Part shown: positions 1 to 64,000 of the stretch, in pieces
Layout of the letters: each line of letters opens with the position of its first letter
Position numbering within the stretch: position 1 is the stretch's first letter
Translations under genes and position numbers: made by a program
NCBI RefSeq assembly: GCF_046119375.1
Contig: NW_027362762.1
Span: 654,038,001 to 654,102,000 of the forward strand
Length of the DNA: 64,000 nt
Origin: Phyllobates terribilis
Lineage: Eukaryota
Reading direction: 5' to 3'
The notes under the pieces: model-generated
Databases searched by the model: none
Seen by the model: the letters and a program-made list of their open reading frames with translations, nothing else
Told to the model about the DNA's origin: nothing

Positions 1-2343
1 CAAAGTCGTGCATTTGTGGAGCAATGCATGCTACACTTCAAGTTCTACCCTCTATGTTTTCCCACCGATCGGGTTAAGGTGGCATTCATTATGTCTTACC
101 TGGCGGGTGATGCCTTGGAATGGATCAACCCCCTATATGAAACACAGGATCCGATCCTTCTGGACCTAATGGCCTTCCTGGTGGCCTTTCTAATGGTCTT
201 CGATGATCCTAACCCGGAGGCTCCTGCTGAAGCTTCACCTCCCAATATCCCGGAGCAGCCCCGATGGGTAATGTGTGTGGGTAGCGCAATAGTCCTCCAG
301 CCCAATGAGACTACTGCCCACCCAGAATCCTCACAGGGTGACTACGCTTTCCGGAATACTTCTCCCAACCTCAAGAGGCAGTCCAGACGTGCTAGACGTA
401 GAGGCAAGCCGTCACGCCAGGGTCTGTCCTCCCTGAGACCTCCTGACCCCAACCTTGAAGTCCCTACTGAAGCTTCATCTCCCTGTATCCCGGAGAAGCC
501 CCAACGGGTAATGTGCGTGGGTAGTGCTCCGGTTCTCCTGCCCGAAGAGACTTCTGCCCATCCAGACTCCATACAGGAGAACTTCCTGCACCCGGCATCA
601 GATGCTTCACCCACTTTAACCGGTGTGCATGTCCAAGGATGCTCCAAAGCTGTGGTTACCTCTGAGTCTGTGCACCTCTACTACCTGGCGGAGGACCCCC
701 TGTTGCCTCCTGAATCCTCCGGGATACCACTCGATGACAAATGGAGAGAGACTTCTCTACACTCGGTACTCGATACTTTGTCCGCTTCGTCCTGTGAGCC
801 TGGCAATCGGTACCCCAAAGTGGTAGTTACCCCCGAGTCTCTACACCCCTCCGACCAGGCGGAGGACCTCCAGTTGTCTCCAGAACCCTTCGGGGTGCTA
901 CCTGGTAGCGAAAGGACAGAGACTCTCCTATACTCTGTACCTGATACCTCGCTCGCTTCGTCCAGTGAGTCCAACCTAGTGTACTCCGAAGCAGAGGTTA
1001 CTCCCGAGTCTCTACACCCCTCCGACCAGGCGGAGGACCTCCAGTTGTCTCCAGAACCCTTCGGGGTGCTACCTGGTAGCGAAAAAACAGAGACTCTCCT
1101 TTACTCTGTACCTGATACCTCGCTCGCTTCGTCCAGTGAGTCCAACCTAGTGTACTCCGAAGCAGAGGTTACTCCCGAGTCTCTACACCCCTCCGACCAG
1201 GCGGAGGACCTCCAGTTGTCTCCAGAACCCTTTGGGGTGCCACCTGGTGGTGAATGGACAGAGACTTTCCTATATCCTGGATCTGATACCTCGCTTGCTT
1301 CGTCCAGTGAGTCCGACCTTGTGTACTCTGAAGCAGAGGTTACCCTTGAGTCTCTACACCCCTTTGACCAGGCGGAGGACCTCCAGTTGTCTCCAGAACC
1401 CTTCGGGGTGCCACCTGGTGGTGAATGGACAGAGACTTTCCTATACTCGGTACCCGATACCTCGCCTGCTTCCTCCAGTGAGTCCGACCTAGTGTACTCT
1501 GAAGCAGATGTTTTCTCTGAGCCTCTGCACTCTTCTGACCCGGCGGAGGACCTCCAGTTGTTTCCTGAATTCTCCGGGGTACCACCAGATAACAAAGAGA
1601 CAGTGACTTTTCCTCATTATGTACCTGATAACCCGTCTATTTCTTCCTGTGAGCTTTACAAGATGTACCTCGAAGCAGAGATTACCCCCAAGTCTCTGTC
1701 CCCCTCCAACCCGGTGAAGGACTTCCAGTTGTCTCCTGTACCCTCTGGGGTGCCACCTGAAAATATGTGGAGAGAGACTTCCTTGTGTGCTGTTCCTGGT
1801 ACTCCACCCGTTTCGTCTGTTGCTAAGGATGGCTGGATAGGAGGTAGCATCCTAGCTAACCAGATGAGATCAATTTTTCCTGTGGACAGTGGAAGTGATC
1901 TCCTTGAAGTGAACTGGTCCTCGAATTCCCTGCGGAAGATTCTGGCAGGCCTGAAGAAGAGGGGGCGTAAGGGGGGGGGTACTGTAACATACCTGGCGGC
2001 GTCCTTGCATGGTGGTCCATCTCCCACTGTGCAAGAGCGCGCACTTGATCTCCAGTCCAGAATGTCTCTCTGGCTTCCCTCCTTGCTGTCTGTTTGTCTG
2101 TTTTGGCTGCATAGGGCGACGCCCGCTGAACTTCCTGTTTCTTGTACCTGCTGCGGACACGCCCCTGTTGCACCTTCAGCCTATTGCTGTCCATCTTTGG
2201 GTATTTATACCACCTTCTTCCTCAAGATGGCGCCTGAGCATTGTGTCCTGTCAGTCGGCTTTTTGTCTCTGACATGCCAGGTCCTATCCTGTTTTCCTGC
2301 CTGTTTTCCAGTTCTGTGTCTGAACTGTGGTCTGTTCTTGTGA
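1..2343 (+). CDS. Ty3/gypsy Gag-like (RTL/LDOC1/PEG10-type capsid domain) protein with Ser/Pro/Glu-rich repeats; open from the window start and running through the PPT into the LTR
   Basis: The N-terminus QSRAFVEQCMLHFKFYPLCFPTDRVKVAFIMSYLAGDALEWINPL...FLMVFDDP resembles the retrotransposon Gag capsid motif. It is followed by two copies of a unit with an 80-aa period (208 and 448) and seven 57-aa repeats. There are no protease, RT or integrase motifs. The part after 1983 is LTR read-through. Confidence 0.75.
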   Translation, partial: QSRAFVEQCMLHFKFYPLCFPTDRVKVAFIMSYLAGDALEWINPLYETQDPILLDLMAFLVAFLMVFDDPNPEAPAEASPPNIPEQPRWVMCVGSAIVLQPNETTAHPESSQGDYAFRNTSPNLKRQSRRARRRGKPSRQGLSSLRPPDPNLEVPTEASSPCIPEKPQRVMCVGSAPVLLPEETSAHPDSIQENFLHPASDASPTLTGVHVQGCSKAVVTSESVHLYYLAEDPLLPPESSGIPLDDKWRETSLHSVLDTLSASSCEPGNRYPKVVVTPESLHPSDQAEDLQLSPEPFGVLPGSERTETLLYSVPDTSLASSSESNLVYSEAEVTPESLHPSDQAEDLQLSPEPFGVLPGSEKTETLLYSVPDTSLASSSESNLVYSEAEVTPESLHPSDQAEDLQLSPEPFGVPPGGEWTETFLYPGSDTSLASSSESDLVYSEAEVTLESLHPFDQAEDLQLSPEPFGVPPGGEWTETFLYSVPDTSPASSSESDLVYSEADVFSEPLHSSDPAEDLQLFPEFSGVPPDNKETVTFPHYVPDNPSISSCELYKMYLEAEITPKSLSPSNPVKDFQLSPVPSGVPPENMWRETSLCAVPGTPPVSSVAKDGWIGGSILANQMRSIFPVDSGSDLLEVNWSSNSLRKILAGLKKRGRKGGGTVTYLAASLHGGPSPTVQERALDLQSRMSLWLPSLLSVCLFWLHRATPAELPVSCTCCGHAPVAPSAYCCPSLGIYTTFFLKMAPEHCVLSVGFLSLTCQVLSCFPACFPVLCLNCGLFL
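652..1830 (+). repeat. 171-bp (57-codon) in-frame coding tandem repeat, about 7 copies
   Basis: The equivalent codon recurs at 664, 835, 1006, 1177, 1348, 1519 and 1690 (period 171). The central copies are nearly identical and the outer ones are diverged. Confidence 0.95.
1955..1982 (+). other. Polypurine tract (PPT) of the LTR element
   Basis: AAGAAGAGGGGGCGTAAGGGGGGGGGTAC lies immediately before TGTAAC. The same GGGGGTAC|TG junction occurs on the minus strand of the two chromoviruses. Confidence 0.8.
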
Positions 2344-2399
2344 ACACGCTTCTTGCCTGTTCTTTCGCCTTCTAGGGGCCGTATTCCTAGATCTGCCTG

Positions 2400-2645
2400 T
2401 CTGTGCCTTGCGGTATCTGTTCCCGTCTGAACAGAGTCCTGTTTGTGTCTCTGCCTTGCGGTATCTGTTCCCGTCTGAACAGAGTCCTGTTTGTGTCCCT
2501 GCCTTGTGGTATCTGTTCCTGTCTGAACTGAGTCCTGTCTATTTCTCCTGTCTTGCAGTATCAGTTCCCGTGTCTGAACTGAGTCCTGTCTATGTCTCCT
2601 GCCTTGCGGTATCAGTTCCCGTGTCTGAACTGAGTCCTGTCTGTG
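2400..2645 (+). repeat. 48-50-bp tandem repeat, about 5 copies, inside the LTR
   Basis: GCCTTGCGGTATCTGTTCCCGTCTGAAC recurs at 2405, 2453 and 2501, with diverged copies beyond. Confidence 0.85.
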
Positions 2646-3116
2646 TACTCTTGCCTGCTGCCTTTCCTGGAGGCTGTATTTCCAGGCCTGTCTGAACACG
2701 CTCCTTGCCTGTTCCTCCCGCCTTCTAGGGGCCGATTACCTAGATCCGTTCCTGTATCTTGTCTGTCCTGTCTGAACACGCTCCTTGCCTGTTCGTCCCG
2801 CCTCTCTGGGGGCCGTATTCCCAGACCCGCTCCTGTATCCCGCTGCAGTGTCGGTCTCTTCCGTACACTCAGTTCCAGTCTGAACTCTCTCCTATCCTTT
2901 ACCTGTTTTGCCTCTATGTCCGTTCCTTTCCTTTTTCTGCAGAGTCTGAACTCGTACCTAACTCCTGCTTGTTGTCTCTGTACTCCCGTTTGTGAGTTTG
3001 TGGTCCACTTGCTACTTCACTGCAAATACCCTGTGGGTATCTGGCTCTGCCTTTCCCTTCCTGTCTGTTCCGTGTGAACAGAGCCCTGTCCGTCCTGCTC
3101 TGACTCCTTGCTCACT

Positions 3117-3455
3117 GCTCCGGCAGCCTTGCTCCGCTCTGACCCTTTTGCTCACTGCTCCGGCAGCCTTGCTCCGCTCTGACCCTTTTGCTCACTGCTC
3201 CGGCAGTCCTGTCCTGCCCTGCTTCTGCCCGCTGCTTCGGCAGTCCTGTCCTGCCCTGCTTCTGCCCGCTGCTCCGGCAGTCCTGTCCTGCCCTGCTTCT
3301 GCCCGCTGCTCCGGCAGTCCTGTCCTGCCCTGCTTCTGCCCGCTGCTCCGGCAGTCCTGTCCTGCCCTGCTTCTGCCCGCTGCTCCGGCAGTCCTGTCCT
3401 GCCCTGCTTCTGCCCGCTGCTCCGGCAGTCCTGTCCTGCCCTGCTTGTGCTCGCT
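3117..3455 (+). repeat. 37-bp minisatellite x7, preceded by two 40-bp variants, inside the LTR
   Basis: GCTCCGGCAGTCCTGTCCTGCCCTGCTTCTGCCCGCT occurs at 3197, 3234, 3271, 3308, 3345, 3382 and 3419; the variants are at 3117 and 3157. Confidence 0.95.
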
Positions 3456-3923
3456 GCTCCTGCAGCCCCGTCCTGCTCTGTTCTTGCCCACCGCTTCGGG
3501 CGTTCCCTCTCTGCTGTGGTTGTCTACCGCATCTGCGGTTCTGTGACCCAGTCTGTACTGGGTCTTAACCTTTCTGTGCTCCAGCCCGTCCTTTCGGCCA
3601 GTACCTCCCTGCCTGCATACTCGCCTGTATCCACCCATCTGCATACCTGCCGTGTTTGCTTACATCCACCAGTCTGTGCCAGCCTAACCTGCCTGTTCCA
3701 GTAATCCCAGTGTGGGTCAACCCCCGTGTCCGGAGTTTGACCTGGAGTAGCACCTGGTCCCTCTGCCCGGTTTCTCCCTGGTGCACTGGCGTCGTATGCC
3801 GTCGTGCCACCTTGGTCGGATCGGCCAGATACTTAGTCACGCCCCTCCAGGCACTCTCCGGTCCATGGTCCAGTGGAACCACAACACCCGCACACGCCAG
3901 TCAGTCCGGGCGTGTGCATAACA

Positions 3924-4693
3924 CTGTCCAGCTCACTAGGGGACGTTGCTTTCACCTTGGCTTCAGCAGCCACCGGGGAAAAGGTGGATGCTGCAGGCAC
4001 TGGGGTGGCCCCACCCTGGTAACATTGGATAGCAGTTGTTTCCAGGGGCTGCAGTCCTTTTATAGCCATGTCCTTAAGGGTGTCAATGGTGGCATCTGGA
4101 TGATCCAGGGACCACCAACGCACAGTCGTGCTCTCCTCTTGAGACCTCAGTCCCCGGATAAACTGTTCCTTCAGCATTTTATTTTCATTATCGATGCTGG
4201 TTAGACTAACCTGTTTCAGAGCTCGCAGGGCCCCTTGTAAACGCCTGGCATAGTCCCGAACACTGTCCTCCAGTTGCTGAGAGCAGTTGTAGAACCTCAT
4301 CCGGAGGTCTGTCTCAGTACGATTCTCAAAGACAGTCTGTAACTTTTTAAAGATTGCGGACACTGACTCCTGGTCTGCGGCCGACCAGGTTTCTACTTCT
4401 CGCTCCGCAGCACTAGTCAATTGTCCCAATACAACAGCGGCTCTTTGCTTGCCTGTCATAGAGTACATGTCCAGTATACCGCATATTTTCCTTTTGAATC
4501 CAGACAGGGTATCTGGTTTGCTGCTGTACTGGGGGAGCCACTTCACTCCAGGGATGTACGGTAGGGCCATGGGTATGACAGGGGTTACAAGCCCTGCTGG
4601 TGGAGCGGCTGCTTCGGCCTGCTCGGCGCCGAGCGCGGGTTGAACATCAGGGCAGTTAACCGGTACTCCGGCGTTGTGCTGTTCTTCGGACAT
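3924..4693 (-). pseudogene. PNMA-like Ty3/gypsy gag, 3'-truncated by the LTR-element insertion
   Basis: The translation WLPQYS...FYNCSQQLEDSVRDYARRLQGAL...MLKEQFIRGL resembles PNMA/Gag capsid. The track ORF continues to 3833 only by reading into the inserted LTR. Confidence 0.8.
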
Positions 4694-5054
4694 TCTGGCA
4701 CCCCCCTAGCGAACCATGGCCTACCTTCTTTTCTTTTCTTCCGGTAGGCCGCAGCCACGCAGGTGACGGTCTTCTTCAGGACCTTGCGTCACTTGCATCC
4801 TACGTCAGAGCGCTCACCGGGCCTCCTTCCAGGACCTGGCGCTTCCTGGTTTGACGTCGAGGTGTGGGGCGTGTCCGTGGCTTCGCGCGCTTCAGCAGGT
4901 ACGCCTCTCAGTTTCCCACCATTACGCCCTTCTTCCCGCTCAGCGGCACAACAATGGCGGCGATCTTCGCCACAGTTAAAAACACAGTTCTGATTAAAGG
5001 CGCACAGTACCCGGTGGCAACGGGCACAACACTCCGCCGTTGCAGCGGGCACGG

Positions 5055-5073
5055 AATCCTGTTCATGACGCCA
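5055..5073 (-). other. Primer-binding site complementary to the tRNA-Ser(CGA) 3' end
   Basis: The minus strand reads TGGCGTCATGAACAGGATT. From memory the vertebrate tRNA-Ser(CGA) 3' end is AATCCTGTTCGTGACG-CCA, so there is one difference, which would be a G-U wobble. It lies upstream of gag and 8 nt from an LTR-end-like motif. Confidence 0.8.
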
Positions 5074-5081
5074 GGAAGAGA

Positions 5082-5125
5082 TGACGCGCCCAGGGGATGG
5101 GGACGACTCGGCTCCCGGGCCTTGT
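5082..5125 (-). mobile_element. Remnant of the 5' LTR end of the PNMA-gag element
   Basis: TGACGCGCCC matches the terminus of the solo LTRs at 35230 and 45844. Similarity fades quickly, so the far boundary is uncertain. Confidence 0.45.
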
Positions 5126-5269
5126 TGTTGGTTTTGGGGGATTCATTTGTATTGCTGGTTCACTTTTGCACTTTATATATATGTTTTGTGTCTGTATTGG
5201 TGGCTAATTGTCGGTTCAGCTTCAGTTTTAAACTTATGTATTAAAAGTTAATTTTTAATTTTTTAACGG

Positions 5270-7811
5270 ATCCTTGCTGTAAGTTGTTTACTCTCATTGG
5301 ATCGTTGTGCTCCTTGTTGGTCCTTGCTGATTCTATTGTCACGCTGTAAACACCAGCAGTAGTCTGCCATCATGTTTGTGTTCCATCTGCCTTGATATAT
5401 ATGTTGTAGCATCGGCGTCTCTGCCTCCTGCCCCCTGCCCGGCAGAGACGCCGTCCCCCATGCCACCGCGGTCCTGCTCCAGCATCTTCTGGCCTCCCTG
5501 CAGCTGCTGCTGGTGCACGCAGCTTCTCTGGCCCTGTGCTTAGGGCGCGCGCATGCTCCCACCCTCTTAAAGGGGCCGCGTGCCGTCCCCCTATAAAAGG
5601 CACCTCCTCCAATATGGAGGCGTCCATGCAAGGTTGTAGCTTTGTGTGTGATACTCTGCTTCAGCCCTCAGGTCCCGCTGCTTGCCTGACTACCAGTCCA
5701 GCCTGCCAGCCAGACTACAAGTCTAGCCCGCCAGCCAGACTACAAGTCCAGTCCGCCAGCCAGACTACAAATCCAGTCCGCCATCCGGACTACTAGTCCA
5801 GTCCGTCTGCTTGTCTACTCTCCAGCCCGACAGTCTGCCTACTGCCAGTCCGCGAGTCTGTCTATGGGCTCTGCCCACCTGCTTACCTGAAAGCACCTGC
5901 CTGTTACCTGCCGTGCCTGCCAGCCAGCCTACCTGGAGGCTCCTGCCTGTTACCTGCTGTGCCAGCCAGCCTACCTGGAGGCTCCTGCCTGTTACCTGCC
6001 ATGCCTGCCAGCCCGCTTACCTAGAAGCACCTGCCTGTTACCTGCCATGCCTACCAGTCAGCCTACCTGGAGGCGCCTGCCTGTTACCTGCCTTGCCTGC
6101 CAGTCCGTCTGCCTGGATCACCCATCAGCCTGCCTGCCGTGCTCATCTGCTGTACCGGTTAGTCCCTGCCTTCTGACCCGTGGAAGTCACCTGCTCTCAT
6201 ACAAGGTCGGTCCCCAGAGTAGCACCTGGTCCCTCTGCTCGATTCCTCCCTGTTCACGGAGTCGATTGAGCCACCGTATGACCTTGGTTGGTCCAAGTTG
6301 ATACTCAGTTACGCCCCTCTGGTCCCTCCTTGCACCGCAGCACCCGGATCCGTAACATATGTTCCATAGTCCGATGTCTTCGTAAAAGCGTTCTCCTTGT
6401 TCTTCACTCATATCTCCAAGATTGGAAGGAAAGTAGTTCAGGTGGCTAAGAAGGAAATGCAATTTGACACTCATGTTTGCTCCCAGTCTTAGAAAAGCAA
6501 TCAACAAATTTTGAACTAAAAGGTTATAATTTTTGGCCTTAAAGTTGCCAAGAAATTCTGTAATCATGTCAGAAAAAGCAGACCAAGCATCCTTTCTTAT
6601 GTTTTTTTATGGTATTAAGGAATTTTAAGGAAGACTAATTTGTGGGGCATCAAATATGCCAGCTTTCAACTTTTCGTGTGAAAGAGAAGTAAGTTTGATA
6701 CAGATCACTCACCATCTCAATCCAAAAACCTAATGAACTGTTTCATCAGTCCCCATTTCATATGCAGTGGAGGAGCAACATTTTCTGAGGATTAACAAGT
6801 GGTTCATTCTTGATAATCTTTTCACCAATCGTAAATTTCTCTCTAGTTGGCCATTCTTTCCTTGTATAATGTTCTGCCTTTACGCGGCTATCCCAAAGGC
6901 ACAAATAGCAAGGACATTTTATGTATCCGCTTTGTTGTCCTAGAAGAATCAATATAACCTTCAGGTCACCACATAAAATCCAGCAATGATCATTATGTTT
7001 GATTTTTGGAGAATGGTTCTCAATACATTCATAAGTTTCTTTCATATTTACCAAATATAGAATGGAGGCTAGAATATTGCCATTGTGAAGCAATACACAC
7101 TTTAGACCTCTCTTTGAAATGGTAATTAAAAGCCTCCATTCTTCAGTTAGATAACTATCAAAACCCATTAACTCAATAAGTTCTTTGACGTCGATGCAAT
7201 ATGCAACCTCCTCATCCATATGGAAATATTTCAGTAGATCTTTCTCTCTGTTACGATGCATCAATATGTTACTGGGAGCTAGCAGGTTCTTTTCCTTTAG
7301 CCTTGAACCAAGTAACTCAGTTGGCAACTTAGGCAGATCAAGATCTCGTACTCAGCTTGAGTGAAAAGCTGGCACATTCTGGTATAAACTTATGAGGTCA
7401 TGAAATCTTCGTCATCTCATCTTGGAAAAATTGGGCTGACAGAATTCATCGTCATCAGGAATTTCCAAAGTAGTGTAGATAGGTACAGGATCTTTGTCAC
7501 AGTGAGCAACTGGTCTTAGAGCTGAGGTGAGATTTGGCAACTGGATGGAAGATTTTGATTTTGTGTTTATGGCTGTGATATTTATCATGCAAAAGTAGCA
7601 TTCATCAACACGGTTTTGAGGCTCTCGCCACACCATTGGAACTCTAAAGCGGAGACTTTTTCCCTTACCCTTGGTCCACTGTCTCAGGTTTTCAGCACAT
7701 TTTCTGCACACTTTATGTGATGTCCAAAGTTTTTCCTGGTCCCCATTTTTATTTCCAAAATATGTAACATAACATACATAACATAATAAGTGTTACACAC
7801 AAAGCCACATA
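5270..7811 (-). mobile_element. Decayed Chapaev3-like (CMC) DNA transposon; transposase split by a solo LTR and cut at the 5' end by a Tc1
   Basis: Fragments include VPMVWREPQNRVDECYFC, LCGDLKV...LLGQQSGYIKCPCYLCLWDSR and MSVKLHFLLSHLNYFPSNLGDMSEEQGERFYEDI. On the other side of the LTR is YQGRWNTNMMADYCWCLQRD. There are multiple frameshifts. The family assignment is from recalled motifs, and the termini were not identified. Confidence 0.75.
5405..6357 (+). mobile_element. Solo LTR (953 bp, family A)
   Basis: TGTAGC...GTAACA with a 5-bp TSD TATGT (5400-5404 and 6358-6362). It contains a TATA-like TATAAAAG and internal short repeats, and is similar to 53074-54167. Confidence 0.92.
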
Positions 7812-9429
7812 CAGTTAGGTCCATATATATTTGGACAGAGACAAAATTTTTCTAATTTTGGCTCTAGACATTACCACAATGAATTTTAAACAAAACAATT
7901 CAGATGCAGTTGAAGATCAGACTTTCAGCTTTCATTTGAGGGTATCCACATTAAAATTGGATGAAGGGTTTAGGAGTTTCAGCTCCTTAACATGTGCCAC
8001 CCTGTTTTTAAAAGGACCAAAAGTAATTGAACAATTGACTCCAAGGCTATTTCATGGACAGGTGTGGGCAATCCCTTTGTTATGTTATTCTCAATTAAGC
8101 AGATAATTGCATTTGGAACGTTTTGCTGTGAAGTAAACATGTGGTCAAAGGAGCTCTCCATGCAGGTGAAACAAGCCATCCTTAAGCTGCAAAAACAGAA
8201 AAAACCCATCCGAGAAATTGCTACAATATTAGAATTGGCAAAATCTACAGTTTGGTACATCCTGAGAAAGAAAGAAAGCACTGGTGAACTCATCAATGCA
8301 AAAAGACCTGGGCACCCACGGAAGACAACAGTGGTGGATGATCGCAGAATAATCTCCATGATGAAGAGAAACTGCTTCACAGCAGCCAACCAAGTGAACA
8401 ACACTCTCCAGAAGGTAGGCATATCAATATCCAAATCTACCATAAAGAGAAGACTGCATGAAAGTAAATACAGGGGGTTCACTGCACGGTGCAAGCCACT
8501 CATAAGCATCAAGAATAAAAAGGCTAGACTGGACTTTGCTAAAAAAAAATCTAAAAAAGCCAGCACAGTTCTGGAAGAACATTCTTTGGACAGATGAAAC
8601 CAAGATTAACCTCTACCAGAATGATGGAAAGAGAAAAGTATGGCGAAATCGTGGTACAGCTCATGATCCAAAGCATACCACATCATCTGTAAAACACGGC
8701 GGAGGCAGTGTGATGGCTTGGGCAGCATGGCTGCCAGTGGCACTGGGTCACTAGTGTTTATTGATGATGTGACACAGGACAGAAGCAGCCGAATGAATTC
8801 TGATGTATTCAGAGCCGTACTGTGTGCTCAGATCAAGCCAAATGCAGCCAAACTGATTGGTCGTCGTTTCATACTACAGATGGACAATGACCCAAAACAT
8901 AAAGCCAAAGCAACCCAGGAGTTTATTAAAGCCAAGAAGTGGAATATTCTTGAATGGCCAAGTCAGTCACCTGATCTCAACCCAATTGAGCATGCATTTC
9001 ACTTGTTAAAGACTAAACTTCAGACAGAAAGGCCCACAAACAAACAGCAACTGAAAACCACCGCAGTGAAGGCCTGGCAGAGCATCAAAAAGGAGGAAAC
9101 ACAGCGTCTGGTGATGTCCATGAGTTCAAGACTTCATGAAGTCATTGCCAACAAAGGGTTTTCAACCAAGTACTAGAAATGAACATTTTATTTACAATTA
9201 TTTAATCTGTCCAATAACTTTTGGTCCCTTTAAAAACAGGGTGGCACATGTTAAGGAGCTGAAACTCCTAAACCCTTCATCCAATTTTAATGTGGATACC
9301 CTCAAATGAAAGCTGAAAGTCTGAACTTCAACTGCACCTGAATTGTTTTGTTTAAAATTCATTGTGGTACTGTCTAGAACCAAAATTAGAAAAATGTAGT
9401 CTCTGTCCAAATATATATGGACCTAACTG
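7812..9429 (+). mobile_element. Full-length Tc1-family transposon (1618 bp) with long TIRs
   Basis: CAGTTAGGTCCATATATATTTGGACAG...CTGTCCAAATATATATGGACCTAACTG with about 220-bp inverted repeats and TA on both sides. Confidence 0.95.
8139..9176 (+). pseudogene. Tc1 transposase (DD34E type) with frameshifts
   Basis: HTH N-terminus, [27 protein letters not shown]. It is split over three frames near 8545 and 8725. Confidence 0.92.
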
Positions 9430-10303
9430 TATATATGTCCTTTGGGTGTTGTCAAAAAACACAAATATAACAACATACTGACCAGCAAAGGGGTAACAAT
9501 GTTTCAACTTTTGACTTTCAGGCTACATATCTCACCATACACTAGTGCTTCGAATGTGAGACTACTATCATTTTATAGACAATCATCTTGGCTAGCTCAT
9601 ACATACTACAAAATACAACCTGTTCTCACATTTCCTAATAGCTCAGTGTCTTATTAGGTTGATTCCCAAGCGAAAGGTCACTGGTTTGAATTGAGGAGCA
9701 GCCATGAAGAAGATTTCAGAAGAAAAGAGAAACAGCATCATCCAGCTCATCGATAGTGATCTCCCGGCCAAGAAAATTGCCAAACTGCATCATGTGAGTG
9801 CCATGACAGTTGGAATAATACTAAATGAAGTCCATCCATTCAAAAGCCAAGAAGGGGACGTCCAGGCAAAATATTGGAGTCAACAAGTTGGCTCATCACA
9901 AGGTCTATCAGTTCTGGCGCGAAAAACAAGGCAGTGGATGTAGCTCATAAGCTTTATAATAGTGAACACGTTACACAAGTCTAGAATGGTAGCCCGAAAA
10001 AAGCTGAAGAACCCTCATATTCAATATCGTGATAAGAAACGTTAGCTCGAGTTGCAAAAAAGTATGAAAAGTGGACAGTAGAAGATTGGAAACGAGAGAT
10101 TTGGAGCAATGAGACAAAAGTGAATAGACTAGGCTCTGACTAGGCTCTGAACAAGGAAAAAAGGGGCTAATAGATCAAGAAAATGAGGGAACTGCCAAAT
10201 TCAATGGAGGAAGCCTGATTATATGGGGTTGTTTCACTGCCAAAAGCATTGGATACTTGACCAAGATCAATGGTGATCTCAATGCTGAGCTATATGTGAG
10301 TAT

Positions 10304-10546
10304 TAGTGATGAGCGAACCTGCTCGGATAAGGGGTTATCTGAGCACGCTCAGGTCACAATTGAGTATCTTCGGCATGCTTGAAAAATAGGTTCAAGTCAC
10401 CGCAGCAGCATGTCTAGTGGCTGTTTGACAGCCGTAACGCATGCATGGATTGCCTGTTTGTTATTTTTCGAGCATGCCGAAGATACTCGGTTAGCACCCG
10501 AGCGTGCTCGGATAACCCGTTATCCGGGCATGTTCGCTCATCACTA
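10304..10546. mobile_element. hAT-type MITE (243 bp), largely palindromic
   Basis: TIR TAGTGATGAGCGAAC / GTTCGCTCATCACTA. 8-bp TSD GTGAGTAT / ATGAGTAT (7 of 8 match). It interrupts the Tc1 codons LYVSI|LQDEL. Confidence 0.9.
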
Positions 10547-10579
10547 ATGAGTATCCTACAAGATGAGTTATTTCATAGA

Positions 10580-10730
10580 CTAGAGTCGCCTGCTCTTGCA
10601 CGAGGTCGGTCCCAGAGTGGCACCTGGTCCACCCTCCCGGTCCCTCCTTGGTTGACGGAGTCGACTGAGCGGCCTTGTAGCCAGGGTCGGTCCGAGTGGG
10701 CACTTAGTTACACCCCTCTGGTCCTTCTTT
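10580..10730 (+). mobile_element. Fragment of a family-A-like LTR 3' end
   Basis: GGTCGGTCCCAGAGTGGCACCTGGTCC...TTACACCCCTCTGGTCC aligns by eye with 6205-6325. Confidence 0.65.
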
Positions 10731-10744
10731 GTACAGTGGTTCTA

Positions 10745-13538
10745 CCATCCAGACCTGTAACATCCACCATCTCATTCACCCCCCCGACCTATCTATCAAC
10801 GTCAATGGCTGTTCATTCTCCCCAGTCCTGCAAGCTCGCTGCCTTGGGGTAACTTTGGAGTCTGATCTCCCTTTCAAACCACATATCCAAGCTCTTTCCA
10901 CTTCCTGCCAACTATAACTCAAAAACTCTGGATCTGCACATTCCTCAGCAAAGACTCTGCAAAACACTAGTGCACGCCCTCATTATCTCCCACCTTGATT
11001 ACTGCAACCTCCAGCACCGTCCCAATTTAGGGTCACCTTGCCGCTGGTGGGACGGCTTGTATACTTTTTTTGATCAAAAATAGTTCACTAAGTACCCTAT
11101 ATTTATTATGCAATTTTGCTTTACATTTATATATAATTATGGTAGGGTATGAGATATATTTTTGTCTTGCTTCTTTTTTGCTAGTGTGAACATGCCTCTG
11201 TTTCTTGTATGTCTGCCATCTTAGACCTCAGTTCACATTGTCTGGTTTTTTGACTTGTTTGCATTCTGTGCAATTTAAGGGTGTGGCATGCCCTTTGTGG
11301 AGCTGATTGGTATATATGTAGCTTACCACGGGCCTAGGTGGTCTGGAGTTGGGACCCGGTCCTATTTGTCTACCCTTTTATATGCATTACTTCAACTTTG
11401 ATATACAGTAAGGTTTTTAATATAGGCAGTATAGGTACCGTCCCAATTTAGGGTCACCTTGCCGCTGGTGGGACGGCTTGTATACTTTTTTTGATCAAAA
11501 ATAGTTCACTAAGTACCCTATATTTATTATGCAATTTTGCTTTACATTTATATATAATTATGGTAGGGTATGAGATATATTTTTGTCTTGCTTCTTTTTT
11601 GCTAGTGTGAACATGCCTCTGTTTCTTGTATGTCTGCCATCTTAGACCTCAGTTCACATTGTCTGGTTTTTTGACTTGTTTGCATTCTGTGCAATTTAAG
11701 GGTGTGGCATGCCCTTTGTTGAGCTGATTGGTATATATGTAGCTTACCACGGGCCTAGGTGGTCTGGAGTTGGGACCCGGTCCTATTTGTCTACCCTTTT
11801 ATATGCATTACTTCAACTTTGATATACAGTAAGGTTTTTAATATAGGCAGTATAGGTACCGTCCCAATTTAGGGTCACCTTGCCGCTGGTGGGACGGCTT
11901 GTATACTTTTTTTGATCAAAAATAGTTCACTAAGTACCCTATATTTATTATGCAATTTTGCTTTACATTTATATATAATTATGGTAGGGTATGAGATATA
12001 TTTTTGTCTTGCTTCTTTTTTGCTAGTGTGAACATGCCTCTGTTTCTTGTATGTCTGCCATCTTAGACCTCAGTTCACATTGTCTGGTTTTTTGACTTGT
12101 TTGCATTCTGTGCAATTTAAGGGTGTGGCATGCCCTTTGTTGAGCTGATTGGTATATATGTAGCTTACCACGGGCCTAGGTGGTCTGGAGTTGGGACCCG
12201 GTCCTATTTGTCTACCCTTTTATATGCATTACTTCAACTTTGATATACAGTAAGGTTTTTAATATAGGCAGTATAGGTACCGTCCCAATTTAGGGTCACC
12301 TTGCCGCTGGTGGGACGGCTTGTATACTTTTTTTGATCAAAAATAGTTCACTAAGTACCCTATATTTATTATGCAATTTTGCTTTACATTTATATATAAT
12401 TATGGTAGGGTATGAGATATATTTTTGTCTTGCTTCTTTTTTGCTAGTGTGAACATGCCTCTGTTTCTTGTATGTCTGCCATCTTAGACCTCAGTTCACA
12501 TTGTCTGGTTTTTTGACTTGTTTGCATTCTGTGCAATTTAAGGGTGTGGCATGCCCTTTGTTGAGCTGATTGGTATATATGTAGCTTACCACGGGCCTAG
12601 GTGGTCTGGAGTTGGGACCCGGTCCTATTTGTCTACCCTTTTATATGCATTACTTCAACTTTGATATACAGTAAGGTTTTTAATATAGGCAGTATAGGTA
12701 CCGTCCCAATTTAGGGTCACCTTGCCGCTGGTGGGACGGCTTGTATACTTTTTTTGATCAAAAATAGTTCACTAAGTACCCTATATTTATTATGCAATTT
12801 TGCTTTACATTTATATATAATTATGGTAGGGTATGAGATATATTTTTGTCTTGCTTCTTTTTTGCTAACCTCCAGCACTGTGGCTTCCTTTCCAACACTC
12901 TCACACCCCTCCAATCTATCCAAAACTCTGCTGCCCGACTAATCCACCTGTCACCCTGATATTCCCCGGCCTCTCTTCTCTGTCAATTCTTTCACTGGCT
13001 CCCCATTGCCCAGAGACTCCAGTTCCAAACCCTAACCATGGCATACAAAGCCATCTACAACCTGTCTCCTGCATACATCTGTGACCTAATCTCCCGATAC
13101 ATACCTGCATGCAACCTCTGATCCTCACAAGATCTCTTGCTGTACTCCCCTCTTATCTGCTCTTCCCACAATCGCATGCAAGATTTGTCCCGTGCATCCC
13201 CCCTACTCTGGAACTCTCTACCCTAACATATCAGACTCTCGCCTACCGTGGAAACCTTCAAATGGAACCTGAAGACCTGCTTCTTCTGACAAGCCTTCAA
13301 CCTGCAGTAACCCTTGCTTCACCATACCACTGCACGACCAGCTCTACCCTCACCTACTGTATCCTCACCCATCCCTTGTTGATTGTGAGCCCTCGCCGGC
13401 ATGGTCCTCGCTCCTCCTGTACCAGTCGCCATCATGTTTTGTTCAATATTATTGCAATTGTTTTTGTATGTATACCCCTTTTCACATGTAAAGCGCCATG
13501 TAATAAATGGTGCTATAACAATAAATAATTATAATAAT
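10745..13538 (+). mobile_element. 5'-truncated L2 LINE (RT C-terminus and 3' UTR) interrupted by the 421-bp array
   Basis: ARCLGVTLESDLPFKPHIQ...DYCN resumes after 12866. The 3' end GCGCCATG...AATAAATAATTATAATAAT is like the L2 3' end at 31349. Confidence 0.85.
11018..12866 (+). repeat. Tandem array of a 421-bp unit, 4.39 copies, near-identical, flanked by a 12-bp TSD
   Basis: Units start at 11018, 11439, 11860, 12281 and 12702. AACCTCCAGCAC occurs at 11006-11017 and 12867-12878. The only difference I noticed is TTTGTGGAG in copy 1 versus TTTGTTGAG. Confidence 0.97.
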
Positions 13539-14649
13539 CTGCACATGTTTTATTGTACCATCTGTGGCTGTTGTCCTCTTGACTGCTGAAAGTAAAAGTT
13601 AACCTGTTCCACCGTTAACCTGACTCCTGACTCTTCCGTATTCCTCCTCACTTATATCATGGGGAACGCCATCACCATCACATGGGGGAACAGTAAAAGC
13701 GATGTTAAACCTCCACACACACACACAGCTGTGTGCCCTTTATTACATTGTCTCTGGAGCGCTAGGCGCCGGGCACGGCCACCACCGGCCGTGTGGCAGA
13801 AAAAAAGGATTCGACATATGCCCTGTATGCTGGAGGGCTTCCCCCTGCGCTCTGAAAATTGCATATACTCAAGTGAATCAACCAGTATGCACCAACTTTG
13901 GGAACGTGTAGGAGAGACCTGGAATCAGATTTCGGTCGAGACATGCTTGAACCATGCCGAGAAGGATTAAGGAAGTGTTGGAAGCCAAAGTTAGATTTAC
14001 AATATACTAGCAAAATAATAAAATTAAAATTTAGATTCTTAGGAGCAAAACAGTAACAATGCAGTGACATGACAAGAATCTGCATAACCAGTCATATGCT
14101 AAATAGTTGCAAGTCAAATTTATGTATGAGATAGCCAAGATGCTTGTGTATAAAATGATGGGAGTCTCACGTTTGAAGCAGTTGTGGATGGTGAGATATT
14201 GAGCCTAAAAGTCAAAAGTTCAAAACATTGTTACCCTTTTGCTCATCAGTGTATATCAGGATTATTCCTGCTCTGTCCATGAACTGTTTGAGTGTTGGAT
14301 GACAACAAAAACATTTTTAACAGAGTTAAATTTGCTGCAACTTGTGAACCTCTTGAACGACTGAATGTTGCTAACGGTTTTCACGCTGCTTATATAGCTA
14401 TAAAATTCCAAAGTCGGCAGTTTTTAACTGCTTATTAAGCAGTCTTCCAATTACTTGTATCGATTGCATATTCAGCATTTCTTTTTGCATATTTAGCATA
14501 TCTAAATAACATAATTATAATTATATATAACGTTACATTATTACTGTAAGAGTTCTTAGTAAACAGTGTTTTATGGAAAAAACGGACATGACTGGAGGAA
14601 ATGGATGTGATTTTTGGATTCACCACACCAAAATTCATAAACATCACGT

Positions 14650-17260
14650 TATCTTGTAGTCAGCAAAATTGAAGTACAGCAATGAATTATGCAACAAAGT
14701 CTAATAAACTGACTGCATGTTTTTTTTTACATTTGTGGGATGTGAGTTTTGCCAATCTAACAACGAATTAGTAGACATAGGTTTTCTTAAATGTCTTGTG
14801 CCCAATGAATAATTTTTAATACTAATAAGAACATCAAGGAAGTCAAGGCAAATGCCACTAAATTTTGTTGTGAAAGTCATATTCATATTGTTTACTATAT
14901 TCATCTGATCTGCAAACAAAACTTGTTCCTCAGACCCATACCAAATTATAAAAAATATAATTCACAAAGCAGAAGTACAGTGGGATAAATTGTAGAAAAT
15001 GGTTCTGCATATCAAATACATATTTCTCTTTCAGTATTGCATAAGTACGAGTTAGGTATGCCCATTGCAGTACCTGTCTCTTGATGATATCATCTGCCAT
15101 CAAAAATAAAAGAATTGTGGGTAAGTAAAAAATTAGGTTCCTCACATAAAAGTTCTACAAAGGAATTACTTTTGTTAGCTTTAGATAACTTTTGACTCAC
15201 AGCTCTGATTACCCCCTTCCTGTGGTGTGTATGTACAGACTTTCCATATCAATAGATGTTAGGTTGAAGTCTGGTTGCTAATTGATATCTCTCAGGCTAG
15301 GGTTACACTATTGTAGGATTCTCTCATCCGAGAGAATAGGGTCAATTATGGAAATGACACTCTGATCAAACTCTGATCAGTGTTTGATCAGAGTGTGATC
15401 ATGTTGTCATCCGATTGTCCATCTTCTCCATTCTGTCACACTATGAAAAACTGAACTCAAATATTTTCCATGGACTCATTGACTTGTATGGCCAAGTGCG
15501 ATCCAAATCAAACTTGGGCATGTTGTGTTTTTTTCCCTGGACTGGCTCTGTCTGAGGAAAAAAAATCAAATATTTGCATGGTCCCATAGAATAACAATGG
15601 TCCGAGTGCGACCGATGTTTTGTCGGATCGCACTAGCATCGAAAATACGATCATGTCCACGAGTCTTTAGTGTGCACAAAAAATTGTTTGAGTCCGTAAT
15701 ATAGGACAGAATAATTGTTAGTAGAGGTCTAAAAAAAGCCAATCGATATAATGGGAAAAAGGCTTAATAATTGAACCTATACCCGCCACGATAGGATGAC
15801 CGTCAGCTTCTGTGAATTTTTGTGTCCCTCAGGTACAAAATACCAGTAAGGTCGTTGTGGGAATAATTTAAAGAACTTCTTCAGAATTCGGCCTGATATT
15901 AATACGGTCTATAAAGAATGACAGCAATTGATTTTGGTATTTACTGGTAGGGTTTTTTAACCCACTGTATGATGTGTCATTCAATTGTCATTTAGCTTCT
16001 TGGACTTAGTACTTTTTAGTTATAAAAACTATTTCTCTTCTTTTGTTAGCCAGTTTTATTACTAGGTCATCAGTAATTTTTAACCATTCTAAAGCTTTAA
16101 ATTCAGTTCTACTGAGGTTAGGTTGACACAGGGGCTATATCAATGCTTTAATGTTACTGAGTACCTGTTTGTAAAAAAAGATCTAATGGACTGCCAAGCT
16201 GCGAAGGGGGAAAGAAAGTAGATCTAAGTCCATCTGAAAATTAATCATCAATATTCGTTTCACTGGCAATTGCTTGTACCTTGTTGAAGTCATGATCTAA
16301 CGATATTATCAATGAATTTTCTGTTTCATCAAAGCTCTCCAACAAACTAAAGCCTAAAGGTCCAATTGTTCTTGGGGATTCCCCCTCTTTTTTGTCATCC
16401 AAATATTTTCTAACCGTTGTTTGATTGAACATTTAAAAAAAATAGATTTTATATACGGGTGTAAAAAAGATCTACTTCAAACCCAGTAATGTCATATGTC
16501 ACTGTCAGTCCGAAGTTCACGCCTTTAGTCAGCAGGGAAAGGCCTTCTGAACTAAATTGCACTTCTGTCTAATTAATAACATTATCCACTTTTGGTACAA
16601 TAATAGAATCTAATGTCTCCAAGAGACGTTCTTCCTTTTGCACTTTTTTCTACCACCAGCTTCCTCTTCTTTTTTTCTTGCTCTTCTAGTTCTTTATCCC
16701 TTGTGAGTGAATGGAATGTGTGGGAACATCTGACTTCGTTAAACTCTTATTCAGTTGTTCAGAAGACAATAGTTTTTTAGGCATAATTTCTGCAGTTTTT
16801 TTATGTTTTTGGAAGCTTCAATCATAAAAATGATTTGACTCAAAGTCGTGCTTGTCATGTAAAAATGTATCACATTTCTTTTCTTTTATTTCTTCTTGCA
16901 TTGGTTTCCATCGCTTCTCAGGGTCTTTTTTTTAACGATCTGGTTCTCTGTTAATCTAGCGTGTAGTTCCATTTTAGCTTTACACAATTCAGTAATGACT
17001 ATTTCATAATTCTTTTCAATCTTCAAAAAAAAACATGCATCAAGTAAGCCAAATAACATAGCTGAACAGGTTGAAGAATAAATGTCTTCTGGTTGTGCTA
17101 AAACCTGCAAGAAGATAATTTTCTGGATCTGTTCCTGTCTAGACCACATACAATATCAGATCTACGGGTCCGGGAGAATTTAGGCTGCAGCAACCATAAT
17201 ATGGTAAGTTTCAAAGTAATGTTCAATAAAGCATTTGAATGGGAAAATGCAAAAACCTGG
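14650..17260 (-). mobile_element. Highly decayed Penelope-like retroelement (RT region)
   Basis: Fragments QETGTAMG and MTFTTKFSGICLDFLDVLI...RKPMSTNSLLDWQNSHP match PLE RT motifs, and DDLVIKLANK resembles the IIKPADKG motif. Boundaries are approximate. Confidence 0.65.
15295..15666. mobile_element. Degenerate MITE (possibly PIF/Harbinger-like) inside the Penelope remnant
   Basis: Internal palindromes (ACTCTGATCAAAC...GTTTGATCAGAGT) and weak inverted ends. No clear TSD. Confidence 0.4.
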
Positions 17261-17289
17261 AGCTTTACGAAAACTAAATTCAATTCAAG

Positions 17290-19322
17290 TGACGGAAGAG
17301 CTTAATCTTGAAGACTGGGATAGTGTCCTGGTAACTGAACATAAATGGGGCGTGTTTTTAAAGATATACTAATAGAATTCTGTAGAAAGCTTACACCCAC
17401 CCACTGGTAATAAAATATCCAGGAATAAAAGGAAGCCATTATGGTCAAATAGGGAATCACAAAGTATAATAATAAGACAAAAACAAAGTACATTTGCAAC
17501 CTTTAAGGCCGAGTATTCCAAAATAGCATTCCTGGAGTATTACAATTTCAATAGGAAATGTAAGAAAGAAAACAAGCTAGTAAAGTTAGCTACTGAAAAA
17601 CAAATCGCCAACGACTTTAAAATAAATAAAAAAAAAAAATAGGAATACATTAATGTCAAAAAGAAAATATCTGATGGTATTGATCCCTTAAACGATGATC
17701 GGAGCAATATAATTATAGAGGACAAAGAAAAGGCTGAGATATTGAACACACAATTTTGATATTTAATTACCAATGAACTGACTGTTCCATGGATCACTCA
17801 CCAAGGCAGAAATCAAAATTGACCACCTGCTCTAAATAATTTAACACAAAAAGAAGTACGGATGCATGTGAGCAAATTAAGTATTGACAGATCCCCCGGG
17901 CCAGATGGCATTTATCCACTGATATTGAGGGAGTTGTAATAATTGACAGACCGATGTATCTCATCTTAGAGTCTCTTGTAACAGGGTCGGTGCCACAGGA
18001 TTAGAAGATGGCTGGTACCGATATTTAAAAAAGGTAAGAAGGTGGATCTAGGCAACTACCATCTGGTAGGTCTTACATCAGTGGTGTGCAAAGTATTTGA
18101 GGACATTATAAGAGATGACCTGCAAAAATATATTGCAGATAATAATATAATAACTGACAACCAGCATGGATTCATGCAAGATAATTCATGTCTCATTAAC
18201 ATGTTGGGTTTCCATGATTAGGTAAGTGCAAATCTGGATGTTGGTAATGCGGCTGATGTGATTTATCTAGACTCTGCAAAGGCATTTGATACTTTACCAC
18301 ACAATAGCGTTATACTGAAGCTCCAGAAGTAGGGACTAGGGGAACATATATGCAAATGGACAAAGAACTGGTTATTAGACATAAAACAAAGTGACCACAA
18401 GGATCTGTGTTAGGACTGATTCTTTTTATTCTCTTTATTAATGACCTTGTGGATGGGATTGAGAGTAAAGTTTCCATCTTTGCTGATGACACAAAACTTT
18501 GTATAGTAATAAAAACTGAGTTTCACAGTATTACAAAATGATCTGGATAAGATGTCTGCATGAGCAAACACTTGGCATATGAGGTTTGATGTTGATAAAT
18601 GTAGAGTAATGCACCTAGGACGGAGTAATCCCATTACTGCATACACATAAAATGGGAGTATACTCAGGACTACTGAACAGGATAAGGACTTGAGTATTCT
18701 GGTTACAAGTAAGCTGACCAGCAGTACTCAATATCAAGCAGCAGCTGCAAAAGCAGAAGATTTTAGGTTGTATAAAAAGAGAGAGAAAATCCTGGTATCC
18801 CAGTGTATTGTTACCCCTTTATCAATCACTTTTAAGGCCACATCTAGAATATGGGATCCTGTTTTGGACTTCACATTTTAAAAGGATATTTGGAAGTTGG
18901 AGTCAGTTTAAAGGCAGACAACTAGATTATTACATATGATGGAATGCCTGTCCTATGATGAGAGATTGGAAATGTTGGGCTTGTTTAGTTAGAAAAATAT
19001 GCCTCAAAGATCTCATTTATATGTATAAATACATTTGCGGTCAAAACAAAGGACTGACACATGAGTTATATTTTACGTGTGGAGGAAAGGCGATTCTGGC
19101 AGCTAAAAAAGAAAGGGTTCTTTACAGTTAGAGCAGTGAGATTGTGGATTGCTCTTCCACAAGCGGTAGTAACAGCATATACTAAATCAGCATTTAAAAG
19201 GGCTGGATGCTTTTCTAACAACAAAACAACAAATGCCATTGTAGGTTATTATATATAACTGCTGGAGAAAGGTTGAATTTGATGAACTTGTGTCTTTTTT
19301 TCAACCTAAATGACTATGTAAC
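17290..19322 (+). mobile_element. Decayed CR1 LINE, 3' half
   Basis: RT remnants (FADDTKL; FTVRAVRLW) and a 3' end GTGTCTTTTTTCAACCT...ACTATGTAAC. Confidence 0.85.
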
Positions 19323-19789
19323 TTTCTAAGTTGAATGGATGTTCCAAATGGGTTTGTTATCATTCCTTCATATTATTTTCATCAGATCGGAATTTGGAAA
19401 CCTCCTTATGCACACATAATCCCTGTGGAACTTAAGTTAACTGTACAAAAAAGACACTCTTCCTTTTTTCTGCCAATTGGATTATTTTAAACTCCAGGGC
19501 ACTAATGCTCATTATCTGTAATTCAACTTTAAAGTTGAAGAAATTAAAAAATGCACCTGTGTTCACTTTCCCTTTATTTAATGCTGATTCAGAGGGTTTT
19601 TTGCAATGGCTGTTACATCTGTGTCAATCTCAATTTTAGGAACTTACCCATAATGTGACTATTGCAATGCCCTCCACAAACCCCAATCTATTAAAACATA
19701 TAGTTCAATAAGTTTTAAGAAGAATTCAAGAAGGATCAAGTAGAGGAGGGAAGCAAGATAGCAGCAATTAGACACAATAATACATCTCA

Positions 19790-20000
19790 AATGGGAGAGG
19801 CAATACACATACACCTACATTCCCTTGAGATGCCTGCAACATCTCCAGACTTGTCTCCCAGTGAACACATCTGGGACATCATTGGTTAGCAATTTCAAAG
19901 AGAGCTGTCAGCAGCGGACCTGGATGATTTGCGGGTCCAAGTGCATTCAACGTGGCAGAACCACAAAACTATTAACAATCTCATTGCAAAAGTAATACAG
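19790..20000 (+). mobile_element. Tc1 transposase C-terminal fragment
   Basis: Translates as PATSPDLSPSEHIWDIIG, the Tc1 [11 protein letters not shown] motif. Confidence 0.6.
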
Positions 20001-20074
20001 CTAGTCAGTAGATCAGTAATATCAATACAATTCCTTAATAGGACTGCCATACAGTGTCTAAATAATACCATATA

Positions 20075-20280
20075 ATCATAGAATGTTAGAGTTGGAAGGG
20101 ACCTCCAGAGTCATCGTGTCCAACCACCTGCTCAATGCAGGATTCACTAAACCATCTCAGACAGACCTCTGTCCAGCCTCTGTTTGAAGACTTCTAATGA
20201 AGGAGAACTCACCACCTCTCGTGGCAGCCTGTTCTACTCATTGATCACCCTCACTGTCAAAAAGTTTTTTCTAATATCAT
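20075..20280 (-). mobile_element. CR1 3' end fragment
   Basis: CATAATCATAGAATGTTAGAGTTGGAAGGGACCTCC is the reverse complement of the CR1 3' UTR with a (TTCTATGA)n-like tail. Confidence 0.75.
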
Positions 20281-20458
20281 ACAAATACATGCATAACACT
20301 ACCATAAAGTGCTCAAATAAAGTTTGGTATCCAAATAAAACTCATTCCAAGAGTTCACATCATATCATTTAGCTCAATTAAATCCCCAACTAATACCATT
20401 GTTCATTGCTTTAGTGTTTATTTTAATCTATGGAAGTAGAGCGGTTAAAGATATTGAG

Positions 20459-21663
20459 TAAAGAGCTGGCTGAGTGATAGAAAGCAGAGGGTGGTTATCA
20501 ATGGAGTAAGCTCAGGGTGTGTCAGGGTTACTAGCAGGGTGCCTCAAGGGTCTGTCTTGGGCCCTATATTATTTAATATATTTATTAATGATCTAGTGGA
20601 AGGGTTGCATAGTAAAATAGCAATATTTGCAGATGATACTAAACTTTGTAAAGTAGTTAATGCAGATGAGGATAGGGCACAGCTACAGGAGGATTTAGAT
20701 AAATTGGGGAGTTGGGCCAAAAAATGGCAAATGGGTTTCAATGCCGATAAATGTAAGGTCATGCACATGGGAAAGAAAAACAGCAGTCACCCATACATAT
20801 TAAATGGGAAACCGTTGGGGAAATCTGACATGGAGAAGGACCTGGGCGTCTTGGTTAACAGCAAATTAAATTGGAGTGCCCAGTGTCAGGCAGCAGCTGC
20901 GAAGGCAAATAGAGTCATGGCATGCATCAGAAGAGGAATAGGGGCACATGATGAGAACATTGTTCTTCCTCTGTATAAAGCGCTGGTAAGGCCGCACTTA
21001 GAATATTGTGCACAGTTCTGGGCTCCGGTGCTCAAGAAAGACATATTGGAGCTAGAGAGGGTACAAAGGAGGGCGACTAAGGTAATAAAGGGAATGGAGG
21101 GACTAGAATACCCAGAGAGGTTGTCAAAATTAGGCCTATTTACGTTGGAAAAGAGAAGGCTTAGGGGAGACCTCATAAACATGTATAAATACATCAGGGG
21201 GCAGTACAGAGATCTCTCCCATGACCTGTTTATACCAAAGATGGTGACAAAGATAAGGGGACACACTATGTGTCTGGAGGAAAGGAGGTTCCTGCACCAG
21301 CATAGAAGGGGATTCGTTACGGTCAGAGCCGTGAGACTCTGGAACTCTCTGGGAGAGGAAGTGGTGATGTCCAACTCACTTAATGAGTTCAAGAGAGGCC
21401 TGGACGCCTTTCTTGAGAACAATAAAATTACATCTTATGCTTAGTGATAGTTAATTAATCCAGGGATTTAATCTGACTGCCAGATTGGAGTCGGGAAGTG
21501 AATTTTTCCTCAATGATGTAAATTGGCCTATACCGCATGGGGTTTTTTTGCCTTCCCCTGGATCAACGCTGCGGAATAGCTGCAGTGCACAAGAAATAGG
21601 CTGAACTGGATGGACGCTTGTCTTTTTTCGGCCTTTTAAACTATGTAACTATGTAACTATGTA
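20459..21663 (+). mobile_element. Young 5'-truncated CR1 LINE
   Basis: An uninterrupted RT frame, followed by a 3' UTR ending in (ACTATGTA)x3. Confidence 0.92.
20491..21444 (+). CDS. CR1 ORF2 reverse transcriptase, C-terminal 317 aa (5'-truncated, no native start)
   Basis: [52 protein letters not shown]. Confidence 0.9.
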   Translation: MVINGVSSGCVRVTSRVPQGSVLGPILFNIFINDLVEGLHSKIAIFADDTKLCKVVNADEDRAQLQEDLDKLGSWAKKWQMGFNADKCKVMHMGKKNSSHPYILNGKPLGKSDMEKDLGVLVNSKLNWSAQCQAAAAKANRVMACIRRGIGAHDENIVLPLYKALVRPHLEYCAQFWAPVLKKDILELERVQRRATKVIKGMEGLEYPERLSKLGLFTLEKRRLRGDLINMYKYIRGQYRDLSHDLFIPKMVTKIRGHTMCLEERRFLHQHRRGFVTVRAVRLWNSLGEEVVMSNSLNEFKRGLDAFLENNKITSYA

Positions 21664-23894
21664 CCTGCTATAACATACTGAAAAATGTATGGCATGTCCA
21701 TAGAAAAATGTCATAAATACGTGATAGATGCAAATCTCACTCTTGGGATGTACACCTACCAGGTTAATAGTGACTCTGTGATCCCTATTTGCTAAGTACA
21801 TTTTCTCATAGAAGTTACCATAGAAAGATGGACAATAGACCTCTCCATTGAATGTTATAGGAATTTCCATAAGGAGGCATGGGACACTTATCAAGTGAGA
21901 CATTTAGAATTAGAATTCCCATGAAAGGAAAGACTTGGCAGTCTAGTGTGATAAAATAATAATAATTAATAACTAAATCACTGTTTTTTAGAGTAGTAAA
22001 AGGGTTATTGGAGGCATCTCTGTCTATGGTAGCAAAGGTGTAGGCTAGTGGATATTTCAAGTTAACATCTCTGAAAATGTAATCTGGTGTAGCAGTTAAT
22101 TATTAAATTATTGGCAACCTCTTAAAATGTTTTTTAATATATTCAATTTACTACAAAAGAATTATCAACTTTGTTGATGCTATATTTATTTTCTCTTTTA
22201 TACTCAATTATTCCTCCTCTGCACCTGTCTGAGAGTCTGTTTACTTAAAATTTTTATATAAATGTTATGTAAGTACACCCTTTTTCACTTGCACAGCACC
22301 CTGGAATTAAGGGTTCTTTATAAACAAATAATAATAAAAATTCATATTATTATTACTAGTAATATCAATAATATGCAGTTAATAATTTAAGTAGTTTTGC
22401 ATTAAGAACTTTGATTTCTATGACCCAAAAGTATAACCAACAATCAGGGGAAAAAATAAATCCAATATCGACAAAACAGAAGTTAATCCCTTCCAGGATA
22501 GGTCAGTGTGTCATCCTAACACCTTTTCAGTTCCATTTAAATCTCTGCTAATTTGCCAAGAAAGTATAGCCCCAGATGGTTCTTGTTATCTGAATCACGT
22601 CTGTTAATTTAACTTAGACACCCACAGAAGAGTTTTATTTCGAATTATATCTCTAACTTTCGTCTATATGAAAGTGGTATCCACCTCTGTTGGAGGCTTT
22701 TACTTTTCTCTATGATTCACCAATCTCCTTGAGAGAAATCAATGCAATAAATAATGCTACTTATTATAAGATGACTCTATAAATCCAGTAGTGCGTTAAT
22801 CAGGAGCTGAAAGTGACTGCTCAAAATCACTCATAAATTCTTTATTGTTCTCTAACTTAACTTAATTTTATCTAAATGCTGACTATGGTAAAAATCATTT
22901 TCATTATTTATTACATTGTTATTAAAGAGATGTTGATCATTTTAAGTAAGTTTAGACTCCAGGCCTATTTCCCAATAATTAGCCAGTGTAAATAGGCTGC
23001 TAATGTGGGAGCAAATCTTAAGCAAAACTCATTGCTCTCGGCAGCACATCGCACTGTTTAAATAGGACATCTGTTGCAAAGAAAAATGGCAATAAAATTA
23101 GCACAGATTTGTTCTTTCAAGAGGAATGAAAAAATATATTCCAATGAGTTAAGTACATGGCTACAGCAAAAAATGGGACCTAAAACTTAACATTTAATCT
23201 TATATTAAAATTAGTTGAACATATACAGACAAATCAAAATTAAAGACACATGAAACAAAATGACTGAACACCCTATTAGTATGGGGTATCACATCACTGA
23301 ACGAATGTATTGAGGGCTCACTCACTAAGACTGCACTTCCAAAGTTTAACTAAAACTGATCTGTGTGATAGGTCTGTAGCGGAATAAAACAGTCTTTGTC
23401 ACCAACTTCTACTCTACCAACATCAGTAACCCTTACATGCGATTGATATAAAAATAGGAAAGGTGTCATCCAATTCCTTAAAGTGTTGTCTGGCAGACAG
23501 TCTTTATGATAGGACACGGTAACACTGTTTATTTGCCATCCCTATTGTAAGGTATGAGGCCATATCATTTCTCCCAATTCTCCCAACACGTTTACTCCCT
23601 TAAATGGATTCTTCAGGGGAGTTTCTTTCAGAATTCTTGGTTCTTTTGTGGCAAAACAAGTGCAGCTCTGCCGCAATCGTGGTTTGAAGAGCTTCCTGCA
23701 GAGCAGCACTTGTTTTGCCATGTACAGAATGATTTATTACTAATCGTTCTGTGCTTGTTGGAAGTGGAGTCAGGCAGTCTGAACAGTATATTAATTGGCC
23801 GCTGATTGGTGGTTGTTTATCTGCTGCTATTGGCTGGTGTAAATCCACCTTTATACATTGTAGAACATTATCAGGACAAGAGCATTGTCTAGAC

Positions 23895-24512
23895 CAGACC
23901 TGGCCAAAGTGCGGCCTGCGGGCCATTTCCAGCCCTCTGGCTGTCCCAGCCCAGCCCATGGATCAAAACAGCCGAATTGCTGAAAACAGTGGCCCACAGG
24001 CCGCAGCATGCAGCCGCCCTCCCCTGACCGATGTCCTGATGTCACCATTATCTTCATCCTCAGGATGAAGATAGAGGTGAATACAATGGTGGAAGAGGGA
24101 GCCACCAGCCCCTTCTTCCACCATTCAGCGTAAGCGACTGAGACAGCAGACGCTATGACATCACTACATCACGTCTGCTGCGCAGAACATCAGTGCACAC
24201 AGCAAAGAACAGAGCGCTGGGGGAACGGGTGCGAAGTGAGTATGCCCTTTTCTATAAATATGTATGAATGTGTGTGTGATGTGTGTTTGCATATAGGAGG
24301 CTATGTTAAGGCTCATACTGTACATAGGGTGGCTATGTGGGGGCTCATACTGTGCATAAGGGGCAATGTGGGGGCATATACTGTATGTAGGGGGCTATGT
24401 GGGGCTCATACTGTAAATGGAGGCTATATGAAGGCTCATACTGTATAGAGGTGGACTATGTGGGGTTTCATACTGTATATAGGGGTGTCTGCATTGTGTG
24501 ATATTGTATATA
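23895..24512 (+). mobile_element. Left part of a non-autonomous hAT-like element; its minisatellite resumes at 55004
   Basis: Begins CAGACCTGGCCAAAGTGCGGCCTGCGGGCC (hAT-like terminus) and runs into GGGGCTCATACTGTATATA repeats cut at a TA by the Tc1 at 24513. No right terminus was found. Confidence 0.55.
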
Positions 24513-25254
24513 CAGTTGAAACCAGAAGTTTACATACAGTGGTGGCCAAAAGTATTGGCACCCCTGCAATTCTGTCAGATAATACTCAGTTTCTTCCTGA
24601 AAATGATTGCAATCACAAATTCTTTGGTATTATTATCTTCATTTAATTTGTCTTCAATGAAAAAACACAAAAAGAATTGTCCTAAAGCCAAATTGGATAT
24701 AATTCCACACCAAACCTAAAAAAGGGGGTGGAAAAACGTATTGGCACTGTTTGAAAAATCATGTGATGCTTCTCTAATTCGTGTAATTAACAGCACCTGT
24801 AACTTACCTGTGGCACCTAACAGGTGTTGGCAATAACTAAATCACACTTGCAGCCAGTTAACATGGATTAAAGTTGACTCAACCTCTGTCCTGTGTCCTT
24901 GTGTGCACCACATTGAGCATGGAGAAAAGAAAGAAGACCAAAGAACTGTCTGAAGACTTGAGAAACCAAATTGTGAGGAAGCATGAGCAATCTCAAGGCT
25001 ACAAGTCCATCTCCAAAGACCTGAATGTTCCTGTGTCTTCCGTGCGCAGTGTCATCAAGAAGTTTAAAGCACATGGCACTGTGGCTAACCTCCCTAGATG
25101 TGGACGGAAAAGAAAAATTGACGAGAGATTTCAACGCAAGATTGTGCGGATGGTGGAAAAAAAACCTCGACTAACATCCAAACAAGTTCAAGCTGCCCTG
25201 CAGTCCGAGGGTACAACAGTGTCAACCCGTACTATCCGTTGGCGTCTGAATTAA

Positions 25255-30627
<5,373 letters not shown>

Positions 30628-33600
30628 ACAATGACCCAAAACACAATTCCAAAAGCACTATAAAATGGTTTGAGAGAAAGCACTGGAGACTTCTAAGGTG
30701 GCCAGCAATGAGTCCAGACCTGAATCCCATAGAACACCTGTGGAGAGATCTCAAAATGGCAGTTTGGAGAAGGCACCCTTCAAATATCAGGGACCTGGAG
30801 CAGTTTGCCAAAGAAGAATGGTCTACAATTCCAGCAGAGCATTGTAAGATACTCATTGATGGTTACCGGAAGTGGTTGTTCACAGTTATTTTGGCTAAAG
30901 GTTGTGCAACCAAGTATTATGCTGAGGGTGCCAATACTTTTGTCTGGCCCATTTTTGGAGTTTTGTGTGAAATGATCCATAATTTGATTTTTGCTTCATT
31001 CTCTTTTGTGTTTTTTCCTTGCAAGCAAATTAAATGAAGATAATAATACCAAAGAATTTGTGATTGCAATCATTTTCAGGAAGAAACTGGGTATTATCTG
31101 ACACAATTGCAGGGGTGCCAATACTTTTGACTACCACTGTACACTATATAAAAAGACACATATGCATGTTTTACTCAATATCTGACATGTAATCAGAATA
31201 AACCTTTCCCATTTTTAGGTCCATTAGGATTATCATAATTTTTAATATTTGCCAAATGCCAGAATAATGAGAGAGAGAGAGAGAATGTTTTAATGCACTT
31301 TTATTACTTACTGCAAAGTCAAAAGTTTACATACATCAAGATTACTATTATTATTATTAATTTTTATAGCGCCATTGATTCCATGGCGCTGTACATAAGA
31401 AGAGGTTACATACCAAATACAGATATCACTTACAGTAAACAAACTAACAATGATCGAACGGTCTTGCGGGCTTACATTCTACAGGAATGGGGGATGAGAA
31501 CAGTAGGTTGAAGGGTTGCAGTAGCTCCGGTGTTGTTAAGGTGGCAGCAAGCAAGGTCATGGCAGGCTGTAAGATTGTTTGAAGAGATGGGTTTTCAGGT
31601 TCCGTCTGAAAGATCCAGGTGTGGTGGATAATCGGACATGTTGAGGCACAGAATTCCATAGGACGGGGGATATTAGGGAGAAAACTTGGAGGCGATTGCG
31701 TGAGGAACGAATAAGTGTGGAGGAGAGAAGGAGGTCTTGGGAGGACCACAGGTTACGTGAGGGAATATATTGGGAGATTAGTTCAGAGATGTATGGAGGA
31801 GAAAGGTTATGGATGGCTTTGTAGGTCAGTGTTAGTAGTTTGAACTGGATACGCTGGGGAAATGAGAGCCAGTGAAGGGATTTGCAAAGGGGGGTAGCAG
31901 AGGAGTAGCGAGGTGAGAGATGAACAAGTTGTGCAGCAGAGTTGAGGATGGACTGGAGGGGTGCAAGAGTGTTAGCAGGTAGGCCACAGAGGAGGATGTT
32001 GCAGTAGCCAAGGCGGGAGATGATGAGGGCATGCACAAGCAGTTTAGTAGATTGAGGGTTGAGGAAAGGAGGGATTCTGGAAATATTTTTGAGCTGGAGG
32101 CGACAGGAGGTGGCGAGAGCTTGGATGTGGGGTTTGAAGGTCAGTGCAGAGTCAAGGGTTACTCCAAGGCAGCGGATTGTTGGTAGAGTGGAAAGGGTGA
32201 TGTCATTTATTGTGATAGAAAGATCAGGTGGAAAAGATATGCGAGATGGGGGAAAGATAATGAGTTCAGTTTTGTCCACATTGAGCTTGAGGTAGCGAAA
32301 GGAGAAGGAGTATAAGGCTGCTAGACATGCTGGGATTCTGGAGAGCAGAGATGTGAGAGGTAGATCTGGGTGTCATCAGCGTACATATGGTACTGGAAGC
32401 CATGGGATTTTATGAGCTGTCCCAGGCCAAGGGTATAGATTGAGAAGAGTAAGGGTCCTAGGACAGAGCCTTGAGGGACTCCAACAGAGAGGGGGCGGGG
32501 TGAGGAGGTAGTGTGGGAGTGGGAGATGCTAAATGTGCAGTTAGAACGGTATGAGGAGATCCAAGATAGGGCAAGGTCTTTGATGCCAAAGGAAGAGAGC
32601 ATCTGTAGTAGGAGGCAGTGGTCAAATGTCTCGAAAGAAGAGGACAGGTCAAGAAGAAAAAGTACAGAGAATTGTCTGTTAGCTTTGGCTGTAAGTCATT
32701 GGTGATTTTGGTAAGGGCAGTTTCGGTGGAATGGTGGGGGCGGAAGCCAGATTGTCGGTTGTCGAAGAGAGAGTTAGATGAAAAGTGGGGGGAAAATTCA
32801 GTGTGAACGTGTTGCTCAAGGAGTTTGGAGGCAAATGGGAGCAGCGATATGGGGTGATAGCTGGACAAGGCAGTTTGGTCGAGGGATGGCTTTTTGAAGA
32901 TGGGCGTGATTGTGGCATGTTTGAAGGCAGCCGGGAAAGTACCAGAAGATAGTGATAGGTTGAAGAGATAGGTTAGGGATGGGATGAGTGTGGGAGTGAG
33001 GTTGGGGAGGAGGTGAGATGGGATGGGGTCGAGTGCACATGTTGTGAGGTGTGATTTGGAGAGGAGACGAGTAAGGTCTCTTTCCGTGATGTTGGGAAGA
33101 GAGGTTATGGGGGTAGGGAAATGATGTGGAAAACAAAGGGGTTGTGGTAGTCGGAGAGTAAAGACTTGCCGTGTTTGGTCAATCTTATTTTTGAAGCGTG
33201 TGGCAAACTCCTCAGCAGAGATGACGGAGATCGAAGGTGGCAGTGGAGGGCGGAAGAGAGAGTTAAAAGTGTTGAATAGCTGTTTGGGGTTGTAGGATAG
33301 GGAGAATATGAGGGTTATGAAGTAGGCTTGTTTAGCAGAGGTGAGTTATGATTTGAATGCGAGTGTTGCTTGTTTGAATGCAGTGAAGTCATCTTGAGTA
33401 TGTGTTTTCTTCCAACGCCGCTGTTATGATCTGCAACAAGTACTAAGGAAAGAAAGGGGAAAGCTATCCCTACAATAAGACTAAGCTGAATCCCTACGAT
33501 GTGGCGGGCTGCCTGTTCCTTGCAAACAGACCCGCCTTAGTCCTCGGCTAGTCTGAACGAAGACCTATAGCATAAAGGAAGGGGTCCCTAAAAGAACTAA

Positions 33601-35229
33601 GGACTGGAACAAAAATGGGACGCCTCCTGAACAAAGAAGGTTGTTGCAGAACACAAAAAGATAAACTGACAAAAAGGTACTGGAGGTCCCAGAAGGACCA
33701 AGCAAACTGACAGAGATAGGCACAGAAGCACCTGGCTAGCAAAACAGTCAAACAACACTGAATTCCAGCACGGCCAAAAGGGCGGAGCTGGAATATATAG
33801 GCAGATGGTCACGTGACCGCAAAACACAAGATGGAAAAAACAAACAGGAGGGTTTTAACTGTACCCCCTCTTTTATGAGGATCCTCCGGATCCTCCAGGC
33901 CTATCCAGAAACCTCTTGTGGAAAGCTCTAACAAGCCTAGGAGCAGAGACGTCATCCGCCCTTACCCAGGAGTTATCTTCGGGACCGAAACCCGTCCAGG
34001 AGACGAGATACTGTAATCTCCTTCTATGCCATCTAGAATTCAAGATACGAGAAATTTCATATTCGCCGTCTTCCACCACAGGAGGAACTGAGACAGTGGC
34101 ATCCCTAGGAAACATGAAACACAGGATTAATCTTCCAGGAAGTAGCGACATCCAACCTAACCGCAGACAGGTTAACAACCTGAAGCACTTTAAATGGACC
34201 CCCAAACTTAGGACCCAGTTTTTTAGAGGGAATCTTCAACTTGAGGACAACCAATCTTCGACTTGAGGACAACCAAACCATGTCACCCACAGTAAACAAA
34301 ACCTCCTTACATTTCCTGTCAAAATACTTCTTTGACTTCTTGTTAGCCTCTTGAAGGTTTCAACGTACATTAGTCCAAACTCTCTCCAAATCGCCGGAAA
34401 AATTCTCCTGCTCCGGCACCTCCAATTTGGAGAACAAACCAAAAGACGGATGTCTCTCAGTACAACAAAAAAAAGGAGAACACCCAGCTGAGGAGGATGT
34501 ATGATTGTTAAGAGCAAATTCTGCGAGAGGCAGAAACTCAGACCACACCTCTTGATTGTCCGCCACAAAACAACGCAAAAACTGTTCTACATCCTGGTTC
34601 TTTCTTTCTGTCTGTCCATTAGACTCAGGATGATACCCAGACAAAAATGACAAATGAACTCCCAACCTGTCACAAAAAGCACGCCAAAAGCGAGCCACAA
34701 ACTAAGGTCCTCTATCAGAAACAATATCCGAAGGAACGCCATGAAGCTTGACAATCTCCTTAACAAACTCCTTATTGAATGTCTTGGCGCAGGGCAACTT
34801 AATGAATGGAACCAAGTGACACATCTTACTAAAACGGTCCACGACCACCCAGATGACAGTAAAACCCTCGGACACAGGCAGATCAGTAACAAAATCTATT
34901 GTGAGATGCGTGCAAGGCGCACTAGGAACCTCACGAGGGCAAAGCAACCCCGCAGCAGGAGTATGTGAGGCCTTTGACCTAGCACACACACTACATTGAC
35001 GCACCCACTTGATGACTTCTCTGTGCCATCTAGGCCACCAAAAACTGCGACTGATAAATCTCTTAGTCTCAGAAATTCCTGGATGACCTGCCAGCCGAGA
35101 CTCATGACACTCCACAAACAAATCTCTCCTAAAGGTTCTAGGCACGAACAACCTCCCATGGGGAGTGTTAGATGGAGCATCATCTTGAGCTTTCAGAATC
35201 TCATTCTCCAAAACGGAGTCCAATGCCGC

Positions 35230-36521
35230 TGACGCGCCCCCTGGGCCAGTGCTGTAGTGCGGCGCACGTATGCGCGGGGGGGGGGGATACCCGGAGCCGG
35301 ATCCGATGGGGGTAGTAGTCTCCGAGTGGCGGGGACCCGGTCCGTGCCCAGGGTGGTCAAACTAAGTGTGTGGCAGTCTTTGTAGATGTTGTTTAAGTGT
35401 CGACTACGCCACCCGTTGATTTGCGGTCGCAAGGCCGCCGCTGCAGAACAGTCCGCTGAGGCCGGTGGTATGTGTGCAGCAATGGTGGTATAACCCCCAA
35501 CGGGAGAGGTATGGCCTCAGGGCAGCTGGTGCGGGTGAAGGGAGTGATAGAAAGGGCGTCCCGGTACCTTTAGTGCTGGTAGTACGATGGAACACAGAGA
35601 CTGATGGCAGTTTTCAATGCTTTACTCACAGATGTTATCAGTGTCAGTCCTGCAGGTGATGACGACCCGAGCCGTGCTGCGTCCACCAGGTACGGGGCTC
35701 GACCAACCCCCAGGCAGTTCCAGAGTGTGACCTTGAACTCCTTTCTCCGTTCCTTTCTCTGGCCGTCCCCACTAGGGACCCACCCATGTCCAGCTTCCTC
35801 GGGCCTTCTGGTGGCGAAACCTATCTCCGGTTTCCCTGACCCTATGTGGCGTGCCTTCGTGGTGAGTGTAGTGAGTGGTCGCGCCAAGACGTGGCCACGA
35901 CCTCCGGTTCCTGGCTGAGGATAAGTGGCCTCCACCAGTTCGGGATCTGGTACCCTGATCTGCCAACTCTTCACCCGTTTTAGCTCACTCGTGGGATCTC
36001 AGGGTTCCCTCTTCCTTCATGTCTCTGGGCCTTTCTCCAGGTTCCATTCCTTCCTTGTTCCTTGTTCCTTTCCTCTTGTCTTTCTCTCTCTTGCTCCCTT
36101 CAGGAGCAGCACCCAGACAGGGCTGCTGCTCCCTGTCACTACTCTTCTCCTCTTCTTCTGTCTGACTGAACTTCCTCTCTCCTAAGATGGTGCCCACCTT
36201 TTTATACTCCCTCTGACACCCGAGCCCAGGTGACTAGCCACCAATGGGCTCCTTCCTATGCCCAGAGTCCCTCCCCTCTCTGCTCCTGCACCACTGGGAT
36301 ATTCCTCCCCCCCTCCCACTCCAGCCAGGGACAGACGCTGTCGTACCTGCACATTTATCTGGTGGGAGTACCGTTGATCTGTCCCCCGGAAATGGGATGT
36401 ATGTGGTGCATGCAGCTAACTGAGTTCTAGTCCACACTCCATCCTTACCCGGGAGTGGAATACCACACCTCTGGTTCGAGGTGCAATACCCCTGTAGCAG
36501 CCGAGCCCTCGGGGTGCTACG
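35230..36521 (-). mobile_element. Solo LTR (family B, about 1.29 kb) inside G2 pol
   Basis: TGACGCGCCCC...GGGGTGCTAC(G). The TSD is CCGC (4 bp) or GCCGC (5 bp). G2 pol is continuous across it. Confidence 0.9.
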
Positions 36522-38324
36522 CCGCCACCACAACTCCTTTCTGTAAAATGCTCTCCTTCTCCTCAGCACCGACTGTAGGAGAAAAGCTGCGAGATAAAGC
36601 ATCGGCTTTAACATTCTTAGTACCAGGGATATAGGTAACAGAAAAATGAAACCAAGAAAAAAAAAGTGCCCACCTAGCTTGATGGGCATTCAAGCGCTTG
36701 GCAGCACCCAGATAGATCAAATTCTTATTATCTGTGAAAACCTGAATAGGAAATCTAGCGCCTTCCAAATAATGACGCCAATGTTCAAACGCAAGTTTAA
36801 TAGCCAGCAACTCCCGATTTCCAACATCATAATTCAGTTCGGTTTCCGAAATTTTTTTTCGAAAAGAAGGCACAAGGATGTACTCCATCCCTGTTGTCCT
36901 GAGACAAAACTGCTCCGACCCCCACCGATGAAGCATCAACCTCGACCAGAAAAGGCTTGGTCTCATCAGGCTGCATAAGGATAGGGGCAGAACTGAACCT
37001 CTCTTTGAGATACTTAAACGCTTCAGTGGCCTCAGTAGTCCACTGGACCGTATTCGCACCTTTCCTGGTGAGATCGGTCAGCGGCTTAACAATTACAGAA
37101 AAATTCTTAATGAATTTCCTGTAATAATTGGCAAAACCCAAAAATCTCTGTATAGATTTCAAACCAATAGGCCTAGGCCATTCCTGCACAGCCTGAACCT
37201 TCACCGGGTCCATCTCAAAGCCCTCGCTGGAGACAATGTAGCCCAAAAAACTAATTTTCTGCACAGCAAACTCACATTTCTCTAGCTTAGCAAAGAGTGA
37301 ATTATCACTCAATAACTGCAAAACTTCACGTACACTCTGCCAATGGGACTCCAGATCTGGCGAATGAACCAAAATGTCATCTAAATAAACAACCACATTC
37401 TTACCAATAGAGATGAGCGTTGTTCTACTCGAACTGTTTGCCAATCTCAAATTCGAGCTGTTTTGGGCGGTGTTCGAGCCGTTCGGCGAACACGAACAAT
37501 TTGAGAAAAATTCGGCTGTTCGAGGTTATGTTCGATAACTGTTCGTGCACCAAAATCATAACTGGATTTTTTCTCAGTAATGATGAAAATTAATGTTAAT
37601 ACGCAGTTTGAGTGTACAGCGGGGTGGGGGGAGGGGCAGGGGATGGATCTCTGCAGGAACAATGAAGATCTCCATTTTTTTTTTCTCTTTCCCGCATTTA
37701 CAGTGGGGAGGTGCAATCTGTCAGCCTATCAGCAGCGCACACACGGAGCGAAGTGCTTTTTTTCACACAAGCAAGGGCATGTGTCATTGGCAGTGTATGT
37801 CACATGTCCTTGCCCTATAAGACCAAGCCATTTTCCCCGTCGCCACCATTTTCTCACTGCTGCAGCTGCGTGTTAGACGGCACCGCTGTTGCTGTGTGCG
37901 CTATACCTTGTTAATTTCAAGCCAATTTTCGCACAAATCTACAGATAGCTTGGGAGTAGGGAATAGTTGTGATTGCAGTCCTTTTAAGGACTAGGTTACA
38001 GCATTTCCTACGACTTTTATCAGGCAGGTCTGTGCTCTTAAATAGATAGATTGTGGGAGTAAAGACTAATTGTAATTGGAGTCCTTTTCAGGACTAGGTT
38101 ACATCAGTTCCAATCAGTTTTTGCCAGGCAGGTCTGTGCCAGTGCTGTGCAAGTTTTTTTCACAGCATTTGGCTGAATCTAGCAAAGCTAATCCTTTTTG
38201 GCCTATTGCAGAGTGTGTTAGTCAGTGGAGTAGCCTATCTGTGTTGCAAGATATACCACCTGTGTATAGAATACCAATTTTTTTACTGCACCTAGTGAAG
38301 TAAAATCTTTTGGGCATAGCATCA

Positions 38325-39695
38325 TTCTATTAGTCCATCTATACTGACCTCCATCAGGTTGCAAATTGAATATAATTTTTTTTCTGCATCTAGCTCTGAA
38401 AAAATATTGGGCTTCTAGATGTGTGTGGGACTTGTTGTATTAGTCCATCTATACTGACCTCCATGAGGTTGCAAACTGCATATATTTTTTTCTTCATCTA
38501 CCTCTGAAAAAATATTGGGCTTCTAGCTGTGTGTGGGACTTGTTCTATTAATCCATCTATACAGACCTCCATCAGGTTGCAAACTGAATATATTTTTTTC
38601 TGCATCTACCTCTGAAAAAATATTGGGCTTCTAGCTGTGTGTGGGACTTGTTGTATTAGTCCATCTATATTGACCTCCATCAGGTTGCAAATTGAATATA
38701 ATTTTTTTCTGCATCTAGCTCTGAAAAAATATTGGGCTTCTAGCTGTGTGTGGGACTTGTTGTATTAGTCCATCTATACTGACCTCCATCAGGTTGCAAA
38801 CTGCATATATTTTTTTCTTCATCTACCTCTGAAAAAATATTGGGCTTCTAGCTGTGTGTGGGACTTGTTCTATTAATCCATCTATACAGACCTCCATCAG
38901 GTTGCAAACTGAATATATTTTTTTCTGCATCTACCTCTGAAAAAATATTGGGCTTCTAGCTGTGTGTGGGACTTGTTGTATTAGTCCATCTATACTGACC
39001 TCCATCAGGTTGCAAACTGAATATATTTTTTTCTGCATCTACCTCTGAAAAAATAGTGGGCTTCTAGCTGTGTGTGGGACTTGTTGTATTAGTCCATCTA
39101 TACTGACCTCCATCAGGTTGCAAACTGAATATATTTTTTTCTGCATCTACCTCTGAAAAAATATTGGGCTTCTAGCTGTGTGTGGGACTTGTTCTATTAA
39201 TCCATCTATACAGACCTCCATCAGGTTGCAAACTGAATATATTTTTTTCTGCATCTACCTCTGAAAAAATATTGGGCTTCTAGCTGTGTGTGGGACTTGT
39301 TGTATTAGTCCATCTATACTGACCTCCATCAGGTTGCAAACTGAATATATTTTTTTCTGCATCTACCTCTGAAAAAATATTGGGCTTCTAGCTGTGTGTG
39401 GGACTTGTTCTATTAATCCATCTATACAGACCTCCATCAGGTTGCAAACTGAATATATTATTTTCTGCATCTACCTCTGAAAAAATATTTGGCCTTCTAG
39501 CAGTGTGTGGGACTTTCTCTATTAGTCCATCTATACTGACCTCCATCAGGTTGCAAATTAAAAATAATTTTTATCTGCATCTAGCTCTGAAAAAATATTT
39601 GGCCTTCTAGCAGTGTGTGGGACTTTCTCTATTAGTCCATCTATACTGACCTCCATCAGGTTGCAAATTGAATATAATTTTTTTCTGCATCTAAC
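38325..39695 (+). repeat. 108-110-bp satellite, about 12.6 copies, inside the hAT 5' region
   Basis: Units at 38331, 38441, 38549, 38657, 38766, 38874, 38982, 39090, 39198, 39306, 39414, 39523 and 39633. Confidence 0.97.
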
Positions 39696-39809
39696 CCAGC
39701 CAATAGTTTTGGCCTAATACCACAGTTTGGCCACTCAGCTCTGCTCGGTTCCCATCCATTGTTTTTTTGTGCAAACAACTCCAGAGTTGTTAATTAGTTA
39801 ACCACCAAA

Positions 39810-42800
39810 ATGAGTGGAAAAAGGCCTGCTGCTGGTGGAAAGGGGAATAGGCGTGTTGGGAAGAGGAAAAAAGGTTGTGTCCGTGGGGTAGGTGTTAAAG
39901 CAACAGTAACATCTGCAGAAGAAAGACCATCTTCCAGCCGAACTAAAATGTCTACTCCTTTTAGCGGACAATGTGATAAGATCCCTTTCTTACGGCCACG
40001 CCAATCGCTACAAATTCCAGATGAGGCACAAAAACAGCAGGTGCTTCAACGGATATCAAGTGCTCCTTTAAGTGGGCTCTCCTCCACATCAACTTCAACA
40101 TCACAAATACTCCAGTCCTCAAAGGTGTCACCCCAATCGCACTTGCTTCCTCACAGCTCCCAAATCTCCAGCTGCCCGTCTGAGTATGAGGTAGAACAGA
40201 TGGTTGAGTCTGCAGAGCTGTTTACTCATACTATAGCCTGGGAATCAGAGGTCGACTCCAGCGCTTCTGTGAATCCAGACGAGGAAATGATCTGCACTGA
40301 TGCCCAGAATCTTTATGAGTCGGATCCAGGACCAAACGCAGAAGGTTCTGACCATAATGTAGACCCTCATTCCCAAACTGTAACTCCTGTTGGTGGAGAC
40401 AATGAGGAAGACGATGATAAGACTCAAATACCTGATAGGAGCGACAACTTTAGTTTTTTGTCAGGGCAGGAACAGGTTGGCTCTGAGGACGACGGGTGTG
40501 ATAACGCACAGGGTGATGATGATGAGGTTGGAGATCCCACTTACTGTCAACCCACAGTCAGCCAAGAGATGAGGTCAGCAGAGGAGGTGGCGGAAGATGC
40601 TAGTGACGACGAGGTCAGGTTGCACCTTCCTGGACAGAGACGTAGTACTGGAAGCACGTCAACAACTGCATCCTAAAACACAACTCTGCCTCTCACCACA
40701 AGTCGTGGTGGCTCTTCAGGTCGCATGGGTGCTAAGCCTTGCATAGCCTGGGCATTTTTTCAGATCGATAAAGATGACCCAACTCGTGTTATCTGTAACA
40801 TTTGTCAGCAAAAGCTAAGTAGAGGCCAAAAAATACATAGTTTGAGTACTTCATGCATGAACCGGCACATGGACATGAAGCATAAGTTGCAGTGGGAAGC
40901 TCAGTGTGCTACAATGCGGCCTAGCCGGCCGGGCCAACCACCGTCTGCCATATCTTGAGCATCCGCGGCCTCTTCATCCTCTGTGACTGGGGGGACAGCA
41001 GTCACACCTGTTTTGGGGCGCAGACCTGCCACCTCTTTACCCGCAACAGCCAGCGTGATTGGCAGGTCATCATTTTCTTTGGAGGTGGTAACATAAGCTG
41101 GTGTTGAGCGCTGTCCGACATCGATAGCACCACCCTTGGATCAAGGCAACCTAACATGTCCGCCTGCATCTTCCTCACAGACCGGCAGTTTGCCGGGGAC
41201 ACCCTTATCAACCCCGTCTAAGCACAATAGCCAGCCCTCGGTCCCTCAGATGTGGACAAGTAAAAGACCATTTCCTCCTAGCCATGAGAAAGCTAAGAGG
41301 TTGAATTTCACCATCTGCAAGTTCTTGGCTACAGAAATGCTGCCTTTCCGCCTGGTGGACACAGAGGATTTTCGAGACCTTATGTCCGTCGCAGTGCCCC
41401 AGTACCAGATGCCCAGTCGGCACTACTTCTCAAAGAAAGGTGTGCCTGCGCTCCACCAGCATGTCGCACACAACATCACCGCTTCTTTGAGAAACTCTGT
41501 GTGTGACAGGGTGCATTTCACCACAGACACTTGGACGAGTAGGCATGGACAGGGGCGTTACATGTCGCTGACTGGGCACTGGGTAACTATGGTGACAGCA
41601 GGACAAGGGGCTGCTGTCCAAGTCTTGCCGTCCCCACGAGTTGTGCGTCAATCCTCTTTATGTCAAAGTTCCTCCACTGCTTCTGCCTCCTCAACCTCCT
41701 CTCGGTCTTCCACCTGCACCCAAAGCCTGTCTGGTCATGCCACAAGCTTTCTAACTGCGCAGAAGGGATCCTGCACACCTCCTTACTATGCTGGCACTAG
41801 GGCTCAACGTCATCAGGCGGTTTTTACATTGAAATGTCTGGGAAATGTGAGTCACACAGCTGAGGAGTTGTGGTCAGCTCTGGAGAACCAATTTCATGAA
41901 TGGTTGTCTCCACTGGACCTGAAACCAGGGAAGGCCGTGTGCGACAATGCTGCAAACCTGGGTGCGGCCCTTCGCCGGGGCAATGTCACACACGTGCCTT
42001 GTATGGCTCACGTGTTGAACCTGGTTGTCCAGCAATTTTTAGCCCACTATCCCAGACTAGATGGCCTTCTGCAGAGGGCACGGTCGCTGTGTGCTCACTT
42101 TCGCCGTTCGCATCCCGCAGCTCAGCGACTTACATCTCTACAGAAGTCGTTGGGCCTGCCACTTCACCTGCTAAAATGCGATGTGCCTACCCGGTGAAAT
42201 TCAACTCTGCACATGTTGCAGCAAACTGTGGCAGCACCGACAAGCCCTGGTGCAATATGTTCTGACGTATAGCCTGGGCCAACGAGATCCAGAGGTGGGG
42301 CAAATCACGCTGGAGGAGTGGTCTCAGATCAGGGACCTATGCACCCTTCTGCACAGTTTTGAAATGGCGACGAAGATGTTTAGTGCTGACGATGCCATTA
42401 TCAGCCTGACTATTCCGGTGATTTACATGCTGGAGCACATGTTAAACAGAATTCGGAGTCAGGTGGTGGCACAAGAGGAGGTGGAGGAAGTAGAGGAGGA
42501 GGAGTTGTATGCGGAAGGGCTAACATCTGCAAGGTCCAGACGGTCGGCAGCACCAAGGCGGCAGGCATGTGAGGGTGGGGGAGATGGTTTTACCAGGGCG
42601 CATGGTAGCAGCCAAACTAGTGAGGAAGGTGCAGGAGCCCAGGAAGAAGTGGAGGACGAACTGATGGAAGACTCATCAGATGAGGGAGACCTTGATCACA
42701 TTTCTGTTGTGCGAGGTTGGGGGGAGAGGACAGAGGAAGGAAGCATGATTGTTACCTCGCCACCAACACAACAGGGACTTGGTGCTCCTGGATGCGCAAC

Positions 42801-43512
42801 ACACATGAGTGCCTTCTTGCTGCACTACCTGCAACATGACCCTCGAATTGTGAGAATTAGAAATAATCCTGACTACTGGGTTGCCACACTGTTAGATCCC
42901 CGGTACAAAAGTAAATTTGCAGAAATTATTCCTGCCATAGAAAGGGATGCACACATGCAGGAGTATCAGCAGAGACTGTTGCAGAATCTTACATGTGCTT
43001 TTCCACAAAATACCAGTGGTGCACGTAGTGAATCTCACAGTTCCAACTTGCCAACCGTGGGACCGTCAAGTGTTCAGCACTCAAACCGTAACAGAACCAC
43101 AGTATCTGCTGGTAACATCAATTTTGCGGAATCATTTCACCACTTTTTTAGCCCATCCTTTGCAAGGCCACAGGAGACAAGAAGTCTGACACATAGTCAA
43201 CGCCTAGAGACGATGGTACAGGAGTATCTCCAAGTAAACATTGAAGCCACGACTGTGTCACTGGACCCTTGCTCTTTTTGGGCTTCCAATCTGGATAAAT
43301 GGCCGGAGCTAGCCACTTACGCCTTGGAGATCTTGTCATGCCCCGCAGCCAGCGTTCTGTCTGAACGTGTGTTCAGCGCTGCTGGTGGTGTGCTGACAGA
43401 TAAGCGCACGCGGCTCTCCACTGATAATGTAGACAGACTCACGTTCATAAAGATGAACAAATCATGGATCCGAAACGACTTTTCTACCCCTGTGTCATCC
43501 TGGGGAGAGTAA
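39810..43512 (+). pseudogene. hAT transposase (BED finger, DDE core, dimerisation domain), about 1230 codons, disrupted by stops and frameshifts
   Basis: BED: AWAFF...CNICQQKLSRG...MNRHMDMKH. Core: HFTTDTWTS, CDNAANL, HVPCMAHVLNLVVQ, CDVPTR. C-terminus: LSCPAASVLSERVFSAAGGVLTDKRTRLSTDNVDRLTFIKMN. Confidence 0.93.
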
Positions 43513-43554
43513 AAGCTTGATGATTGGTTAAAATCACCCTACCAACCGTTTTAA

Positions 43555-43820
43555 GCTTTCAAATTACTAATCATGTTTATCTGTATCTTGGCTAGAAAAT
43601 AATTTGGGCTTTGTAGCAGTGTGCAGCACTGATTCTATTAGGCCATCTATAATAAGCTCCACCAGATTTAAAATTACTAATCATGTTTATCTGTATCTTG
43701 ACTGGAAAATAATTTGGGCTTTGTAGCAGTGTGCAGCACTGATCCTATTAGGCCATCTATACTAAAGCTTCACCAGATTTAAAATTAATAATAATTTTTA
43801 GCTGCATCTAGCCCGGAAAA
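43555..43820 (+). repeat. About 110-bp repeat x2.5, related to the 5' satellite, downstream of the transposase
   Basis: AAATTA(C/A)TA recurs at 43561, 43671 and 43782. The CTATTAGGCCATCTATA...CCACCAGATT core resembles the 5' satellite unit. Confidence 0.8.
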
Positions 43821-43949
43821 TAATTTTGGGGCTCCGAGATGCGCAAGACACATAAGTGCCTTCTTGCTGCACTACCTGCAGCATGACCCTCATTTTGTCA
43901 GAATTCGAAGTAATCATGACTACTGGGTTGCCACACTCTTAGATCCCCC

Positions 43950-45321
43950 AAACTTTTCGATCAACCTTTTCATTTTAATAAAGACCAAAAAAATGGTCAT
44001 TTTTGAAATTATAAGCATTAGCAGGTTGTTAGAAACTGAAATCAAACAGTTTTCAACTCAAAACTTTATTCTAGGTGATGTTACATTTTCACATAGGACC
44101 CCTTGTTCGAAAGGAGCTTCTGAACTCTCTCGTCCATTGAATTTGTCAGGTTTGGATGGTTTCTGCTTCAATTGTTTTGCATGAGGACAGAATACCCTCC
44201 CAGAGCTGTTGCTTAGATGTGAACTGCCTCCCGCCATCATAGACACTCCTTTTAATGATGCTCCAAAGGTTCTGAATGGGGTAGAGGTCAGGGGAGCATG
44301 GGGGTCACACCATAAGTTTGTCCCCTTTTATGCCCATATCAGCCAGAGATGCAGATGTTTTATGTGCAGCATGAGATGATGCATTATCATGCAGAAGAAT
44401 GATCTTGCTGTGAAATACACGGTTCTTCTTCTTGAACCATGGCAGGAAGTGCTGTTTGAGAAAATCCACATACATTATGGAGTTCATCTTTAGCGCCTTC
44501 AGGGATCCTAAAGGGGCCGACAATCTCTCTCCCCATGATTCCAGCCCAAAACATTACTCCACCTCCTCCTTGTTGGCGCTGTAGCCGTGTTTGCGTGGGG
44601 TGTCCATCAACCAGCCATCCTCCACTCCATCCATCTGGACCATCGAGCGCTGCACGGCACTCATCCGTGAACAAAACAGTTTTGAAATCAGTCTTCATGT
44701 AATGTTTGGCCCACTGGAGCCGTTTCTGCTTGTGTGAAGTGGATAGAGGAGGTCGACAGGATGGCGTATGCACAGCTGCAAACCTCTGAAGGACCCTGCA
44801 TCTTGTTGTTCGGGGGACGTTGGAGGCACCAGCAGCTTCAAAAACTTGTCTGCTTCTATGACAAGGCTTTTTTGCCGCTGCTCTTTCAACCTGACGTAAT
44901 TGCCTGTAGGAAAGAGTCCTCAATTTGCCCTTATCAGCACGCACACGTGTGTACTGTGAATCAGCTACATACTTCTTGATTGCCAAGACACTTCATCCTG
45001 ATCATCGCACAATGTTGATTGTAGTCATGCCTTGACCTAAACACTCCACAATTTGTTGCTTCTCAGCAGCCGACACATCCTTTTTCTTTCCCATTTTGGC
45101 AGAAAATGTAGGCTGCTTAATAATGTGAGACAGCCTTCTTAAGTAGTCTTGCCTTTCATTGGACACACCTGCCAAACTAATTAGCACAGGTGTCAGCAAT
45201 TGCTTACAGTGATATAAAGAGCCCTGACACACATCACCATCAATGAGTTTAACTGACAAACAAACAAATTCTTCCCTTATCACTCCTAAACACTTTTTGC
45301 ATAATAATTTGGAACACAGTG
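43950..45321 (-). mobile_element. Tc1-like transposon with DD37E spacing (TRT-like), 3' TIR lost
   Basis: 5' terminus TA+CACTGTGTTCCAAATTATTATG. ATG at 45094 (MGKKKDVSAAEKQQ). FTDE...HDNASSH, then 37 residues to the third catalytic position (now Gln). Confidence 0.8.
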
Positions 45322-45390
45322 TACATGTGCTTTTCCACAAAACACCAGTGGTTCACGTAGTGAATCTTACAGTTCTAACTTGCCAACCGT

Positions 45391-47215
45391 TGTCTGTATG
45401 GAGTTGTTCAATAAAGGGCCCAAAATTAAGATAACATAGATGGGAGAGGTCTCTATGAATAGGAATTCCTAAGTATTTGATACCCTGTGAGGGCCAGGCA
45501 AAGGGAAAGTTGGACTGGATGGAATCCTATATGGATTTGGGGAGGGAGACATCGAGGGCCTCAGACTTCGCTGCATTGATTTTAAATTTTGACCATGTAA
45601 CAAAGTGATCTATTTCAGCCATAACAGCATGGATGGATATATGTCATTGAGTGATATATACTAGGACATCATCAGCAAATAGAGAGCACTTGTACTCGGT
45701 GCCTCCCACCTCAATCCACCTAATATTGGGGTTATGGCGAATTGATGAGAGCAGGTGCTCCGTCACTAGGATGTATAAGAGAGGGGACAGAGAACATCCC
45801 TGCCTTGTCCCATTGGTGATTGTGAAGGGTGATGAAAATGTTCTGACGCGCCCCCTGGGCCTTGGGACACCCGGAGCCGGACCCTTTTTGGTGGATGCTG
45901 GTGGTTGTAGTCTCCGTGGCGGCAACCCGGTTCCGTGGCTCAGGGCGGTCAAACCAGTGGCGGAACTATTTATGTGGTTTTGATGTTTAAATGTCCGACT
46001 ACGCCACCCGTGGATTGCGGTCAGAGTGAACCGCCGCTCCAGGGTAGACCGCTGAGGCTGGTGTTGTGGGTGCAGCAGAGCGTAGCATAACTCCCCACGG
46101 GAGGAGTATAGCCTCAGGGCAGTGTATGCGGAGGATGGGGGTGATGGTGCAGGGCAGCAGCAGTAATGACACGGAGTCAGTGATGCAGTCCAGGGCCTTT
46201 ACTCACAGTTCTTATTATCCAGACCACGTCTGCAGGTAACGGCTGCCCACGTCGTACTGTGCTCACCAGGTGAGGGGCTCAGACAACTCCCAGATAACTT
46301 TGGAGTGCTTCACAGGACCCCCTTTGTGTGTCCTTTGTCTGGCCTTTCTTACCAACCCTTCTGTCCGGCTGCCTCGGGCCTCCTCTTGGTAAACTTGGCG
46401 CCAGTTTCCCTGACCCTATGTGGTGCCTTCCTAGCGGGTGTAGCAAGGGGCTGCGCCACATAAAATGTCACAGCCTCCTGTTTCTAGCTGAGGGTCGTTT
46501 CCTGCCTCCACTAGTTTCGGGGACCGGTCTCCCCCTTTGGCCTGACCCCTCCACGCAGGTGGATTCGGGCGTGCGGTGGCGACTCGCCCGTCCGCACCCC
46601 TGAGATCCCTTCGTTCCTCATTCCTGGAGCCTTCTCCGCTCCTCTTCCTTCCTTCTCCCTCTTCCAGGCCTGGGCCTCTGTTACTAGGCCCGCCTCCGGA
46701 GCAGAGCTCATGCAGAGCCCCTGCTCCCTGCCACTTCTGCTCAGACTTCTCTGCACTGAACTAAGATGGTGCCTACCTTTTATACTCCCTTCTCAATGCA
46801 CCCAGGAACTGCTTCATCCCTGCTCCTGCACTACAGGGTTCCCCTTCCTTAGTGTTCCCTCCCCCCATTCCAGCCAGGGACAGGGACTGTCGTGCCCATC
46901 TCAGGGGCATATTGGTCGCCCTGCCCCACGGCAATGTGGTGTAATGCATGCAGGTGTCGGGTCCTGATCCACACTACATCCTTACCTGAGAGTGAGATAT
47001 CACACCTCTGGGTGAGGTGCAATACCTCTGTAGCAACCGAGCCCTCAGGGTGCACAGTTCCATGTATCTTCAGCCTAGGTGACGTATTGCGATACAGCGC
47101 CGTGATTTTGGCTATAAAAGGGTCCCCTAGACCCCTACCCCAAGCTTTTTAAGAGAATCATATATGGCGTGCCAGGAGACTCTATGGAATGCTTTCTCAG
47201 TATCCAACGAGAGTA
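45391..47215 (-). mobile_element. L1/Tx1-type RT fragment split by a solo LTR (native 45391-45843 and 47057-47215)
   Basis: EKAFHRVSW...KIHGT|FSSPFTITNGTRQGCSLSPLLYIL...SLFADDVLVYI. Confidence 0.8.
45844..47056 (-). mobile_element. Solo LTR (family B, 1213 bp)
   Basis: TGACGCGCCCC...GGGTGCACA with a 4-bp TSD GTTC. Clearly related to 35230-36521. Confidence 0.9.
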
Positions 47216-50200
47216 TCTAATTACAAATTTTTAACTGCATCTAGCCCAGGAAATACTTTGTGCCTAGTAGCAATGTCTGCTAGTCAGCGGATTATCCCGG
47301 CTGTTAAGCAAGCTACACCACCTGTAGTTTGGACACTTAATTTTTTCAAAGGAAATGCTTCGGGACCACGGGATACTCAGTGAAGAGCATCAGGAGGCAC
47401 CCCAAGGCATAGGGGCTGGGACTGGCAGTAGGATGCCTTGCGGTGGACAGCCGAGCTCGATCCTTATAAAAGCTTTTTAACTGCAGCAGCTTTAGTGGAC
47501 GCTACTGGAGCTGGAATTACGCGGCTGCTGGCATGAGACTTGCCCTCCAATAGATCCTTGTAAATGGATTTAAAGTGTATTCATTCAAATTAGAGAGACA
47601 ATTTAAATTAAAAAGCTTAGAGCTGCCTCCACCACAGGGGGGCTCGCTCGACCCACCAGCAGACAGGCACCAGTATTGGGAGAGGGGGGCTGGCCGTCAG
47701 GGTTCACCGCGGCTCTGGCACAAACCCGGCGACACGGAGGTGGCACGGGCAGGAGCGGACTGAACGTGTCGGCTTCTCACTTTTTGGATTTTAGAAGGGC
47801 ATGACATGCCTATATCTGTGTCTCCCCCTCCTTTTACTCCTCCACCTCTTTTCTTTTCGCATGACTATATGTACTTGTCACTTTTCCATGTGTTAGTTGT
47901 GTCTTCTGAGCAGTTTGTCAGCTTTTGGACACCTTTGAAGGTGTTTTCTATGTGTTTCTATGTGTTTTTGTTTGCCTGCCATTGGTTTTAACGGTGTTCG
48001 AAGGTGTTCGACGAACAGTTCGACGAACAGTTCGGCGAACACACGGGTGTTCGACGAACCGAACCGAACTCGAACACTACGGGGGTGGCTCAACACTACT
48101 TACCAATCAAAGGTCTCAAGATGTCATTAACAAGGTTCTGAAAAAATGCAGGTGCATTGGTAAGACCAAAAGGCAACATCAGATTCTCAAAATGACCTAC
48201 CGGAGTGTTAGCAGCAGTTTTCCATTCATCACCCACCTTCACTCGTAACAAATTGTATGCCCCCCGGAGATAAATCTTAGAGAACCACTTGGCCCCCACT
48301 AACTGGTTAAACAAGTCAAGAATTAACGGCAATGGGTAGGAATTGCGTACAGTAATTTTATTAATTTCACGAAAATCCAGACATGGATGTAAACCCCCGT
48401 CCTTTTTTTTAACAAAAAAAAATCCAACTGCCACAGGCGACTTAGAAGGTCTAATGTGACCAGCAGCCAGGCCAGTCTGTATGTACTCCTCCAAGGCCTC
48501 TCTTTCAGGGATAGTCAGATTAAACAAGTGACTCTTGGGAAGAGTAGCTCCTGGAACAAACTCAATGGCGCAATCATAATCCCTATGAGGAGGTAAAACT
48601 TGCGACTCCTCCTCTGAAAAAACCCTCCAAAAATCTTGAATAGGTACAGGTAATTCCCCTTTTTCCACAGCTGCAATGCGACCATTACAACATTTATCAT
48701 AGCACTTTGGACTCCAAGACTTTATCATATTAGTAGACCAGTCCAGCAAAGGATTGTGCAGTTTTAACCAAGGCAATCCTAGAACGACTGGAGAGGGTAA
48801 ATTATTTAATACAACCAAGTCCAAAATTTCTTGGTGAAGTCCATTGATAGTGAGGGGAAATGCAGCAACCTTGTGAGTAATACATTTCAAGGGAGTGTTA
48901 TCAATTGCAATCACAGAAATAGGTGATGACAAAGGTTTGGATTTCAATTTAAGTTTTTCCAAAAACCCTTTATCAATCACATTAAGTGTTGAACCACAAT
49001 CCACAAATACCTGAAATTCAATCAAATTTTCCTGCAAAGTAGTACTCTATGAAAGAAATACTCCTGCAGAGCATAAACAAGCTATACAGGCGTACCTGAC
49101 CTTTTTTTTTCTTTACTTAAATGAAGCTCACAAAACTTAATCAAATGGTCAGCTTAACATCAATAAAGACACAATCCCTCGGCGAACCTCCGGTCTCTTT
49201 CCTGAGAGCAGAGCGACATCGCCCCAAACTCCATCGGCATTCCGCCGTCTGAGCAGATTTTCTGGGGACTAGGACCTGGCATTACAGGAGTCTTTACCTC
49301 ATTCTGCCTAGATCTCAGCCTCCTATCCACACGAACAGCTAATTGCATGGCGTCCTGCAGAGTCTCAGGTGCGGGGAATGCAATTAGCAAATCCTTAACC
49401 TTTTCACTCAGACCAGCGAGAAATAGACATTTCAGAGCAGGATCACTCCATTTGACTTCTGAAGCCCATCTTCTGAAGTGTGTCCAATAATTTTCAACAT
49501 CACCTGACCCTGATTCAAACGCCTGAGTTCTGCCTCAGCAGATGAGATTCGATCAGGATCATCATATAATAGACCCATAGCAGAAAAAAATTCTTCTACC
49601 CACCTTAAGCATGGATCATTAGGTTTGAGAGAAAAGGCCCACCCTTGTGGTTCATTGCGCAAAAGTGACATAATAAAACCAATGCGCTGTGATTAATTCC
49701 CAGAGGACCTTGGTCTCAAACAAAAATGTAACAAACAAGCATCTTTAAAGGAAAAAAATCTTGCTGTTTACCATAAAAAACATCAGGCAGTCCTACCTTG
49801 GGTTCCACAAAATGCGCTCCAGAACAGCTACTCACGTGTTGCTGGAGCTCGGCCACCTCCAGAGACAATCCCTGCAAATGTTGAGCCAAATCCTGAACGG
49901 AAGCCATACTGATTCCCGAATTTCTTTCCTTTTAGTTTTTTTTGGGCTGGACTTACTGTTATGATCTGCAACAAGTACTAAGGAAAGAAAGGGGAAAGCT
50001 ATCCCTACAGTAAGACTAAGCTGAATCCCTGTAGCGGGCTGCCTGTTCCTTGCGAACAGACCCACCTTAGTCCTTGGCTAGTCTGAACGAAGACCTATAG
50101 CATAAAGGAAGGGGTCCCTAAAAGAACTTAGGACTGGAACAAAAATAGGACACCTCCTGAACAAAGAAGGTTGTTGCAGAACACAAAAAGATAAACTGAC

Positions 50201-50766
50201 AAAAAGGTACTAGAGGTCCCAGAAGGACCAAGTAAACTGACAGAGATAGGCACAGAAGCACCTGGCTAGCAAAACAGTCAAGCAACACTGAAGTCCAGCA
50301 CAGCCAAAAGGGCGGAGCTTGAATATATATCCAGATGGTCATGTGACTGCAAAACACAAGATGGAAAAAACAAACAGGAGGGTTCTATCAGCCGCTCTGC
50401 AACCCTGGACTCTTGTCGAAGCTGTTTAGTGAGGTTGTTGTGCCAGGGTTGCCTGTTAACTCATCGTGCTCTGCCATGCACAAGAGGGGCGACCGAGTCA
50501 ATAGCTGAAGCAAGAGTGGCATTGTAGAAAGCGGTGGCGCTGTCTGTGTCATGGAGTGAGGATATGGATGTCAGTGGTAGAACAGAGTCAGAGAGTGTGT
50601 GAGTGTCTAGTTGTGCAAGGTTTCTGCGGGGGTGTGCTAGTTGCCGGACATGGGTGACAGGTGAGGAGGACAGGGATGAGAATGTGAGTAGATGGTGGTC
50701 AGATAGGGGTAGGGAGGGGGGAGGTTGTGAGGTTAGATAGTGAGCAGAGTCGGGTGAAGATCATTT

Positions 50767-51726
50767 CTAGTGTGTGTCCATATGTGTGGGTGGCTGAGGA
50801 GGACCACTGAGTAAGTCCAAAGATGAAGTAAGCGACAAGAGTTTGGATACTGCTGACTGGCGAGTGTCAGTGGGGATGTTGAAATCGGCCATGATGATTG
50901 TGGGAATGTCAGCAGAGAGAAAGTAAAGAAGCCAGGAGGAGAATTGGTCAATAAAGGCAGTGATCGGGCCCGGAGGTCGGTATATGACAGCCACTTGGAG
51001 GTTGGAGGGAGAGTAAATGCGGACAGAGTGGACTTCAAAAGATGGGAGAATAAGGGAGGGAAGAGGAGGAGTAGGGCTAAAGGTGCAGTTGTTAGAGAGG
51101 AGAAGACCCACTCCTCCACCATGTCTGTTACCAGGGCGAGGAGCGTGGGTGAATTGGACGCCGCCGTAACACAGCGCAGCAGGGGAGGCAGTGTCAGAGG
51201 GTGTCAGCCATGTCTCTGTGATGCCCAGGAAGGAGAGAGGACGAGAGGTAAAGAGGTCGTGGACAAAATGGAGCTTGTTGCAGATGGAGTGTGCATTCCA
51301 GAGTGCTCCAGAGAGAGGGAGCAACGGGGTGGGCATCAGGAGGACCGGTTTTGTGTAAGAGAGGTTGTGGTAGTTTTCAGTTGGTTTGATGCGATAGGTG
51401 GGGGAATTGGTGGAAGGTGCAAGCTGTGGGGGATTGGGAGATATGTCGCCAGCAGTGAGGAGAAGCAGAGAGAGGGAGAGCAGGTGGGAGAAGGAGAGTG
51501 TCCGGCTTGTTTTATATTTTGGTAGGATCGATCTGAGGCTGAGGAGCAGGTCTGTAGATGAGGTTAGGTGGGGAGGTAGGAGGGAAGGAGAGATGATGAT
51601 TTGGTTAGAGGGTGCTGGGGTTTGGGGATAGCAAAGGAGAGTGAGGATTAGTGGGGCAAAAACAGTAAGGGCATATGTAAGCATAATGAATGTTAAGTGT
51701 GAATAAGTAAGAGAATCTAAGTACAA
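50767..51726 (-). CDS. L2 ORF N-terminus: hydrophobic leader, decayed 2A-like peptide and APE endonuclease (frameshifts beyond 50767)
   Basis: LLSLSLLLLTAGDISPNP-PQ precedes ALWNAHSICNK...ITETWL...GGGVGLLL...IYRPPG...ADFNIP. Confidence 0.8.
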   Translation of the reverse strand: MYLDSLTYSHLTFIMLTYALTVFAPLILTLLCYPQTPAPSNQIIISPSLLPPHLTSSTDLLLSLRSILPKYKTSRTLSFSHLLSLSLLLLTAGDISPNPPQLAPSTNSPTYRIKPTENYHNLSYTKPVLLMPTPLLPLSGALWNAHSICNKLHFVHDLFTSRPLSFLGITETWLTPSDTASPAALCYGGVQFTHAPRPGNRHGGGVGLLLSNNCTFSPTPPLPSLILPSFEVHSVRIYSPSNLQVAVIYRPPGPITAFIDQFSSWLLYFLSADIPTIIMADFNIPTDTRQSAVSKLLSLTSSLDLLSGPPQPPTHMDTH

Positions 51727-52129
51727 ATAGTAGATAGTTATCCATACCTTCTGGTCACTTCTGGCCCATTTCTGGCATATTTCATTTTTAGCCCCTTAAA
51801 AAGCAACCCTTTAAAAGCCAGACCCATCTGTGCCAGACTTGGCTCCCTTGATTTATGGAGCTCTGGCCAGCACATTAGGTGGGTCAGGTGTGCAGGAGGG
51901 GAGGAGTCGCATGGACACTGCTCACAAAAGCATGGGTGGAGGGGGGGGGTTGTAATTAGGACACAGAGGCTAAATGAATTCAGGAAACAGACAGCTAGGG
52001 ACCAGTGTGTATTGGGATCAAAAGATTGAGGTGAGGAACATGCAGATTGGACCGAACATACCAAGGACAGATAGAATGAAATTAGCAGGGATCAGTGGAT
52101 ACACAGCAGATAATGGACACAGGGAACAT

Positions 52130-52370
52130 ACCGGGAGACAGATAGATACAGTTTGGAAAAGACAGTCAGATATGCAGCATGGTGTTTGCAGGTAGGGTCA
52201 GATGACATACCAGGAGACAGATAGATACAGTTTGGAAAAGACAGTCAGATATGCAGCATGGGGTTTGCAGGTAGGGTCAGATGACGTACCGGAAGACAGA
52301 TAGATACAGTTTGGAAAAGACAGTCAGATATGCAGCATGGGGTTTGCAGGTAGAGTCAGATGACGTACCT
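52130..52370 (-). repeat. 79-bp tandem repeat x3 in the L2 5' UTR
   Basis: GATAGATACAGTTTGGAAAAGACAGTCAG at 52141, 52220 and 52299. Confidence 0.93.
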
Positions 52371-52670
52371 GTGGGTGAAGCAGAACAGATTCTCAGATAA
52401 AGAATGGTGATAAGGGGTTATATATCTGGTATATTTCATTTTTAGCCCCTTAAATAGCAACCCTTTAAAAGCCAGACCCGTCTGTGCCAGACTTGGCTCC
52501 CTTGATTTATGATTACTATGCCTTTAAACAATTTTTGGCTGCCCATATGATGATGTCATGTATTTAGAAGCTTCTGATAGTTTTTTTGGCAACATCTGAG
52601 TTAGTTAGAGACACACCTGTGGATGTATTTTAATGCACACCTGAAACACACTGCTTTTTTGTGTAGCATC

Positions 52671-54792
<2,122 letters not shown>

Positions 54793-55003
54793 TGAAATGT
54801 ATGTAAACTTTTGACTTTGCAGTAAGTAATAAAAATCCCTTAAAATATTCTCTCTCATTATTCTGGCATTTGGCAAATATTAAAAATTATGGTAATCCTA
54901 ATTGACCTAAAATGGGAAAGGTCTGATTTCATGTCAGATATTGAGAAAAACATGCATATGTGTATTTTTATATAGTGTATGTAAACTTCTGGTTTCAACT
55001 GTA

Positions 55004-55830
55004 AGTTGGCTATGTGTGGGCTCACATACTGTATATAGAGGGGCCATGTGGGGGCTCATGCTGTATATATGGTGCTGTGTGTGGCCTTATACTGTAAAAG
55101 GGGAGGTCATACTGTATATAGGGGGCTGTGTGTGTGTGCTCATACTGTATATGGGGGATCATGCTGTAAATAGGGGGCTTTGTGTGGGCTCATACTGTTT
55201 ATGTAGGGGCTCATAGTGTATATAGGGAGCTATGTGGAGGCTTACAATATATATAGGGAGCTTTATGGGGGCTCATACTGTGTATAGTGTGGAATGTGTC
55301 TGGGCTCATACTGTATATAGGGGGTGCTGTGTATGGTTTCACACTGTAAATAAGTTGGCTATGTGAGGGCTCATACTGTGTATAGGGGAGCTATGTGTGG
55401 GCTCATACTGTATATAGGGGGGCTATGTGTGGGCTCATATTGTATATCGGAGGCTATGTGTGAGGGCTCATACTGTATATCGGGGCTCATACTGTATATA
55501 GGGGTCTCATACTGTATATGGGGGGGTGAGCTCATACTGTATATGTGGACTCATATTGTATATAGGGTACTATGTGGGGGCCTCATGCTGTATATAAGGG
55601 CTGTGTGTGGGTGCATACTGTATATAGGGGCTCATACTGTATATAGGGGACTATGTGGGGGTTCATGGTGTATATAGGGTACTGTGGGGTGCCTTATGCT
55701 GTATATAGGGGACTCTGTGTGAGCTAATACTGTATATAGGGAGAGCTGTGTGTGTGCTTATACTGTATATAGGAGCTGTGTGTGGTCTCATACTGTCTAT
55801 AGGGGTGCTCTGTATGGAATCACTATGTGT
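55004..55830 (+). repeat. Degenerate 20-35-bp minisatellite (GGGGCTCATACTGTATATAGGGG core), continuing 24280-24512
   Basis: The same core motif occurs on both sides of the TA-flanked Tc1. Confidence 0.85.
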
Positions 55831-56453
55831 GTAATTCCAAAATACATTTGTAAGAGCTTATACTGAGTATGAGTCTAACATTCTATGAAAGTACAGCATA
55901 GAACAGGGCAGAGGGTGATAGCAGATGCTATGCAGATAACTAAGTAAATCTATTCATTTTGTATGAAGAGGAAAGTTCTAGACATGACCAGGGTGGGTTG
56001 TTAAATATACTTGTAGATGTAGGAAAGATTGCACAAGCAACTTGGTAGTGCGTCATATACAGTACATACAGTACTCATTGCAAAGGGGTTTATTAACCTA
56101 ACTGTAGAATAGCAACTAGTGTCAGGCAGCAGCTGACAAGAGAAAGAAGAACATGGAATGCACAAAATGGGGCATAGATGCACCTGCCGAAAATATAATT
56201 TGACCTCTTTCCAAACATAAGTCAAACTAAATATGGTTTATAACAGATCAATCAGTACTGAGACAGACACCAAAAGTATGTTACTTGCAGATCCTAAAGT
56301 ATGTAAAAAAATATATATACTATACTGGTTGTATCAATATCACAAAGCTCTACAAACAACACTGATTAGTATTAAAAATATTTTTTAAAAAAGACCAAAA
56401 AAGAGAGAAATAAACCTATGAATTTTGAATATTGTGGATACCGTAATTATGTT

Positions 56454-58038
56454 CAGTAGTGTTCAAAATTAATAGCAGTGTATTCAAAAACATGAGATAA
56501 GCACAAAATCTTTATACTAGTTTTTATTTCCATGCATTGGGAATATTGCACACTGTTTTTTAATTCAAAACATGAAGAGAAATGTCAATCATTTTTAACT
56601 ACTTTACAGAAAATAACAAAAAATGAACATTGGGCTGTTCTAAAAAATAGAATTGTTTGCATTTGTCTTTACAAACTCACAATATGTACTCTTTTTTAGG
56701 ATTTAACATTCCTGTGAATCACTAAGCTAATATTTAGTTGTATAACCACAGTTTTTTAGAACTGCTTCACATCTATGTTGCATAGAGTCAACCAACTTCT
56801 GGCACCCTTCAACTGTTATTCCAGCCCAGGATGCTTTGACTACATCCCACAATTTCTTGGCATTTGTTGTCTTTGCCTCAGGAATGGCATTTTTGATGTC
56901 ACCCCACAAGTGTTCTATCAGATTAAGGTCCAGGGATTGGGCTGGCCACTCCATAACCTCAATTTTGTTGGACTGGAACCAAGATTTAGCTAGTTTACTG
57001 GTGTTTAGGGTCGTTGTCTTATTGAAACACCCATTTCAAGGGCATTTCCTCTTCAGAGTATGGCAACATGTCCTCTTCAAGTATGTTACTATATGCAAAC
57101 TGGTGCATGATCCCTGGTAAGCGGTAAATAGGTCCGGCACCATAATAAGAGAAACATGCCCATATCATGATGCTTGCACCACCATGCTTCACTGTCTTCA
57201 GAGTGTACTGTGGCTTGAACGCAGAGTTTGGGGGGTCATCTGACAAACTGTCTGCGGCCCTTGGACCCAAAAGAACAATTTTACTTTCATCAGTCCACAA
57301 AATGTTTCTCCATTTCTCTTTAGGCCAGGTGATGTGTTCTTTGGCAAATTTTATCCACTTCAGTACATGTCTTTTTTTTTAACAGTGGGACTTTGTGGGG
57401 ACTTCTTTCTAAGAGATTAGCTTCACACAGGCATCTTCTGTCACAGTACTCACAGGTAACTTGAGACTGTCTTTGATCATCCTGGAGCTGACCATTGGAT
57501 GAGCCTTTGCCATTCTGTCTATTTTTCAATCGATTCGAATGGTAGTCTTCCATTTTCTTCCATGTCTCTTTGGTTTTGCTTTCCATTTTAAAGCATTGGA
57601 GATCATTTTAGCTGAACAGCCTATAATTGCACTTCTTCATAAGTTTTATCCTCTCCAATCAATTTTTTAATCAAAGTACGCTGTTCTTCTGAACAATGTC
57701 TTGAATGACCCATATTTCTCAGGCTTTCAAGGAGAAATACAAGTACAACATGTGCTGGCTTCACCCTTAATTAAGGGCCACCTGATTCACAACTGTTTCT
57801 TCACAGAATGATTGACCTCACTAATTGAGCTCCATACTGCTATTATTTTGAGCACACCCCTTTCAATTAATTATTCACAGACTCAAAAATATGCAGTTTT
57901 TCAATGCTGAGTCTGTTGGTTTTGTTAGAATCTACTGCACCAACTGATAAATTGTTTGACGTGGTAATATAATTTATACCAAAAACAGTGATTAATTGGG
58001 TTAGTCGTGTTGGACTGATATTATTTTGAACACTACTG
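56454..58038 (-). mobile_element. Decayed Tc1 transposon with short TIRs
   Basis: CAGTAGTGTTCAAAAT... / ...ATTTTGAACACTACTG+TA. WTDESK, KHGGASIMIWACF, WPAQSLDLNLIEHLW. Confidence 0.88.
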
Positions 58039-58288
58039 TAAAGGCATAATAGAGTTTGTGTGGCTTCAAAGGAATACAACTAAGGGAAGAAATTAAATGG
58101 CTTAGCAGTAATATCAAGAACGATTATAAAAATTGCCATCATGCAATTTAGTAACAAAAGATAGCTAATGGGTGATCTAATAGTTAGGTCTCTGCTGTCT
58201 CTGTGACTGTTCATTCAATTCTGGCAGCACAGGATGAATGTTCAAACCAAAAACAGGTGCTCGTTGCTTCATAGTGGAGCCAATCATT

Positions 58289-58420
58289 TAAATACACCTT
58301 CCCACCTGTTTGTTTTCCCTCAATCTCCACTTCCCTCTTCTTTGGTTGACAACTCTGGCTTCATAAAACTAAAGAAGGGCAGATATAGAGGGAAGAAAAG
58401 CAGGTAGGAAGGTGTATTTA
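58289..58420. mobile_element. Small MITE (132 bp)
   Basis: TIR TAAATACACCTTCCCACCTG / CAGGTAGGAAGGTGTATTTA. A related copy lies at the end of the window. Confidence 0.7.
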
Positions 58421-61400
58421 TATGATTGCCTCCACCATGATGCACTGGCCGCCTGTACTTGGTTTGAATAGTCATTCTGCGTTGACAGAGTCCCTTTTAG
58501 ACTTTAAGAGGGTTTCCATGGACTGTTTTTGCACTTCATTTATCAGGTCACAGAAATTCATTCAACCCTGTACAGGGATTCACCTTTTCACACTTATACT
58601 GGGATCTGGCTTTGGATGAAAAGGCCCATTTATAATTTCTATGCTGGCTTTTCACACATACAGTATCCTTCCACTGTAGTCTACTCCACGGTCGGTGAAG
58701 CACACAGTTTTGCCTTACTTCGTCACTGCCTAGTTTATCGCCATAGTCCTGATCAGCAAGTCTCTCTACCAGCTCAGCGATTCCATGTCTATATTCTTCC
58801 ACTACTGGCAACCTAGATCTACCCCTCGGGACCACCAGTAGTCCCACGAACCCAGTCCTGTTTAGGTCTATTACCTTTGGCGTTTAGCAAGTTCAGGGTT
58901 TCTTGTGACACCTCATCCTATCCAAGGACCACATTAAGGTGGAATGCCACGCTGTCTCATCTTCAGCCAGTTCTAGGTCACGCTACTCCCTTGTCCCTTA
59001 GTTTCCTTTTTTTAGTAGTTCATCCCAATGGCAGCACTGCTCACAGACACTTCCTACTTGAAGTCAAACCTGTCCCTATCTGTCTAACTACAGGAAGTGG
59101 TCAATTTCCCTAGTACTAAACCCCTCCCGCTATTGGCTAGTCCCAGACATTAGCACTATCCTTACCCTAGTGTCGCTACCTAACTACAGCCACTATCTTA
59201 TTCTACCTATCTTGTGTCCTAAGTCCTAACCTATGTCTTTCCTGATGCTATCCTATTCTGTATACTACCAACATAGCTACACTTTACATAGGCAAACATC
59301 ACATGGCACAATATATGCAAAAGACACAGGACACTATAAACATGACGCGATTAATGTCTTCAGTGATAGGAACGCCACAGTCCAGTCCAAACTTTTTACA
59401 CTAACATTTACTTGTATGGTAGGCTGGGTGTGAGTAGGCTGCTTAGCTGAAGAACAGAGCTATGTACTTAACCTCTTAAACTACAGGCTGGGGGGTGAGT
59501 GCGCCAACCAGCAAAGATGTCAGTGCTGCCCCTTCCTCTGTCTAGTGTGCTACTAGCTTTGTCAGAGCTTTAACTGCCAATAGCAGAGGCAAATCGCACA
59601 GGAAATGTGTCAGGCGAGTATATAATGTTGCACCCTTCTACTGGGAGATCTCTGGGCCATTAGGATCAAGTTTCCAAGAAAATTTAAGTTTAAACATTTT
59701 GATCAGGCTAGCTGCATTAATTTTACTACCTGATATACAGTACCTATCCTCTGGACCATATCCCCACCAATGGACAAGATATTGCAAATACCCTCTATTA
59801 AACTGAGAATCAAGTATTTTTTGTATGTAAAACTGTAAGATGTTGATCTGGATAGGTGGAAAGCGTTAGATTAGGTGAACAAATGAATGATACCCCTTGA
59901 GCAGACTTTTATGAGAAACATTCAGTAAATGTAAAGTGGCTAGGAATTTTAGGCAAAAAGCTATAGAGTTAATGAACTCTGTGAACTTATAAGGACTAAA
60001 AAAATTAGAAACCAATTTAAATGAGGATACTTAACCTTGATAGTTTTGTAGATAAGAAATGTTATGGTGAGGTGGATTCTCTAGATCAGGAAGGACAACT
60101 GGGACCAATGTTGATGGCACTGCGGGCAGAACTTGCTGGATGGCACATGGAACAGCGAGGACCAGGACAGCAGAGTATGATAAACACCAGAAAAACAAAA
60201 AGACGCCAGAAGGCACAGCTAAAAGTGATTCACACAGGAACTGAAGAGGAATGTTCCATTCAAGACTTTCAGAATTGTTAGTAATGTAAACTAGTCCAAA
60301 GTTGAGTTTGTTATGCTTACAGCAGATGAAGAGGCAGTTGTAGGTCGGAGTCAGGAAGCAAATGTAGATTGCATACGCTAACAGGAGTTTGCTGGGAGTA
60401 TTCCCAGCTGAGAGAACTGGGAAGGCAAACTCCAAAGCACAAGATTACCGAGTCAGCTTTAAAAGGCCTTGGGTGATGATATCACTGGAGTTTGCTGGGT
60501 AACCCATGAAACTAAATAAGGAGCACAGCAAAGGACAACAGCCATAAGAATTGTACAAGAACTCAGCGCTGGAGCCAAGACAGGTGTGTAAAAACTAGAC
60601 CTTGCAACCAACTTGGAGGTTGGGCTCAACCATTCATCTTTTATTGGAAGAACAACATCGTTCCTGAGCTTTTCTCAGATTTTCCCTGATGTCAAAGCAG
60701 ACATGTTTCAAGAGATCCATAGATTTATTTGCCTTAGGAGTGTCAATAAGGAACCAAAAAACAAACTGAAAAGAGGATCATACCTAAGGTTAAAGAAAAA
60801 TAGTGACATCTTTAGGGCAGTGGTAACAATTATTTATGGCAAATTCTACAAGAGGGAGATATGTCACCCAGTCAGACTGATGTACACCTATATATTAGTG
60901 TAGGTATTGCTGAAGGGTCTAATTTAATTGTTCCATTTGTTATTGGGCTCTGGGTAGTAGGTTGAATAAAATGACAGTTCAGGACCAATTCTTTTCAAAT
61001 GTCTGAGAGTTATCTAATTCTGATAATGGAACAAGTGACATTGTTTGCTGAATCTGTCAACAATAGCTCAGATAACTGATTTTCCTTCAGATGATAGAAG
61101 GACTGCTTTGAAATCCATAGAAAGAATTGTTCAAGGACCTTTGGGTACAGGTAGTGGAGCGAAAAGACTAGCAGAACTGTTTCAGGGCATTTTAACACAA
61201 GCACAGCTATCACAGGTGAGAACATATGCCATAACATCTATGGATATTGATGGTCACCACAAATTATAGGAGACCATAATTCCAGGATGCCCAGTCAGGA
61301 CAGTAACATGAGTCTTTTACAATGCGTGAAAATGGAATTTTGGGGGCTATAAATCCTCCGGCAGATCTAGCACAACCAGTGAAAGAATAATTCCATCAAC

Positions 61401-61559
61401 CAGGAAAACAATAGTTTACATCTGGAAACTTTTGGCAGAAATGTTCCACTTGTACATGATGACATGTTTCTCAGTTTTGGCAAAAATATTGTTTTGATAT
61501 CATTTTTGAAGAACAATATGTACATTTTTAATATTCAAAGTCAAAGAAATAGAATATTG

Positions 61560-61790
61560 TCTAGATGCACAACCACAAGTTTACAAAAAATGATCTCTGA
61601 AAATGTTCTATTCTTCCTCCATCATTTGTTGTATCTTTGTAAGCATTTTTTCCAATATAATGATGAGGGGAATTACATAGTGAATGCCATAGTTTTCCCT
61701 ATTAACAAATTTTGTAGCTTCTTCGAAGGGCCTCAGTAAGATACACAAGTTCCCTATAACCTTCCAATGGTGGATCTCAAAGTAATACAA
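61560..61790 (-). pseudogene. Possible hAT transposase fragment
   Basis: WKVIGNLCILLRPFEEATKFV...VIPLI resembles the hAT W..I...LL.PFE.AT segment (compare 42300-42420). Confidence 0.5.
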
Positions 61791-61866
61791 GTTTTAGTTT
61801 TTTTCTGGTTCATGATATAATTAGTCACCACCTTAAATTTCTCATAAAGATGCGGCTACATATATA

Positions 61867-62965
61867 CAGTGGCTTACGAAAGTATTCACCCCTCCCCCCC
61901 CCTTGGCATTTTTCGTGTTTTGCTACATCACAACATGATATTTCACTGGTTTTTATGAGGGTTTGCATCAGTTCATGTAAAGAACATGCATACAACTGTG
62001 AACATTTGATTTTCTTTTTAGTGTGAAACAAACAACTAATAGGAAAAAATCACTGAAAACTTCAGTGTGCATAACTATTCACCCCCCTAAAGTCAGTACT
62101 TTGTAGAGCCTCCTTTTGTGACAATAACAGCTGAAATTCACTTATTCACTTTGGATGAGTCTCTGAGCTTTTCACATCTTGCAACTGGGATTTTTGCTCA
62201 TTCCTCAAGGCAAAACTGTTCCAGCTCCTTCAAGTTAGATGGTTTTCTCTGGTGAACAGCAATCTTCAAGTCTGACCACAGATTCTCAATTGGATTAAGG
62301 TCTGGGCTTTGACTAGGCCACTCTAAAACATTTACACATTTCCTCTTAAGCCACTCGAGTGTTGCTTTAGCAGTATGCTTTGGGTCATTGCCTTGTTGGA
62401 AGGTGAATGTCTGTCCCAGTCTCAAATTACGGACAGACTGAAACAGGTTTTGCTCAAGAATATCCCTGTACTTTGCACCATCCATCTTCCACTCAACTCA
62501 AACCATTTTCCTGTCCCTGCTAGAGAAAACCATCCTCATAGCATGATGTTGCCATGACCATGTTTCACTATGGTGATGGTGTTCTTGGGGTGATGAGCTG
62601 TGTTGGTTTCGCGCCAGACATAGCATTTACCATGCTGGCCAAAAAGTTCAATTTTTTCTCATCTGACCCGAGCACCTTCCTCCATACCTTTGGGGAGTCT
62701 CCCACATGTCTTTTGGCAAACTCAAGACAAGCCTTACAAATTTTTGTGTGCAAGTGAAGGCTTTTTTTCTGCCCACTCTTCCAGAAAGGCCACCTGTATG
62801 GAGTGTATGGCTTATTGTGGTTGTATAGACAGTCTCTGCTTGTGAACTCTGCAGCTCCTTTAGGGTTACCTTTGGTCTCTATGATGCCTCTCTGATTAAT
62901 GCCCTCCTTGCCTGGACTGAAAGTTTTGGTGTGCAGCCCTCTCTTGGCAGGTTTGTTGTGGTACC
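61867..62965 (-). mobile_element. 5'-truncated decayed Tc1
   Basis: TA+CAGTGGCTTACGAAAGTATTCACCCC terminus. [25 protein letters not shown]. Confidence 0.85.
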
Positions 62966-63879
62966 ATCAGGGCTGCCACCAGGAAATTCAGGGTCCCATA
63001 CTGGCAAAATTTTTGGGCCCTCTTGAGACTCTGCCCAGGCTCCACCTTAGCTCCGCCTCCATCCTTCCACAGTCTCACCGCCCGCTCTTGGAAAAACTCC
63101 ACTTCTGCACCACATTCTCACCAATCACACATTAAGTCAAAACCAGGAGTGGAATAATCAGAGGAAAAGTAAAATAGAAACACGTCCCCTCTTCTGCATT
63201 TTTCACCCACTACTGGTTTTGTTTTACAAATACTGATGTAAAATACTGACCAAATACCGAACGCGTGAATGTGGCCTACAATTCCCATTAAACACCATAT
63301 CACATACATAGACATCAGCTTTTGTTTTGGCCAAAAGATTTTTTAAGCCGCCACCACCACAAAAGGTAGACTCTTCTGTCAGGGCCCTACTCTATTCTAA
63401 CCTATTAAACATTTGTTAAAATATCCAATACTCTTATTAGGTATATTTTTATTTATGTCTTTTTAAGGGAATGTGTCACATACATTTTTTACAATCACCA
63501 ATAATACCACATACATGTGAAAAATACCGTCACACCGTGACCAGATCATATATTACCACCACATAGTGACCAAATAATACTACATATAAGGAACAAATAC
63601 CGCCACACCATGACCAAACTACATAATAACACAAACAGGGGATAAATACCGGCACACCATGAATAGATAGTCTATGAGAGCATTCTTCAGGCTCTTAGAC
63701 TTGCATTGAGAACTTGTAACATAGCTTCTGACTTCCAGCTTGTCAGAAGCTGTGCTCCCAAGATGGCGCAGTGAGACCAGAGCAGTGTTAAAAATTGATA
63801 AAGATGAAGGGACTGTCAGCATAGAACCACTGTTGAAACGAAGTCCCGCCAATTGATGCTTCACAGCAGGGCCAATCAT

Positions 63880-64000
63880 TTATTTTCACCTTCCCATCTG
63901 TTCGTTTTCCCTCTGTCCCCACCCCCTATTTTTTGATTGACATCTCTGGCATCATAGGGCCAGAGAAGAAAGGAGATAGAGGGAAATCAAGCAGGTGGGA
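63880..64000. mobile_element. Second copy of the small MITE, cut by the window edge
   Basis: CACCTTCCCATCTGTTCGTTTTCCCTC...GAGGGAAATCAAGCAGGTGGGA aligns with 58294-58410. Confidence 0.65.

What the first reader, a model, noticed from the sequence alone, without database searches (positions are those of the whole stretch)
11006..12878. Young 421-bp x4.4 head-to-tail array inserted as one event with a 12-bp TSD (retrozyme-like)
Seen: the L2 reading ...TACTGC AACCTCCAGCAC TGTGGC... is split, with AACCTCCAGCAC duplicated on both sides of 4.39 almost identical non-coding units. There are no TIRs, LTR termini or poly(A), and no similarity to the flanks. Known: long TSDs typify target-primed reverse transcription; non-LTR retrozymes and Penelope pseudo-LTRs occur as tandem monomers of a few hundred nt. 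Inference: a non-integer multimer with a TSD fits rolling-circle reverse transcription of a small circular RNA, i.e. a possibly undescribed non-autonomous mobile RNA family. This is the strongest candidate for a new system in the window.
Basis: partly seen in the sequence, partly recalled or inferred. Interest (0 to 1): 0.85.

Follow-up and report, generated by a model that had tools for sequence, protein, structure and literature searches.

The report
Young tandem-repeat insertion in frog LINE
A block of 4.4 nearly identical copies of a 421-base non-coding unit was dropped very recently, apparently in one event, into an old LINE remnant of a frog genome; it behaves like the small circular-RNA retroelements ('retrozymes') already known from amphibians but lacks their hallmark ribozyme, and from this one locus its mobility cannot be proven.

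Summary
Window 11018-12866 is 4 full 421-bp units plus 165 bp, with one mismatch in 1849 bp. It is flanked by an exact 12-bp direct repeat (11006-11017 and 12867-12878). A diverged L2 paralogue in the same window (32174-31346, minus strand) runs straight through the site with one copy of the 12-mer, so this is a true target-site duplication.

The insert has no ORF over 64 codons, no inverted or LTR-type termini and no poly(A). It has no similarity to anything else in the window. The host is an anuran, probably a dendrobatid.

The defining retrozyme feature was tested and not met: Rfam found no hammerhead or other self-cleaving ribozyme, even at E<=10. The + strand RNA folds better than shuffles (z -3.2) and has a 41-pair, G-U-rich long-range helix.

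No other copy could be found. The collections on hand hold no frog genome DNA, so dispersal, empty alleles and links to Penelope-like elements remain untested.

Best reading (about 0.45): one target-primed reverse-transcription event copied a 421-nt RNA several times round. This is retrozyme-like or non-autonomous-Penelope-like, but without a hammerhead. Rivals are a linear multimeric transcript, circular-DNA capture, and in-place expansion.

The parts
11006..11017 (.). Left copy of the 12-bp target-site duplication (AACCTCCAGCAC)
   Evidence: Exact repeat of 12867-12878. Aligns to the single-copy site of the paralogous L2.
11018..12866 (+). The insert: 4 full 421-bp units (11018, 11439, 11860 and 12281 are the unit starts) plus a 165-bp partial unit (12702-12866). 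It is non-coding, 38% G+C and T-rich on the + strand. Taking + as the RNA strand is an inference from folding only.
   Evidence: TRF. One mismatch in 1849 bp. No ORF over 64 codons. No Rfam family. No tRNA. No terminal inverted repeats or poly(A). CpG observed/expected 0.32.
12867..12878 (.). Right copy of the 12-bp target-site duplication
11439..11486 (+). 5' arm of the predicted long-range RNA helix (unit positions 1-48), shown for unit 2; the same in every full unit
   Evidence: Circular and linear MFE folds. 41 pairs with the arm at 11730-11779, mean pair probability 0.95.
11730..11779 (+). 3' arm of the predicted long-range RNA helix (unit positions 292-341), shown for unit 2
   Evidence: 18 G-C, 13 A-U and 10 G-U pairs. 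Only 3 of 200 shuffles give a helix this long. The minus strand has no equivalent (longest helix 12 pairs).
10837..13536 (+). Host: 5'-truncated, decayed L2-type LINE ORF2 C-terminal remnant, interrupted by the insert. Besides that one insertion, the frame has at least two in-frame stops in the 141 codons read next to the site.
   Evidence: Collinear with the paralogue at about 70% identity. Translations. Paralogue ORF hits anuran RT-domain proteins.
31346..32174 (-). Paralogous L2 copy that serves as an 'empty-site' proxy; the single-copy equivalent of the 12-mer is at 31989-32000
   Evidence: blastn, alignment A1.

Best explanation
This is one recent retrotransposition-type event. An endonuclease made nicks 12 bp apart in an old L2 remnant. 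The freed 3' end primed reverse transcription of a 421-nt non-coding RNA, most likely the + strand. The polymerase copied the unit about 4.4 times before the cDNA was joined to the other side.

The simplest way to get that product is to run round a circularised monomer. Jumping end to end between identical monomers would give the same result. Filling the staggered gap gave the 12-bp duplication.

In behaviour this matches animal non-LTR retrozymes, that is, non-autonomous riders of Penelope-like elements, which are common in amphibians. This unit, however, carries no recognisable hammerhead. How a monomer would be cut out and closed is therefore unknown.

Shown: the array, its near-identity, the true duplication, and the absence of coding capacity, terminal repeats, poly(A) and known ribozymes.
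Inferred: the RNA intermediate, the circle, the + strand, and the Penelope-like or LINE enzyme donor.
For: - A real 12-bp duplication at a site that is single-copy in a paralogue. This is close to the 8-10 bp reported for Penelope-like insertions (PMC3846280) and fits the 'larger than 4 bp' reported for animal retrozymes (PMC7229834).
- A non-integer multimer with arbitrary end points and 1-2 bp microhomology at both junctions.
- One mismatch in 1849 bp. All units therefore derive from one template at almost one moment. At 1-3e-9 substitutions per site per year (rate quoted in PMC12822217), this is of the order of 0.2-0.5 million years, with wide error.
- No inverted repeats, LTR ends, poly(A) or ORF.
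- Unit size, low G+C and copy number fit published vertebrate retrozymes: mean 316 bp in amphibians, and 75% of families have at most 7 units.
- Strand-specific predicted RNA structure: z -3.2 as a circle on the + strand against -1.75 on the - strand. The helix has 41 pairs, of which 10 are G-U.
- The host is an anuran, probably a dendrobatid. Anurans carry Penelope-like elements. Hammerhead-less Penelope clades, and non-autonomous elements giving multicopy head-to-tail insertions, are on record (PMC8557442).
Against: - No hammerhead or any other self-cleaving ribozyme family was found in the unit, read across unit junctions, on either strand, at E<=10.
- No second copy was seen anywhere that could be searched, so a mobile family is not demonstrated.
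- There is no Penelope-type 30-40 bp 'tail' or inverted 5' copy at the ends.
- There is no Penelope ORF in the window related to the unit.
- The fold statistics are modest (3 of 200 shuffles reach the helix length) and cannot be checked by covariation.
- Nothing in a single locus tells a cDNA from a DNA fragment.
Confidence: 0.45

Rival explanations
1. RNA-mediated, but with no circle. A linear multimeric read-through transcript of a homogeneous tandem array elsewhere in the genome was reverse-transcribed at the nick by a LINE or Penelope-like enzyme and 5'-truncated, giving 4.4 units.
For: It gives the same duplication, the same microhomologies and the same lack of poly(A) as the best explanation. 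No ribozyme is needed, which fits the negative Rfam result. Tandem multimers of such units are common in amphibian genomes.
Against: It needs a source array whose units are identical to within one base in 1849. No source array is visible in the window. No LINE-like 3' tail that a stringent L2 or CR1 enzyme would recognise shows up as similarity to the LINE copies in the window.
Confidence: 0.2
2. DNA-mediated. An extrachromosomal circular DNA, or its rolling-circle product, carrying the 421-bp repeat was captured by end joining at a break with 12-nt staggered ends. Fill-in of the overhangs produced the duplication.
For: There is 1-2 bp microhomology at both junctions and near-identity of units. 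Spread of short satellite arrays into euchromatin through circular DNA has been proposed in insects (PMC11610590, listed; title and abstract only). CpG depletion of the unit (0.32, against 0.42 for the window) shows long residence as methylated nuclear DNA.
Against: End-joining capture usually leaves small deletions or no duplication, rather than a clean 12-bp duplication (established knowledge, not tested here). The G-U-rich, strand-specific helix suggests selection at the RNA level. CpG depletion is equally expected for a resident retroelement family.
Confidence: 0.15
3. A smaller insertion that grew in place. About 1.4 units (a 165-bp direct terminal repeat around 256 bp, like a Penelope-type partial tandem with pseudo-LTRs) inserted with the duplication, and two or three unequal exchanges then raised it to 4.4 units.
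For: Partial tandems are the usual Penelope insertion product (PMC8557442). A model of local expansion after insertion is proposed for vertebrate retrozymes. The fractional part (0.39 unit) would be preserved by unequal exchange.
Against: It needs several successive events within the time in which only one substitution arose in 1849 bp and none in the duplication. A single-step origin is more economical.
Confidence: 0.1
4. Not a mobile element at all. Either the copy number or the whole block is an assembly artefact, or the block is a nuclear copy of tandem repeats from the mitochondrial control region or other foreign DNA.
For: Near-perfect tandem repeats are a known source of assembly error (PMC9977147). 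The unit has no relatives in the window. Frog mitochondrial control regions can hold tandem repeats (own knowledge, untested).
Against: A clean 12-bp duplication at a site verified by a paralogue is not what a misassembly or contaminant join produces. Only the number of units could be wrong. CpG depletion like that of the nuclear surroundings. Mitochondrial inserts normally lack such duplications (own knowledge).
Confidence: 0.07

Closest known systems
Animal non-LTR retrozymes (Cervera and de la Pena 2020, PMC7229834; Li, Clavereau and Pollet 2026 preprint, 10.64898/2026.07.22.740005)
   Same: Head-to-tail units of a few hundred bp (amphibian mean 316 bp; most families have at most 7 units). 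Non-coding, G+C below 50%, with no LTR, PBS or PPT. The duplication is longer than 4 bp. They are found in all seven amphibians sampled.
   Different: Retrozymes are defined and detected by a type I hammerhead in at least two consecutive units, and none is detectable here. Circular RNA, genome-wide dispersal and kinship to a Penelope pseudo-LTR are unknown for this unit.
Penelope-like elements and their non-autonomous derivatives (pseudo-LTR partial tandems; Chlamys non-autonomous elements such as MRC1 with multicopy head-to-tail insertions; Naiad clade without canonical hammerhead; PMC8557442, PMC3846280)
   Same: The insertion product is a partial or multiple tandem. Duplications are around 8-10 bp, and microhomology at the 5' junction is on record. 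Some clades lack hammerheads. Non-autonomous members insert as head-to-tail multimers.
   Different: No RT or GIY-YIG ORF, no 30-40 bp tail and no inverted 5' copy. The hammerhead-less clades have so far been reported from invertebrates, fish, algae and protists, not from frogs. No partner element has been identified.
Amphibian hammerhead satellites (newt satellite 2 type repeats, as reviewed in PMC7229834)
   Same: Amphibian tandem repeats of about 330 bp that are transcribed and occur in dispersed clusters.
   Different: They carry a hammerhead and occur in very high copy number. Here there is no hammerhead and the copy number is unknown.
Euchromatic spread of satellite DNA through circular DNA intermediates (for example Tribolium, PMC11610590)
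   Same: Short arrays of identical units appear at new euchromatic sites.
   Different: This is a DNA-level model, and a clean long target duplication is not its expected signature. I read only the title and abstract.
SINEs and LINE-mobilised retrocopies
   Same: Non-coding, inserted with a duplication of LINE-like length.
   Different: No Pol III-type head (no tRNA, 5S or 7SL match), no LINE-derived tail, no poly(A) or microsatellite end, and the insert is a multimer.

Membership tests
Non-LTR (animal) retrozyme | Tandem head-to-tail non-coding units of about 50-970 bp | tested here: met
   421 bp x 4.39. Longest stop-free frame 64 codons.
Non-LTR (animal) retrozyme | Complete type I hammerhead ribozyme in at least two consecutive units (criterion of 10.64898/2026.07.22.740005) | tested here: not met
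   Rfam 15 covariance models (all hammerhead types, HDV-like, twister, hairpin, pistol, hatchet and others) gave no hit at E<=10 on 2.9 kb or on 701 bases spanning a unit junction. A crude core-motif regex (motif from memory) found nothing foldable.
Non-LTR (animal) retrozyme | Low G+C (<50%), and a target duplication longer than 4 bp when present | tested here: met
   38% G+C. 12-bp duplication.
Non-LTR (animal) retrozyme | Expressed as linear and circular RNA of unit length | not testable with these tools
   No transcript data are available. Only a predicted + strand structure exists.
Non-LTR (animal) retrozyme | Many dispersed copies (monomers, dimers, multimers) in the genome; sequence kinship to a Penelope pseudo-LTR | not testable with these tools
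   No other copy in the window. The searchable collections lack frog genomes. Frog genome DNA could not be fetched.
Autonomous Penelope-like element | ORF with RT and GIY-YIG endonuclease | tested here: not met
   No ORF over 64 codons in the insert.
Penelope-like insertion signature (autonomous or not) | Partial or multiple tandem giving direct terminal repeats, with a short variable duplication | tested here: met
   The first and last 165 bp of the insert are direct repeats by construction of the 4.39-mer. 12-bp duplication.
Penelope-like insertion signature (autonomous or not) | 30-40 bp 'tail' and/or an inverted 5'-truncated copy (often present, not obligatory) | tested here: not met
   The insert abuts the duplication on both sides with no extra bases and no inverted copy.
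LTR retrotransposon / TRIM | TG...CA terminal repeats and a 4-6 bp duplication (PBS and PPT not searched for here) | tested here: not met
   The ends read CGTCCC...TTTGCT, and the duplication is 12 bp.
Cut-and-paste DNA transposon / MITE | Terminal inverted repeats and a family-typical duplication (2-11 bp) | tested here: not met
   Terminal inverted-repeat score is no better than shuffles: 467 of 500 shuffles score at least as high.
Helitron / rolling-circle DNA transposon | Insertion without a target duplication, with fixed 5' and 3' termini | tested here: not met
   A 12-bp duplication is present and the ends are arbitrary points of the unit.
SINE | Pol III-gene-derived head and a LINE-related or A-rich tail | tested here: not met
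   No tRNA. No 5S, 7SL or tRNA Rfam hit. No tail similarity to the LINE copies in the window.

The most novel reading that the evidence does not exclude
The 421-nt unit is a currently or very recently active small circular-RNA retroelement of poison frogs. It either has no self-cleaving ribozyme at all, so that host enzymes cut and close it, or it carries a ribozyme of a class not yet described, perhaps built around the G-U-rich 41-pair helix. It multiplies by rolling-circle reverse transcription using a Penelope-like or LINE enzyme.
Probability: 0.15. Interest if true: 0.7.

Novelty: new variant of a known kind. Interest (0 to 1): 0.45.

Why it matters
Animal retrozymes are found today only by looking for hammerheads inside tandem repeats. 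A multimer insertion that has every other trait of the class, a clean long duplication and almost no age, but no hammerhead, would mean one of two things. Either the search criterion misses part of the class, or multimeric retroposition does not need a ribozyme.

An insertion this young is also a rare 'snapshot' of the product before decay. Both junctions, their microhomologies and the phase of the unit at each end can be read directly, which constrains models of how such tandems are made.

If the unit turns out to be an ordinary member of a catalogued frog repeat family, or a fragment of a Penelope pseudo-LTR, the finding is routine annotation.

Tried and rejected
1. Known RNA families. Rfam was run at the gathering threshold on the window, at E<=10 on the array and on a junction-spanning piece, and at E<=5 on the whole window. 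No ribozyme turned up anywhere, so there is also no positive control for frog hammerheads in this window.
2. tRNA-derived head: none.
3. Other copies in the window: blastn with word size 7 and nhmmer --max with the array masked found none.
4. Other copies elsewhere. Exact 23-24-mers in JGI metagenomes (two scans), prokaryotic genomes and IMG/VR gave 0 hits. A six-string search of paper full texts gave 0 hits.
5. Protein-space proxies for DNA search. The 64-codon frame gave no candidate. The exact 37-aa ATG ORF is not in the collection. The exact flanking ORFs of 135 and 139 aa are not on record.
Empty-allele and dispersal tests were therefore impossible.
7. Inverted or LTR-type termini and poly(A): absent.
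8. A match between the 12-mer target and a similar stretch inside the unit (minus strand) was considered as a possible homology-guided join. I rejected it: by my rough estimate it is at chance level, and it does not lie at the junctions.
9. Replitrons and other HUH transposons with variable duplications were rejected. They are known from algae and plants, have fixed termini and do not form multimers.
10. Whether the 130-bp inverted pair at 9477-9605 and 14121-14250 marks a larger transposon carrying the locus: no termini or duplication were evident, and I did not pursue it.

I stopped doing so. No conclusion rests on either; the ribozyme verdict rests.
Full report
**What is there.** Tandem Repeats Finder reports one array at 11016-12867 with period 421, 4.4 copies, 99% matches and no indels. 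Read in register from 11018, it is four complete units plus 165 bp, 1849 bp in all, and it holds a single mismatch, in unit 1. The 12-mer AACCTCCAGCAC stands directly before the array (11006-11017) and directly after it (12867-12878). The junctions carry 2 bp of microhomology on the left (AC) and 1 bp on the right (A), so the insert could be counted as up to 1852 bp.

**Is the 12-mer a target duplication?** Yes. The flanks belong to a 5'-truncated, decayed L2-type LINE ORF2 C-terminus. The translations read ...LDYCNLQH on the left and NLQHCGF...LQSIQNSAARL... on the right, in one frame. A second copy, about 30% diverged, lies at 32174-31346 on the minus strand and is collinear with both flanks. 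In alignment A1 both 12-mers fall on the same twelve columns of that paralogue, between the conserved TACTGC and TGTGGC.

Two controls back this up. None of the other eleven tandem arrays in the window has such a flanking repeat. Only 11 of 20000 random pairs of 55-bp segments taken about 1.85 kb apart share a 12-mer.

I compared the two flanks separately with the paralogue.

**What the insert is not.**
- It has no ORF: at most 39 aa inside the units, and the longest stop-free frame is 64 codons.
- It has no terminal inverted repeats, no TG...CA ends and no poly(A) or microsatellite tail.
- It has no tRNA-like part.
- It has no similarity to the flanks or to any other part of the 64 kb, by blastn or by nhmmer.
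- It matches no Rfam family. That includes every hammerhead type and the other self-cleaving ribozymes, on either strand, across unit junctions, at E<=10.
- No hammerhead exists anywhere in the window, so I had no in-genome positive control.

**What the unit looks like.**
- Composition: 38% G+C and T-rich on the + strand.
- CpG observed/expected is 0.32, against 0.42 for the window. This is the composition of DNA that has long lived in a methylated vertebrate germ line, not of a newcomer.
- The + strand RNA folds better than dinucleotide shuffles: z -2.8 when linear and z -3.2 as a circle with 65% of bases paired.
- The minus strand does not fold notably well (z about -1.75).
- The + strand fold is dominated by an interrupted 41-pair helix between unit positions 1-48 and 292-341. 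It has 10 G-U pairs and a mean pair probability of 0.95.
- Only 3 of 200 shuffles produce a helix that long, and the minus strand reaches only 12 pairs.
- This is a modest hint of an RNA stage on the + strand. Without relatives, covariation cannot be tested.

**Host.** The paralogue's 239-aa ORF finds anuran LINE RT-domain proteins. The closest come from Dendrobates tinctorius (69%), Ranitomeya imitator (84% over part) and Phyllobates terribilis (74% over part). The window is therefore frog DNA, probably from a poison frog.

The rest of the window is a dense mosaic of Tc1, hAT, Ty3/Gypsy, CR1 and other LINE pieces. Anuran genomes, dendrobatids included, have been annotated for Penelope-like elements (PMC12822217).

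**Looking for relatives.**
- Exact-word scans of JGI metagenomes, prokaryotic genomes and IMG/VR found nothing.
- Protein-space proxies found nothing.
- Exact look-ups of the flanking ORFs found nothing.
- DNA of the large frog assemblies could not be fetched.
- The key predictions of mobility therefore stay untested: dispersed copies with their own duplications, and an empty allele.
- These negative results say nothing about the frog genome itself.

**Mechanism.** The anatomy has five features: a non-integer multimer of one template, arbitrary end points, a clean 12-bp duplication, small junction microhomologies and no poly(A). It is best explained by target-primed reverse transcription of a 421-nt RNA copied several times over.

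This is what is described for two known groups:
- Animal non-LTR retrozymes: units of 170-400 nt and more, low G+C, duplications longer than 4 bp, present in all seven sampled amphibians, mostly 7 units or fewer (PMC7229834; preprint 10.64898/2026.07.22.740005).
- Penelope-like elements: these insert as partial tandems with duplications of about 8-10 bp (PMC3846280; PMC8557442).

Hammerhead-less Penelope clades, and non-autonomous Penelope-type elements that insert as head-to-tail multimers, are also on record, though not from frogs.

One mismatch in 1849 bp puts the event at roughly 0.2-0.5 million years, using 1-3e-9 substitutions per site per year (rate quoted). The error on this is large.

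I put about 0.45 on this reading. Within it, the circle, the + strand and the enzyme donor are inferences.

**Rivals.**
- A linear multimeric transcript of a very homogeneous source array (0.2).
- Capture of circular or rolling-circle-amplified DNA at a staggered break (0.15).
- A 1.4-unit partial-tandem insertion later expanded by unequal exchange (0.1).
- An assembly artefact in copy number, or a mitochondrial or foreign insert (0.07).

None can be excluded from one locus. The clean duplication argues against the last one and weakly against DNA capture. The near-zero divergence argues against stepwise growth in place.

**Comparison and novelty.** It works like a non-LTR retrozyme or a non-autonomous Penelope rider. 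It is not a retrozyme by the published definition, because the hammerhead criterion was tested and not met. I therefore file it as a possible new variant of a known kind, at moderate interest.

It becomes routine if the unit matches a catalogued repeat or a Penelope pseudo-LTR. It becomes notable if a dispersed, hammerhead-less, circular-RNA family is shown.

The file used for the searches is unit 2 of the array as it stands.

Noticed in passing
window 7809-9432: Tc1/mariner-type element with 225-bp terminal inverted repeats that are 96% alike. The transposase frame (HTH_Tnp_Tc3_2 + DDE_3) is interrupted at least once, giving two ORFs. The high similarity of the two repeats suggests it is fairly young.
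   Followed up: partly
window 9477-9605 and 14121-14250: A 130-bp pair in inverted orientation (86% identical) brackets the L2 remnant and the array. No termini or flanking duplication were evident, so these may be two copies of a short repeat rather than the ends of one element.
   Followed up: partly
window 10302-10548: A roughly 250-bp self-complementary (foldback) stretch, 75% complementary, just upstream of the L2 remnant.
   Followed up: no
window 38325-43826: hAT-type ORFs (39810-43512, with a hAT dimerisation domain) lie between a 108-bp x12.6 array (38325-39693, 94% matches) and a related 110-bp x2.4 array (43557-43826). By eye, the two TRF unit sequences share motifs in the same orientation. 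This looks like a hAT element with subterminal tandem arrays.
   Followed up: no
window 47499-47618 (minus strand): A 120-nt match to eukaryotic SSU rRNA (63.8 bits, above the gathering score; model positions 28-600, so with a large gap). It is an rRNA-derived fragment among retroelement pieces.
   Followed up: no
window 16-2343: A 775-codon open frame containing a 171-bp x6.5 tandem array (642-1759, 82% matches) and a weak gag-like DUF4939 hit. Possibly a repeat-expanded retroelement gag-type gene.
   Followed up: no
window 24291-24485 and 55049-55817: The same family of roughly 31-bp minisatellite (CATACTGTATATAGGGG-type units) occurs at two distant places in the window.
   Followed up: no
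window 58281-58427: A long hairpin gives weak, sub-threshold hits to several microRNA precursor models on both strands (best E 0.011). It is probably an inverted-repeat element rather than a microRNA gene.
   Followed up: no
window 20491-21441; 50767-51723 (minus); 26.1-29.4 kb, 36.2-37.5 kb, 48.1-49.0 kb (minus): A CR1-type LINE RT C-terminus, a LINE APE endonuclease piece and three Ty3/Gypsy pol fragments. No GIY-YIG or Penelope-type ORF was seen among the 20 ORFs scanned.
   Followed up: partly

What the first reader, a model, noticed from the sequence alone, without database searches (positions are those of the whole stretch)
11017..11099. HDV-like ribozyme fold at the start of every 421-bp unit (five copies)
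Seen (copy 2 coordinates): P1 CCGUCCC 11438-44 pairs with GGGACGG 11470-76; P3 ACC pairs with GGU around an 8-nt loop UUGCCGCU; P2 UAGGGUC 11449-55 pairs with G(U)ACCCUA 11513-20; an AU-rich P4 hairpin; and CUAA (11509-12) just before P2'. This order is the HDV nested double pseudoknot, with a C75-like C and a U20/G25-like loop pair. The left insertion junction (11016-11018, allowing for microhomology) coincides with the predicted cleavage site. The partial fifth unit still holds a full fold, so cleavage would release exact monomers. Caveats: +1 is C rather than the usual G, P1.1 would be a single G-C plus U-U (CPEB3 has C-G plus U-U), and P2 has a bulge. Known retrozymes use hammerheads, so an HDV-type one would be notable.
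Basis: partly seen in the sequence, partly recalled or inferred. Interest (0 to 1): 0.78.

Follow-up and report, generated by a model that had tools for sequence, protein, structure and literature searches.

The report
Frog tandem retroelement with HDV-like ribozyme
A recently inserted block of 4.4 identical 421-base repeats in a frog-like genome starts exactly where a predicted hepatitis-delta-type self-cutting RNA would cut, so it looks like a mobile "retrozyme" using a ribozyme class not reported for such elements; cutting is not yet shown.

Summary
Window 11017-12867 holds 4.4 head-to-tail copies of a 421-bp non-coding unit, with one substitution in 1.85 kb. The array is flanked by a perfect 12-bp target-site duplication inside an old L2/CR1-like LINE, and a paralogous LINE copy confirms the empty site. 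Each unit opens with an 83-nt stretch that forms every helix of the HDV nested double pseudoknot, in the right order and spacing.

It fails the published HDV descriptor and every Rfam model. It fits only after four relaxations: +1 C-G instead of G•U, a flipped single-pair P1.1, one L3 mismatch and one P2 bulge. The validated L1Tc ribozyme shares +1 pyrimidine-G, P3' GGU and J4/2 CUAA.

The fold alone is not significant per window (about 0.5 chance hits per 128 kb). It is rare per unit (7 of 4000 shuffles). Its predicted cleavage site also falls inside the 3-nt ambiguity of the insertion's 5' end, giving a joint chance of about 1e-5.

No relatives could be fetched, so covariation and activity remain untested. 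My best reading (about 0.6) is a non-autonomous, retrozyme-like retroelement whose units are delimited by an atypical HDV-like ribozyme. That would be a new variant of known kinds.

The parts
11017..12867 (+). Tandem array: four full 421-bp units (starting 11017, 11438, 11859, 12280) plus a 167-bp partial unit (12701-12867). Non-coding, 38% GC.
   Evidence: TRF. Self-BLAST shows 100% identity apart from one substitution. Longest ORFs are 39 aa or less. GC content.
11006..11017 (.). Left copy of the 12-bp target-site duplication aacctccagcac. Its last two bases, AC, could equally be unit positions 421 and 1.
   Evidence: Sequence. Empty site confirmed against the paralog.
12867..12878 (.). Right copy of the 12-bp target-site duplication. 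Its first A could equally be unit position 167.
   Evidence: Sequence.
11017..11099 (+). Predicted HDV-like ribozyme, copy 1. The predicted cleavage is 5' of C11017.
   Evidence: Relaxed descriptor hit.
11438..11520 (+). Predicted HDV-like ribozyme, copy 2.
11859..11941 (+). Predicted HDV-like ribozyme, copy 3.
12280..12362 (+). Predicted HDV-like ribozyme, copy 4.
12701..12783 (+). Predicted HDV-like ribozyme, copy 5, in the partial unit.
11017..11023 (+). P1 5' strand CCGTCCC (copy 1). It pairs with 11049-11055 GGGACGG: 7 Watson-Crick pairs, with C-G at the cleavage site.
11028..11034 (+). P2 5' strand TAGGGTC. It pairs with 11092-11099 GTACCCTA, with T11093 bulged.
11035..11048 (+). P3 (ACC/GGT) enclosing L3 TTGCCGCT. 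L3 matches the published L3 signature TYYHCG*Y at 7 of 8 positions. U11038 and G11043 correspond to HDV U20 and G25. G11040 would pair with C11056 as a single-pair P1.1.
   Evidence: Descriptor; match.
11058..11087 (+). P4: a weak AU-rich hairpin that includes the palindrome TTTTTGATCAAAAA.
   Evidence: I3; -0.4 kcal/mol on its own
11088..11091 (+). J4/2 CTAA. C11088 (C11509 in copy 2) is the presumptive catalytic cytosine.
   Evidence: Fits CNRA* of the descriptor. L1TcRz also has CUAA at this position.
11730..11780 (+). Segment (unit nt 293-343, copy 2) that pairs with ribozyme nt 1-49 in the minimum-energy fold of the whole monomer. It is a candidate attenuator or rod-forming strand.
   Evidence: (I1)
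11564..11587 (+). Segment (unit nt 127-150, copy 2) that pairs with ribozyme nt 56-83, including P2', in the whole-monomer fold.
   Evidence: (I2)
11299..11299 (+). The only difference among the copies: G in unit 1, T in units 2-4. It lies outside the ribozyme.
31676..32174 (-). Paralogous copy of the host LINE without the insertion. Used to verify the empty site.

Best explanation
The array is a recent retro-insertion of a multimer of a 421-nt non-coding RNA. It behaves as a non-autonomous, retrozyme-like retroelement in a poison-frog-like genome.

Each unit begins with an atypical HDV-like self-cleaving ribozyme that cuts immediately 5' of unit nucleotide 1. Array transcripts would fold the first 83 nt co-transcriptionally into the double pseudoknot and cleave. 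This gives unit-length RNAs, or partly processed multimers, with a 5'-OH and a 2',3'-cyclic phosphate.

Once the rest of the unit is made, the ribozyme strands are absorbed into long-range helices, giving a compact fold with 65% of bases paired. That fold would suit ligation to a circle, as in hammerhead retrozymes.

A reverse transcriptase supplied in trans, of LINE or Penelope type, then copies the RNA at a nicked target. The template could be a linear multimer whose 5' end was made by the ribozyme. It could also be a circle copied round and round until the template is cut at the ribozyme site. Either route yields a TSD-flanked multimer that starts at ribozyme position +1 and ends at an arbitrary internal position.

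Shown here: the array, the near-identity of units, the TSD, the empty site, the fit to a relaxed HDV descriptor, and the coincidence of predicted cleavage site and insertion 5' end.

Inferred: catalysis, circularisation, the RT source and which template form was used.
For: - All HDV helices are present in the canonical order and spacing. P1.1, P4, C-N-R-A and P2' are contiguous, as in the published descriptor.
- L3 matches the conserved signature at 7 of 8 positions, including the U20, C24 and G25 equivalents. J4/2 is CUAA.
- In 128 kb of window, both strands, only the five copies fit the relaxed descriptor. Of 4000 dinucleotide shuffles of the unit, 7 give any hit.
- The predicted +1 nucleotide (11017) lies inside the 3-nt ambiguity of the 5' junction of a verified insertion. 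That is about 3 of 842 strand-positions, so the joint chance is about 1e-5.
- The two unusual pairs have a precedent. In the in-vitro-active L1TcRz, P1' is GCCAGGG ending in G37 (so +1 is a pyrimidine), P3' is GGU and J4/2 is CUAA. The trypanosomatid ribozymes are described as differing from HDV and R2 in the orientation of the P1 G-C pairs and in P1.1, and the Webb descriptor is called too restrictive.
- HDV-like ribozymes define the 5' ends of LINEs and of their non-autonomous parasites (SIDEs, NARTc), with microhomology at 5' junctions.
- Unit size, low GC, tandem layout, a TSD longer than 4 bp and lack of coding capacity match animal non-LTR retrozymes.
- No hammerhead core is present on either strand, and no other Rfam ribozyme matches.
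- The whole-unit fold has z = -2.3 and sequesters the ribozyme strands.
Against: - No Rfam HDV-type model scores at E<=10, even on 106 nt alone.
- The published descriptor is not met. The relaxations were chosen after seeing the candidate.
- The relaxed motif occurs about 0.5 times per 128 kb by chance.
- The +1 base is C paired to G, whereas the G•U wobble matters in HDV. A G1A change nearly abolishes CPEB3 ribozyme cleavage.
- P1.1 is a single pair. P4 is very weak (-0.4 kcal/mol) and P2 has a bulge.
- The pseudoknot is not the local minimum-energy fold: -22.9 kcal/mol for the local MFE, against about -14.3 plus a P2 duplex of -7.6.
- The −1 base is A, which is less favourable than U or C in HDV (abstract).
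- Four internal sites were uncleaved in the inserted template.
- Only one locus is available, so there is no covariation, no second independent 5' end and no RNA data.
- My descriptor script was not run on a positive control.
Confidence: 0.6

Rival explanations
1. The HDV-like fold is a chance resemblance. The 421-nt unit is an ordinary satellite- or SINE-like transcript that was retroposed as a multimer. Its 5' end was set by a transcription start site or by RT run-off, not by self-cleavage.
For: The relaxed descriptor hits 0.5 times per 128 kb in shuffles, and 3.8 times if L3 may carry two mismatches. There is no Rfam support. The candidate deviates at the cleavage-site pair, which is important in HDV and CPEB3. 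The relaxations were post hoc. In L1Tc the transcription start coincides with the ribozyme site, so a start site at unit position 1 is conceivable.
Against: This reading needs two independent coincidences: a full fold somewhere in the unit (7 of 4000 shuffles) and its +1 falling within 3 nt of the RNA's 5' end. RT stalling at the P1 hairpin would stop 3' of the stem, near unit nt 40, not at nt 1 (inference). The conserved L3 and J4/2 letters are also matched.
Confidence: 0.22
2. The ribozyme is real, but the locus is a one-off endogenisation. A partly processed rolling-circle multimer of an exogenous viroid-like or delta-like circular RNA replicon was captured by a LINE reverse transcriptase. 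It is not a resident retrozyme family.
For: The insertion is a multimer with a ribozyme-defined 5' end, an arbitrary 3' end and no poly(A). The fold is compact, with 65% of bases paired. Viroid-like circular RNAs with diverse ribozymes are abundant in metatranscriptomes. No second copy or fragment is in the 64-kb window.
Against: There is a ribozyme in one polarity only; the minus strand gives no descriptor hit. The 38% GC and CpG observed/expected of 0.33 resemble the host genome (0.42) and animal retrozymes rather than most viroid-like RNAs. Copy number in the genome could not be examined.
Confidence: 0.1
3. The array arose at the DNA level, by reintegration of extrachromosomal circular DNA, by replication slippage, or by unequal exchange of a pre-existing repeat. 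No RNA intermediate was involved.
For: Tandem arrays with near-identical units can arise by DNA amplification. There is no poly(A) tail.
Against: A clean 12-bp TSD and an intact empty site in the paralog indicate a single staggered-cut insertion of the whole multimer. A DNA route gives no reason for the array to start at the fold's +1 position. No terminal inverted repeats or Helitron-type ends are present.
Confidence: 0.05

Closest known systems
[quoted passage not shown]
   Same: The ribozyme sits at element nucleotide +1 and defines the 5' end. The +1 base is a pyrimidine paired to G at the foot of P1, and the C-rich strand of P1 is the 5' strand. P1.1 is a single pair, P3' is GGU and J4/2 is CUAA. 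Non-autonomous derivatives carry only the ribozyme end. The TSD is about 12 bp.
   Different: L1Tc elements are single-copy-structured LINE or SIDE insertions with a poly(A) tail and an internal promoter. Here there are head-to-tail multimers, no poly(A) and a vertebrate host. Sequence homology was not shown; only parts of L1TcRz could be read from primer sequences.
R2 ribozyme and SIDEs (short internally deleted elements) of Drosophila
   Same: An HDV-like ribozyme processes the element's 5' end from a co-transcript. Non-autonomous parasites keep the ribozyme. 5' junctions are formed with chance microhomology.
   Different: R2 and SIDEs insert site-specifically in 28S rDNA, share the R2 3' UTR and are not tandem multimers. 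The R2 core follows the G-first consensus.
Animal non-LTR retrozymes (type I hammerhead tandem repeats giving circRNAs)
   Same: Tandem units of 150-450 bp, below 50% GC, non-coding, with TSDs longer than 4 bp, and one ribozyme per unit so that cleavage gives unit-length RNA.
   Different: The defining type I hammerhead is absent: there is no CUGANGA on either strand and no Rfam hit. The predicted ribozyme is of HDV type, which lies wholly 3' of its cut. The link to Penelope-like pLTRs was not examined.
CPEB3 ribozyme (mammalian intronic HDV-like ribozyme)
   Different: CPEB3 has G1•U at the cleavage site, and G1A nearly abolishes activity. It is a single conserved intronic copy, not a mobile repeat.
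Hepatitis delta virus genomic and antigenomic ribozymes
   Same: A nested double pseudoknot. L3 matches U-x-x-x-C-G-C-U, and J4/2 is CUAA as I recall for the antigenomic form. The ribozyme strands are sequestered in the compact fold of the full-length RNA.
   Different: No delta antigen, a ribozyme in one polarity only, DNA-encoded, 421 nt, and no Rfam RF00094 match.

Membership tests
HDV-like self-cleaving ribozymes | Nested double pseudoknot in the order P1-J1/2-P2-P3-L3-P3'-P1'-J1/4-P4-J4/2-P2', with P2/P3, P3'/P1' and J4/2/P2' directly adjacent | tested here: met
   Descriptor scan. P1 7 bp, P2 7 bp with one bulged U, P3 3 bp Watson-Crick, P4 hairpin.
HDV-like self-cleaving ribozymes | L3 of 7-8 nt with signature TYYHCG*Y (the U20, C24 and G25 equivalents) | tested here: met
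   L3 is TTGCCGCT, matching 7 of 8 positions. The mismatch is position 3 (G), the partner of the flipped P1.1 pair.
HDV-like self-cleaving ribozymes | P1.1 of 1-2 pairs between L3 positions 2-3 and J1/4 (the consensus has R in J1/4 pairing with C in L3) | tested here: inconclusive
   A single G11461-C11477 pair of reversed orientation plus U•U. The pair is possible but the consensus letters are not met. A single-pair P1.1 is known in L1TcRz.
HDV-like self-cleaving ribozymes | Catalytic C in J4/2 in the context CNRA immediately before P2' | tested here: met
   CTAA at 11088-91 and 11509-12.
HDV-like self-cleaving ribozymes | Purine (G) at +1 forming a G•U (or G-Y) pair at the cleavage site | tested here: not met
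   +1 is C paired with G. A precedent for pyrimidine-G exists in the active L1TcRz. G1A cripples CPEB3.
HDV-like self-cleaving ribozymes | Match to a curated covariance model (Rfam HDV_ribozyme, CPEB3, drz-Agam, HDV-F-prausnitzii and similar) | tested here: not met
   No hit at E<=10 in 2.9 kb or in 106 nt.
HDV-like self-cleaving ribozymes | Covariation that preserves P1, P2, P3 and P1.1 among homologues | not testable with these tools
   The five copies are identical in the fold. Exact-word scans found only chance bacterial matches. ORF-based searches found nothing. DNA of the frog assemblies cannot be fetched.
HDV-like self-cleaving ribozymes | Site-specific, divalent-ion-dependent self-cleavage giving a 5'-OH and a 2',3'-cyclic phosphate | not testable with these tools
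   Needs a bench assay. Indirect support only: the insertion's 5' end equals the predicted +1.
Animal non-LTR retrozymes | Short (150-450 bp), low-GC, non-coding tandem repeats, with TSDs longer than 4 bp when present | tested here: met
   421 bp x 4.4, 38% GC, ORFs of 39 aa or less, 12-bp TSD. Criteria.
Animal non-LTR retrozymes | A type I hammerhead ribozyme in every unit | tested here: not met
   No CUGANGA on either strand, and no GAAA at all on the + strand. No Rfam hammerhead hit.
Animal non-LTR retrozymes | Expression as unit-length circular RNA | not testable with these tools
   No transcriptome data are available here.
Animal non-LTR retrozymes | Sequence relationship to the pLTRs of Penelope-like elements | not tested
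   No PLE reference sequences were at hand. No similarity of the unit to anything else in the window.
Ribozyme-capped non-autonomous LINE parasites (SIDE / NARTc / SIDER type) | HDV-like ribozyme at element position +1 | tested here: met
   The predicted fold starts at the 5' junction. Activity is untested.
Ribozyme-capped non-autonomous LINE parasites (SIDE / NARTc / SIDER type) | 3' end shared with the partner LINE, or a poly(A) tail, for recognition by the RT | tested here: not met
   The insertion ends inside a unit (…TTTTTTGCTA) with no poly(A). The unit is not similar to any LINE in the window. Only the LINEs in this window could be compared.

The most novel reading that the evidence does not exclude
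This would be the first retrozyme-type element built on an HDV-like rather than a hammerhead ribozyme. It would be a genome-encoded 421-nt RNA in a vertebrate (a dendrobatoid-like frog) that self-cleaves at the start of each unit and circularises. It would then be copied back into DNA as multimers by a LINE-type reverse transcriptase, with the ribozyme cut defining the 5' end of each new insertion. It would also extend the L1Tc-style 'C-first' variant of the HDV fold to vertebrates.
Probability: 0.45. Interest if true: 0.8.

Novelty: new variant of a known kind. Interest (0 to 1): 0.62.

Why it matters
- **Ribozyme class.** In the literature searched here, retrozymes and other genome-encoded ribozyme circles are defined by hammerheads. 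HDV-like ribozymes are known as 5' caps of LINEs and their single-copy parasites. An element that combines the HDV fold with the tandem retrozyme life-style would show that the ribozyme module is interchangeable in DNA-encoded RNA circles, as it is in viroid-like and delta-like RNAs.
- **Origin of deltavirus ribozymes.** It would provide a vertebrate genomic source of small HDV-ribozyme RNAs, which bears on where deltavirus ribozymes came from.
- **Search methods.** It would show that standard descriptors (G at +1, C-G P1.1) and Rfam models miss a whole 'C-first' branch of the family outside trypanosomatids.
- **Insertion mechanism.** The insertion is a rare snapshot of a multimeric template with a ribozyme-defined 5' end. 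That makes the mechanism (linear multimer versus rolling-circle reverse transcription) directly testable.

Tried and rejected
- **Rfam cmscan.** Three runs: 10500-13400 at E<=10, the whole window at gathering thresholds, and 11425-11530 alone. No HDV, CPEB3, hammerhead, twister, hatchet, pistol or hairpin hit appeared, only noise (SNORD52, two miRNA models).
- **Published HDV descriptors** (loose P4, and with insertion). Zero hits.
- **Relatives by exact 22-mer of the core.** Metagenome contigs gave 6 hits and genome contigs gave 11. All lie in a Janthinobacterium-type ABC ATPase gene at 64-67% GC, with no similarity beyond the word, so they are chance matches. Viral contigs gave 0.
- **Relatives through 'proteins' called on the repeat.**
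  - Seven unit ORFs are not in the collection.
  - The ATG ORF against 1.84 billion representatives gave one spurious hit. It is a 71-bp tandem repeat mis-called as a 359-aa protein, with no DNA similarity to the unit.
  - The 39-aa ORF is below the tool's minimum length.
  - The 64-aa open frame across the ribozyme complement found no candidate.
- **Fetching related frog genomic DNA.** I tried through homologues of the window's hAT transposase. The assemblies are too large and no DNA was returned. The window's own hAT ORF is not on record.
- **Diverged copies in the window.** BLASTN with word size 7 and nhmmer found none.
- **Other features of the unit.** There is no tRNA-like or Pol III origin. 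ARAGORN finds none, and the + strand has seven T runs of 4 or more, including T7 inside P4, which argues against Pol III read-through.
- **Minus-strand ribozyme,** as in HDV. No descriptor hit.
- **Literature on the cleavage-site pair** (Cerrone-Szakal 2008, Chen 2009, Webb 2009, Ruminski 2011). These papers are not held.
- **Positive control.** My descriptor script was not run on one, because that would have meant typing a long sequence.
Full report
**1. What is there**

The window holds no N. TRF finds one array at 11016-12867 with period 421, 4.4 copies and 99% matches. In unit register the copies start at 11017, 11438, 11859, 12280 and 12701. Units 2-4 are identical. Unit 1 differs at one base (11299 G versus T), and the fifth unit stops after 167 nt.

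The unit is 38% GC. Its longest ORFs are 39 aa or less. It has no tRNA-like part. No other copy, even a diverged one, occurs in the window.

**2. It is a discrete, recent insertion**

The array lies between two perfect copies of aacctccagcac, at 11006-11017 and 12867-12878. I removed the array and one repeat copy. The result aligns gap-free across the junction with a 73%-identical paralogous copy of the same L2/CR1-like LINE tail at 31676-32174, minus strand. The whole multimer therefore entered an old LINE in one event that made a 12-bp target-site duplication.

The unit ends in ..AC and continues with A after position 166. The left junction is therefore ambiguous over 11016-11018 and the right junction by one base. 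There is no poly(A) and there are no terminal inverted repeats.

**3. The host genome**

The surroundings are dense in transposons: Tc1-like, hAT, Gypsy-type integrase and protease/RT, and a LINE endonuclease. CpG is depleted, with observed/expected of 0.42.

The window's hAT ORF is closest to proteins of dendrobatoid frogs: Anomaloglossus at 70% over 97% of the query, and Ranitomeya at 81-89% over parts of it. I take the source to be a poison-frog-like amphibian genome. I do not take it for human.

**4. The fold**

I took the published Lupták/RNArobo descriptors for HDV-like ribozymes from the supplement of PMC4870747. They specify:
- P1 GNNNNN*:NNNNNY (or R…Y)
- J1/2 up to 50 nt
- P2 of 6-7 bp
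- P3 of 3 Watson-Crick pairs
- L3 TYYHCG*Y
- J1/4 RN
- P4
- J4/2 CNRA*
- P2'

I re-implemented them in a script.

The strict forms give no hit anywhere in the window. I then relaxed four points: any base at +1, any base at the end of P1', any base in J1/4, and one L3 mismatch. One bulge in P2 was also allowed, as in the published 'ins' version. This relaxed form hits only the five copies. All are on the + strand, with +1 at 11017, 11438, 11859, 12280 and 12701, or one base later with a 6-bp P1.

The layout of copy 1 is:
- P1 11017-23 with 11049-55, seven Watson-Crick pairs
- J1/2 AATT
- P2 11028-34 with 11092-99, T11093 bulged
- P3 ACC/GGT
- L3 TTGCCGCT, 7 of 8 matches to the signature, including the U20, C24 and G25 equivalents
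- J1/4 CT
- P4 11058-87
- J4/2 CTAA, with the presumptive catalytic C at 11088

P1.1 would be G11040-C11056 plus U•U. P1.1, P4, C-N-A-A and P2' follow one another without spare nucleotides, as the descriptor demands.

**5. What does not fit**

No Rfam family of HDV type, nor any other ribozyme class, matches at E<=10. This holds in 2.9 kb and in the 106 nt alone. The base at +1 is C paired with G, not G•U. The P1.1 pair is reversed and single. P4 is very weak, at -0.4 kcal/mol on its own.

The pseudoknotted fold is not the local minimum. The nested part P1+P3+P4 scores -14.3 kcal/mol and a P2 duplex is worth about -7.6. The local MFE, which keeps P1 and P4 but not P2 or P3, is -22.9.

The first base matters in known ribozymes. 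G1A alone drops CPEB3 cleavage from 92% to 3% (PMC8233481). From memory, and unverified because the paper is not held, reversed pyrimidine-purine pairs at the HDV cleavage site are slow.

**6. A precedent for the odd features**

The L1Tc ribozyme of Trypanosoma cruzi cleaves in vitro at element nucleotide +1 (PMC3185411). The reverse complements of its primers L1Tc55+47r and +77r give nt 27-47 as UGGUGCCAGGGUCUAGUACUC and nt 56-77 as AGAGGAAGCUAAGCGCCUGCUG. So P3' is GGU, P1' is GCCAGGG ending in G37, and J4/2 is CUAA. The +1 base is therefore a pyrimidine. The paper describes P1.1 as a single pair.

The follow-up study makes two statements. [quoted passage not shown] It also says the Webb screening rules 'were too restrictive' (PMC4035085).

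The frog candidate shares this 'C-first' layout, the same P3 and the same J4/2. I could not show sequence homology.

**7. Is it more than chance?**

On the fold alone, no. The relaxed descriptor hits 0.5 times per 128 kb in 60 dinucleotide shuffles of the window. Requiring the P1.1 pair lowers this to 0.18. Allowing two L3 mismatches raises it to 3.8. Roughly four windows in ten would hold such a motif somewhere.

Position changes the picture. Only 7 of 4000 dinucleotide shuffles of the unit hold a hit on either strand. The single real hit places its cleavage site inside the three-base window of the insertion's 5' end, which is about 3 of 842 strand-positions. The joint chance is about 1e-5. 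Even with the loosest descriptor and counting either junction, it stays below about 1e-3.

An HDV-type ribozyme lies wholly 3' of its cut. An RNA 5' end at its first nucleotide is therefore exactly what cleavage predicts. This is also how R2, R4/Dong, RTE, baggins and L1Tc ends are made. RT stalling at the P1 hairpin would stop near unit nt 40, not at nt 1 (inference).

**8. The rest of the unit**

The whole 421-nt + strand folds to -115.4 kcal/mol, with z = -2.3 and 2 of 100 shuffles folding as well. The minus strand gives z = -1.4. Folded as a circle, 65% of bases are paired. Ribozyme nt 1-49 pair with nt 293-343, and nt 56-83, which include P2', pair with nt 127-150.

The catalytic fold would thus form only while the RNA is being made, and would be locked away in the finished monomer. 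I recall the same logic for HDV, and it is proposed for L1Tc downstream attenuators. The minus strand has no HDV-like fold. There is no hammerhead core: CUGANGA is absent from both strands. Three of the unit's five CpGs lie in P1, L3 and P1'. I read that only as a weak hint of constraint.

**9. Mechanism proposed**

The shown and inferred steps are kept apart in the Best explanation section. Array transcripts self-cleave 5' of each unit. The monomers, with a 5'-OH and a 2',3'-cyclic phosphate, refold compactly and may be ligated to circles, as hammerhead retrozymes are.

A trans-acting LINE-type or Penelope-type RT primes at a nicked target, with one base of microhomology (…GCTA|A). It then copies one of two templates:
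- a linear, partly processed multimer whose 5' end came from cleavage, or
- a circle copied 4.4 times round until the template is cut at the ribozyme.

The cDNA end is joined with one base of microhomology (C11017), the kind of junction described for R2. Four uncleaved internal sites imply a slow or attenuated ribozyme, which fits the C-G cleavage-site pair and the competing folds.

**10. Comparison with known systems, and novelty**

Retrozymes as described have hammerheads only. Animal retrozymes are 150-450-bp, low-GC tandem repeats with TSDs longer than 4 bp, and a 2026 preprint derives them from Penelope pLTRs. HDV-like ribozymes are known at the 5' ends of LINEs and of non-autonomous SIDE, NARTc or SINE-like elements. 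They are also known in RNA replicons.

I found no report of a tandem, retrozyme-like DNA element with an HDV-type ribozyme. Several key papers are not held, so this is absence in the searched library, not proof. I rate the finding a new variant of known kinds.

**11. Limits**

- Only one locus is available and the copies are identical, so no covariation can be assessed.
- All routes to relatives failed or are closed.
- The relaxations of the descriptor were chosen after seeing the candidate.
- My script had no positive control, because I did not type long reference sequences.
No spliced model was involved.

Noticed in passing
window 47499-47618 (-): A 120-nt fragment matching eukaryotic 18S rRNA (Rfam SSU_rRNA_eukarya, 63.8 bits, above gathering). 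It lies just upstream of a Gypsy-like protease/RT ORF (48096-49037, minus strand). It may be a captured or retroposed rRNA piece.
   Followed up: no
window 8064-8597, 20491-21444, 26489-27421(-), 42181-43512, 48096-49037(-), 50767-51726(-): The window is a transposon graveyard: Tc1-like HTH, RT fragments, Gypsy-type integrase and protease, a hAT dimerisation domain and a LINE AP-endonuclease. The hAT ORF's best relatives are from dendrobatoid frogs (Anomaloglossus, Ranitomeya, Dendrobates), which places the source genome.
   Followed up: partly
window 11438-11858 (unit): Three of the five CpG dinucleotides of the unit sit in P1, L3 and P1' of the predicted ribozyme, in a CpG-depleted genome (observed/expected 0.42; unit 0.33).
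   Followed up: partly
window 11484-11505 and equivalents: P4 contains a perfect 14-nt palindrome, TTTTTGATCAAAAA, preceded by a T7 run. On the + strand the unit has seven runs of 4 or more T. These would terminate Pol III, so the RNA is probably a Pol II or read-through product.
   Followed up: partly
window 14464-14503: A small 21-bp tandem repeat (1.9 copies) downstream of the host LINE.
   Followed up: no
L018:7440-10987: An ENA metagenome contig with a 71-bp repeat in about 50 copies that gene callers turned into 'proteins' of 359 and 789 aa. It surfaced as a spurious, repeat-boosted hit to a 37-aa ORF of the unit and has no DNA similarity to it.
   Followed up: yes
L001-L017: The 22-nt core GGGTCACCTTGCCGCTGGTGGG occurs exactly in an ABC-type ATPase gene of Janthinobacterium genomes and related metagenome contigs. 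The match is a coincidence and does not extend beyond the word.
   Followed up: yes
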